The position numbers and the translations under genes were made by a program. Shown here piece by piece: positions 1-64,000 of a stretch of DNA of 64,000 nucleotides. The stretch is from contig NIVC01002616.1 of assembly GCA_002269645.1 (NCBI GenBank), positions 1 through 64,000 on the forward strand, written 5' to 3'. The DNA is from Macrostomum lignano. Lineage: Eukaryota. Every line of letters starts with the position of its first letter. The first letter of the stretch is position 1. Below the pieces are notes generated by a model. It did not search any database and had not been told where the DNA came from. It worked only from the letters and a program-made list of their open reading frames with translations.

Positions 1-178
1 TACGTGGACTGCCTCCTACGCGACGCCGGGGTGCCCGACACTGCCAACGGGGTGGACTTCGTCCACTCTCAGGCTCTGCGGCGCGCCATCTGACGCACCC
101 TGCTCTGTGACTTTGATTGCGGGACCGCGTGTTTTGTTGTTGTTGTTGTGTGTTGTTGTTGTTGTTGTTTATTGTTGT
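1..178 (+). mobile_element. 3' end of RTE-clade non-LTR retrotransposon with (GTT)n tail
   Basis: Frame 1 reads YVDCLLRDAGVPDTANGVDFVHSQALRRAI* (RTE C-terminal TYxDxLxxD-type motif), then a short 3' UTR and (TTG)n at ~133-178. The 3' UTR (gcaccctgctctgtgactttgattgcgg) is homologous to that of the copy at 45086-45745. Confidence 0.7.
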
Positions 179-399
179 TAAAGTTTTGGAGGGTTTATAG
201 GTGTCGGCAGCAGCTGCACCCAAGGTGCTGCGTGGGGCATTACTCGAAAGGGTGCCGCGGTCTCTCGGTCGGTGGCCGGAATGATTTGCTCAGGGTACTC
301 GCCAATAGGAAAGCTTGATGAGAAGAGCAGCTTGAGAGTCCTGAGTGGTTGTGGCATAGTTTCCATCTATGCACATGTAGGAGAGAGTTGCACTGGACG

Positions 400-655
400 A
401 GATAACAGCTGGTAGTAGCATAAAATTATGCCAGTCATTATCAGCTAAGCAATCCACTTATATAACCTGCCCCATTAATTATTGCATATATAGGGGCTAA
501 AGCTAGAGGATAGTTCAAAGGATATTGCATAGTAATGGGTTAATCAACTGTAATAACTGCTATAAACTGCAGCTTGACTTTTGGACCTCCCGAAAAAACA
601 GTTCTTGAATTTGATAAAAACGCAAACTGTAAACCAGCAACTAACGAAACGAAAT
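400..655. repeat. Unclassified dispersed repeat, copy 1 (copy 2 at ~18640-18885)
   Basis: Shared blocks agtagcataaaattatgcca..tcagctaagcaa, ggctaaagctag, caaaggatattgcatagt, ggacctcccgaaaaaa..cagttcttgaat and ctgtaaaccagc occur in the same order in both copies. Confidence 0.75.
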
Positions 656-3600
656 TGAAAAAAGGATAAAAATTCTTGGGCTGGCGACAGCTGAAGTCAG
701 TCTGTGCGCTTCATCACTTATCGATTTTTCTTGTTTCACTGCCCTGCTAGAGGGGCTGGTGGACTGGCGGACCAACTGGATCAAAGGTCGCAGCAGCTCA
801 TGACAACTACTCAGGATCAAGTGAGAATGCCAATGTAGTGAGTCGCTAGTTTAGTTAGGCGCCGCACTAGTCAGCTGTTGCCCTCGCCCTCGCCCCAGGC
901 TTCTGTCTGCCGCTGGGCAGTTGCCTGTCCCTCCCGTCTGTCCTCTGGCCTGTCCTCTGCCCGTTTGCCTGTCTGTCTGTTTGTCCTCGTCTGCCCCTTT
1001 TGTTTCGTTTTCCCTTTTTGCAGTGCCCAGACAGCTTGGTCTGGCCTGTCTCTGTTTCGTTCTCTGTTTGGCATCTCCAAATTTGGAGTGCCGTTCTGTT
1101 TTCCGGTCTCACGGGCACGAGTGCCTTCACATGTGGGCCTTTTCCCCTTGTCATGTGAGCCAGTCACATGACAAGGCCTTCTTCCTTCTTTAGTCGAAAG
1201 TGCAATGATTTCATCATTGTACGCCGGGCTCGTGTTTATGGGGAGATCACGTGCGCCCGGACCCCTGCCTCCTCTGAGGCAGAACCCGCTTGTTTGTTGC
1301 TAAAAAAAGTAACAGAGTCACTCTTGACTCTCAGCGGGATCTTTCGTGGTATGGTGCAATCGATCCTCCCTATAAAGGCAGCCCCTCTCTTGGCTTGGCT
1401 CAGTCAACCGGCTTTCTCTCCTGTTTTCGAGCCCGAGATTTTCTCAGTTCAAGCCTCTAAGTTTGTGTGCCAAGTTTGCGCTTAAGTTGAACTCCAAGAC
1501 TCCCGACTTTGCGTGTGCCTGCTTCCGTTGCTCCTGCTATCAATTAGCAGGCCAGCTCAGATCGCCCGAAGCTAGCACTTTCGCTCTCACCCGCACCAGC
1601 CCGGCAGGGACTGCTGACGCCTGACGGTGGGCACCTCTGCGCCAGAACTGCTAAATCTGCACGAAGTGCGAGTCTCTTTCTCTCGTCTTAGTTATTTGCT
1701 TCTCCAAGCTCAGCACCTCACCGAAGGCTGCGACTCTGCGAAGCTGGTGGCAGCACTACCAACGCTACTAGATCAACCGGAGACTTCCCAGAAGAGCTCA
1801 AGGTAGGCAGCTCACGTGACTGATTGGGAAGCAAAGAGTAACAAATACTTCACCAACAGGATAACAATTTCTGCACTCTGAACCCTGCTGGTAGTCAAAG
1901 CTTAAATGTCATCCAGCAGTTGAGTTGCGATAACGTTATTGATAATATCATAAAAGCTGAGTTTTATTCTAGCATAAATGTACATCTTGGGTTGTTGCAC
2001 GCGGTCAATAATTCATGTACGCAGTGAGACGGTAAAACTTTTTGCATGCGTTCTGTAGCCTTTACATATAAATGTTTTATTACACCATTATTTTGCCGTT
2101 AAAAACCATGCCTTATATTCGTAATCCATTGCACAACTTACTCTTTTGTAAAAAAACTTATATACTCGTACAACTATTTCTTTTATATATATACTAAATC
2201 ATTTATTATTCGCTGTTTCCAGTATAATGCACATCCAATAATAAATTTATCTTAATACGCTCGTACAGTACGTGCGCCATTAGACCAAAAATACGTTCAG
2301 TTAGGGACGTACAGACTCTCCCCCAAACACCTGCCTATCCCCCGGTTGAACAAGCGTGTGTCTTCCCCCGTCCCCCTTCTCCAGACGTTCACCCAGGTGT
2401 ACTGCCTTATCCCCAATCTAGACGTTTTGTCTATCCCCTGGCATTTGCCTATCCCTTTACTCGTACCCCTTTTAAACACACCTTTATCCATTAGGCGCCT
2501 TGCCTCCTTATTTCCTCTGGTATTCTGCCATTCCCCATCCCCAAGTCCTTTCCCCCATCATAATGATGGGTTTCGGCCTTTTCGGCCCCTTTCGGGAAGC
2601 CTTCGGGCCTCAGGTCTCAGAAATAAATCAATTAGAGTCCTGGCCCCCCACTCCTGTCAGATGGTCAGCCCCATGGTAGCTTGATCGTGTGGCGAGCAGT
2701 CTAGGTCCTATGGCTAAGAGAGGGACAGCGAGAGACAAGCAGGGAGAATTTTGAAGGTAGAGATCAGCTAATCCGCAGATTAACCAACCGCTGCCACCAG
2801 CCCGTGCGTCCTGGCTCACCAAACCGGAACTTTCGAAATCGGGCTTCCGACTAGAGGGGGCATAGCACTTACCTGCCAACTAGTGTCTTTTTGCTGTCAA
2901 TCTCGAAGTCATAGCCGATGATAAGGGACACTGCTGGGACTAGATCGCATTGGCCATGCAGGTACAGAGGGGACTTGTGCAGGGGATTCTTGCAGTGGCG
3001 AGACTATGGGGTAGCTACATGTACTATTCCATTGCTAAATACGAGGAATTGTACTTTTGGCCTTCAACGCGCCAACTAGCCTCTCATAGCGCTGATGATA
3101 GGCTAACTCGAACATCGGAGACCGCATGATTCATTACCCGAGCCGCTTGGCAAACCTAGAGTGCACAAAGTACATCTCTGGCGCCGATTTGCACTATTGG
3201 CAATTTTGCTCACTGATTTGATAGATTGATCGACTGAGAACCGCCTTGCCATTGGTCCACTGTTGACCGGCGCCTACTAGCTTAGCTACTCATCTGAGCC
3301 ATCGGCGAACAAAGAAATAAAACCGATAAAAATAACTGTCAGATTTAACCTTCTCCTTAGATCACTTCACTCTTCAGATCGAATTGGAGTTTCAGACTAC
3401 TAGCAGTATTATTGAATGATTTCTGCCTCAGCAACAGCACTACTGAACAAAATGAGCAAAAGTATGCGCCTAATTCAGCTACTGAAACAGGGGACAGATA
3501 AGGAATCACCCAATCAAGCAAGTCTAGGTAGCCTCTCACCCAACCAATCAGAAACTCAACAGCCGGAGACCAGGTAATCCACAGTGACCGAATCGGCTTA

Positions 3601-5279
3601 GTGCTACGCAGCTGTAGACCCGGGATGATGCTGATGTCACAACCTTCGCAGATAGCTAGCAGGTGATGATCTTAACCTTGATGTTCGCTGCTGACGACCG
3701 GGGGAATTCGTCCTTGATGATGATGGGGGGGAGTCGCGATCCGGGGATCAAGAGACGACGGTCGAGCTCCGGGAGGTCTAAGTTAGGCCAAAGTCCTAGG
3801 AGGTTACCGGGGTTTGAGGTCCGAGCGGGCCAAAAACACCGGTTTAAATAGCCGCCAACTGGACCGCAATTTGTTATAATGCAACACCTTGACGCTGATT
3901 GGCTGAGCCGATTTGTTATAACTGACGTCGAATTTTCTGATTGGCTGAGCTTGTTGCCACCCAAACTCACGTGACCAGAAGATCTTATCAGTTCCCTCAT
4001 GGCCATAAAAATACGACAGGTGCGGTCATAAATCACTCAAAATCGCTATATAATGATTTATGACCTTTCGCGTAGGAATGACAAAAATTAATGAAAAAAT
4101 ATGCATTAGAAAGATCTTATTAAGTAGAAAGTGAAGAGAAATCGCTAATCGCTAATCCGAAAGTACTTTTAGGAGTAAAACGCATAGCTGTCAAAGCTGT
4201 CAAACGCCTGAGTGAACACGAACAATAGGCCCTTACCTCATAAATCTGATGGCCTGTCAAAAATGATGAGAAAAAAGCTACCGCCCGCATCCTCTGGCGC
4301 CAGCCTCAGCATTGAGTGAGGCGCAGGTGGCTGTCAGACGTGCTCAAAAGCAATGATTCATGACCCCAAAAGCAGCAAAACACCGCGCCTATTTTATTAT
4401 AACTACAAGTATGGCCGATTCATATGGCTACAAAAGTCCTACTAGTATGAAGTCTAGAAAAGTTACATAAAAAGAAGAAAAATGCTCATAGCCTGCTGTT
4501 AGTAGGCTAGCAAGTTTGGAACCCATGTGCGAGCGTGAAATTTGGAAAAAAGTGCGTCCTCATCAATAACTTGATAGTATCGATTTATTCCCCCAGCCCA
4601 AAAGGTCCGTAACAAATTGGTGACTCAGCGGTGGAATTCCATTTATACTCCCCATAACCCTATAACAAATCGGTGACAGCTGTAAGATTAATAAATTCAA
4701 TATTTCCCCCAGAACTTTCCCCTATAACAGTAGAAGCATTCACTTTTAGAAGCTCACAAGTATATAAATCGCTAACTTGGCCAGTTTGGGTATCGCTCAT
4801 TGCCGCTCACTTTATATGTATATCGTGATTACTCTTTGCAGGAGCCCAGAAACAATGCAAAAAAACTGCGAGCATGTTATAAGACGCTGCGTGAGGGGTA
4901 GAAATGGGAGCTGCCGTGTGTACAAAACTGTGTCCTTGGACCGTTCGCAAGCTGAGCGACGTAAATAGCCTACCAGTGAAGTATGCTTGCTTCGCTTGAT
5001 TCGCTTGAGCCAGAGAAAGAGTTGCTCGCATAAAACTCAAGTGTCGGCTCTCTCGGCGAGAAAATCACGTCTTTTATTCATCAGAAAGCAAGAAAATCTT
5101 TTCCTCGTGAGATTTTCTTGCCGAGCAAATCTTGCAAGAAACTCGCAGTTTTTTATTCTTATAAACGCAAGAAATTCTTGGATTTCTTGCAAGAAAAAAA
5201 ATTTCTTTTTTTTATTCATACGGCTCTATACGTGGCGCTTATTGAGTTCCTGTTGGATACTGAAATCGCCGGCTGTAGC

Positions 5280-8168
5280 ATGGCCGAGGGCTTGTTCGAA
5301 AGCTTTGACGAAATCGAGTGCCACTCCAAGTGGCTGCCCGAGCTCAATTGCGACAGCCAAGAAGTTGACAAAATCCTCGAGGAGCTCCATTGGCAAAGCG
5401 ACAATTATCCTTGGCTGAAAGGTTTATGCTTGCTCGCCATCGCGCACCTGCACACTCTGCCAGGGTCATGTGACATCGAAAAGGCACGAGAGAAACTCGA
5501 ATCGATTAAGCCGTGTGAAGCAGTTTCAGGTGATCTGCCACAGCCGGATGTTAAATTTCTAGTTAAAGCAATGGAGCTCAAACTTCGAATAATGGAGTCA
5601 CAACCAAGTCTGCCATCCAAATACAAAGACCGGCTGGAGGAATTGTCAAACCTGTGGAAAGATAAGTCAGTTCAGGCCACTTGCTTTGTTGCCAAAGGCT
5701 GGACAATGCACTGGTTTGCTGTCGGCAATAATCGAGAGGATTCTTTCCAAATTTGTGCTTCGTCTTTGTTAAAAGCGAAATCAATTATTGAAGGCGTAAC
5801 TGGTGAAACTGAGAAGCTTAAAGTGGTTGAATTTATCTGCCTGTACAGTTTGGCGTTCGCCTTCTTCCGGAGACGAGAAAATCACCATCGACTGTGCAAT
5901 GATGAGTTTGTCTGCTGGGACAATGCGTACAAAATTTTGACAGACAAAGAGTGGCGGCATCCAATTTTCTTGCTGGAGTTCGCTAGGGCAGTCTCTTGTT
6001 CACCTGGTCACGTAGAGTTGTGCAAAAAACTGTTAGCGGAAGAGAAAAAAAATCGAGAACAACAGGAGAAGTATTATCAAACGTACATCATTTTGCCGGA
6101 TATATTTTCGTGGCTGAAGAAGACACGAAAAAATGAAACATTTTTGATCGAACTTGAAGAAGATATCAGCAGTTTGCTTGAAGAAGGAAGAAAAATCGAA
6201 AAACTACAACAACATAAAAAATTTTTGCGTCGAATAGTTGAGTTTCTAATCAGCTGCTCAAGACGAGAAGACGCCAGAGAGCTGTTGCAGAACACAAAGG
6301 AGGAGAGGAACACAGAGCTCTATAGGCCATCCAGCAAATACTGGTTCGAAATAACGCTGATCGCTTTAGAAATACCCAAAACAGCCAAGGGATGCCAGAA
6401 GCTACAGCCTAAAGAGATCGAATCCTTCCTATACCGACTAGAAAACCTGTGCACAAACGTTCCGTCAAAAGCAAGGCAAGTTCGACTGACAAAAGGCATT
6501 TTTTTAATAAAGTGCGGCTACATCGATGAGGGCATGAAGTGCTTAGCGTGGGCCATGAATGACTACCTGCATCCAGCACAAAGCTTCAAGCCGTTTTTGC
6601 CAAAAGAAATTACAGAAGCTAAAACGGTTTTAGAAGAAACAACGGACAAAAAAAAGTACCTGAATTGGGTTGAAAGTCAATTCGAAACTCATTCGGCATT
6701 TTATCACGTCGATGACTCGATACAAAAGTACCAGACTGAGCTGAATAGGCAGGATTTAACAGAAGATGAGACATTTTTCATTACCGAGCACCTCGGAAGG
6801 CTGCTGTTGAGGAAGTACAGGTTTGAAGAGGCGGAGCAAAAGTTCAGGTCTCTGCCTGAGGCTCTGGAGCACAAAAACGCAATGATTGCTGACTCCCTCT
6901 TGTGTCAGGCAGAGAGCTTGTCGAGCGGTGATGACGTCACAGAAGTATGCAAGGCCAAGCTACAGGAGTTTAAAGCACAGCCAGATAATGCAGTCCACAC
7001 AACCAGCATCGGGATGCGGCTGTACCTGCTGAACGAGTGTGCAAAGCTGGGCTGCAGAGACGCCATTCATGAGGCGCTGCTACTGCTGGAGGACATCCGG
7101 AAGCAGAGTCACAGAGATCACTTGTTGCAGCAAGCTCCAAACCATTTGTTCCTGCACAGCACTTGCGTCTACGTGTTCTGCTCTCGGCTGCTTCGGCTGA
7201 GAGAGCGGGGCTTCCAAATTGAGCGAAGAAAAAGTTTTGTAGACTCTGGCGGTGACCAGATGGGTGACATGCTGGACAAAGTAGAGCAAATCTTGGCCAC
7301 TGAGTTGTATCCCAGAAGAATTCGACTGAAAATGACACAGCTGAGCTTGAAGTATGAATCAGTAGAGGAAATGCTTCAGAGTCCCGAGGCTGAGCGCAGC
7401 ATTTGGCACACGCTGGAGGAGTCCCGAAAAGCACTCGATAGCTTCTGGGCTCAATTCGTCTCTAAAGTGGAGAAGCAGAAACATGGCTCCCAGTCTAAAG
7501 CGATATATTATCCATATTATCCATTTGCCCGCCGTGATTTGAAAAGCAGCAATGATAGTTTTTCAAACCTTTTCAAAAACAATTGGAGAGATCAAGCAAA
7601 ACTGTTTACTTCACTGTTGCAAACCATGAAAAGCACTGTTGAATGTCTCGACAAGGCTAATGAGAACGGAGTTGAAATTAATGCATGCGTGAAGGATCTG
7701 GAAGATATTGACGAAGCTAAGTTAAAAGATGAAGTGTCAGATGACCAGCTAAACGATTTCAAACAGCAGCTGGAGAAGCTCAAGCAATTTTTCAACCCTG
7801 CTACCACTGACCCAATTAAGTCAAATCAATTCGCAGGCTCAATCAAGAGGCTTAGAAATTCCAGTGAGAAATTTAACGAAATGCTACAGAAACCATTCCC
7901 ACTCGCGTTTCGAGCGAATGACGAAGTCTGTAAATGGATGATACGGAAGGAAGAGGCCATTGATTCTAACCACGGTTGTTGGCATGTACACTGGTGCGAC
8001 GAAGTCAACTCAGATAAGCACATTTATCCGGTTGATGTTGCCAAATTCAACGAAAAAATCAAAGAAAGATTTAATCAGAAGCAGAGTGGGCCAGTAGATG
8101 TTCTGGCTTTGGCTCATTACGCTGCGGAATTCGCTGAAGAGGCCAGGCTCGTTCTCGAAGAGTACACG
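5280..8168 (+). CDS. Exon 1 (963 codons): helical TPR-like region with C-terminal HEPN-like segment
   Basis: Uninterrupted 2.9 kb ORF (track ORF 5118-8183). First ATG is 5280. A strong GTAAGT donor at 8169 lies just before the ORF stop. Confidence 0.85.
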
Positions 8169-11100
8169 GTAAGTTTTTCTTAATTCTATGTTTTAAGAAT
8201 CAAAGTATCTGTTTTTTGATTAGACATTGTAAAATGGAGATCACCAAACAAAGATGATTCAAATGCTGTTTTTAAGCTCTTTTCGATAGTGTAGCAGGTG
8301 TAATTTTACTTATTTGTTCGATCTCGCAATTTCCACTAAATACCACCAAGTTGTAGCAGATTTATTTGTTCTGCCTAATTGAATCACTCCGTTTGTCAAC
8401 AAGTTACCAACGTATGACTCTTTTCTAGGAAATTTCCTGATTCACTAGATTTCTTTGGTAAGACACTGTTCTAAATTCATAAATTAAGCCCGAAATTACA
8501 GCGTTTCCGGGGACCAAGGGTGTCCGGCGGCGAGCCTTAATACCTAATATTTGTCTGTCTTCTAATGCCTAATAATTAACATCTAATCTTATGACCTTCT
8601 TAATACCCCTTGAGGCTGTACGGCTTTATCTCTACTGGGTCTGTTCGACCTCTATTGCCTGTGCGGCCTTTTTCCTACTTCTGGGTCTGTACGACCTTTA
8701 TTGCCTGTACGGTCGTTTCCCTACTTCTGGGATAAGAAATGAATAAGCAAAGATCATCTGTCAGCAGAAATTTCCTTTATCAAAAGAGGCAAGCTAGGAA
8801 CAAACTGGAGCTTGCTCAAGTTAGCTAGTTTTATTTTCATGCCAGGCGAAGCCTTTTTATAGTAAACAAAGGGGTGTCACGCCTCCCCTGAAGAGAGAAT
8901 TCGGTCGATACAATATGCCCTGAAAACTACTGATTTCCCATGAATCTATGACCCAGCAGAAGTCTAAAAAAGCAATCCTAGAAATCCTATCGCATTGTCT
9001 GCACAGTGTACAGGCATGCAATTAGGATTTTGACTTTAGTTTATATCGGTGTAGAATGAAACTAATCCATTCTGCCAGAGCCTCAGAAGTTGGCCTTCAT
9101 GGCTGAGAATGGCCTCAGGCCAATCGCACGGAATCGAACCAACTATACATGCATAAATTTTCGCAAGAGGCAGCTGCTCAGCCTCTCAATTGCACTCTTG
9201 GGCTTCATCAGTTGTTTATTATTAAAGTGCAGCCGAGCTCTGGCAGCCCATCTCAATTCTGTCCAGCTCTCGGCCTGCCCAGGACAGTGTGGGACTCACA
9301 TGTAGGCTGATTTTGGATTTCACACGGTTTATCTGTGCACTGCGGCTGCCTGGCTTTTTTATTGTATTTTGCACTTGGTGACCGGCAATTTAGCATTTCA
9401 CTGCTGAGATTTGTCAACTCGACAGCTCAGCTTCTCTACTCTCTATAAGATCCCAGCTCAGATCATGCAGAATCCGCTCAATAAACGCTTGTTTTCTCAT
9501 GCTTCAAGAAAGCGCTAAACTATCAAAAAAGTGCAGCTGGCTGTCAGCTCAGCCTCCGCCCGTCATCTCTGAGCACAGAAGCGAAGGTGCAGTGAGGGGG
9601 CAGGCAGGGTGCTCAAGCACAATGCAGAGTCTCCATTGTGCGAGGCTGGGGCTGCAACTCATTCGGGAGCAGCCGCCACTGCAGCCTCAGACAGCTCAGG
9701 TTTGCGCTGCTCATCTCGGCAGCCTCATCGCTAATTAAATCTATAACCTTCATCTGGAACGGCCCCACCCAGCTCAGCACTCGCAGTGCGACAGTCTGGC
9801 GTGATAAAAGGCGGCAAAGAGAAAACTGCTCGAGTTCGCAATCACCCCATACTGGCCTCTCGAACCACCCAACCCCCCGGCAACTCCTGCCTGCCTGAGA
9901 TAATAAACAAGTCTAGCTGGAATGCAGCTCCATCCAGCTCACTACTCAAAACAGAGACCGAGCTCTGCAGGGAGGCTGGCAGAGCGGTGCGCCGGCCTGA
10001 GAATAGCGAGCGAGCAGAGATAATTACTGCTTGAGGTTAAGCTGGCCTCTCTAAACACCCGCTCCCTACAGCTCAAGACTGCTTTTTGTCATAAATAAGG
10101 CATTGTTGCCATGCTTGAATCTCAGAATTTGATGGCTCTCAGGCCATTCAGTGCGGCTCAAGCCTGTCTGTTGCTGCTGGCTGCAGGTGGCAGGAATGCG
10201 AAATGCAGTGAGCTGCTGCGGCCGAGAGCTGGACAGAGTTGAGATGGGCTGCCGGAGCTCGGCTGCACTTTAATAATAAACAACTGATGAAGCCCGAGAC
10301 TGCAATTGAGGGGCTGAGCAGCTGCCTCTTGCGAAAATTTATGCATGTATAGTTGGTTCGATTCCGTGCGATTGGCCTGAGGCCATTCTCAGCCATGAAG
10401 GCCAACTTCTGAGGCTCTGGCAGAATGGATTAGTTTCATTCTACACCGATATAAACTAAAGTCACTGTACTAATTGCATGCCTGTACACTGTGCAGACAA
10501 TGCGATAGGATTTCTAGGATTGCTTTTTTAGACTTCTGCTGGGTCATAGATTCATGGGAAATCAGTAGTTTTCAGGGCATATTGTATCGACCGAATTCTC
10601 TCTTCAGGGGAGGCGTGGTGTGGGGTGCATCGTAATTGGCGGGGACAACTTAAAACAAAATTAGATGAAAATTTTATCAGAAATAGGATTTACAACAAAT
10701 AATACCGTATTAAAACAAAAAATTTATTTTTGGTTGCTAAATTAGCAACCATTGCGATTTTTGGTCGCATGTAGCTACTTATAGTAATGAAATGGGGATT
10801 GGCAGACCCCACTTTAATAGCGAAAGGTAGACGTGTGAAATACTTTGCTAAGCTATGATATCAGCATAAATTTAAATTCACCTAGAAGCTCGGCTGGAAA
10901 TAAAAAATACGGATTCTATTCAACTTTTTCTATTCTCAAACACTGTTTTCAAGCTCTTATAGATTAATTTGAGAACCGAAAGTAGTGGGTTAAAATTTGC
11001 ATACATTTAATTTACCGACTGATTTATAAGACTCGGTTTACAACCAATATACCCTTGTATCATAAAACTAAATTCGATTTGCAGTACCCAGAGGTAACCA

Positions 11101-14100
11101 TTCCAACGAAGCCAGACGCCATCGGTGAAAACTTCGAGTGGAGCCTTGTCTGCTACTCGTGTGCTCAGCCGAACGACGTCTTGCGCAGCAGATGGAGCCG
11201 CTTGCAGAATGAATGTGCAAACTGTGACAAGTGCATTCTGCTGGTCAGAGAGAAGGCCAGTGCGGCACCAAGTGACGTTTGGCAGCGTGTCCGACCCAGA
11301 CCAAGGAAACTCGTCAAGCTGGACATGTGCAGGAGATACAGCGATATAGAATCCTGCAACGGCTGCAAGCGTTCTGAATGCGACTTTGCCCATGGAGACG
11401 CGGAGCTGCGGCTGTGGGAGCTGGAGAGAATCGGCAAGTTCTCCTTCAACAAGCTGCTGGAGTCCAAACGATCAGCTGGGTCAGAACTGCCGCTGATTCT
11501 CTGCGAGCGACCTGCGGTCGAAGGAGGCTCGGAGCTCCAGATTGTCTACACGGGTCCGGAGTCGCTTCCCGCCAGACTCCCTACTGGGAAAGCACAAAAT
11601 TCCTGCTATTCGCTCTGCAACTCGCTACTTGAAGGAACTGAGTGCCAGCATCAAGGCATATGCTTCAGTGCTCACTGTGCTGAGGAGGAGCAGCTGTGGA
11701 ACATCATGCAACAGAAAAGAGGTAGAATCGAGATGCTTACATAATCCTAATCTTTACGTTATAGCTCGTAATATTGAATAACATAGAGTTAAGGCTCGTG
11801 TTACAATTCATTAACTCTTTCAGATAATTGGCCCGAACATCTGGTTTTAAGAATCGACAAAATCGAGCCCGAACTCATTGGCTGGAGCCTCGAATCGAGC
11901 TGCGACTACAAGCTGACCTGCTACAGGTGCTCCGAATCACTGGATCCTCTGAGAAGCAGATTCAAGCTGAAGGAAACACAGAACTGTGAGCGGTGCGACC
12001 AGAGCATCCTGCTGGTCAGATCGAAGAACAATCAAATCAACAAGTGGCAACGCATCCGAGACAGACAAGGACATCTGGTCATATGTGATCTCTACCAATC
12101 AAACAAATGCAGGCGCTCCGAATGTGACTTCGCTCATGGCGATATGGAACTGAAGCTGTGGAAGCTGGAGAGAATCGGCAAGTTGTCCTTCGACAAGCTA
12201 CTGAAGTCCAAACTGCCGCTGATTCTCTGCGAGCGGCCTGCGGTCGAAGGAGGCTCGGAGACCCGAATTTTCTACACGGGTCCGGAGCCGCTTCCCGCCA
12301 GACTCCCTGCGAAACAACAAAGATTCTACTATCCGCTCTGCGAATCGCTTTTTGATGGAACTGAGTGTCAACATTATAATCGAGGCATATGCTTCAGTGC
12401 ACACTGTGCTGAGGAGGAGCAGCTGTGGAACATCATGCAACAGAAAAGAGGTAAAACCAAGAAGCTTCATCTACATGTAAATGTACGAGTATGTGGGATG
12501 AAATTCAAGTGTGTTAAGTATAATATTACAATAACAAAGTTAACGCTCGTATTGCAATTCATTAACCTGTTTAGATAGTTGGCCCGAACATCTGGCTTCA
12601 AGAATAGATAAAATCGAGCCCGAACTCATTGGCTGGAGCCTCGAATCGAGCTGCGACTACAAGCTGACCTGCTACAGGTGCTCCGAATCACTGGATCCTC
12701 TGAGAAGCAGATTCAAGCTGAAGGAAACACAGAACTGTGAGCGGTGCGACCAGAGCATCCTGCTGGTCAGATCGAAGAACAATCAAATCAACGAGTGGCA
12801 GCACATCCGAGACAGACAAGGACATCTGGTCATATGTGATCTCTACCAATCAAACAAATGCAGGCGCTCCGAATGTGACTTCGCTCATGGCGATATGGAA
12901 CTGAAGCTGTGGAAGCTGGAGAGAATCGGCAAGTTGTCCTTCGACAAGCTACTGAAGTCCAAACTGCCGCTGATTCTCTGCGAGCGGCCTGCGGTCGAAG
13001 GAGGCTCGGAGACCCGAATTTTCTACACGGGTCCGGAGCCGCTTCCCGCCAGACTCCCTGCGAAACAACAAAGATTCTACTATCCGCTCTGCGAATCGCT
13101 TTTTGATGGAACTGAGTGTCAACATTATAATCGAGGCATATGCTTCAGTGCACACTGTGCTGAGGAGGAGCAGCTGTGGAACATCATGCAACAGAAAAGA
13201 GGTAAAACCAAGAGGCTTCATCTACATGTAAATGTACGAGTATGTGGGATGAAATTCAAGTGTGTTAAGTATAATATTACAATAACAAAGTTAACGCTCG
13301 TATTGCAATTCATTAACCTGTTTAGATAGTTGGCCCGAACATCTGGCTTCAAGAATAGATAAAATCGAGCCCGAACTCATTGGCTGGAGCCTCGAATCGA
13401 GCTGCGACTACAAGCTGACCTGCTACAGGTGCTCCGAATCACTGGATCCTCTGAGAAGCAGATTCAAGCTGAAGGAAACACAGAACTGTGAGCGGTGCGA
13501 CCAGAGCATCCTGCTGGTCAGATCGAAGAACAATCAAATCAACGAGTGGCAGCACATCCGAGACAGACAAGGACATCTGGTCATATGTGATCTCTACCAA
13601 TCAAACAAATGCAGGCGCTCCGAATGTAACTTCGCTCATTGCGATGTGGAACTGAAGCTGTGGAAGCTGGAGAGAATCGGCAAGTTCTCCTTCAACAAGC
13701 CGCTGGAGGTAAAAAGCAAAATCTAGATTCTTTTAGGGTACATTTTACCTTTGCCATTCTTTTTCCAAGATTTCGAACCCTGGCTTGGATTTATGATTTT
13801 ACTATCACTGTGCACAAGGCTGCTGTAGCAGTTTTAATTTGAGTTTTTCAATCATTCTGTTGAATAGCCTGAGTCGATATTAAGAATTGTATGCTGCAAA
13901 GTGTATTCTTAGTTACCAGAGATATACTGTGTGGCGACTAAATCATGTTACCGTTCTCATTCTAATCGAGAAACACATTTTTGTGGCCTCATTACCCACA
14001 TTTACAACACAGTATTGCCTCTTACCAGTGGCTCGTATCCAACACGCTCAATTAAATTTAGAGAAGTGTCCTCAGGAGCTGCGAGCACTGATCGACCGAA

Positions 14101-14129
14101 TCCAGACTCAGCCACAGCAGCAGCAGTAG
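5280..14129 (+). CDS. Spliced gene: IFIT/TTC22-like TPR region + putative HEPN-like domain + tandem ZC3H7/HELZ2-type CCCH zinc-finger modules
   Basis: Exons 5280-8168 (ATG at 5280, donor acg|gtaagt, phase 0), 11085-11721 (ttgcag|tac, phase 1 out), 11824-12450, 12575-13201, 13326-13708 (gag|gtaaaa, phase 0), and a tentative last exon 14076-14129. All phases join in one open frame. Motifs: ESFDEIECHSKW and CFVAKGWT (IFIT-like), CxxxxxxxxCxxxxxCFSAH and CDFAHGDxELxLW (CCCH fingers). Confidence 0.7.
8878..10617. mobile_element. Non-autonomous DNA transposon with ~400-bp TIRs, CAC...GTG ends and a 4-bp GTGT target duplication (Chapaev/CMC-like)
   Basis: 8878-~9275 is the near-perfect reverse complement of ~10220-10617 (cacgcctcccctgaagag / ctcttcaggggaggcgtg). 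GTGT flanks both sides (8874-77, 10618-21). It lies in intron 1 of the TPR gene. Confidence 0.8.
11085..11721 (+). CDS. Exon 2: zinc-finger module 1 (CxxC pair + two CCCH fingers)
   Basis: LVCYSC..CANC, WQRVRPRP, DMCRRY..CKRSECDFAHGDAELRLW, LCNSLLEGTECQHQGICFSAH (C-x8-C-x5-C-x3-H). AG acceptor at 11083-84, GT donor at 11722. Confidence 0.8.
11824..13708 (+). CDS. Exons 3-5: three near-identical zinc-finger module exons (11824-12450, 12575-13201, 13326-13708), 751-bp period
   Basis: The exon plus intron unit repeats at 751 bp with only a few substitutions. Each exon encodes LTCYRC..CERC..ICDLYQSNKCRRSECxFAH. Exons 3 and 4 are phase 1/1. Confidence 0.8.
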
Positions 14130-14353
14130 CAGCAAGGAAGTCGTCAAGCTGAAGTTTGGGATCCTCTTACCCACCATAACAGCAAGGAAGTCGGCCGCCA
14201 GCAACAGCAGGTCAGCAGAAGGACAAATTCGCCAGCAGAGCTCCAAGAGAAAACAGATGTGCAGATCTCCTCGAAGTTGAAGGCGTTTAACTTTTCATAG
14301 AGGCCGATAAGCAAAAAATTTCTCTTACTTTTCTGATTATACAAAGGGTGCTA

Positions 14354-15091
14354 GCTGGTATAGTGGTCGTTTGGGCACTACTTTCTGCAGCAGCATCTGA
14401 ATTGCCCAAAGGAGCAGGTAGTTTAAAGAAAAACTATCAATGGTCTAGATGAGTGTTGATTTTTTTTCTCTAGCACTTTTATTGGCTGAGTGATGGCCCA
14501 TCACGTGGTGATATCTATGGCCATGAATTGCGATTTCACTAGCTGCTGAAAGATAAAAGTTTGAAGCCACTAGGATTGGAGGGTCAGGGGTCAAACGGGG
14601 ACACAACCGTTCTTGAAACATCTCAAGCAAAAGAGTCAAATGTCATCACAATCATCGCAATCCTCCTCCTTCATTCCCTTAATGTACTCGCCCTTGACGG
14701 CGATCACCTTTGCCCACTTTTTCGGGAGCTCGTTGATTGCCTGCCAATACACGGAGCGGAATTCCTGCGAGCGAAGCACGCGCATCGCCTCGGCTTCCAC
14801 TTGCGCGCGGTCGCTGCCAAGCACTCGACCCCGCATGAGCTGCTTGAATGCGCCAAATACTCTGTAGTCGCAGGGTGACATGTCTGGCGATCTGTCACCC
14901 GCAGCTAGTGAAATCGCAATTTATGGCCATAGATATCACCACGTGATCGGCCAAAACTCAGCTAATAAAAGTGCTAGAGAAAAAAATCAACACTCATCTA
15001 GACGATTGATAGTTTTTCTTTAACTACCTTCTTCTTTGGGCAATTTAGATGCTGTTGTAGAAAGTGGGGCCCAAACGACCACTATCCCAGC
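14354..15091 (-). mobile_element. Internally deleted mariner element (~195-bp TIRs, TA flanks, transposase C-terminus retained)
   Basis: 14354-14545 is the inverted copy of 14901-15091, with TA on both sides. The minus strand encodes SPDMSPCDYRVFGAFKQLMRG...LPKKWAKVIAVKGEY, the mariner YSPDLAPxDY third-Asp motif plus C-terminus. Confidence 0.85.
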
Positions 15092-15289
15092 TAGCAAATA
15101 ACTAATGTAGTTAATAACTTAACCCTTAGCCACATTATACAGCCGTCATTTTGATAGAAACATTGTTTACTAGGATTCTATTAGAAGTTAGTGATGTTGT
15201 TTTGTAAGTCTGTGCTATTACTCATGCTCATGACAGCGACTTTTTCTTCAAGTTTTGGTTGATAAATAGTTGCAGTTTTCCGGGATCGG

Positions 15290-15715
15290 AACTTCGTCTC
15301 TGTAAGGGTTTTGATGATGCTGATTAAGATTTTTATGTAGCTTCAATCCAAGTCTATGTAGCTTAAAGCCAACCCCGGGGCATGAGAAATGAGGGGTTTT
15401 AAGGTGGCGAGATTCTTAATGGGGATTAATTTTATATATCAATTTAAACTTGAAGAGAGGCATAGAGACCTATTCCAGTTTAGGTAGATTAATTCTTGGC
15501 TTAATTTTTTTAGTTACTCGTGTTAAGATAGTGGGGTTGCTTTAGGCGTAATTGCCAATAGCTGATATGTTCTAGATATTTCAATAGGTGAATTCGTATT
15601 CCTCTTTTACATGTATAATACTCGTACAATGCTTCTTAACTTCGTGCAGCACACAGCTTTGTCTATACCGGTATATGTTTGCATTCTCCGCAGTTAATCT
15701 TTTATTCTTTCTGAG
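15290..15715 (-). mobile_element. Decayed GIY-YIG endonuclease fragment, Penelope-like retroelement
   Basis: Minus-strand fragments INCGECKH.., SAIGNYA*SN and LE* resemble the PLE GIY-YIG pattern (YKIxCxxC..YIG, SAIxxHxxxxxH, LE). Multiple stops and frameshifts are present. Confidence 0.45.
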
Positions 15716-15795
15716 ACAACTATATATATAGTTTTAGCACTAGAAAACTTGAGCTCTGAACTCACAAGCCGATATTTATAATACGAGCTGCTATA

Positions 15796-16416
15796 CTGTC
15801 CGTCAAAAGTTCCGGAGCCCTTGCTGCGATGTCTTCTAGCGGACATAATTTCAGTCCGTTTCAATTGTAACTTGATTCAAATGGAAGCTGCGGATCTCAG
15901 CCCCATGATGTGCTCAAGAAAAAGTTTATTCGAAGGAGCGCGTGTGAACAGGCCAGTGTTATGTACATAAAGGTTAGAGAAAAAAAAGTTAGGAAAAGAC
16001 AAACAAGCAATTGTCTATGGTTGCTGAGTCTATGGAGCAAACACACATGGGAAGGAATCGGTTTGCGCGCAGTGTTCAGCCTGGCTAACATTAGTCTATG
16101 GCCAAAACTTGTGTTGAAATCAATTACAGGCTCTTATGGATTCTTGTGCAGTCAGCTTTCATGGGAGAGTAAAAAACAGGGTCTACGTCAACAAGCCAGC
16201 TTAGCTTGTTTGTCTTAATTCCTCACTTTTTTCTCTAACCTTTATGTACATATCACTGGCCTGTTCACACGCGCTTCTTCGAATGGACTTTTTCTTGAGC
16301 ACATCATGGAGCTGAGATCCGCAGCTTTAATTTGAATCAAGTTACAATTGAAACGGACTGAAATTATGTCCGCTAGAAGACATCGTGGCAGGGGTTCTGG
16401 AACTTTTGACGGACAG
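15796..16416. mobile_element. Tc1/mariner-type MITE, ~200-bp TIRs, TA(TA) flanks
   Basis: tata|ctgtccgtcaaaagttcc ... ggaacttttgacggacag|tata. 15796-15995 is the inverted copy of 16220-16416. No transposase ORF. Confidence 0.75.
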
Positions 16417-18059
16417 TATAAATGATCGAGAAACACAGATAAAAATTTCATCAGCTCTGGGTCTTGAAACAAAGTCCATACTGCACAACACAAAAAGCAC
16501 TATGGGTTTAAAATAATGATGCACACTAATTACAAAATAAAGGATCATCACGTTCAAATAAAGAATTGGCCAAAAAAAGTGAATACAGCGAATGTACGCT
16601 GTCATACGGCGACATTCATTTCGTGATAATCTGTTGCACATTTTAATATTAAATACGACTACACAATTTTGGTGATGGGATAACGCGAATATTCCTTTGA
16701 AAGTTTTGCCTTCCTGCGCAAAAGAAATGTCTAAGGTGATAATACGCTCGTATTGTGTTTGCTTTCTGTATGTTTCTGCGTTCTTTGCGATGAGGTTTTT
16801 GCATCCCCTGTTGGAATGTTTTTTTCCATTTTTTCAGCGCTTATCCCATTTGCTTACTTAATAGCACGTACACTACGTTTTTAATCGCCCTTTTGTTAAT
16901 CCAGATTGACTATTTATCCTATCATGTACTCCGTTTACTTGACATGTACCTAATTATTTGATCCCATTTTCACTTTTGTTATTTCGCCATGAGTATACTT
17001 TATCATAGCGATTACGAGCTACCGTGTATACCCATGATCGCCTAATGCACCTGCCGCCTTCGCTTCACGTACGCCCACCTTTTTCACCTTCTCCGTTCTG
17101 ATTTGTTATAATCGTAAATTTTAAGTCTTACCACTCTTACCAACTTCCGTTAAAGCCTGTGTCGACCCCACTTTCTATTCAATTGAGAATCGAGATAAAC
17201 CCAGGACAAGCCGAGACTTCGTTTTATTTAATTTGCTTTTTCTAAATATAGCTAGCTCACTACTTTAAATTCTCGGCACAAACTAACTGCGTCACAGATG
17301 CCCCAAGACTTTTCTTTCTTTTTAACGTAAGACAAACTTTGAGACAAATTCGATGCATCATCATCTATGGTAGTTCAGCAGGCATAAATTTGAGTCATAT
17401 ATCCGCATAACAACTGCAGAGGCTTTTATGTCAACAAAATGAGGGTTGTGTTGTGTCATAAGCTTGCTGACAACTGCAGGGATCGATTTAATAAAAAAGC
17501 TACAAGTGACAAGTGTCAAGCGTCAACGATTTTGGTTTCATAAACATCACGCGTTACAGTGTTAAAAACAACTCATTTTTGTGTATGGTTGAACCACCGT
17601 TTGAAATCGATCCAGCCTTTAAACTGGAGTCTGAAGGGCGGGCTGAAGACCTGGACGAAGGTGGTGCCGTTCGACCAATTTCTACAGAAGTTGTTGCCGA
17701 CTATATCTGATAAGAACGAGCCGGTCAAGCGGAAACCCCACGGCGTCGCCTGATGTGCTAATGTGGGGCCTGCGCGACGATGTGACGCGCGGCACAGTGA
17801 TTTTGATGCCGCGGATCATGAAACAAATCAGGCAGTTGATCCCAAGTTGGGAGGCCAGAGCAGGAGATCGTATAACCTTCGTCCACGTGGCCATAATAAA
17901 CTATCGTATCATACTCGTATATAGGTCTGTGCGTTTGATAGTTAAATATAAAATATCAGAGCTGGCTCACTGAGAACTTTATTATTCGTGTTATCTAAGA
18001 AATAATAATAATTGATTACAACTGCCTTAATGGCCAGATGTGCAACCGACAGCTCAGCC

Positions 18060-18301
18060 GCAGCTATTGCGCGGAGCATCTGAAGGCTGCGTACGGCTGT
18101 TCAGTCCAAGGACTGGGGGGTCGCCATACACAGCCTCAATTACCCCAGCTAATGCTGGCACCCATTTTACAGCTGGGTGGACTGATGCAATGCAGAGTTA
18201 AGTGTCTTGCTCAAAGATACAAATCGTTCTTGTGGGATCGGGAATCGAACCTCCGACCTTCAAGTCGTGAGTCCGATGCTCAGCCACTAGGCTACAAGCC
18301 C
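18060..18301 (-). mobile_element. tRNA-derived SINE, copy 1
   Basis: The minus strand begins gggcttgtagcctagtggctgagc (A box) .. ggttcgattccc (B box), then the conserved central domain ctttgagcaagacactt..ccacccagctgtaaaatgggt. Confidence 0.8.
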
Positions 18302-18639
18302 TACTAATGCTAGTGTTATCTAGCACTTGTCAAGTCTTGCTCTCGGCTCTTACAGCTACTAATACTACTGTATAGTACTACTAATAGTAAAAGTAAAATA
18401 GCTAAAAAGTAAAACCCCAGACTCAAGAGTCAATATTAGACTCAGTTTTCGTTTTTTTGCGGCTGCGCAAATAGCGTTGCGACACAGGTAGGCAGACAGG
18501 CAGGCATATCGAGATGGGGGATTGGGCTGGTGCTTTGTTAAGCGTTAACGGCATTATCGATATATTGTAATTTATAATTAATATGCATATATAACAATCT
18601 TGCGGATAGCGTAGTAGACATGAAATAGTTATGATAGTA

Positions 18640-18885
18640 ATAACAACAGTAGCATAAAATTATGCCAATCATAATCAGCTAAGCAACACTTATTAAGCCT
18701 GTCAGTTATTAATGCTTATATAAAGGCTAAAGCTAGGGGGAGAGCTCAAAGGATATTGCATAGTTATTGGCGAATTAACTGGTTATAACTGCCAGAAAAC
18801 TGGCTGGACTTTCGGACCTCCCGAAAAAAAACAGTTCTTGAATGTTGAGAGAAAAAACGCAGACTGTAAACCAGCGACTAGAAAA
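18640..18885. repeat. Unclassified dispersed repeat, copy 2
   Basis: Colinear similarity to 400-655. Confidence 0.75.
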
Positions 18886-19307
18886 ATAAAAGCAAAAAGA
18901 TTTCAACTGTTTTTGTGCTGTAATTAAACTGTAATTAAATACAGAAATTAAAGTACAGACTGTGCAACGCTTACTACTTACTTATTATTATAGCGGAGGT
19001 AATTACGAATATTATTGCACTACAAATATAGATTAGTATAAAAGGTCTGGGCAGCTGGTAAAAAGGTTGTTTAACAAACCAAAATTTTATCATGGAGAAG
19101 CGATGTATTAATACATTGCACTTTATAACCGGGGTCAAAAAGCCAAAAGCTAATGAATAAATTTCTAAATTATACGAGTTGTATACCACTGGACAACAGC
19201 TGCTTAGGACAAAAATAATTAAACTAGTAGCTAATTATGCACGAAAAAATGGGTTTACTAATAAATTGAATAAGTACAAGTTGTTTACTTTAATTGCGCC
19301 AGGCTAA

Positions 19308-19848
19308 TTAAATACATTTCTGTAGTCTATGGCCAGGCCCAAGTGGGGAATAAATACATTTCTGTAGTCTATGGCCAGGCCCAAGTAGGGAATAAATACA
19401 TTTCTGTAGTCTATGGCCAGGCCCAAGTAGGGAATAAATACATTTCTGTAGTCTATGGCGAGGCCTAAGTGGGGAATAAATACATTTCTGTAGTCTATGG
19501 CGAGGCCTAAGTGGGGAATAAATACATTTCTGTAGTCTATGGCCAGGCCCAAGTGGGGAGTAAATACATTTCTGTAGTCTATGGCCAAGTAGGGAATAAA
19601 TACATTTCTGTAGTCTATGGCCAGGCCCAAGTAGGGAATAAATACATTTCTGTAGTCTATGGCGAGGCCTAAGTGGGGAATAAATACATTTCTGTAGTCT
19701 ATGGCGAGGCCTAAGTGGGGAATAAATACATTTCTGTAGTCTATGGCCAGGCCCAAGTGGGGAGTAAATACATTTCTGTAGTCTATGGCCAAGTGGGGAA
19801 TAAATACATTTCTGTAGTCTATGGCCAGGCCCAAGTGGAGAATAAATA
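19308..19848. repeat. 42-bp minisatellite (some 36-bp units), ~13 copies
   Basis: Unit aataaatacatttctgtagtctatggccaggcccaagtgggg. Confidence 0.95.
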
Positions 19849-20461
19849 TAAATATTATTCTCCACATTCTAGTAGACTAGTTTTGTAAGCTACTAAGAAA
19901 ACTATAATTGCATATGAAAAAGTAAATTTTTGTTTAACTTAACGGCTCAAACAGTTGATAATAAAGAATATATAAATTGATTATAGCATATTAGAATGGC
20001 TGACGAACTTATAGACTGCGACGACTATGACTGACTAGCCATAGGAAAAAGTAACGCAAAAACGGCTAGATTTTTTGTTTTCAAAAACTAAGAAAAAGCA
20101 AATGGTTTATGAGACAGCTGTGATTTAATTAAAAACGCACACACAGCAACAAATTTATGATGCACACACATGGTAACTAAGCAAGCTGAAGAGGAACACA
20201 ACAAAAGACACAAAAAGCAAACGAAAAGCAAGGCATAATTACAATACGCAGTTCAATTGTTATTATTATATATATTAGTAAACAGTTCTTATAAAACAAA
20301 GATGTTGTAGCAACTTCAATCAACTCCCATATTGCAACAATTTCAATCACAGGACAATATTATTATTATTATTATTATTCTTAAAGGGATTAATTCTGAT
20401 ATAATAACAAACACTAAGCTTGAAACGATGGAAGTGCAAGATACGAGCTGTTCCCAGTCAC

Positions 20462-23400
20462 TCAAATATCGCTCTCGTGATGCTTATTGCCCTTCTTCCT
20501 ATTGTCTATGGTTGACATGCTGAAATCGTTCACATTGTCGTCAAGAATTTTGTCCTCCTTGCTGAAGCCCGTCTGCTGGTAGATGATGTCATTTAGTAGC
20601 TAAAATGAAAAACAATGCGGCAATAAAACCAAGGTCAGTCTCTTCAGTTGATGACACTTGCAGATGAAGAAAATAGAAATGATTGTTTTGTTCCGTAGAG
20701 TCTATGGCCAGAGCTCTCCTTTCTAGCTTTGATCTGCTGTCTATGGCCAGAACTCTCCTTTCTAGCTTTGATCTGCTGTCTATGGCCAGAGCTCTCCTTT
20801 CTAGCTTTGATCTGCTGTCTATGGCCAGAACTCTCCTTTCTAGCTTTGATCTGCTGTCTATGGCCAGAGCTCTCCTTTCTAGCTTTGATCTGCTGTCTAT
20901 GGCCAGAACTCTCCTTTCTAGCTTTGATCGGCTGTCTATGGCCAGAGCTCTCCTTTCTAGCTTTGATCTGCTGTCTATGGCCAGAACTCTCCTTTCTAGC
21001 TTTGATCGGCTGTCTATGGCCAGAGCTCCCCTTTCTAGCTTTGATCTGCTGTCTATGGCCAGAACTTTCATTTCTAGCTTTGATCGGCTGTCTATGGCCA
21101 GAACTTTCATTTCTAGCTTTGATCTGCTGTCTATGGCCAGAACTTTCATTTCTAGCTTTGATATGCTATCTAATGGTCACGACTTTCATTTCCAGCTTTG
21201 ATCTGCTGTCTATGGCCAGAACGTTTATTTCTAGCTTTGATCTGCTGTCTATGGTCAGAACTTTCATTTCTAGCTTTGATCTGCTGTCTATGTCCAGAAC
21301 TTTCATTTCTAGCTTTGATCTGCTGTCTATGGCCAGAACTTTCATTTCCAGCTTTGAACTGCTGTCTATGGCCAGAACTTTCATTTCCAGCTTTGAACTG
21401 CTGTCTATGGCCAGAACTTTCATTTCTAGCTTTGATATGCTATCTAATGGTCACGACTTTCATTTCCAGCTTTGATCTGCTGTCTATGGCCAGAAAGTTT
21501 ATTTCTAGCTTTGATCTGCTGTCTATGGTCAGAACTTTCATTTCTAGCTTTGATCTGCTGTCTATGTCCAGAACTTTCATTTCTAGCTTTGATCTGCTGT
21601 CTATGGCCAGAACTTTCATTTCTAGCTTCGATATGCTGTCTATGGCCAGAACAGACGGATTTGACGCTTAATCTTAGAATTTGATAGCAACAAACAGATA
21701 GTAGGCTGACGAGGCTGTTAAAAAATGACTATAAAAAGCGAGTGACCAATCAAATCTAGATAATAAAAAGCTATCAATACTACTTACATCGTCATCTTCG
21801 CCCTCCTCGGATACGATTAGATTGCGTCTAGCGGCAGCTTTCGACTCGGTCTTGCGCACTGATGGCATTGGAGCTCCATTTAGCTGGTGGAGGTTGTCGA
21901 TTTGGTGGCATTGATTAAATAAGCTTGGATCTATTAATAGTAGCACTTTCTATATGTCAGTATCTTTCGATCCATCTCACCCCTGTATCTCAGAGTCTAA
22001 TCTCACCCCCTGTATCTCAGAGTCTATATCTCACCCCTGTGTCTCAGAGTCTACATCTCACCCCTGTGTCTCAGAGTCTATATCTCACCCCTGTGTCTCA
22101 GAGTCTATATCTCACCCCTGTGTCTCAGAGTCTATATCTCACCCCTGTGTCTCAGAGTCTATATCTCACCCCTGTGTCTCAGAGTCTATATCTCACCCCT
22201 GTGTCTCAGAGTCTATATCTCACCCCTGTGTCTCAGAGTCTATATCTCACCCCTGTGTCTCAGAGTCTATATCTCACCCCTGTGTCTCAGAGTCTATATC
22301 TCACCCCTGTGTCTCAGAGTCTATATCTCACCCCTGTTTCTCAGAGTCTATATCTCACCCCTGTTTCTCAGAGTCTATATCTCACCCCTGTGTCTCAGAG
22401 TCTATATCTCACCCCTGTGTCTCAGAGTCTATATCTCACCCCTGTGTCTCAGAGTCTATATCTCACCCCTGTGTCTCAGAGTCTATATCTCACCCCTGTG
22501 TCTCAGAGTCTATATCTCACCCCTGTGTCTCAGAGTCTATATCTCACCCCTGTGTCTCAGAGTCTATATCTCACCCCTGTGTCTCAGAGTCTATATCTCA
22601 CCCCTGTTTCTCAGAGTCTATATCTCACCCCTGTGTCTCAGAGTCTATATCTCACCCCTGTGTCTCAGAGTCTATATCTCACCCCTGTTTCTCAGAGTCT
22701 ATATCTCACCCCTGTGTCTCTGAGTCTATATCTCACCCCTGTGTCTCAGAGTCTATATCTCACCCCTGTGTCTCAGAGTCTATATCTCACCCCTGTGTCT
22801 CAGAGTCTATATCTCACCCCTGTTTCTCAGAGTCTATATCTCACCCCTGTTTCTCAGAGTCTATATCTCACCCCTGTGTCTCAGAGTCTATATCTCACCC
22901 CTGTTTCTCAGAGTCTATATCTCACCCCTGTGTCTCTGAGTCTATATCTCACCCCTGTTTCTCAGAGTCTATATCTCACCCCTGTGTCTCAGAGTCTATA
23001 TCTCACCCCTGTGTCTCAGAGTCTATATCTCACCCCTGTTTCTCAGAGTCTATATCTCACCCCTGTGTCTCAGAGTCTATATCTCACCCCTGTGTCTCAG
23101 AGTCTATATCTCACCCCTGTTTCTCAGAGTCTATATCTCACCCCTGTGTCTCAGAGTCTATATCTCACCCCTGTGTCTCAGAGTCTATATCTCACCCCTG
23201 TGTCTCAGAGTCTATATCTCACCCCTGTGTCTCAGAGTCTATATCTCACCCCTGTGTCTCAGAGTCTATATCTCACCCCTGTGTCTCAGAGTCTATATCT
23301 CACCCCTGTTTCTCAGAGTCTATATCTCACCCCTGTGTCTCAGAGTCTATATCTCACCCCTGTGTCTCAGAGTCTATATCTCACCCCTGTTTCTCAGAGT

Positions 23401-26400
23401 CTATATCTCACCCCTGTGTCTCAGAGTCTATATCTCACCCCTGTGTCTCAGAGTCTATATCTCACCCCTGTGTCTCAGAGTCTATATCTCACCCCTGTTT
23501 CTCAGAGTCTATATCTCACCCCTGTGTCTCAGAGTCTATATCTCACCCCTGTGTCTCAGAGTCTATATCTCACCCCTGTGTCTCAGAGTCTATATCTCAC
23601 CCCTGTGTCTCAGAGTCTATATCTCACCCCTGTGTCTCAGAGTCTATATCTCACCCCTGTTTCTCAGAGTCTATATCTCACCCCTGTGTCTCAGAGTCTA
23701 TATCTCACCCCTGTGTCTCAGAGTCTATATCTCACCCCTGTGTCTCAGAGTCTATATCTCACCCCTGTGTCTCAGAGTCTATATCTCACCCCTGTGTCTC
23801 AGAGTCTATATCTCACCCCTGTGTCTCAGAGTCTACATCTCACCCCTGTGTCTCAGAGTCTATATCTCACCCCTGTGTCTCAGAGTCTATATCTCACCCC
23901 TGTGTCTCAGAGTCTATATCTCACCCCTGTGTCTCAGAGTCTATATCTCACCCCTGTTTCTCAGAGTCTATATCTCACCCCTGTTTCTCAGAGTCTATAT
24001 CTCACCCCTGTGTCTCAGAGTTTATATCTGACCCTGAGTCTCCCAGTATCTCAGGGGTCTCCCTGTATCATTCCCCCCTCAACCCCCATGGCCCAGTCCT
24101 GCATCGCTCACAGATTTCTCTCGCCGCTCAGTCCCGGCAGCGCCAGCGGGCTCAATCTCGTCACTTGGATGCTCATCATAGCATGGCGGTCCGTGCGATC
24201 CGTGAGTCTCCACCACTTTGCTAGTGACAACCTGGCGCACCTGTTTCCGCTTGACAATCCGTTTAGTGACCTTGTTGCCATGCTCATCCGTGTAGGTTTC
24301 CACCTCTTCGACTGGGTCGCCGACTTGTTCGCTCTGTTAAATACAAATTCAGAAAGATGAAAGTCTGTGACTACTAGCAGTAGGGAAAATGCTAAATATG
24401 TTTAAAAAAAACGGAAAAGCTACTAACATTAATCAAATGATAGAACAGAACTACAGATCGACATATAGGTACAAAATTAATATAAACATGCTATACGAAT
24501 ACTTACATATAAATAATAAAAGAAAATATAAACAGAGCCATGCACAAAAAACTGCAAAAACGCAAGAAATCGCTTAAGAATCATTTTATAATCGATAAAA
24601 ACGGCAGACGACCACACAGGAAGGTTGTAAGCCAGGGATCGGCAAACTCCGGCTCTCGGTCCTTCGATCAACTTCGCAATAGCAATTCAGTCAGCTTAAG
24701 GTTTGTGTCTCTTTTCGCCTCCTTCTCTTTTCTCTTTTCTTATAATATGAGATATTCGACATATCGGCACTTTGCTTAACACATCTCTGCATTACTGCAT
24801 CATTTTCTCTCCTCCCTCTGTCTTTTCTCCTCTTTCCCTTCTCCCCTATCTCCTCTCTTCTCCTTCCTCTCTCCCGTCTTTTCTCTTTTCCTTCTGTCTT
24901 CTCTCCTCTCTCCTTTTTCTCCCCTTTCCTCTCTCCCCTCTTCTCTCCTCCCCCTGTCTTCTCTCCTCTCTTCTTTTTCCTCTCTCCCTTCTCCTCTCCT
25001 CCCCCTGTCTTCTCTCCTCTCTTCTTTTTCCTCTCTCCCTTCTCCTCTCCTCCCCCCTGTCTTCTCTCCTCTCTTCTTTTTCCTCTCTCCCTTCTCCTCT
25101 CCTCCCCCTGTCTTCTCTCCTCTCTCCCTTTTTCTCCCCTTTCCTCTCTCCCCTCTTCTCTCCTCCCCCTGTCTTCTCTCCTCTCTTCTTTTTCCTCTCT
25201 CCCTTCTCCTCTCCTCCCCCTGTCTTCTCTCCTCTCTTCTTTTTCCTCTCTCCCTTCTCCTCTCCTCTCCCTGTCTTCTCTCCTCTCTTCTTTTTCCTCT
25301 CTCCCTTCTCCTCTCCTCCCCCCTGTCTTCTCTCCTCTCTTCTTTTTCCTCTCTCCCCTCTCCTCTCCTCCCCCCTGTCTTCTCTCCTCTCTTCTTTTTC
25401 CTCTCTCTCCATTCCTCTCCTCCCCCTGTCTTCTCTCCTCTCTTCTTTTTCCTCTCTCCCCTCTCCTCTCCTCCCCCTGTCTTCTCTCCTCTCTTCTTTT
25501 TCCTCTCTCCCCTCTCCTCTCCCCCCTGTCTTCTCTCCTCTCTTCTTTTTCCTCTCTCCCCTCTCCTCTCCTCCCCCTGTCTTCTCTCCTCTCTTCTTTT
25601 TCCTCTCTCTCCCCTCTCCTCTCCTCCCCCTGTCTTCTCTCCTCTCTTCTTTTTCCTCTCTCCCCTCTCCTTTCGCTTCTCCCTCCCCTATTATCTCCTC
25701 ACATCCTCCATCTTTTCTCTCATCCTACCTGCGTATCGCTTCTGCCCACCCCTCTCTCCTCTTATCTACTATTCCCTCTCCTTATCAGTCTAATCTGGCC
25801 CGCGGCCATGAGCTGGATTCTTTACTATCTAGCCATTGGCTTAAGGTAAAAAAGTTTGCAGACCCACTTGCTATAAACAATGATACGTGCATCAAGCAAG
25901 GTAAACTACAGGAGGGTAATAGAGGTACAATTAGTAGGCTAGGAAGCTAATAAACCGGCTCTAATCCAGATACGCAAGCAGCTAGCAAAGGATTACTTGA
26001 GTGACAAAGGTTCGCTCTTTCGGATCGCCCTGGAAATGATGATGATGCTTCGGATAGCCCTGATGCTCGCAGCCTCCTCCGTCGCCTGCGGCACCGGCCT
26101 CGGCCATCTCCATCATGGCCATGGACTTGGAGATATTGTCATCGGAGTAGTCCGCAGGCTTTTATTGGAAAAAAATAAGTACGCATTGAACTTTTCAAGT
26201 GATAAAATTTTATTAGGGGACATTTGAAGGTCACGGATACAAACAAGACAATGTACTGTTGATCAGACAGTCGCTATAAACTCTCTCACCTCCGTTCGGT
26301 GCTCGTGAACGGCAGTTCCACCACCGCCGCCATTGTAGCCGCCGTGCAATTGGCCGGCGTGAATCTGCTGCTTGTTCTCACGGATGACGTCATATTTGTG

Positions 26401-29400
26401 ATCAACAGACGGCAGGTTGGAGTTCTGCGTTGCGTGATTGGTTGAGAATATTTTAGAGACAAGTGAAGCGAAGAATTTCAACAATTATATATTGCAGTTA
26501 CAGCTTATCACCACCCAGCTTACCCTCTTTGTGAGGCTTTCCTGAAGCATTCTAGGATCAACGTAGGTAAATCCTTTGGACTTGCGCTGCAATGCAATTT
26601 GTGACGGGTGATGATTAGGGATCTGTGTAGATTGCTTAGGGATCTGTGCAGATTGCTTAGGGATCTGTGTAGATTGCTTAGGGATCTGTGTAGATTGCTT
26701 AGGGATCTGTGTAGATTGCTTAGGGATCTGTGTAGATTGCTTAGGGATCTGTGCAGATTGCTTAGGGATCTGAGTAGATTGCTTAGGGATCTGTGTAGAT
26801 TGCTTAGGGATCTGTGTAGATTGCTTAGGGATCTGTGTAGATTGCTTTGGGATCTGTGTAGATTGCTTAGGGATCTGTGTAGATTGCTAAGGGATCTGAG
26901 TAGATTGCTTAGGGATCTGTGTAGATTGCTTAGGGATCTGTGTAGATTGCTTTGGGATCTGTGTAGATTGCTTTGGGATCTGTGTAGATTTCTTAGTGAT
27001 CTGTGTAGGGGACCACTAAAAAGGGATCTGTGGGGATCACTAATAAGGGATCTGTGGGGATCACTAAAAAGGGATCTGTGGGGATCACTAACAAGGGATC
27101 TGTGGGGATCACTAAAAAGGGATCTGTGGGGATCACTAAAAAGGGATCTGTGGGGATCACTAACAAGGGATCTGTGGGGATCACTAATAAGGGATCTGTG
27201 GGGACCACAAAAAAGGGATCTGTGGGGATCACTAACAAGGGATCTGTGGGGATCACTAATAAGGGATCTGTGGGGACCACAAAAAAGGGATCTGTGGGGA
27301 TCACTAATAAGGGATCTGTGGGGATCACTAAAAAGGGATCTGTGGGGACCACTAAAAAGGGATCTGTGGGGATCACTAAAAAGGGATCTGTGGGGATCAC
27401 TAATAAGGGATCTGTGGGGATCACTAATAAGGGATCTGTGGGGATCACTAACAAGGGATCTGTGGGGATCACTAATAAGGGATCTGTGGGGACCACTAAC
27501 AAGGGATCTGTGGGGACCACTAAAAAGGGATCTGTGGGGATCTTAAAAGATCTGATGGGGATTTTTATGATCCCAACCAGTTTTTTAGGATTGACTTCAA
27601 TTTTGAAGGGATTTTTGGGAACTATTATAGATAGGAATAATTTCAAGATTTAGGGCTAAGTTTAAAGAATGATACACAATAGAAATCAGCACTCACGTCC
27701 ATAACTCCGGTCTTTCCGCTTCGCCGTACGGAATCCTCGCTAGCCAGACACACTGGAGTCCACTCGTCGCCAGGAGGATATTTGAAGGGCGTCTGGCCGA
27801 GATTGACAAACAGAGTCTGGTCCCGCATGCTCACTGTGGGATAGAATGCCTCCTGGCTGAGCACTTGGCTGGGCAGCTGGTAGGCGGGGCCCATCAGGGC
27901 GCTGTTGCGAGCGAACTGCATCTGGCCGTGGTCCAGATCTAAGAAGCAGCCAACAACGTCGCCTTTGCCAAACGGTTCGCCATAGCTGTCAATCTCGTCT
28001 GAGTGCATCTTTTTGCCTTGATTGCCGGCCAGCCCGAAGCCGTCGGGATCGGCGCCGTAGCCCCAGCCGGCGGCGTCTCGGCCGATGTCCAGGCCGCCCG
28101 ACTCGGTGGTCCAGCCGGCTCTGGACAGGCCGCGGGCCTCTGCGGCTCCACCTCGTAGTAGAACCGGCCGCCAGCCCGACCGCGGAGACCTTTGTTGGCG
28201 CGGACGCCCTGGTTGGTGTTGACGGTTGGATGACTGATTTATGCTTGATTGATGACTGGTTGATGACGATTGACAAGAGGTTGATGATGGTTGATGATGG
28301 CTGATGATGATTGATGATGATTGTTGATGGTCAATGATGATTGATGATAGCTAATGGTGTTTGGTGATGATTGATGACGGTTGATAATAGATTTACAGTG
28401 AGAGCTGATAGATAACTGATTGCTAGTTGACTATAGATGCCGGCTGATGCAAATGCACAACAGTTGCAACTCCCGCGCCCACCTGCCAGCCGAAGCCCAG
28501 CTGACTCTGCGCAGAGGCACCGTCGGGTCCCAGCGTCAGTCCGGGGCCGCTGGTGTCGTGCTGATTCAGCCGCCAGGCGCGCGGATTCTCGGCCTGTTGA
28601 TTGGCCGGCGCCAAACCGACGGGCCGCCAGACGCCGGCCGGCCGGTACAGCAGCGGCCTGGCCGGATCGTCGCCGAAGTTCCAGTGGGCGGCGGCGCCGG
28701 GGGCGAGGCAGGCGGCCGGGTAGAACACCTCACGGCGCATGTCGTGCGGCAATTCGTAGGCGAGGCCCAACTCTTTGCCATTGACTGAGTACAGCACAGA
28801 GCCGCCGTCTAAGTCGACGAAAACTCCGACAACGTCGCCGCTGGCTAGACGATCGCCGTAGGCCTCGGCGACGCCGCGGTTGTACTTTTCGCCGTTGGCC
28901 CCGTAGCCGAAACCGTGGGCGTCGTCGCCTAGGCGCAGACTGGCGGAGCTGGTCGACCAGCCAACTCTGGCTGGCACAGGCTGATCGCCGGCAGGTGTTG
29001 CCATGGTAACCGTGGCTTCGTAGTACCACTGGCCGCCGTTGCAAACTCCGCGATCGGTACGGCAGCCCTGGGATAGGAATGCGTCATTGTTGATAAATGC
29101 AGTTTTTAATACCATTGACTCTATCAAATTAAAGTACACGTGTGACTAAAGTACAAATGTGCCAGTTCTAGAGTACAGATGTATTAGTTTAAATAGTTTT
29201 TTATTACAGGGTCGCCACACACACCCTCAATTACCCTAGCTAAAACCTGATACCCATTTTGCAGCTGGGTGAACTGAAGCAATGCAGAGTTACGAGTAAG
29301 TGTCTTGCTTAAGGACACGAGTTGTTCCAAGTAGGTTGATAATCGAATCCCCGACTTTTCAGTGGTAAGCCCGACACTAAACTACTAGGCTGAAATCCCT

Positions 29401-32400
29401 CAAAACACACACTAGTACACATGTACTAGTTCAAAAAGTACACATGTACTAGTTCAAAAAGTACACATGCACTAGTTCAAAAAGTACACATGTACTAGTT
29501 CAAAAAGTACACATGCACTAATTCAAAAAGTACACATGTACTTGTTCAAAAAGTACACATGTACTAGTTCAAAAAGTACACATGTACTAGTTCAAAAAGT
29601 ACACATGTACTAGTTCAAAAAGTACACATGTACTAGCTCAAAAAGCACATTTAAATAGTGCACACAGCAGAGCTTATAGCTGATGGAAAATTAAAGCAGC
29701 TCACCTGCCAATCAGGCGCCCCGACGGGACAGGCGCCAACTGATCGGCCAGAGTCCAGACTGGCTGACAGCATTGGCTCAGCGTCGGCCGGAGACATGTG
29801 CCAACGGGACGGCCGTTCAACCACCAGCTCAGGTCGACGGTCCATCTGATCGCGTTGCTGCTGCTGCTGCATTTGCATCTGTTGCTGGCGCCACAAGGTG
29901 ACGTCGCTAATAGTGCCGTCCCCGGCGCCGCCGTAGATGTTGCCGCGAGATCCGTTGGCAGCGGCGGCTCGCAGCTCGCGATTGTAGGCGTCCTCTGAGG
30001 AATTTGAATTCAATGTTACAAGGATTTGCAATTTGGAATGAAATTGAAGCCTGCAGCATTGAGACTTAATTTTGAAGGATTTTATACCTGAGAAGGGTTT
30101 TGGATTAGGGATTTGGGGAGGATTATGGATAAGAAAATTATGGAGTTGAATAGGATTAGGGACTTGAGGAGGATTAGGGATTTGAGAACTAGGGATTTTA
30201 AAAGGATTGGGGATTTAAAGACTACGGATTTAAATAGGATTAGGGATTTGAGGAAGATTAGGGATTTGAGGACGACTAGGGATTTGAATAGGATTAAGGA
30301 TTTGAGGAGGAGGATTAGGGATTTAAAGACTACGGATTTGAATAGGATTAGGGATCTGGGGAGGACTAGGGATTTAAAAAGGATTACGGATTCGAAGATA
30401 ATTAGAGATTTGAAGTCAACTACAGAATTATACTGAAGTATAAGGACAGTCAGAGAAATTGAGATTCAATACCAAGGATTTTGAATTTGAAGGATTTTGG
30501 ATTTGAAGGGGCTCAGGGTTCGGGATTCTTAACTGGGATTCGAATTGCATAATATTTGAATCACACCTTTCTGTCTGAAGCTCTTGCGCATATCGCTAGT
30601 AACGGGCATCTCCTGATAGTTGCCGTAGGTCTGATCGTTGAGCTGGTCGCGAGTCGGCCCAGTGTAATTCCATTTGTTCTTGAATGTGCCAGGAATCAGC
30701 GGCTTGGACGGCTTCTCCGGCGATTTGAGTCTGCGCGGGTTGAGCCATAGTAACGGATTAGGCGAGCTTTAGATTGTGCAGAGATGAATACGGTAGGGAA
30801 TTAACAATGACTATAGGGAGAGGCCGATGGGACGGCTCAGAGGGAAATAACAGCTTGGATAATCCAGGCATTAATCCAGTAGATATTATTGATTATCTAA
30901 GGGTTAATCCAGTAGGGATTATCGATAAAGGATTATTGATTATTGAAGAATTAACCAGTAGAGATTATCTATAATCCAAGATTATTGATTATCTAAGGAT
31001 TAATCCGGTAGAGATTATCGATAATCCAACGATTATTGATTATTGAAGGATTAATCCAGTAGAGATTATCTATAATCCAAGGATTATTGCTAGTCTAAGG
31101 ATTAATCCAGTAAAGATTATTGATAATCCGGAAGCGAACGTCAATAATCCAAGGATTAACTAAGCAAGGATTAGCCATAATCCAGGGATAAGCACTTCGG
31201 GGATGAAAAAAAGTCTTGAACTTCAAGCAAAGCAAAGCGTTAAACCAAAGCTCTCAAAGTTATTCCTCACCGGAAGAAGCCGTGATGCTCAACCACAGCC
31301 CGCCACAACCGCTTGGCCAGCTTAGCCGAGGCGCACTTGAACTCAACCACAGTCTCAGCTTTCGAGTCGCGCTCCGACTCAGTCCTGATGCCAATCTTGA
31401 GCGTATTCCGCTTATAGGACACTTTGAGAATCTTTGGCCAAGAGTAGCGACCAATCCGCAGGCTGTTGCGGTACACCAGCACGCCCGAATGATACACGCC
31501 AACAAAGACCTCCTCGCCCATGCTGTCCTTGGCCTCGTGCATGTCCAATCCGTACATAGCCAGCTTCTTGGCATTCTGCAAGAAATGCATATCGGCCTCC
31601 TCTGGCGTCATGCCCTGGTGAGTTTTGTGCAACTCGCTGACTCGTTCCATGAGTTCGCGATGACTGCGGAATTCCTCCGGACAGAATGGACAGTCCTGCA
31701 GGTACAGCAGGCTGGTCATCTTCTCGTCGCTTGGCTCGAAATCGCCGATCTCGGATTGGACAACGTAGCTGCCCAAGATGATGTAGGTGATGAAGGAGCA
31801 GGGCAAGGCGTCGGCCATGAGATTCTGGCGAATCTGGAGAGCCATGTAGTAGCGGGTGAGATTCTCGCGGAGATTCTCCGGATCGGGCGGATAGAACTTC
31901 ACCATGAAGTCCAGCTTCCATTCGTTCTCTGCGGATTTTTAGGGGGGGGGTGGGTGTCGAGCTGCCTGTTTTGCTGCGGTTAATTAAAGTGCTCTTTGTA
32001 CTCTAATTTCCCTTTTCTACATCAGAAGCGTCCAGAGTGACAGTGGCGTGACAATCACGTGACGGTATCGTGGCAATCACGTGACGGTATCGTGACAATC
32101 ACGTGACAGTATCGTGGCAATCACGTGACAGTATCGTGGCAATCACGTGACGGTATTGTGACAATCACGTGACGGTATTGTGACAATCACGTGACAGTGT
32201 CGTGACAATCACGTGACAGTGTCGTCGTAATCACGTGACAGTATCGTGACAATTATGTGACAGTATCGTGACAATCACGTGACAATATCGTGACAATCAC
32301 GTGACAGTATCGTGACAATCACGTGACAGTATCGTGACAATCACGTGACAGTATTGTGACAAAAAACACGTGATGGGAGTCAGGATACAAGCTATTTTTA

Positions 32401-35400
32401 CACAATCACTTGACAGACACAAACAACCTGGAAAATTGTATTTTATAGGAAATACGGTACTCTAAGATAACGAAAAATATGTTGATAATGCCATAACTAT
32501 TGATAGAACGGATTTCCAGGCACGCCAAGGAAACTCTCAATAGTAAATACCAAGCAACAATACTGAGATAAAAGTACAGCGCTAGGTTCTATAGTATTAG
32601 CGGGCAGGCAGACAGACAGACAGATCCCAGACAGGGAGATCGGGGAGAAATGTACAGAGCAGAGAAGAGGGATAGAAAAGATCAATGTGGGTTTGGTGGC
32701 TCAGCGCGCATCGCATCTGACAGTCCACTCACACTGCTCAAACTTCTTATATAAAAATGTGAGCAATAGGAAATACTGTTAGTACGTATGCATCATAATC
32801 ATTTTTTCTAAAATCTAAATCCCTAAGGGAGATTCCGCTAGGCGCAGAATTGAACCCACCTACCCGACTAAGCCTTCTACTTAAACTGAGTGTTCCCCCA
32901 AAAATGGCAGCCTTAAAAATATCCCTCTTGCATCTGGGGGAGTGAGGGAAACAGAAGGGCTGGGGGATGGGAGGGGAGACGCGTTAAGGCAGCTCTCTGA
33001 CTCAGCCAGTGGTGGTTGAGATGTGCAGAGAAACGTAGAATGCTGTCGATGATTGTGCAGGCAAACCCAATTCATCTCCTCATCTGACTGTCCCGACAGA
33101 CTCCGATAATGCCTTAAACATAGCAATAGTGATCCTCAAGTGTGACCATGATGTGACCGTCAATTTGACTTGCGAAAGATGAAAATACTGTCATTGTGAC
33201 CCTTGTGTGTTATTCCAGTCACATTTGACGGTCACATTTGAGGGCCACATGAGCGACCATTTGTTTGGCGGTCACATTTGAGGGCCACATGAGTGACCAT
33301 TTGTTTGACGGTCACATTTGAGGGCCACATGAGTGACCATTTGTTTGACGGTCACATCGCAGGGTCACATGAGTGACCATTTGTTTGACGGTCACATTTG
33401 AGGGCCACATGAGTGACCATTTGTTTGACGGTCACATCGCAGGGTCACATGAGTGACCATTTGTTTGACGGTCACATTTGAGGGCCACATGAGTGACCAT
33501 TTGTTTGACGGTCACATCGCAGGGTCACATGAGTGACCATTTGTTTGACGGTCACATTTGAGGGCCACATGAGTGACCATTTGTTTGACGGTCACATTTG
33601 AGGGCCACATGAGTGACCATTTGTTTGACGGTCACATAAGCGACCGTTAATTTGACGGTTACATCCAAGCGTCACAATAGAGGGTCACATGCAATTTGCT
33701 TTGTTTTAACTGTCATCAAAACGGTCACATAGTCAAAATGTGACCGGTCCCAGTTTTATACAGGACAGAAAGCCGAAAACAGTGAAAGCGAAAGTCGAAA
33801 TGAGGTCGAATGGGAAGATGCAAAAGCCCCCCTTCCCCTAATTCCTATAGAACGCCAGACGGGCCTGTTAAGATCTCTTAACAACCCCCTCTAGTTGATG
33901 GCTACCAGAGTCGGGCAGGCAGACAGGCAGGCCGCATGTGTCAGGGTGTGTGTGTGTGGAGTGGAGCCGATTGGAGAGGAGGGTAGGGTAAGGGTGTAGA
34001 AAATAGCTGCACATATTGTGAAGGGGAGAGAAAAGGGAGTATACATACATACATATATATCCCTTATAATATATAAGCCATAGTCCGCCCAGCAGAACCT
34101 ACAGACTGGCTACAAGATCTGCTGACTGCCAATGCACAAAACATTCCTTTTAACAAATTGCAACAAATGCTTTTTCTAGTCTGCAGTAGTATATTCTAAC
34201 CACAACTGTATTCATCATATATATATAAGCCATATATATCGTACAGTAAAAATAGATTTACACATCTTAGTATAGGCGATGAATAGATACTAACACGGGT
34301 CTAACCTTTGCTAAAAAAGATATATTTACTTCCTAAAATTAGCATCTAGTCAGCAGACTCCATGCGTACATTATATAGATTACTAAAACAAAAATTAACG
34401 AACTAGCTCAGCTTTCAGGACTGCTGTGATTTATTATTAGAGACAGAGATCTATGTGCATCTATGGCGCAATTTAAGCGACATTGTCAATACAACCAGTA
34501 AGAGGCAGTAATTCCACGGACTCCCCTGAGCAGGCACACACTCACACAGTGGTGTACAGCGGCTGTAACTTTATTTATCGTTAGGCATGTACACTTGCCT
34601 TAGAGGGTTGGCTCTTAAAGGCGCAAATAAACAAATAAACAAACAGCAAACACTTACTGCCAATCTGCTTGCCAAGTTTCTTCTCGCCGTTAAGCCAGTA
34701 CTGTAATAAAAATAATAAATATACAATAGAATTAATTTTGACACACACTTTTAAAATCATAAAAAAGCCAACAAGTTCAACATCTTACAGTACAATAAGT
34801 GAAGCAATCGGATTTGAGAGTTGTAGTTGCACTATCAAAGAGCATGACCTCAAGGCTTAGAGGGGTATAGAGAGAGAGAGATGCTTTTACAGGCATGCAA
34901 TAAATCACCAGATCGGACACAGATGCAGAGAGAAAACTAGCGGACCAAATGCCAAGGTCAAACACATGGCAATCGAGAAGAGGAAAGAGTAGAGGGGAGA
35001 GGCAGAAAGAGCACAGTCGCATTATTATTCGGTCTGTTTGATTCCCTCCACATTAGCGATAAGTCAGTTCACAGTGAGGAGATATGCTGATATGCATCAA
35101 TTTTATTTGACAATACTTACAAATATATTGTTTGAGTCGCGATAGCACAAGCCGAAGTACTCTTTCTCGTGCAGGCCCAGCGTGATGCAGGTCTCATCGA
35201 ATAATTCTTGAGCCTTGGCGTTGGTCTGAAATTGGATTAATAGTAATATAGTGCTCAATGGCTCACTGTTTAGGGACCTGAGTTGGGGCTCAGGATCTCA
35301 CTGAGGGACACCTGAGTTGGGGCTCAGGATCTCACTGAGGGACACCTGAGTTGGGGTTCAGGATCTTACTGAGGGACACCTGAGTTGGGGCTCAGGATCT

Positions 35401-38400
35401 CACTGAAGTGTATGCAATACAACAAAAGTACATTCGGTTTAAAAATGTAAAACTTCAACCACAAGAGACAGTAGAGATATGTAGAAAACGGAGAAAACCC
35501 TTCAAAATACAAATTTTATCAATATATCAAAGGGCTAAAGCAGAGAGCTAGACAAACAGATAGTGGAGAAGAGGACTGCAGAAGAGAGATCATTATGCGG
35601 GATCTAAGGCACGAGGGAAAAATCCAATTTACTAGATAGGACCGAGCGAAGCCTGGGTCAGAGACTGTAAAAAATGGAGAAGCTCCACTGTCTGTACTAC
35701 AGGCTATCTGTCTCCCGCCCAAGCGTAGCCATCCCGTCAGGGGGAGAGGGTCGAACTGAATTCCCAAAATGAACTGTGAGCCAGTCTGAGTCAGTCTTAG
35801 CGGAACTCAAAGGGAAGAAAAATTATAAGAATAATATTTCGGAGTTTGCAGTTTCTTGTGCAACTTCTTTAAAGTACATTGCCATTATCTATATTGAAAT
35901 CTAATGATTTTTTTTCAAAAACTTGGTTTCTTATATACAATAATTATTCTGCAATCGAGTATGCCATGATTCTGCAATCTAGTATGCCATGATCCTGCAA
36001 TCTAGTATGCCATGATCCTCTAATCTAGTATGCCATGATTCTGCAATCTAGTATGCCATGATTCTGCAATCTAGTATGCCATGATCCTGCAATCTAGTAT
36101 GCCATGATTCTGCAATCTAGTATGCCATGATTCTGCAATCTAGTATGCCATGATTCTGCAATCTAGTATGCCATGATTCTGCAATCTAGTATGCCATGAT
36201 TTTGCAATCTAGTATGCCATGATCCTGCAATCTAGTATGCCATGATCCTGCAATCTAGTATGCCATGATCCTGCAATCTAGTATGCCATGATCCTGCAAT
36301 CTAGTATGCCATGATCCTGCAATCTAGTATGCCATGATCTTGCAATCTAGTATGCCATGATCTTGCAATCTAGTATGCCATGATCCTGCAATCTAGTATG
36401 CCATGAGTCTGCAATCTAGTATGCCATGATCCTGCAATCTAGTATGCCATGATCCTGCAATCTAGTATGCCATGATCCTGCAATCTAGTATGCCATGATT
36501 CTGCAATCTAGTATGCCATGATCCTGCAATCTAGTATGCCATGATCCTGCAATCTAGTATGCCATGATCCTGCAATCTAGTATGCCAATGATCCTGCAAT
36601 CTAGTATGCCATGATTCTGCAATCTAGTATGCCATGATTCTGCAATCTAGTATGCCATGATTCTGCAATCTAGTATGCCATGATCCTGCAATCTAGTATG
36701 CCACGATTCTGCAATCTAGTATGCCATGAGTCTGCAATCTAGTATGCCATGATCCTGCAATCTAGTATGCCATGATTCTGCAATCTAGTATGCCATGATT
36801 CATATTCTGCAATCTAGTATGCCACGATTCTGCAATCTAGTATGCCATGATCCTGCAATCTAGTATGCCATGATCCTGCAATCTAGTATGCCATGATCCT
36901 GCAATCTAGTATGCCAATGATCCTGCAATCTAGTATGCCATGATTCTGCAATCTAGTATGCCATGATTCTGCAATGCAGCACATTAAAAGATTAAGCATC
37001 TAAAGTGGCCAATTAAACTCTGGATGCCAAACGATCTGATAGCTGGTGCTTAATTTAGCCATTTGAAGATCGTAAAACATGAGGGGCCATCTCTATAATC
37101 ACTAATCAAATAGCAGTGCAATGCGGTAAGGGAGGGAGCTTTTAAAATGCTTGTCAGCAGCAATAGCAAGCATAGTTGTGCCCTCACTATGATGCCTCAG
37201 TGTATTTAGCGGATTAGCGTAATGGTAGAATAGAAATGATGAATGACTGATGCAGGATTGGATTTCAAATGTAGCCCAGCTAAGATTCTAATCGGGTATT
37301 GCTTTCTTCATGTCTTGATATATATTGGCATCCCCAATGAGATATGAATTCTCATCTTTAAGATTTGAATTTTCAGTTTAGATCTGAATTATTATAGTTT
37401 AAGATCATAATTCTTATTGATAAGATCTGATTCTGAATTATAGTTGAAATCGGAATTATCATTGTTGCGATCCAAATTCTCACAGTTGAGATATGAATTC
37501 TCACAGTAAGGATCTGAATTCTCACAGTAAGGATCTGAATTCTCACAGTAAGGATCTGAATTCTCACAGTAAGGATCTGAATTCTCACAGTAAGGATCTG
37601 AATTCTCACAGTAAGGATCTGAATTCTCACAGTAAGGATCTGAATTCTCACAGTAAGGATCTGAATTCTCACAGTAAGGATCTGAATTCTCACAGTAAGG
37701 ATCTGAATTCTCACAGTAAGGATCTGAATTCTCACAGTAAGGATCTGAATTCTCACAGTAAGGATCTGAATTCTCACAGTAAGGATCTGAATTCTCATAG
37801 CTGAGATATGAATTCGCATATTTGAGATCTGAATTCTCATTGTTGAAATTTAAATTTTCACAGCTAAGACCTGAATTCTCACAGCTAAGACCTGAATTCT
37901 CATAGTTAAGACCTGAATTCTCACAGCTAAGACCTGAATTCTCATAGTCAAGACCTGAATTCTCATAGTTAAGACCTGAATTCTCACAGCTAAGACCTGA
38001 ATTCTCATAGTTAAGACCTGAATTCTCACAGCTTACTAAGACCTGAATTCTTATAGTTGAGATCTGAATTCTCACAGCTAAGACCTGAATTCTTATAGTT
38101 GAGATCTGAATTCTCACAGCTAAGACCTGAATTCTCATAGTTGAGATCTAAATTCTCATTATTGAGATCTGAATTCTTTTCTTTTGAGATCTAAATTTGT
38201 ATCATAAGAATATTGATTTTCATCCTTACAATTGGAATTAGGAATTCTTACCAACCCAGAGAGAAATCCCCATACTGATTCCCCTCAAATACAATAATAT
38301 AAATAAGCAATAGGATATAACAGAAAAAAGCTCACATCAACATCAAACGAGTGCACAGATCCATCCAGCATAACAACTTGGCAGGGCCGCAGTTTCCCAG

Positions 38401-38713
38401 CCGGTGTATTCTGTTTACTAGGCGGCAGCGAAGAGCCGGGTGTGCCAATAATGCCGCCAGCCGAAGCGGAGCCATGCCGAGCCATTGTGCCGCTAATCTG
38501 TGGCGAAGCGGCGGCGGCCTGATGCAGCGACATGCCTTTGTCGCGCAGAGTGTAATAATCCTTCTTAGACATTGTATTAGCTTCGCTGTAGTCCATTGGC
38601 AAGGTGGCGCTCTGTTGGGCAGCCAGTGGTTGCGACTGCTGGTGCTGGTACTGGCGACTGTTATCTAGGCTAGCCAGGTTCATGCTGCCCTGGGTGGTTT
38701 CCCCGTCTGACAT
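20462..38713 (-). CDS. EPB41: Protein 4.1/coracle-like gene: FERM + FA + 2x DDX1-type SPRY + 4.1 C-terminal-like region (one apparent frameshift)
   Basis: 14 exons with compatible phases: 38713-38336, 35225-35121, 34700-34658, 31928-31271, 30766-30567, 29994-29705, 29067-28483, 28208-27697, 26586-26524, 26424-26290, 26158-25997, 24333-24112, 21883-21788, 20599-20462 (TGA). Motifs: AQELFDETC..LGLHEKEYFGL, YWLNGEK, VKFYPPDP, YGLDMH, VEHHGFFR, GTFKNKWNYTGPT. An acceptor at 38735 suggests the gene may extend further 5'. Confidence 0.75.
20699..21650. repeat. 39-bp minisatellite in last intron of FERM gene
   Basis: Unit tctatggccagagctctcctttctagctttgatctgctg, grading to ...aactttcatttctagc. Confidence 0.95.
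21965..24030. repeat. 27-bp minisatellite, ~76 copies
   Basis: Unit tctcacccctgtgtctcagagtctata with a g/t variant (gtgt/gttt). Confidence 0.97.
24790..25680. repeat. Polypyrimidine/polypurine CT-rich tandem repeat
   Basis: Almost pure C/T with the recurring unit tctcctctcttctttttcctctctcccttctcctctcctccccctgtct. Confidence 0.95.
26618..27545. repeat. Bipartite 21-bp minisatellite (two variants sharing AGGGATCTGTG)
   Basis: 26618-27005 has agggatctgtgtagattgctt; 27006-27545 has agggatctgtggggatcacta(a/t)a-type units. Confidence 0.95.
27697..28208 (-). CDS. SPRY domain 2 exon (DDX1 type) with 1-bp frameshift near 28145
   Basis: GVRANKGL..FYYEVE lies in one frame and GLSRAGWTT..GWGYG..YGEPFGKGDVVGCFLDLD..FYPTVS..NLGQTPFKYPP in another, with no intron between them. 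Confidence 0.75.
28225..28390. repeat. (GATGATT/GATGGTT)-type low-complexity repeat in the intron between the SPRY exons
   Basis: Degenerate tgatgattgatgatggt runs. Confidence 0.8.
28483..29067 (-). CDS. SPRY domain 1 exon (DDX1/hnRNP-U type)
   Basis: GCRTDRGV..WYYEATV..ARVGWSTSSASLRLGDDAHGFGYGANGEK..GDVVGVFVDLD..SVNGKELGLAY..FYPA..NFG. Confidence 0.85.
29207..29399 (-). mobile_element. tRNA-derived SINE, copy 2 (carries TACGAGTA insertion)
   Basis: Colinear with 18120-18301 (gtcgcca.acaca.cctcaattaccc, cccatttt.cagctgggtg.actga, aatgcagagt..agtgtcttgct). Confidence 0.75.
29412..29650. repeat. 23-bp minisatellite
   Basis: Unit gtacacatgtactagttcaaaaa, ~10 copies. Confidence 0.92.
30100..30420. 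repeat. Degenerate GGATTAGGGATTTGA-type repeat
   Basis: Recurrent aggattagggattt motifs. Confidence 0.75.
30855..31195. repeat. ~50-bp degenerate minisatellite with GATTATC/GATAATC palindromic cores
   Basis: gagattatc recurs at 30961, 31011 and 31062. Confidence 0.8.
31271..31928 (-). CDS. FERM domain central/C-lobe exon (band 4.1 family)
   Basis: VKFYPPDPENLRENLTRYYMALQIRQ..LGSYVVQSEIGDF..FLQNAKKLAMYGLDMH..YSWPKILKVSYKR..AKRLWRAVVEHHGFFR. Confidence 0.92.
32038..32362. repeat. 22-bp minisatellite containing TCACGTGAC
   Basis: Unit tatcgtgacaatcacgtgacag. Confidence 0.93.
33227..33640. repeat. 40-bp minisatellite
   Basis: Unit gacggtcacatttgagggccacatgagtgaccatttgttt. Confidence 0.93.
35273..35406. 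repeat. 34-bp minisatellite, ~4 copies
   Basis: Unit acctgagttggggctcaggatctcactgagggac. Confidence 0.9.
35947..36975. repeat. 23-bp minisatellite, ~44 copies
   Basis: Unit ctgcaatctagtatgccatgat(c/t). Confidence 0.96.
37485..38190. repeat. 21-bp minisatellite
   Basis: Unit tgaattctcacagtaaggatc, grading to tgaattctca(c/t)agctaagacc. Confidence 0.95.
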
Positions 38714-39099
38714 GCCGCCGTGATCTGTGTCATCCTGAGCGATGATGGTAAGGCAATCATAGAATTATAGTTCTGAGTTCTGATTCTAAGCTACTTCACG
38801 ATATGTTAACACCCAGCTGATTAAATGAGTCTATCATGCAATTCATTAGAACTAAAGCTTAAAAATGATTATTGAAGATTGGCAACTACATTAGAAAAAA
38901 GGGAGATTAGCCAAAGAAGTTGAATTATTATTAAGAGTTTGGAATGGATCAAAATTTTTGGGATTGGAATTCTAATTTTACTATAATCTTAGGATTTGAT
39001 TTTTTAATAGAAAAATTATATATAAACCTGACCCTAAGTTATCTAGGTATTTAACAGTTAGTATAAAAATTGATTCATAACAGTTATACATAAAAAGTA

Positions 39100-39620
39100 C
39101 CCGTTGGAAAAGTTATGCACCTGCAGAGGCATAAAAGGTGAACGAGGTGCACAAAAGAGGCACTTTGGTGGCCTATTTCGAGCATGTTTTGGAAATGCAC
39201 CTGAGTGCATATTTTATGCCTAAATGTCACCAATATTTTTGAAGAGGCATAAAAGGTGTAAAATCGGTGAAGTGGTCAGGCAGTAGATGAATTCTCAATT
39301 TTGATTGGTTGCGGTGGTAGGGGCAGTAAAGGTGTATAAGGGGCAACTGGAGGTGTGCAAAAGGTGAACAGTAGGCTCACAAGTGAGGCACAGCAGGTGC
39401 ACGGGAGGTGCAGAAGGGGCACAGAAAGTGCATGAAAGGTGAATTTGAGGTGGTTGTACATGATTCTAATTAAACTACTTCTTTCAGTTTGCCTGAGTAA
39501 ATAGGTGCATACATGTGCATTTCCAAAAGAAGCACGAAATAGGCCACGAAATATAAGCGCCTCTTTTATGCACCTCGCTCACCTTTTATGCCTACACAGT
39601 GGCATAACTTTTCCAATGGG
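39100..39620. mobile_element. MITE with ~120-bp imperfect TIRs (CCC(G/A)TTGGAAAAGTTATGC)
   Basis: cccgttggaaaagttatgcacctgcagaggcataaaaggtg at 39100 pairs with cacctttatgcct..gcataacttttccaatggg ending at 39620. Confidence 0.7.
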
Positions 39621-39938
39621 AATTAGTAATAAAAAATAACTGAGAGTTACATACTCGTATATTGCAGGCACATTAAACATAGAAAAGCTTTATTTACACC
39701 TATACTAATCACTGCTATCCCCTTCCTGATTCTGGCCAACCGCGATAGTAAACATTCACTATACTGATAAGTTATTTTCAACGACTTTCAAATACTGAAG
39801 AAGTTTCGAAAAAGTGGTGAAAAGTTTTGCATTAGTGAGGAAAAGTTTCGAATCTTTCCAAAGAGAGAATAGTGAGGAAAAGTAGCTAAGAACTTTCGCA
39901 AGTTGGAAGGCCCCTGCATAGCTTTTACGCCTTAAGTG

Positions 39939-40304
39939 CCCATTGTAAACCTTTTGTTCACCTTTTGTGCCTCCAATGTACACTGTACACCTTTTATGCA
40001 CCTCTACTGCGGCACACCTTTTGTTCACTTTTCACTCCACTAATACCCCCAATTCCTACTTTGTTCATTTTTTGTGCCTCTAATGCACACTCTACACCTT
40101 TAATGCACCTAATTCCCCTATGACACCTGTGCCCCTACTGCTTATTTCATGCCTTAAATTCACCTTTTGACCCTGCAGAGGCACTCAGGTGAACATGCGG
40201 TGCACAAGTGGAACATAATAGGCATAAGAGAGGCAAAAGTGAGGCAGAATGTGCAAAACTCTTCACCTTTAATGCCTACTTTAGAAAATAAAAATCCAAC
40301 GGGG
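39939..40304. mobile_element. Second, more decayed relative of the 39100-39620 MITE
   Basis: Ends cccattg.. and ..ccaacgggg, with the same cacctttt(a/g)tgcac subrepeats. Confidence 0.4.
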
Positions 40305-43300
40305 TACCCATGGCAACTCACAACAAATATATTAATTAAAAATCTATTTTTATAACTATAACTATACAATTCTAGTGATTTAATAAAAGGCCATAGTTTT
40401 CTATATCTGACTATAACCATAATTAAAAGCCTCATTATAAGTGAAAAACTATATAGATCTATGATTTATCATATATATAAACTAGACAATTATGATACAT
40501 CTTAAACACTAGATGAGAAGATTATTGCACTAGATGGGAATAGGATTATTGCATTGGCTAAGACATGGATTATTGCACTACCTAAGAAAGCAATTATTGC
40601 ACTAGTGGAGGAAATATAAATATTGCTGCATGCATTAGCATTTTGCTATCTGGGGGATGCTTGCTTTTGTATTTGGGAAGGGGGACTAGGGGTGCTTACT
40701 ATTAGGGGGCACTATTATGCTAGTAAATAAATTATAAAAATGAGCAGAAAAACTAATATTCTGATATCCTAATATACATTATATCTATATAAGCAATTAA
40801 CAAATAAAAAAATATCAAAGTAAAAAGGTCTATATAGTAATGTTCTTTCTTTATTAATTCCAAATATAGGCCTATTTGGTACAAGAACTTTCCTTTATTG
40901 CAAGCTTTTCAAAAGGTGAAATTGACACTATTGTCTATTATATTCCTGTTTTGGTTCCAACCCAATTTGACAAATGAATTTTTGGCAAAAATCAATAATG
41001 GCAAAAAATACTTTCACAATGACTATTTTGTCTATTCTAAAGCTGGCCTTTTTGGCAAACAATTTGCTAAGATTGATCCAAGCTTTGGCAAAGAGTGAAG
41101 AGTTTTTTGTTGCAGAAAAGTCAAAATAAAAAGTTGAACTTTAAAAAAACTTTTTTATTGTCATATATATGATTAGTAAAATATTTATTAGGTACCATTT
41201 TAGTATGATAAGGTTTTAAAGTACAATTTAGGAATTAGAACTAAAAAACACATTGTCATCCCTAAATAATCTATCAATTGCACTTTGCATATACATTTAT
41301 ATGCATTTAAAAAAATTATAATTTACAAACTACAAATACTCGTATATGCAAAGCATTCAATAAATAATTTCTTAATTAAGCTATAACCACCAAAGTGGTA
41401 TATTGCAATTATAAGATAAGTAGTATATCTTTTTTGCCAAACTGGTCACATTTTTTGCTAAAATTTATATCTATATAAACAAAAACTCACTTTAACTAAA
41501 GTGTCTTTAGTAAAAATGGGCTATACCATTTGTTTTAATGTACTTTTTTGTTTGTATGTAATTTAATATATGCAATGTTTTAATCACTATTAGATTATTA
41601 AAAAACCATTTCTAATAGTAAAACTATGCAAAAATTAAGATAAATAGGCATATGCAGCAAGGTATTTATTTTGTGCTAGGCTACTTGCTTTATATAATGT
41701 TAAATATCTATAGGTCAGGCTACAATAAAAGCTAAAGCCAAAAGGAATGATTATAATATAATACAATTCCAATATAGCATTTTTTCCTAATTATTACTAA
41801 TAGGAAGTGAGTGAAATATAGACCTAGACTTACTATCTATTTAGACACTTAGAACTGTGGCCATCTTGGTCATGTGCCACTCTTCCAAAGATGTTGTTTT
41901 CTCCACAAATTTGCAATATACATGGCATGAGGGTTTTTGGCCTTTGCACTGTGTACATTATTGTATGCAATAAGACTTTGTATATAATGGATAAATAATC
42001 AGTGGTCCAAGTGCTTGACGATTGTCTAGCAAGCGCCAGTAGGTGCAAGCTATAGACAAATCGTTGTCATATGCTGCCACACTCTGGATCATATAGTATG
42101 CACCCAAAAATTTGGGCTTGCATTGGCCTTGCATGCCAAAATTAGGCATGCACAGTTGGTGTGCATCACTCCTAAGAAAATAGTATGCGTGCACACCTGG
42201 AGTGCACTTTATAGAATCCCGCGTAAGAGTTATTGTGAAGTAGAAAACAGATGAAAAAGTTCATTTTAAGCACAAATTTCAAGCTTTCCAGTTTTTTTAA
42301 GCTTGTAAAAGAGCATTTAAACAAATCTTTTTGTGTATACATTTTCCGCTCTAAATAGTATTGCCGAAAAGCAACCAAATTATCTGGTAATAAAGGTCTA
42401 TTATATTATGCAATTTAAAAAGGTATTTTATTGTCACAATGTAAAAAAGGTCATTTATTGTCGCAACACCAGTGTATTTTTGAGAATGGGCATGCACTAC
42501 ATTTTTTTCGGTGTGCATTTGTAATTATTCAATTTTTGTTTGGGCGTGCACCCAGCATGATCCGGACTATAGACGTTCTACGACCACTGATTCTTCGCAT
42601 TGTTTTTCTATTTGACAATCCTACAGCCAATGCATTGTTTGTAGTAATGAATTGTTTTGCATTAAAAATATGAATTATGATAGTCAAATTGCAAGACAAT
42701 GGTGTATACAAAAAATGTAGTATGCAGTTGCATGCTAAATGGATTTGGAAATAAAATAAAGGCTATAATTTGGCTAAACCCAGACTCCGGATGGTATACA
42801 TATATGCAAGAATTTTCTGGCATACAGAAGGACCTAGATACACCATTGGCATACAACTTGGCATACAAAGGGGCCTAGTATGCCCTCTTGGCGTATAGCT
42901 TGGTGTATAGAGATTGCCAAGACTAGCAGGTAGAACCAAAAGTTCAAAGTCCCAACAAACAATCTACACAATTAGCATACAAAAATGATTAAGTTTGCAT
43001 TTGGCATAGTCTCTATATACATAGTTACAGTAGCTAAATTTTGATCAGAAAGAATAGCTAGCCTTTTAGGAAAAAAATGGAAAACTAAACTAAAAAAACT
43101 AGGTTTAACTTTTCTAAGAAATTTAAAGTAAAACAAAAATAGCTAAAATGAACTAGTTCTTTACAGTTTAATAAAAAAAATTCAGTTTCGAAGTTTGTAA
43201 TTGGTAATGTCTTATGCCTGATTTAAATTGTTTTTTTTAGATTTCTGAATAATCTTGGCATGTGGCCTGCAGATTCAAAAAGTTTTGTGGCATGCATAGG

Positions 43301-45085
43301 CCCTAGAACATATTTGGGACTAGGCCCTATGCTATGGATGGGTCATGCACCTTGGTTTAGGATTAAAAACTAAAAATTATATGCCTTGGTTTAATTAATA
43401 TTGAGGCAGGCCCAATATTCTTATATTTATACCATTTCAAATTTATGCCAAATTTCTTAGTTACTGAATTATTTTGTTTAAGTGAAACATTTGTTATACT
43501 TATAGCGAAGAAGAATTATTTTGTTTAAATTGATGAAGCAATATTTTGTTTAAACACATCCTGCGCACCCGTCCTCCCCCCCCCCCAGTAAAAACCTATA
43601 AATACAAGCATTTTTCGGGCTTTAAAACTTCGCCCACCGTTTCCTTGATTTGGTTAAGCAAAGCAAAACATGTTGTCTTAGTCATTGGAAAGCAAGACAG
43701 GAGAGAAAGCTGTTAGAAGCAAGAAAAGCAGAAAAAGGCCAAAGGAGCTGTAAGAAGCCAAAAAAAGCCGTAAGAGGCCAGGAAAGCTGTAAGAAGCCAG
43801 AAGAAGCCGTAAGAGGCCAGGAAAGCTGTGAGAAGCCAGAAATAGACGGTTGACGAGTCGGGCAACTCCTTCCCAGGGAGCTCGCAACTAACTATAGGGG
43901 ATTAATAGTAGTAATAATAATAGTGGTGAAATTCATAACTACATGTAGACTAGTGTTTGTTGCTTGACACTGCTACCAGGGCGACTTGCATAGATTCAAG
44001 GAGTCCTTAGATTAGAATTCTAGACTTGATATTCTCTAAGTCTAAGAAACAATAATTGACTAAGCAATTTTATGGAGTAATAACTATTCTAAACTATAAC
44101 AACTTGATTCAACAGCGTGATTATAAACTAGGAAGTAGTTACCCCTACAACAACTTGGTGGCATAGTGAGACATTATTAAAAAGGACAGGAGTTTTCCCT
44201 ACAACAATATATTAGGATTTTTTTTTAAATTTTAGTCAAAAAATTAAAAAAATGTTAGCTTACCATTTTAATTAGTTGTAGGCCCTAGGCAGTGTAGCTG
44301 CTGAGTTAAATATTAACTTTCAATACAACAAATACCAAATAACTTTGCTTGATTAAAGCAAATAGTTTGAATTTTTTTAAGAATTATCTTCTAAAGCGCA
44401 CTAATTCGCAGGTGGTTTCTTATGCAAAGATTTTAAAGAGCTGAATTAAGTCTGGGCTTTAGTGTGGTGGCCTTTTTGTTTTGGCTTCAAGTCACCTGAG
44501 CTGCAGCTGGAGGGTGAGGGAATAAGTATATGGAACACAACAATAGATATTAGAAAACGACAAGACGCTCTCCAAACTTAATACTAGCCTAATTCAAAAT
44601 AATTAAGCCGTTAGGCTCACAGTAGCGCCTGACACAATTGTTCTTAACCCCCTATTTTTTTTCGTTCTTTAGATGCCTTTCCTGACTGACTGGGTGACTA
44701 ATTTCTTTATTTTCTGAGTAATTTAATTTACAATTCTATACAGCTTAAAAAATCTATTCTAAGTTTACGGAAGTTAAACTTATTCATTTATTAAACCATT
44801 TTATTAGACAATTTTATTTTATTTGGATCAGAAAAATTAGAAGTTTGTTTAATTAAATCGCGTGTTTACGCTCCCACAATTGCCCTTTAAATCCGCCAAG
44901 CCTATATGCATGAATAACTTAAATCACATTGGTTTCAAATGCGATTCCGAATAAAAATACTTCTGGAATCTTCATGATTTTATCATGTTTTTTGCATACG
45001 CTTTCAAACAACGAGGACTGCCCTGTTCTAGCCCAATGACCACTAGAAGTACTGTACTGCAGCTGTTCATGTATCTTACAACAGA

Positions 45086-45745
45086 AACAACAACAACAAC
45101 AACAACAAAGTACGTAGCTCCGCATTCAAGGTCACAGTCAAAGCAGGGCGCGTCAGATTGCGTGCCGTAGACCCTGAGAGTCCGCCTCATTGGCAGCCTC
45201 GGCTGTGCCCCAGCGTCGAATGGGAGCTGGCGGGCCACGTATCGACGGGTTTGAGGCTGACCCCGCTTGAACGGGCCCTGCAAGGTGAGCAGCAGAACGT
45301 TTTGAACAGGTTGGGGGCAGTATAGCTTTCGATCGGCCCGGTTTACGTGGCCCCAGTTTACGTCGCCGCCGGCGCAGGATGATGGACGCGTCCGGGTTTT
45401 ACTGGCTAGGCTGCAGCTTTGGTCCGATCGTACAGGGGCCTCGGTCCCGACGCTCTCGTCAGCTCGAAGGCCGCACGGAGCAGCCCTGAGTGCGCCGAGT
45501 CTAACTTCCGCTCCAGCGTAGCCGTCAACGTCCACGCCTCGGCGTTGTACGTTATTAGCAGGACGGTTTCGACCGCAGCCTTCACAGCTAGCCAAGCCTC
45601 TGGTGGTTGGGCAGCGCTTCGGACTGGAGGACGGCCCGGATCGAACGGAAGGCCGCTCAGGCAAGTCTTCTGCGCCGCTGAAGGTCTTCCTCCACGTGGG
45701 GCCTTAGACCCAGCACGTGCGATCGAGCTACGTCGGCCGGCACAG
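45086..45745 (-). mobile_element. 5'-truncated, decayed RTE-clade LINE with (GTT)n tail
   Basis: Minus-strand fragments DLQRRRRLA*AAFRSIRAVLQSE, AAVETVLL and YCPQPVQNVLLLTLQGPFKRGQPQTRRYV (post-RT RTE region). 3' UTR is homologous to 95-130, and (AAC)n lies at 45086-45109 on the + strand. Confidence 0.75.
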
Positions 45746-46335
45746 TATGTATTTGAGCATGCTGTTCAATAAATATATGTAATACTAATATGTAATATAC
45801 AATTAGCTAACCCGCAAAAATTACTGTTGTATACTGTATACCTTGTAGCAAACACGATCAGATATTGCCCAATTATTTGAAGGCCTGCTTTTTTGCATTG
45901 GGGTTTAAAGATTTTATAAATGGCATACTCTGGATCATGGTTAATTTTGCACTTAATAATATTTTTGCGGCGGGTTGTTCGAAATTTTAATCTTTTTCAA
46001 AAATCACGCAAAATTATGCCTGCACTTCATTATAAATGTATGTACGTACATTACGAGCGAACATGTAGGAATAGAGCTCATGGCTATGTGCAATATTTGG
46101 TGCAGTCAAACTGAACATAATATTATAATGAACAGAATGCTTTTTTGAAGGCAAACATTGCTAAATACACGCAAACATGCAAGCGAGCCTAGAAACTTGC
46201 ATTATTTACGAGTGTACGAAAGGCATGCAGGCACGCGCAAAAAGCGCGTGGCGCTGAACCTGGCCGGCGACCGGAGGAGCGCAGAAATGAATTGCGCGAC
46301 TTCTTTGCCAGCATTGAAAACGCTTCATCAGGATC

Positions 46336-46410
46336 GTTCTGCAGGGCGACACGCTAGCGCCGTTTCTCTTCGTCCTGCTGATGGACTGAGTGCTTCGGAC
46401 CGCACTCAAC
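46336..46410 (+). mobile_element. RTE reverse-transcriptase fragment (QGDTLAP motif)
   Basis: VLQGDTLAPFLFVLLMD*VLRTAL matches the RTE RT motif GVLQGDTLAPFLF and has an in-frame stop. Confidence 0.7.
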
Positions 46411-46884
46411 TCGGCTAGCGACATGGATTTAACCAAAAAAAAACAAGCAAAACCATATTTAGCCCTGTAACAGTATATGCATATACATTGTAATGGCCGT
46501 TTGTCGAACTAGTTCTGCTATTTAGGTAGCTCATACCTTCAAAAGAGTAGTCTCAGATCGGTCAACACAAAACATTGAAAGTACTTTAGTAAAGACCTAG
46601 CAGAGCTACAGAAAAGGCCTTGACAATGTGTTAGTTAAACTTGAGATTCCATCAGACGCGTACCTAATAGATGAGATCAGAGGAAACTCCCTATCCGCCA
46701 ACTGCTTCAAGCCGATCTCTCGGATTTTGACAACAACATATCGTTGATACATGTACATGTAAGTGCAGGTTGCTTCGAATTGTTTGCACGCACAAAATTT
46801 ATTTAGAAAGGGGTCGCAACTCTAAAAGGAGCTTGTATTTGATGTCGTTAGATCCCAATCTTCCTGTCGATCTTTGTGGGCGTT

Positions 46885-47260
46885 CCTGTCTCTTGGTGGG
46901 CGCCACTGTCTCTTGGTGGGCGCTCCTGTCTATTGGTGGGTCCCACTTTCTCTTGGTGGGCGCCACTGTCTCTTGGTTAGCACTCCTGTCTCTTGGTTGG
47001 CGCCACTGTCTCTTGGTGGGCGCTCCTGTCTATTGGTGGGTCCCACTTTCTCTTGGTGGGCGCCCTGTCTCTTGGTGGGCGCCACTGTCTCTTGGTGGGC
47101 GCAACTGTCTCTTGGTGGGCGCCCTGTCTCTTGGTGGGCGCCCTGTCTCTTGGTGGGCGCCACTGTCTCTTGGTGGGCACCACTGTCTCTTGGTTGGCGC
47201 TTCTGTCTCTTGGTGGGCGCCACTGTCTCTTGGTTAGCGCTCCTGTCTCTTGGTGGGCCG
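46885..47260. repeat. ~18-20-bp minisatellite
   Basis: Unit ctgtctcttggtgggcgc(ca). Confidence 0.9.
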
Positions 47261-48227
47261 CAACTCTAAAAGGTGCCAAATATTTTATGTCTTGGTTGGG
47301 CTCTCAATCTCCCTGTCTCCTGGTGAGCGGGTGCCGCAGTCCCTGTCTCCCAGGCTAGTTGATGTCACGTCCAAAAGAGTTGGCACGAGTTGAGCTCATG
47401 TTATTCGTCGAGTTGTTTAAATCTTAACTTATTATTGTCGGAATCAAATTTCGACAATATCGGTAGGGCGGAATCAAACTCGATGACTTTAATTAGATAC
47501 CTTCAATTTAGTTTGAGCTTCACTAGAAATCCAAAACGCAATCAGGTGTTTTTTCGAATTCCAGAATCACAATGCAGTTTTATAACCGATTCAAGTTCCG
47601 GATATATTGTTCTTGTTCTAGTTTCTGGAACAGTCTATATGAGATGCCTCAATGCAGGGAGTCTTAAATTGCTTCCATCTAATGAATATTTATATAAATT
47701 TCCAAACTTTCGTGAACTTGCTTAGTATCGGAGTACATTAAAATTTAGAATATCCAAATGAATTTACAGTAGCATCAAATCTGTCCCGAATCGAAATAGC
47801 TTGCAAAACTAGAATTGGGCCTGGAGAAGTAGTTTAAAAGTGCATGAAAGGGAAGGACACAAAATAAATTTAGCTTCATACTGCTAGCAAATAAGTCACT
47901 AGATAAGTGTTCTGATCCTGCGGGTCCCTTTGTAGTCTGTTGCACGCTTTGTCGGCGAATTTGTCGGCAACTTCTTTACTAAGTCGGCACTAACAGCGGA
48001 GGAAATCCGGTGCAGAAATGAACCAGACAAAGCGATAAATCTTCAAATTTAAAAGTGTAGCCATTTTCGATTTGAAATTCGGAATGCTCAATAAAATTAA
48101 AATTAGACACAAACTTTCGTCAACACGCGTTAGAAGAGGAGCATTAGCAAAGCGTATTTAAAGGACTAATGATAGTTGCGACAAACACATTGATATACGG
48201 ATAAAGATTGTTTTGATAATTGTCAAG

Positions 48228-51200
48228 ATGAAGATTGTCAGCCTAGCCTTTCTCGTACACCTGTTCATCCTAGGGCATTTGCATCGACCGGTTAGGTCTC
48301 AGCAGGACACCGACCTGCAGCTTCAGTCTGGCCAATTCCAACGGCTGCTCATCTTCGTGGAGGATCGGCGAGGTGTTCAGAAGACTGCCAGTGAGCTACT
48401 TCGGCTGATTAAGGAGATAAAGGTCCGTCGGGACTATTTCCTGGCATACGGGGAGGATTGCTGAGATATCAAGGCTTTACGGGAGGAATTGTTGTGATGT
48501 CAAGACTTACAGGGGGAATGGCTGAGAAGTGAAGAATGGGGTCAGAAGCTACATGTAATTTATTGAAAAAAATTATTGTATCTCTTGTTGTGCCCTAAAG
48601 TGGGAGGGGGCGCTGATTGCTAGTTTATTTACTTATATTTGCTAGAATCGACTTATTGCTACTGATATTGGTAGGCTATAGTTAAAAATTTTTGAAATTT
48701 TTGAATACTGATTCGTGAATTGACAAATCGGTATTACATTTTGTCGGTTTGAGTAGCACCTAATAAGATTTAACATTTAGCAAGCACAGGTCTAATTCTT
48801 CAGCGCAAATTTACAATGAAAGCTAGATTTTATTCATTTGAAATACAAAATGCACCAGCGATAACCAGCTTTACGCATAAACTGCACCAAAATCTAGTGT
48901 GGAATACTCAGACAACCAATACCGGTATGGATCGCCAGCCAGTAAAAGAAATCCTTGAGGTTTCATGAAAAGTCAAGATGCACTACCAATTTGAATCTTC
49001 ACATACAATGTCGCTGAACTTCCTGTTTCAGCAGTTTGGCATTTAATTGTTGATAAATTATCATTGTTGTCGCTTTATTAATGAATATAAAACTTATTTT
49101 CCCCAGACACAACCGCTTAGCCAAAGAAAACTGATCGACCCTATTGTTGCAATTTACTTACCAGGTCGGTTTCAATGCGGCCTCCAGGCTGCTGCAGAAC
49201 TTGACCACTGCTGTTGGCCGCCCGATGAGGCTCGGCAGCGCCAGCGTCCTGGTGTCCGCCAGACTCGGCCGCGAGCTTCGAGCCGCCGGACTCCCGGTCG
49301 GAGACGCCAGGTGGCAGCGCCGGAACCGAGCCGACTTCGTTGTTACCCACGACGTCGACGCCGATACCGAGGGCTCGGTCGCCATGGAGACCGGATGCGG
49401 CAAGCCCGGCAAGAAAGTCGTCATGCAGGATGCGAGCTTCACGAATGACTCAAACAGCATTGGTGAGTGCTCAGTTGGTAATTGGTACTGAGCCAGAGCC
49501 CTAATATTCGCACACAATCAACTGACCGAGTCCAGTGTGGAACCCCAATTGCAGTGCACCGCAAGGTCGCTCTGTTCTTCTCGCAGTATCGCTGGGGTCT
49601 GCTGAGCGAGCAGCCGGTCGGCAGTCCGATCGAGACGGGTCCCGACGGAGAGCTGCGAGTCTCCGCCTGCTCCGCTGAGCTCAGGGTCCGACTGGCCGCC
49701 GCGGACGGCAGCTCGACGTGCGAGTTCGACGTGAACTCGCGTCGAACGTCTCGAGGCTGCGCGCCGAAGCTGAGCGAGTCGCAGCCGGACGGTCCGCTTG
49801 CGTCGTTCATGTTCGCTCCGTTCCACCGAGCCGTGAACCGCTTCTGCGATGCAAGGTCGAAGGAGCCTCAGCTGCAGCACAACGGCATGGTGGACAGTCT
49901 GATGAACAGGCAGTGCGACGGGCTGAGCGCAGCTGAAGTGCTGCGGAATCACCGAGACTTCTGGGGAACTCCAGACGGTACTCGGCCAGCACCTGGCGAC
50001 ATAAGTTTCGACGTCGTCGCTGAGAAGTCCAACAGACGCGTAGTTGTCGTCATGGACACCTCTGGTAGCATGAGTGTGAGTTTGGCTTTTTTACAAATAC
50101 CTTCTTGACTGCAATAGTTGAATTATTTTGTAAGGTTTTTTGAAATCATGAAATTATTTCACTATAGGGACTCAGAATTGCGATGATGATCAGCGCCGTG
50201 AACCAGTTTCTACTGGAAATAATCGAAGACGGTTCCGAATGCGCTTTGATCAGCTTTACAAACAGACATTCGGTTCTGTCAAATTTTGTAAGCATTCAGT
50301 CAAGAAGAGACCGAGAACGCCTGTCGAGTCTTGTGTCGAGACTCCATGCTAACGGAGGAACGTGCATTGGAGGGGCCGTTTCCGCAGCAGCTTCCGTAAT
50401 TCACAAAGCTGTTAATGTCAGGATTTGTATTGAATTTGTATTAAGCATGCAGACTTTGTATTTTAGATGCTAGGCTATCACGGTCCGGCTTCTGCATCTG
50501 CTACAGGTCAGATAATTCTTCTCTCTGATGGCGTAGAAGGCTGTCCCGGACGGCTTAACAGCATGGTTAGCTTCCTGGCTCATAGCAGCCTTGAGGTGGT
50601 GTCCATTCGCTACGGTGACAAAGCCGATTCGCGAATGGACCGATTGGCGGAGGTTACTGGCGGCCAGAAGTTCTTCGGTGGCACGTCAATCGCTGACAGC
50701 AGCGGCCTAAGACTGGCGCTGGGCGCTACGACAACCGCGATCGACGAGTCAAAGAGGACATTGACGGTGGGCTTGAATAGATAATTGCTTTTCATAATTT
50801 GTAAATGCACAAAAGTGACTGTGATTTTAAGTTCTTTTTTAATTTTTTTACAGCTCACCTCGGAAGAGATCGGCAGTAGATTCGTGCGTCGAAGGTTTAA
50901 CGTCGACGAGTCAGTCAGACGCGACCTGGTGTTCCGAGTGACAGTGCCATCAAACACGGGTGCCGTGACGCAGCTTCGGCTGCTGCTAAATGCGCCGTCG
51001 GGTCGTGAGTTCGGCTACAGAAACCGCTCTGACATCTACGAAGCGAATGCAGCGATTGGGACTGTTGCAATCCGGGTACCGGACAGCCAAATTCAGGTAA
51101 ACAAATTAATTTTCATGGCTATTCGCTATTTGATTTTTTTACTCCATTCAGTAACTATTCCGCAAGCAGAAAGGTATTTGGATACTGCGAGATGAAGCCA

Positions 51201-52482
51201 GCGAAAGCCAACCAGAAAGTCACCCGTCGACGGGAGCTGGAGGCTCCATCGTTGTCACGGGACGGTCGTCTGAGGATTCCGTTGAAGCTCCCGTAGTCCT
51301 AACGGCTGAAGTGCATCCGAGCATCGTTCAAAGAATTTCTGAGGAAACCAAAATTGCCGTCTTTGCTCAGCTACTCAGAGGTCACACGCCTGTAAGGGGC
51401 GGAAGGCTGTACGCCTCAGTGCGGTCAGATTCCAATTTGGTAGCTTCCTTCGATCTCATGGACAACGGTGCTGGTATGCTTGGGCTTCATTCGAATAAAA
51501 CAATTCACGAGCGTTACAGAAAATACAGATACAATTAATACATAATTATATAATACAGGGGCCGATCTGAAGGCCGGAGACGGCACGTATTCCGCCTACC
51601 TGCCTGTCGCTGAACTAAATGAGCCTCGAGACTTCTCTGTCTCAGTGAAGTCACTTTCCCCAGTGAGCCGCGTCACATCCGCTGGCAAGGTGACAGTTCG
51701 CTATCGGAATCCGAGCTTCAACAGGCAGCTGGTCCCACCGCCGAAGGTCATTGACTTCCGAGTGACGGTGAACACGCTGAACAACTCAGCTGTTCTCATG
51801 TGGACTGCAGTAGAAGATCCGACAGTGAAGAATGCATGTAAGTTCTTTTTTGAAGTAGTAGCTGAATCAGTATGTTTAATAACAATTCTAACTTTTAAGA
51901 CACCGCATTAACGCCCGAATTTCAGCCGCAAAGTACGAGATCCGGTACTCCAGCTCTCGCGAGCAGCTCATTAAAAACTTCTCAACTTGCCCGATTCTGA
52001 CGGTTCTGTCCGAAGGTCTCGGAGCTCCGGGCTCGACTGTGCAGCTGAACGCGTTTCATCAGCTCGCAGGCCGCGGCGCCGTCTTTGTCGCTGTCTCGGG
52101 CGTCTCCGCGCTCAACGTCAGCGGGCCGCAGTCAAATCTGATCGGCGTCGACCTGACTCCGCCCTCGGTGACGCAGCTGACGCACATCGGACTGCTGCCT
52201 GTCGGAGACGGGATGGGCGCGACGGAGCCTCCGTCTAGAATGAGCGTTCCAGGCCTGATTGTCGGCGTGACAGCCTCGGTAGCAGCTGCAGCCGGTCTGG
52301 CCTACCTGTCGATGGTGCTGCACCGCAGGGCAAGCTCGGCTCAACCAGCTTCGCTGACTAAACCAGCCGACACCGACACGAAGCAAGGCAAGGCACCAAG
52401 GTCGCAGAGTGCCAACAATGTCTCTGTTCGCTATGCCGACGAGTTTTTCGACGGTTCCACTTTGCCCACCCCGGCAATTTGA
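48228..52482 (+). CDS. CLCA: CLCA-like (calcium-activated chloride channel regulator family) type-I membrane protein, paralogue 1
   Basis: 9 exons: 48228-48422, 49165-49462, 49555-50075, 50168-50395, 50467-50766, 50854-51096, 51170-51473, 51559-51837, 51926-52482, all phase-compatible. Signal peptide, GCGKPG, RWG, FCDA..H, VVVVMDTSGSM (vWA MIDAS), GGTCIG, ILLSDG, DNGAGAD..DGTYS, FnIII-like region, C-terminal TM helix. Confidence 0.88.
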
Positions 52483-53132
52483 ACGAGCCGTGGAAAGAAT
52501 GGAAAACAAAAAGTTCGTTTTTATCTGTTGTAGTGACGAGGAGAAATTTATTGCTTTTTTTAATTATGAGTTGGTTGGTATCCTTCTTCCCAACTCAATG
52601 CGACTAAGCATGGATTGAGAGTTCGTATAAAAAACAGGGACAATTAACTGTCTTTTAGTTGTCCCTGATAAAAAACTTCAATATATATGATTGATGTATG
52701 ATATACGAAGGTATTAAATTTAATACTTTTTTGTATTCAGTATTACGTTTATGTAGGTGAAAAGTTCGATTTTTTTGACATACTTGCCACCAGCAAAAGT
52801 TTAACAACTACGAACTATAAAATTGAGAAAGTGGACTACTTATTAAGCGTTTATTCAGAACTTTCTGTATCGTTTTATTCGGAGAGATTTTTTTTTCATT
52901 TTTTTCATTTTCTAATCGGTCTGTGTACTCAAGAAATTTAAATTCAATTCAAACTACCATTTGCTTCGACTCTGTAGCATTTATCTATTTGTTTAAGTTA
53001 TTCAGTATGAGCCCGTAAATGATTGTGTTGCATTCGGATTTGAGCATATATTCGCGGAATTACGTTATGCCACTGAAGTATTGTGAGCACTAGTACGAGC
53101 GTAGTAGTAATAAATAAATGTCACATACGAGG

Positions 53133-53133
53133 C

Positions 53134-53202
<69 letters not shown>

Positions 53203-53516
53203 TGTTGTTGTTGTTGTTATTGTTGTTGTTGTTGTAGTGGTAGTAGTAGTAGTTGTTGTTGTTGTTGTTGTTGTTGTGTTGTTGTATTGTTGTTGTTATT
53301 GTTGTTGTTGTAGTGGTAGTAGTAGTAGTAGTAGTTGTTGTTGTTGTTGTGTTGTTGTATTGTTGTTGTTATTGTTGTTGTTGTAGTGGTAGTAGTAGTA
53401 GTAGTAGTTGTTGTTGTTGTTGTGTTGTTGTATTGTTGTTGTTATTGTTGTTGTTGTAGTGGTAGTAGTAGTAGTAGTAGTAGTAGTAGTTGTTGTTGTT
53501 GTTGTTGTTGTTGTAG

Positions 53517-53550
<34 letters not shown>

Positions 53551-53660
53551 TGTCGTTGTTGTTGTTATTGTTGTTGTTGTAGTGGTAGTAGTAGTAGTAG
53601 TTGTTGTTGTTGTGTTGTTGTTGTTGTTGTAGTAGTAGTAGGAGTAGTAGTATGAGTAGT
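53133..53660. repeat. Compound (GTA)n/(GTT)n microsatellite
   Basis: Alternating gtagta and gttgtt blocks between the two CLCA genes. Confidence 0.97.
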
Positions 53661-53893
53661 AGCAGTCGTCGATTTTTAGATTTTTTGAATGAAAATTATT
53701 GTTCCCATCCATAATACTCGTAGCAACTACTGATTTTGGTGAAACAGGAAGCGCGGCCACAGTAATCAACTGATAGCTTACCATTGCGATGGAATTGACT
53801 TCCTACTAAATTGCCGTTGTATGATAGTGACAAACTGCTAACTATAATTTAGGAAAGCTCCTTGTTCAGATAAGCAGCAATCTGAGACAAACA

Positions 53894-54282
53894 CCCTAGA
53901 GGACATTCTGTTTCTCAAACTTAGCAGATCTTGTCTCTGTGCCATTCTTAGCAGATTTTCTCAATCTGCTCGGTTCTTGCAGGATCTTCTAAGATGGGAG
54001 GTAAATTTGTTTTATTATTCATTTGGCTAAAGTGTTCTAGCTGAAATATATTTCTTTTATGACAAAAAGGGACAATAAATTTAAGAAAATATGCGATTCG
54101 AAGCTATAAAACGATATAAAAGCTAAGATCTTGTACCATGTAGCAAGTCGCCCAGATCTGGTAAGTTTACCTAAGTATTATTATAGCGAAGATCTTGCAC
54201 GTTCTTGCAAGTACTTGCGCAGCAACCCAAGAAGATAGATCACAAGATCTGCTAAGAATCAACAAGTCAATGTCTTTTAGGG
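53894..54282. mobile_element. Possible decayed MITE (CCCTA...TAGGG ends)
   Basis: ccctagaggacatt..cttagcagatcttgt pairs imperfectly with acaagatctgctaag..aatgtcttttaggg. Confidence 0.4.
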
Positions 54283-54517
54283 CATTAACCTTCTAGGTTT
54301 ACAAAGCTGGAAGTGATAATTGCAAAGCTGGCTAGAATCATCACAATGCAATGGGGGGACAGTGATGAAACGTAAACATACTAAATTTACTATCTGCGTG
54401 TACATGCATAAATAAAAGTATAATTAGCTGCGGTTTCTTCATTATTTTAAGTTCTAGAAATAAGTTATAAGAAAATCGACGAAATATTTTGTTAGCCTCG
54501 TTTTATCACTGACCAGG

Positions 54518-57500
54518 ATGCAGCTAAGAACGCTGTTAGTGCTTGTCCTTGCTGCACTGGAGCTGTCCGAGGCTCAGCAGGACACCCAGCTGCATCTGCA
54601 GTCCAGCCAGTTCCACCGGCTGCTCATATTCGTAGAGGATCACCGAATTGGCCAGCCGCCTGTCGGTCAATCGAGCCACCTGATTGAGAAGATCAAGGTG
54701 AGAATCAATTAAGGTCTTAACAAGAAGTTCATGCACAAACATCACTTAAGGATGAGTCACAGGTGCTCAATCAATCCGCAGAAAGGATTTAAGGACGCCT
54801 CCAGGCTGCTGCAGACTCTGACCGCTGCCGTTGGCCGCCCGATGAGGCTCGGCAGCGCCAGCGTCCTGGTGTCCGCCAGACTCGGCCGCGAGCTTCGAGC
54901 CGCCGGAATCCCGGTCGGAGACGCCAGGTGGCAGCGCCGGAACCGAGCCGACTTCGTCGTCACCCACGACGTCGACGCCGATACCGAGGGCTCGGTCGCC
55001 ATGGAGACCGGATGCGGCAAGCCCGGCAAGAAAGTCGTCATGCTGGATGCGAGCTTCACGAATGACTCAAACAGCATCGGTGAGTGCTCAGCTGCTAATT
55101 CGTATTGAATCAGAGCCCTACTAGTCTCACACAATCAACTGACCGAGTCCAGTGTGGAACCCCAATTGCAGTGCACCGCAAGGTCGCTCTGTTCTTCTCG
55201 CAGTACCGCTGGGGTCTGCTGAGCGAGCAGCCGGTCGGCAGTCCGATCGAGACGGGTCCCGACGGAGAGCTGCGAGTCTCCGCCTGCTCCGCTGAGCTCA
55301 GGGTCCGACTGGCCGCCGCGGACGGCAGATCGACGTGCGAGTTCGACGTGAACTCGCGTCGAACGTCTCGGGGCTGCGCGCCGAAGCTGAGCGAGTCGCA
55401 GCCGGACGGTCCGCTTGCGTCGTTCATGTTCGCTCCGTTCCACCGAGCCGTGAACCGCTTCTGCGATGCAAGGTCGAAGGAGCCTCAGCTGCAGCACAAC
55501 GGCATGGTGGACAGTCTGATGAACAGGCAGTGCGACGGGCTGAGCGCAGCTGAAGTGCTGCGGAATCACCGAGACTTCTGGGGAACTCCAGACGGTACTC
55601 GGCCAGCGCCGGGCGACATAAGTTTCGACGTCGTCGCTGAGAAGTCCAACAGACGCGTAGTTGTCGTCATGGACGTGTCGAGCAGCATGAGTAGGGTGAG
55701 TGACTTTAGCTTCGAGAACTAAATTCTTTGTGGCGAGTGTGCTGAGTATGAGGACCCTAAGCTAATGTGCAACCAATTGTTAGATCTACGAGCTATCGGC
55801 ATCTCAACAATCGACTAGTGTCATTCAAATTTTCGGCTTTGAGTTTTTAATCGCGCTGACTGAAATTACATGTATTGTATTAATTCATTTCTTTAAATCA
55901 TTAGGGAAATCGGTTGACTATGATGAAGAGCGCAGTCAGCCAGTTCCTGATGGAGATTCTTGAAGATGGCTCCGAATGCGCTTTGATCAGCTTCACGAAT
56001 GGGCATCAATTGCTTTCCGGATTCACGAAAATTAGGTCCAGGGAGGACAGAGAGAATTTGTCCAGACTGGTTGAAGCATTGAAAGCGTCAGGAAGCACCT
56101 GTATTGCTGGAGCTGTCCGTGCAGCTGCATCTGTGAGTACTAAGGATATAGCAGATATGTACGTACATGTACCAGTACGTACGCTCGTATATATCCCTCA
56201 GGCACTTTCACCAAGAAAATACGAGCCAGCAAATTTGATTGCGTTTTGCAGCTCCTTGGCTATAAGAACTCGGCCGGGCCATCTGCGACGACTACTGGAC
56301 AAATCATTCTTCTTTCTGACGGTGAGGAAGGCTGCAATGGGAGAGGAGGTCTGAACGGCCTCATCAACTCATTGTCCGATTCGAGCATTCAAGTGGTCTC
56401 CATTCGCTACGGAGACTCCGCTGAAATGCTAATGGACAGGCTAGCCGACGCGACAGGCGGTCAAAAGTTTTTCCAAAGCACAAACATCTTTGATGCCAGC
56501 GGACTGCGACTGGCTCTGGGCGGAACAATCATGGAGCTTGAGGAGTCCAAGAGGTCATTGACGGTGAGCTGTGCTGAAATACTGTTTGAACTCTGTTGAT
56601 TGATAGTTTATCTATATGCTGACGATATGGATTGCTTCTGAATTGATTTTCTCAAATTGCGGAAGTGTGCAACGAAGTCTTTACCACACCTAGACCGTAT
56701 TTATAATCCTTTTGGCAGCTGATCTCTGAAGTTATCGAAGGCCGCTTGACGCGTCGCAGGTTCTACGTTGACCACTCGGTGCGGCGCGACCTCGTGTTCC
56801 GGGTGTCTGCACCGGCCAAGCCTCGTAGAGTGCAGCAGCTTCGACTAGTGCTGACGTCTCCGTCAGGAGCGAACTTCAGCTATCGAAGTCCTTCAAGTAC
56901 ATATGAAATCAATGCTAAGCTCGGAACCATTGCGATCAGGGTTCCTGACTTGTACATTGAGGTAAGCCGAATCCAGCTGTGGCTGATGCCCATTCCGTGA
57001 AGTTTATAAAGTAGCGCAATTGCCACTCATATGGACACTTCAGAACGGTACGTGGACACTAAGAAACGAATACAACTCATCGGATGTCGGATTTGTCAGC
57101 AGCGATGGCGGCTCCATCGCTGTGACTGGGAGAGCAGCTGACAATGCCACTGAAGCCCCCGTTGTTCTCACCGCTGAGGTCAGTCCGAGAAAAGTGGACA
57201 AAATTTTTGTAAACACCACAGTTGTCGTGTACGCTCGTCTGTTGAGAGGTCATTCGCCCGTGACAGCTGGGAAATTGTTTGCCACTGTGAGATCCGATGC
57301 AGAACTGGTTGCCACTGTTGATTTGAGTGACAATGGAGCTGGTGAGGGAGTAAAGCATAAGAAAACATAATTGCATTGTACTTTGCAGCTTTGAAGCAAA
57401 AAATTTAGTCAACGGATTCTTGCGCAATTTAGGAGCCGATCTGAAGATCAGAGACGGCACGTACTCCGCCTACCTGCCCATCGATAAACTCAACGAAGCT

Positions 57501-58368
57501 CGCGACTTCTCCGTCTCGGTGACTTCACTGTTGCCTGTGAGTCGCGTCGCACCTGCTGGCAAAGTCACAGTTGATAAGGTGAACGCAGGATTCAACAGGC
57601 AGCAAGTGCCACCGGCTAAGGTGATCGACCTGAGAGTGACAGTGAATGCGATGGACCAAACAGCCATGTTAATTTGGACGGCGATGGAAGATCCGGTCAG
57701 ACCTAATACCTGTGAGCCGCGGCTTGCTCTGGTTGGAAATATATCAATGTGAAGTTTGTAATTCAGCGAATTTCCTTCCATTTTTGGTATCCCTGTTTAT
57801 TCCAGCTGTGAGCTATCAAATTAGATACTCAAAATCGCGTAGTCAGTTGATTGACAACTTTTCAAAGTGCACAAAACTGAGCTTTGTGTCCAGTGGTCTG
57901 ACCGGCCCGGACTCCACAATCGAGATGAACATCTTCTCTCTGCTGTCAGATAAAGGCGCCGTGTTTCTCGCCGTCGCCGGCGTCTCATCGGCCAAAGTCG
58001 TCGGACAGCAGTCTAACATCGTCGGCGTTGACGTGACGCCACCATCGGCTTTGGAGCTGAGTAGGCTGGAGAAGCTCGGTTTGAATGTCGACGGCATTCA
58101 CCTGCCGGCCGGTACGGCTGACTTCTCCGCCGTAGTGGCGGGAGTGTGCGCCGCAGTGGCGGCTGTGAGTAGTCTCGTTACTCTGTCGCTGGTGCTGCAG
58201 AGACGGCTGGGCCCGATGGCGATGTTTGCCTCGGCTGGAGCAGATGCAGGTCAAGCAGTGGGCCAGATGACCCTCAGCCGTGCGGCGGCGATGCCTCAGC
58301 AGGTGTGTGCGGACGAGAACGACTTTACTAATGATGTCTACGACGCTGTCGCCTTTGTGAACGACTAA
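54518..58368 (+). CDS. CLCA: CLCA-like type-I membrane protein, paralogue 2
   Basis: 9 exons: 54518-54697, 54782-55079, 55172-55695, 55905-56132, 56252-56563, 56719-56961, 57044-57341, 57433-57711, 57806-58368. Same intron positions and phases as paralogue 1. MDVSSSM, GSTCIAG, ILLSDG, TM helix. Confidence 0.88.
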
Positions 58369-59462
58369 AAGGAAAGCTCTAAAAAGAAGAAGTCGTCCTC
58401 ATTAAGAGTTTGTCGTTGAAAGTGTTTTGTTGAACAATATTTGAAATTGAAATTGGCTGTTTTCGGAAATTAAGATCTGAAGAAAGGAGAATTTTCAAGA
58501 TATATATTTTTTATTTAAGCCACGACATTTTTGTGAAGTTTGATTGGAATAACTAGTTAGAATTCATTACAGACTTACTGCAATAAATAAAATGTTTAAC
58601 CATACTACTGTTGCTCTCAAGGCTATGCTAATCTGCTTAACGAGCATACTCGTATATTAGGTCTATTGGCCTTGTTCCGCACTGTGTCGGAAAGTCAATA
58701 ATTATATACTAGAACATATAAATTTATTTATTTATTTAAAGCCCAATTTTCTGATACTCATGCCCGTAATTCAGAGATCAATGTTTTCACATTACATCGG
58801 ATAACGACGTGATACGTCGGCCGTACATGCAGCGGTGTAATGTAAAAGTATCGTGTTTTGTCAGCGACATCGATAGGCGTCGGATTGTTTTCCGGATATC
58901 CAGTCGGCATATTAGTATTTAATAACAATAGCATGCATGCCATCCGTTTTACGAAGCTGCAACTTTTTACCTTATTGGGTATGTTTATACTGTATCGTCT
59001 ATTTTATCTAGCTATAGTTATACTCCAGAGTATTATATGATTACAGTAATTTAATAAATCTAACAGTCGTTTCCGTTAATAAATGTCAATTTATTCAGGA
59101 TATAAGAACAAAAATTATCAGTGAATCAAATGCGCCTATGAATAGCGCAAGGTATCCGTTTTAATTTCTTTACAATGCAGATATTTACGCCTCTTTTGGC
59201 TTGACGACTTAAATTAGTATTGTAATTTTCAGCACTAATAATAGCATCACTACTCAACTATAAATTTATGTCTACGGTCATTCTGCAGTAAAAAACGTAG
59301 ATTAGACGCCCATGGAAATATTTTGATCGAGTTAGGTAGATTATTTTTATTCATAATTTTAGGGACTATGTAGTGTAAAATAGCGCGCTCTACCTTTCTA
59401 TTCCACATGTAATGAACCAGCTCCAATAACTCAATGCACGCCAGTCTAGAACAGTTCTAGAG

Positions 59463-62400
59463 ATGGCCGACTCGCTGAAACGCTGGTGGCAGAGGCGACT
59501 CTGCATCAAGAGGGCCAGACGGCACAACCTGCAGGACGCGAGGAAGAGGCCGAGTCTTCAAAGACAGCGAAATTCCAGTCTAAAATGTCAGCAACAACAA
59601 GCTGAAGCAGTCGGCAACAGTGACCCGGCAGGCAGGGATGCTGCGTCTGTCCCAGGGACAGCAATAGAAAGCGGCGGCGCCGAAACGGAGCCGCAACCTC
59701 CGCCTCCTCCGCCGCAGCCACCGCCGTTGCAGCCGCAGCACCTCCAGATGAGTCGCACCACTTTTACATCGGTGCTGCCTCGGGTGGCCAGCCGGCTGCA
59801 CACAATTCACGAAGAGGAGGATGGCGGCAGTCGGAGCGCCTCCAACGCGTTCGGCTGGGCCAGCAGTCAAGAGGAGGCGACCGCGAACGACTATTGTCCG
59901 TCGGACGACTTGGACTCGCGAGCCATCTTCGATTCCGACCAGTCCGATCTGGACCGAGAGTTGATTGAGTGCAGAAATCAAACAAGAAACAATGCTAAGC
60001 TTGAGTCCGATGATGCAGATCCAGCAGGGCAACTGAAGGCCGAAGCGCCCGCCGCTGTGGCTATGGCTGCGGTTGCTGAGAACTTTGATGACGATGCAGA
60101 CGAGGCTATGGAGGCTGCGACTATTTCGGAAGCGTTCACAACAGCCATGACTCGAACAGGAACCGCCACCACCACCTGCACCACGCCGTCACCGTCTATC
60201 GCTAGGCAGAACTCGCCGCTGCCTGAACGATCGTGGATTCCCAGCAGGCGATGTCGGCGAAACAATCACCACGGGCATGGCAGAACTTCGAAGCCCAACT
60301 GCGGGCGCGGCGCTGACATCGGATGGCCCAACGTCCGGCTCGAGAAGGTGACAATCCAGCCGCATTCAACAGCTACTTGTGGCCGTCGTATCAGCTGCCT
60401 CGAGACCCGCCGCACGTCTGGCCGGGGCAAGTGCGACGAGTTGAATTTCGATATGGCGGAAGAAGACTACAGCGGTAATCGTCTGCGAAATCCGATCCGA
60501 GAGCCGTCGGCATCCCCGGAGCAGTCAAGTGAGGCCGTCTTTGGCATCGCCTGCGCCCTGCAAACCTCGGACTTGGAGTCGTCGTTTCCATGCTCATCTT
60601 CTGAGAAGACCAACAGCAGTTTACAAAAAATCAGTGGCAGCAAAGCCGCCAAAAATTTTACGAATTTGTCCAATGTCTACGGACAGCCGACAGCGGGTTT
60701 GGCTGCGAATGCGGCTGAGTCAGTATCTGCTGGCAAACGGCAGTCGTCTCGCATCACTCGAATTTGGCTCGACGTGAAAAGTTCAAGCAGCGACAGAACT
60801 GCGGAGCAGAACGAAAAAGCAAGGGAGAGTCGACGAAAAACAAAGAAGGAAGAGACAATGGAAGAGGAACCGGAAACAGAGCCGGAAACGGAGCCAGAGA
60901 CGGAGCCGGAAGTAGAGAAGGAGCATGAAGAACCGGAAGAGCAAAAAAACCCTTCGCCACCACCGCAGAATGTTGAGCGGAGAAATTCTTCCGAAAAGAA
61001 AATCAAAGTAAAGCGAGAGCCTCGAAGCAGCCATCATAGTCAGCAGGAAGACTCGGGTGACGACGAACAGGTCTTTGTTTACGAAGCCACGGTGGCATTG
61101 GATACCCCGGCTAACGTCGACAATGCTGAGAAGCCAGCTAAGGAAATCAACAGCTCGGTAAGTTGTAAGTCGGTCTGTAAAAAGTTTATAGTTACCGCTG
61201 TAGATAGTTTGATCTCTAAAATCTTTGAGTTGGTCTTTATTGGTTGATTTGCACCTGTGCTGAATTCTCAACAACCCAGCGAGCAGGTGGTGACAAGCTG
61301 GACACCCAGCCAGAGAAACCGCCGGACTGTGCCGGCTGTTTCGGCTCTTTTGAGAACGGGCGACAACCGCGTTGCAACTGCTGCTGCCCGTCTGTACGCT
61401 GCTGTTGCCGCCATGACAACCATATGATGGGGAGGCTGCCGGATGCCGCGTCATCTGGCTGCGGCGGATGTCATCAGCGCTGCTCGTGCTGCTGCTGCCA
61501 CAACTGCAGCACTCGGTCGCCGATAGGCTCCGCCTGTGTCTCTAGCCACAGGTGTTGTAACAACCGCAGCCAGCATCAACGAGGTCATAGGACCATCGGC
61601 TGCTCCGGTGCCTACGGTGGCTGCTGTTGCGGCTGCTGCAACCCGGGCTACCAGCCTCCAATGCGCTACATCAATCCGCACTCGATGGCGCAGTACGACC
61701 TGGCCGAGCCGTGGATTTGGCAGCCGCCCGTGTCGCCAGAGGAGCACCGACAACAGCTTGTCAACGTATCGGAGGGACAAGCAAAAAAGACAATAGCTGA
61801 AGCTGAAAGTCTATTAAAATCGGCTTCCAGGCAGCCTGCGCAAGAATGCGATGTAGACAAGTATGAAAAGGTTTACATGGTTCTTTGTGATAGGAGAGTG
61901 TAAATGACGCCTTGCCAGACTCTCTACATTTGCTAGACGGTCTAGCTGTTTTCCCTTTCAATCTTTCACTAGATCTCGCAATCCAGCCGTGCGCCCCAGA
62001 AAACCCACCACCCCAATAGCACACAAACCAGCCGTGCGTCCCAAAAAACCCACCACCCCAATAGCACGCAATCCAGCCGTGCGTCTCAAAAAACCCACCA
62101 CCCCAATAGCACGCAATCCAGCCGTGCGTCCCAAAAAACCCACCACCCCAATAGCACGCAATCCAGCCGTGCGTCCCAAAAAACCCACCACCCCAATAGC
62201 ACGCAATCCAGCCGTGCGTCCCAAAAAACCCACCACCCCAATAGCACGCAATCCAGCCGTGCGTCCCAAAAAACCCACCACCCCAATAGCACGCAATCCA
62301 GCCGTGCGTCCCAAAAAACCCACCACCCCAATAGCACGCAATCCAGCCGTGCGTCCCATAAAACCCACCACCCCAATAGCACACAAACCAGCCGCGCACA

Positions 62401-63061
62401 CCTCATAAAACCCACCACCCCAATAGCACGCAATCCAGCCGTGCGTCCCATAAAACCCACCACCCCAATAGCACACAAACCAGCCGCGCACACCTCATAA
62501 AACCCACCACCCCAATAGCACGCAATCCAGCCGTGCGCCCCAAAAAACCAACCAACCCCAATCGAACACAATAAAACCAGTGCCTAAAAAGATGCACTAT
62601 TAGAGCAAATCTGCAGCACAACGCAGTCTTTTTGTACCCACAATTTTTACAGAACTGACATTCAACAACAAGCTGCGTCACTACAGGATGGAGAGCAGCG
62701 GCTCGAGCAGCCAGCAAAGCATCCTGCCTCTACTAGCAACGTTGCAAACTGGCCCAGGCGGTCGCCAGATCCAAACAGCTGGATGACGGACCGCAACTCT
62801 CAACTGACCAACCTGGCTTTACTAACTAGCAGCGGCGACTTTCGCGGTCATCGTCGGCAAGATCAAAAATTGTTCTCACCGTCGTCCGGTTTTCGATCCT
62901 CGTCGACGTCCTCGTCTGACTGCTCGTCAGCTCGGGTGACTATCCAGTCGTCTAGAGACGGCGGCGTCGAACACGCAACCGACGCTAGCGGACGCTATCG
63001 GATCTCGTCCTCGTCTAGCGTTGATGTAGCCGTGAACTTTATTAAAGGACGCCGGCGTTGA
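59463..63061 (+). CDS. Orphan, largely disordered protein with Pro/Glu-rich and Cys-rich segments
   Basis: Exons 59463-61157 (tcg|gtaagt), 61280-61870 and 62687-63061 join in phase 0. No recognisable globular domain. The last exon is less certain. Confidence 0.6.
61978..62560. repeat. 45-bp minisatellite in intron of orphan gene
   Basis: Unit aatccagccgtgcgtcccaaaaaacccaccaccccaatagcacgc. Confidence 0.95.
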
Positions 63062-64000
63062 TGGGCACTACTTAAACATTGGGCGGGTCACTTTCCCATC
63101 CCCATCATCGCCTTCGATTTAGCGACCGCTGGAATAGCAGCTGCTATGAGAATAGGCGCATAAGCTTTTTACTTATAATCATTTTTGCCCGAGCATTTTT
63201 GATCTCTGGAATAGTAATTCATAGCTAACAATAAGTGATTCGCGGGGCTGTTGCTAACTGGTCTTGAATTTTGGTGAAGTTTTGCTTCGTCCTGTTTAAT
63301 TTTTTTCACCTTCTCATTACAGAAATTTTCATTCCCAACCGTTGACTTCAGCGTATTTTATTTCCATTTTTTTGCTTTGTTTATTTTTACTTTTCTCTGC
63401 GAAGCGAAACCGTCCAGTGCCGGCAGCTCTGGGACTTCCCTCTACCCTATAAATAAAAATTCGAAGTGGGGCGCCGTATTAACAAAAATGAATGCGAGGC
63501 AAAGAGAGAACAATGTCATTGCACATATTTTTACACCTTATACGGCGCTAAAACAAAACTCTGACTTAACAGGATAAACGAAGGTTGAAGGTGTCATTTG
63601 AAGGTACCTTCTTTGTAGAGGATAAGCATATATGTACTTATAATTATATTATAATTTAAATAAGACACATCTCAACTTTATATACTTTTATATTAAACCT
63701 GAATTTTTTGACATTACCTTTGTCCTAAAACTTCTATTTTTCATCGATTATTTTGATGGAAATCATTTCAAAGCTCCGACGAAAGAAATTGAAATATCAC
63801 CAAACAAACTCACATGTAAAGTTATGCGCAATAAATTCGTCAACTAAATATTCAAACTCCAAAGTTATAGCTTTATAGTTCAGAATTCAAATGTACTCGT
63901 ATATTATTTTATACTATTTTGTACGCATTTCGAAACCTTTAAATCCAGATAATTATACGATTAATATATCATATAGTACTACTTAAACGCGATTAGTCAG

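What the first reader, a model, noticed from the sequence alone, without database searches (positions are those of the whole stretch)
5280..13708. Candidate RNA sensor-effector: IFIT-like TPR + HEPN-like domain + seven CCCH zinc fingers in one gene
Seen: the 2.9-kb ORF is not stand-alone. Its GTAAGT donor (8169, phase 0) splices in frame to the zinc-finger exon at 11085 and on through three more modules, giving >1700 aa. From recalled family sequences: the N-terminus (LFESFDEIECHSKW..LCLLAIAHLHTLPG..CFVAKGWT) parallels IFIT proteins (LESSLRQLKCHFTW..MCNLLAYLKHLKG..CEEGWT), which bind viral RNA ends. The finger modules (W.RVRPRP..C..C..CDFAHG..EL.LW) are the ZC3H7/RoXaN and HELZ2 type. Inference: ZC3H7 is TPR+CCCH, but I know of no member with an IFIT-type N-terminus and an intervening nuclease-like domain. 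This could be an undescribed invertebrate antiviral protein that couples RNA recognition to RNA cleavage.
Basis: partly seen in the sequence, partly recalled or inferred. Interest (0 to 1): 0.88.

Follow-up and report, generated by a model that had tools for sequence, protein, structure and literature searches.

The report
Flatworm IFIT-like zinc-finger RNA-binding gene
This is a real, already annotated but uncharacterised gene of the flatworm Macrostomum lignano whose protein joins a helical-repeat region related to vertebrate antiviral IFIT proteins to a string of RNA-binding zinc fingers; the proposed nuclease (HEPN) domain is not supported.

Summary
The window is the start of contig NIVC01002616.1 of the Macrostomum lignano assembly Mlig_3_7. 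The finding is one gene, BOX15_Mlig020891g1 (PAA56471.1), with CDS 5280-14091.

- **Splicing:** The 8168/11085 junction and all later GT-AG junctions are in frame. They are present in the RNA-seq-guided GenBank model. That model skips one near-identical 627-nt exon, giving 1521 aa and 5 CCCH fingers. Using all exons gives 1730 aa and 7 fingers.
- **IFIT likeness:** This is supported for the family, not for this sequence alone. A profile of the N-termini of 9 relatives finds IFIT5 as the best of 177,635 PDB sequences (E 0.0019; hhalign 95%). Some paralogues carry an exact ECHFTW motif. An AlphaFold model of residues 1-560 hits IFIT5 and IFIT1 first in Foldseek.
- **HEPN:** Not supported. No conserved Rx4-6H motif, no Pfam or PDB match, and no fold match.
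- **Residues 561-963:** A conserved all-helical region of unknown fold.
- **Distribution:** 17 representative hits among 1.84 billion cluster representatives, from M. lignano or from unidentified eukaryotic contigs. Tails vary between RGG repeats, CCCH modules, or none.

The most likely role is non-enzymatic RNA binding. An antiviral function is untested.

The parts
5280..8168 (+). Exon 1 (CDS start ATG 5280; 963 codons), donor GTAAGT at 8169
   Evidence: ORF and donor read directly. Identical to the first 963 residues of PAA56471.1.
5280..6959 (+). IFIT-like TPR superhelix, aa 1-560. Motif E13-C-H-S-K-W18 lies at 5316-5333.
   Evidence: Family profile versus PDB: top hit IFIT5, E 0.0019, collinear 7-165/13-169. 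hhalign 95% with controls. AF2 model pLDDT 76.9. Foldseek top hits are IFIT5/IFIT1. Paralogue P0006 passes the Pfam TPR_2 threshold.
6960..7811 (+). Middle conserved helical region, aa 561-844. Motifs: L.EC..LGC.D, LFF..Y..CA, R..RL, L.LD, YP.A.
   Evidence: Alignment A5 invariant and near-invariant columns. All-helical AF2 model with pLDDT up to 93 in the conserved blocks. No fold match.
7812..8168 (+). C-terminal conserved domain of exon 1 (aa 845-963), four helices. Motifs: R-K-E-E (REH in relatives), W..W, N-x-x-K-H, AH.AAEFAE.
   Evidence: Alignment A4: invariant E, W, W, N, K, H, E. No Pfam or PDB hit. No conserved Rx4-6H.
8169..11084 (+). Intron 1 (2916 nt). It holds a long inverted repeat, 8878-9275 / 10220-10617.
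   Evidence: GT...AG borders. Inverted repeat of 398 nt, 98% complementary.
11085..11721 (+). Exon 2 = zinc module 1: CxxC..CxxC at 11151-11234, CCCH at 11328-11393, CCCH at 11616-11675.
   Evidence: Present in PAA56471.1.
11824..12450 (+). Exon 3 = zinc module 2: C4 unit at 11919-11996, CCCH at 12084-12137 and 12339-12404.
   Evidence: Present in PAA56471.1.
12575..13201 (+). Exon 4 = zinc module 3: C4 unit at 12670-12747, CCCH at 12835-12888 and 13090-13155. It is a 98.8%-identical tandem copy of exon 3 plus its intron, and is skipped in the GenBank model.
13326..13708 (+). Exon 5 = partial module 4: C4 unit at 13421-13498, CCCH (NFAHC variant) at 13586-13639. Donor GTAAAA at 13709.
   Evidence: Present in PAA56471.1.
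14062..14091 (+). Exon 6: RSVLRSCEH + TGA stop.
   Evidence: Found by translating the window. Matches the C-terminus of PAA56471.1.

Best explanation
**What it is.** The locus is one transcribed six-exon gene of Macrostomum lignano. Its protein has three parts:
- an N-terminal TPR superhelix of about 560 aa, distantly homologous to vertebrate IFIT proteins;
- a conserved all-helical region of about 400 aa and unknown fold, which is not HEPN by any test run here;
- 2.5 to 3.5 tandem modules, each with a four-cysteine zinc unit and two CCCH fingers.

**Family context.** It belongs to a small, fast-diverging, multi-copy family. The same N-terminal and helical core carries different tails: RGG repeats, CCCH modules, or none.

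**Most likely mechanism (inference).** It is a non-enzymatic RNA-binding protein. The CCCH fingers hold single-stranded RNA. The IFIT-like clamp binds RNA or a partner protein, and so sequesters, marks or recruits factors to target RNAs, as IFITs do. It does not cleave them itself.

**Shown:** gene structure, transcription, domain layout, IFIT relationship at family level, absence of HEPN signatures.

**Inferred:** RNA binding, and any defence role.
For: - **Gene model:** identical to the RNA-seq-based GenBank model.
- **IFIT link, sequence:** paralogues carry LxxLECHFTW at the same N-terminal position as IFIT5.
- **IFIT link, profile searches:** the profile's top PDB hit is IFIT5. hhalign gives 95% probability and score 65, against at most 20 for 17 shuffled or reversed controls. 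With the motif removed the score is 30 and the alignment stays collinear.
- **IFIT link, structure:** a template-free AF2 model gives IFIT5/IFIT1 as 6 of the top 8 Foldseek hits, with the highest TM-scores (0.38-0.48).
- **Fingers:** the pattern occurs seven times, and the nearest solved relative is the ZC3H7A finger.
- **Tails:** RNA-binding tails recur in paralogues, with RGG repeats in P0006 and P0009.
- **Family size:** at least 6 divergent paralogue groups in M. lignano, and 25-30% identity to the members on unidentified contigs.
Against: - The window protein alone shows no significant similarity to IFITs. Its motif is degenerate (ECHSKW).
- Most of the profile signal comes from the short N-terminal motif.
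- Foldseek TM-scores are below 0.5.
- IFIT5 RNA-pocket residues are not conserved: K150 aligns to C/H/W. Others could not be aligned reliably.
- The zinc fingers are below Pfam gathering thresholds.
- The invariant polar residues of the helical region (R, R, D, E, N, K, H, H, E, E) could mark an unrecognised catalytic site.
- No expression or functional data were found.
Confidence: 0.55

Rival explanations
1. The protein is an RNA sensor-effector in which an IFIT-like sensor and CCCH fingers are coupled to an intrinsic HEPN-type ribonuclease in the C-terminal part of exon 1.
For: - The C-terminal ~110 aa is a conserved four-helix unit.
- It has invariant polar residues, including N-x-x-K-H. 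The N-to-H spacing resembles the N...H part of the R-N-x-x-x-H motif of KEN/HEPN nucleases. That comparison rests on my own knowledge and was not tested.
Against: - The arginine position of that motif is V/I/D/H in every member, never R.
- None of the three Rx4-6H strings in the protein is conserved.
- No HEPN family appears in Pfam scans of 13 members at E<=10.
- There is no PDB profile hit.
- Foldseek against PDB and BFVD gives only generic helical matches with E>0.05.
- In this gene's subfamily the REH motif is changed to KEE/REE.
Confidence: 0.07
2. The protein is an ordinary TPR + CCCH post-transcriptional regulator, ZC3H7/RoXaN-like in working, for example in germline or stem-cell mRNA control. 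The TPR region would be a protein-protein scaffold, and its IFIT resemblance would have no functional meaning.
For: - TPR + CCCH is the ZC3H7 layout, and the best solved match of the fingers is ZC3H7A.
- IFIT RNA-pocket residues are not conserved.
- CCCH proteins are common mRNA regulators (my own knowledge).
Against: - No ZC3H7-like protein is among the 17 hits of the 963-aa region in 1.84 billion representatives, so it is not an orthologue.
- A narrow distribution, many divergent paralogues and swapped tails fit a fast-evolving lineage-specific family better than a conserved housekeeping regulator.
- IFIT5/IFIT1 outrank all other TPR proteins by sequence profile and by fold.
Confidence: 0.25
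3. The gene model is an artefact: two neighbouring genes (a TPR gene and a zinc-finger gene) wrongly fused across a transposon-bearing 2.9-kb gap.
For: Intron 1 is long and holds a 398-nt inverted-repeat element. Relatives from unidentified contigs are single uninterrupted ORFs with no fingers.
Against: - The junction is phase-compatible, with consensus GTAAGT/YAG sites.
- It is present in the RNA-seq-guided model.
- The same ...LEEYT|YPE... junction appears in models of other paralogous loci, including P0030 at 87% identity and P0003/P0029 at about 45-48%.
Confidence: 0.03

Closest known systems
IFIT proteins (IFIT1/IFIT2/IFIT3/IFIT5) of jawed vertebrates
   Same: - An N-terminal L-x-x-L-E-C-H-F-T-W motif in paralogues.
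- A collinear match over about the first 160 residues.
- An all-TPR superhelix whose closest solved folds are IFIT5 and IFIT1.
- A multi-copy, rapidly diverging family.
- A TPR region encoded without introns.
   Different: - Found in a flatworm. IFITs are reported only from jawed vertebrates (PMC3688568).
- About 20% identity; this gene's own motif is ECHSKW.
- RNA 5'-end pocket residues are not conserved.
- Fused to a further ~400-aa helical region and to zinc-finger modules, whereas IFITs are stand-alone proteins of about 470-490 aa.
- No tiny first exon.
- No interferon system in the host (my own knowledge; not tested here).
ZC3H7A/ZC3H7B (RoXaN): TPR + CCCH zinc-finger proteins
   Same: An N-terminal TPR region followed by CCCH fingers. 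The finger signature C..FAHG.AEL..WE is the best PDB match (2d9m, E 0.013-0.023).
   Different: - No detectable similarity of the 963-aa N-terminal part to any ZC3H7-type protein.
- Here the fingers come in repeated ~210-aa modules, each with an extra CxxC..CxxC unit.
- The match is marginal and covers a single finger.
HEPN-domain ribonucleases (RNase L/Ire1 KEN, Cas13, Csm6 and others)
   Same: Small all-helical domain. An N-x-x-x-H spacing is reminiscent of part of R-N-x-x-x-H.
   Different: No conserved arginine, no Rx4-6H, and no sequence or fold match.

Membership tests
IFIT family | Conserved N-terminal L-x-C-H-F-T-W motif near residue 15-22 | tested here: inconclusive
   This gene has E-C-H-S-K-W at residues 13-18, which is 4 of 6. 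Paralogues P0006 and P0026 have an exact ECHFTW. The relatives on unidentified contigs have ECHF[KN]W at the same position. IFIT5 has ECHFTW at 17-22. So the feature is met for the family and degenerate in this member.
IFIT family | Detectable sequence homology to the IFIT TPR region | tested here: met
   - Family profile A3 against all PDB sequences: IFIT5 is the top hit (E 0.0019), and the IFIT1 N-terminal fragment is also listed (E 0.58).
- hhalign: probability 95%, E 2.4e-8.
- Shuffled and reversed controls score at most 20, against 65.
- Not met by the window sequence alone.
IFIT family | IFIT-type TPR superhelix fold | tested here: met
   AF2 model of aa 1-560 has pLDDT 76.9. Foldseek against PDB ranks IFIT5 (4hot_A) first at E 1.6e-4. 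IFIT5/IFIT1 take 6 of the top 8 places, with TM 0.38-0.48 against 0.2-0.36 for other TPR proteins. TM stays below 0.5, so the similarity is moderate.
IFIT family | Conserved RNA 5'-end binding pocket residues (IFIT5 E33, T37, Q41, K150, Y156, R186, Y250, R253, Y254, R260, H287, Q288, K415, K426; list from my own knowledge, residue types checked) | tested here: inconclusive
   K150 aligns to C/H/W in the family. Y156 is kept only in some paralogues. Beyond about residue 170 the alignment is unreliable.
IFIT family | Stand-alone TPR-only protein of about 470-490 aa, and a two-exon gene whose first exon holds only ATG + 2 nt | tested here: not met
   The protein is 1521-1730 aa with extra domains. 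The CDS starts inside the large exon. The IFIT gene structure is taken from PMC3688568.
IFIT family | Induction by interferon or virus | not testable with these tools
   No expression data were found.
HEPN domain | Conserved Rx4-6H catalytic motif | tested here: not met
   Exon 1 has three R.{4,6}H strings. In all three the H column is not conserved in alignment A2. The conserved N-x-x-K-H is preceded by V/I/D/H, never R.
HEPN domain | Sequence or fold similarity to a known HEPN family | tested here: not met
   - Pfam scan of 13 members at E<=10: no HEPN family.
- PDB profile search: only two chance-level hits.
- Foldseek of the 561-963 model (pLDDT 66): best E 3.1 against PDB and 0.053 against BFVD, all generic helical matches.
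CCCH (C3H1) zinc finger | C-x6-10-C-x4-8-C-x3-H spacing, with an aromatic residue before the last Cys-x3-His | tested here: met
   Seven matches in the all-exon model, five in the annotated isoform. The cysteines and histidine are invariant across five modules from three paralogues.
CCCH (C3H1) zinc finger | Pfam zf-CCCH score above the gathering threshold | tested here: not met
   Only sub-threshold hits: zf-CCCH_3 at 14.7 bits, and for paralogue P0002 zf-CCCH at 17.7 bits against a cut-off of 20.5. UniProt nevertheless names the relatives 'C3H1-type domain-containing protein'.
ZC3H7 orthologue | TPR region and overall sequence orthologous to ZC3H7A/B | tested here: not met
   phmmer of the 963-aa region against 1.84 billion representatives gave 17 hits. 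All are M. lignano paralogues or unnamed proteins from unidentified contigs of the same family. Only one finger resembles ZC3H7A, at E 0.013-0.023.

The most novel reading that the evidence does not exclude
The flatworm M. lignano, and at least one other still unidentified eukaryote, carry an expanded family of true IFIT homologues. IFIT-type TPR clamps would then predate jawed vertebrates and the interferon system. In this lineage they are fused to a new conserved helical domain, possibly catalytic given its invariant R/D/E/N/K/H residues, and to interchangeable RNA-binding tails. Together these would form an undescribed invertebrate RNA-surveillance or antiviral system.
Probability: 0.3. Interest if true: 0.8.

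Novelty: new variant of a known kind. Interest (0 to 1): 0.6.

Why it matters
IFIT proteins are central antiviral RNA-end sensors. The one evolutionary survey found in the held library places their origin in jawed vertebrates, together with interferon (PMC3688568).

A flatworm family with the IFIT N-terminal signature and an IFIT-like fold would push the origin of this module much deeper. Alternatively it would reveal a sister family.

The fusions also make a testable case. They join a new conserved domain, CCCH modules and RGG tails to the IFIT-like core. This allows a direct test of how RNA-recognition modules are recombined in invertebrate immunity or RNA control.

M. lignano is transgenic and RNAi-tractable (PMC5730564), so the tests are feasible.

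Tried and rejected
- **Pfam on exon 1 and the finger exons:** nothing above threshold.
- **phmmer of exon 1 against PDB:** nothing.
- **Word-indexed homologue searches:** these returned only the gene's own cluster or one paralogue. The family had to be built from the exhaustive HMMER search instead.
- **Full-length profile A2 against PDB:** only a generic TPR hit, LapB. The IFIT signal appeared only with the N-terminal profile.
- **HEPN:** rejected after the motif, Pfam, PDB and Foldseek tests.
- **Read-through stop at 13724-13726 as the gene end:** rejected in favour of the annotated terminal exon.
- **Extended hhalign (mact 0.01) to map IFIT5 pocket residues:** unreliable beyond about residue 170.
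- **Expression data for Mlig020891 and its paralogues:** none in the full-text library or in held supplements.
- **Literature search for IFIT homologues in invertebrates:** only IFITM or unrelated hits.
- **Organism of the ENA samples ERZ25074608 and ERZ26859043:** could not be identified with the tools at hand.
not run, because no sequences or structures of those regions were available.

Full report
**1. What the sequence is**

The window is eukaryotic, with minisatellites and spliced genes. Its first 20,091 bases are identical to the start of contig NIVC01002616.1 of the Macrostomum lignano assembly Mlig_3_7, GCA_002269645.1. The finding therefore lies in a free-living flatworm genome.

**2. 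The observation**

The long ORF has its first ATG at 5280 and runs in one frame to a GTAAGT donor at 8169, phase 0. A consensus acceptor (tttgcag|TAC) at 11085 continues the frame. Three further GT-AG introns then join exons 11085-11721, 11824-12450, 12575-13201 and 13326-13708. This gives 1721 codons with no stop.

The GenBank gene at this place, BOX15_Mlig020891g1 (PAA56471.1, 1521 aa), spans 5280-14091. Its sequence is exactly my model with two changes:
- exon 12575-13201 is omitted;
- a sixth exon, 14062-14091 (RSVLRSCEH, TGA), is added.

The Mlig_3_7 annotation was built from a genome-guided RNA-seq transcriptome using StringTie/TACO plus a de novo assembly (PMC5730564). The 8168/11085 junction thus has transcript support. 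Models of other paralogous loci carry the same ...LEEYT|YPE... junction.

Exon 4 together with its intron is a 751-bp tandem copy of exon 3 plus intron, 98.8% identical. Its omission from the annotation may be real exon skipping, or it may be a short-read assembly collapse. The protein is 1521 aa with 5 CCCH fingers in the first case, and 1730 aa with 7 in the second.

A pattern scan finds seven C-x7-8-C-x5-7-C-x3-H fingers and four CxxC-x17-19-CxxC units. All the cysteines and histidines are invariant across modules of three paralogues.

**3. The family**

Word-indexed searches found only the gene's own cluster or one paralogue. An exhaustive phmmer search of the 963-aa exon-1 product against 1.84 billion cluster representatives gave only 17 hits. 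They fall into two groups:
- M. lignano paralogues: Mlig030191, Mlig006963, Mlig019237, Mlig011244/000529 and a second CCCH subfamily.
- Unnamed proteins on 40-750-kb contigs of two ENA assemblies of unknown eukaryotes. Where looked up (three of them), they are encoded as single uninterrupted ORFs.

Members are only 23-55% identical between paralogue groups. They share three regions:
- an N-terminal region beginning L-x-x-L-E-C-H-F-[TKN]-W-x-P-E;
- a helical middle;
- a C-terminal domain of about 110 aa with invariant E, W, W, N, K, H, E and a near-invariant AH.AAEFAE.

The tails differ. P0006 and P0009 have RGG-type repeats. This gene and its closer relatives have CCCH modules. Others have nothing.

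**4. Is the N-terminus IFIT-like?**

On its own, the window protein shows no Pfam TPR hit and no PDB hit. Its motif is degenerate (ECHSKW). The family as a whole gives three independent lines of evidence.

- *Motif.* P0006 and P0026 carry LEELECHFTW / LDQLECHFTW. IFIT5 has LLELECHFTW at the same distance from the N-terminus. My recalled IFIT5 sequence was verified as 100% identical to 3zgq_A.
- *Profiles.*
  - An HMM of nine N-termini, searched against all 177,635 distinct PDB sequences, ranks IFIT5 first (E 0.0019). The alignment is collinear, 7-165 to 13-169. The IFIT1 N-terminal fragment is also listed.
  - hhalign gives 95% probability.
  - In my controls the real score was 65.8, or 74 without the window sequence. 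Fifteen column-shuffled IFIT alignments and one reversed alignment scored at most 20.
  - With the motif removed the score fell to 30 (E 0.007), but the alignment stayed collinear.
- *Fold.* A template-free AlphaFold2 model of residues 1-560 was built from ten family sequences and no IFITs. It has mean pLDDT 76.9. Its best Foldseek match in the PDB is IFIT5 (4hot_A, E 1.6e-4). IFIT5/IFIT1 entries take six of the top eight places, with TM-scores of 0.38-0.48. Other TPR proteins (APC/C subunits, Ctr9, Ski3, IFT-A) reach 0.2-0.36.

The caveats are these:
- Identity is about 20%.
- Much of the sequence signal sits in the short motif.
- TM-scores are below 0.5.
- IFIT5's RNA-pocket residues are not visibly conserved.

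My conclusion is distant homology to IFITs, or to a common IFIT-like ancestor. I do not claim membership of the vertebrate IFIT family in the strict sense.

**5. Is there a HEPN-like domain?**

No evidence was found.
- The three Rx4-6H strings in exon 1 are not conserved.
- The conserved N-x-x-K-H never has an arginine before it.
- Pfam scans of 13 members at E<=10 list no HEPN family.
- The PDB profile search gives two chance-level hits.
- The AF2 model of 561-963 is all-helical, with mean pLDDT 66 and conserved blocks at 85-93. It has no significant Foldseek match in the PDB (best E 3.1) or among viral models (best E 0.053).

The region is a conserved helical domain of unknown function. Its invariant charged and polar residues leave open an unrecognised active or ligand-binding site. 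In this gene's own subfamily the REH motif is changed to KEE/REE.

**6. The fingers**

Each ~210-aa module contains a CxxC...CxxC unit, an ILLVR...W.R.R segment, a CCCH finger followed by FAHG.xEL.LW, a conserved linker (LPLILCERP...Y.GPE.LPARLP) and a second CCCH finger followed by AHCAEEEQLWNI.

The best solved relative is the ZC3H7A finger 2d9m (E 0.023 with a single module, 0.013 with the profile). TTP-family fingers come next.

No ZC3H7-like protein is among the hits of the 963-aa region, so the gene is not a ZC3H7 orthologue. The HELZ2 and TTC22 comparisons could not be run.

**7. Mechanism**

*Shown:* a transcribed gene with this layout: IFIT-like TPR, then an unknown helical domain, then zinc modules.

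*Inferred:* RNA binding by the CCCH fingers. Paralogues repeatedly add other RNA-binding tails (RGG), which points to RNA as the common ligand. With no nuclease signature, the most economical model is IFIT-like sequestration or marking of RNAs, or recruitment of partners through the conserved helical domain.

The narrow distribution, copy number and divergence fit a defence-type family. They would fit lineage-specific RNA regulation equally well. I give about 0.55 to the non-enzymatic RNA-binder model, 0.25 to an ordinary post-transcriptional regulator whose IFIT ancestry has no functional meaning, 0.07 to the HEPN effector model and 0.03 to a fused-gene artefact.

**8. Novelty**

The gene model is public (hypothetical protein; 'C3H1-type domain-containing protein' in UniProt). 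As a sequence it is not new.

I found no paper on it or on its paralogues. The one evolutionary survey in the library places IFITs only in jawed vertebrates (PMC3688568).

The new points are an IFIT-like family in a flatworm, a new conserved domain fused to it, and swappable RNA-binding tails. I rate this a new variant of a known kind, with interest 0.6.

Noticed in passing
window 8878-9275 and 10220-10617 (inside intron 1): Long inverted repeat: 398-nt arms, 98% complementary, 944 nt apart, with no long ORF between them. It looks like a foldback or non-autonomous terminal-inverted-repeat transposon sitting in the intron. A 46-nt direct repeat lies at 8632-8723.
   Followed up: partly
window 11824-13708: 751-bp tandem unit (exon plus intron) present in about 2.5 copies. 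Copies 1 and 2 are 98.8% identical, introns included. This is either a very recent duplication or a region prone to assembly or transcript-assembly collapse. The GenBank model skips one copy.
   Followed up: yes
window 19309-27542, 29414-30415, 32037-33637, 35949-38177, 46871-47258, 53134-53666, 61977-62562: An unusually dense series of minisatellites. Examples are 27-bp x 77 at 21974-24042, 39-bp x 24 at 20700-21652, 23-bp x 44 at 35949-36975, and a CT-rich array at 24805-25681 with strong strand skew. They produce many spurious long ORFs.
   Followed up: no
window 28423-29139 (-) and 31267-31905 (-): Exon-sized ORFs with a SPRY domain (E 1.6e-20) and with FERM_M + FERM_C domains (E 7e-22 and 1.7e-20). 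These are other genes on the minus strand, unrelated to the finding.
   Followed up: partly
window 49482-50108 and 55105-55722 (+), with 55914-56354: Two near-identical tandem copies of a CLCA-like (calcium-activated chloride channel regulator) N-terminal exon. The second is followed by a VWA exon. This is a local gene duplication about 5.6 kb apart.
   Followed up: partly
L001, L002, L003 (ENA samples ERZ25074608 and ERZ26859043): Relatives of the IFIT-like family are encoded as single uninterrupted ORFs on high-coverage (84-110x) contigs of 50-750 kb from unidentified eukaryotes. Several members sit on the same contigs: P0007 with P0015, and P0016 with P0017. In L002 the 610-aa ORF is followed 20 nt later by a 239-aa ORF, which may be the rest of the same gene.
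   Followed up: partly
P0022 (UniRef A0A1I8JIK7, 4203 aa, 'AMP deaminase'): A 4203-aa UniProt model from the older M. lignano assembly clusters at 90% identity with the IFIT-like paralogue P0006. It is probably a chimeric gene model that fuses neighbouring genes.
   Followed up: no
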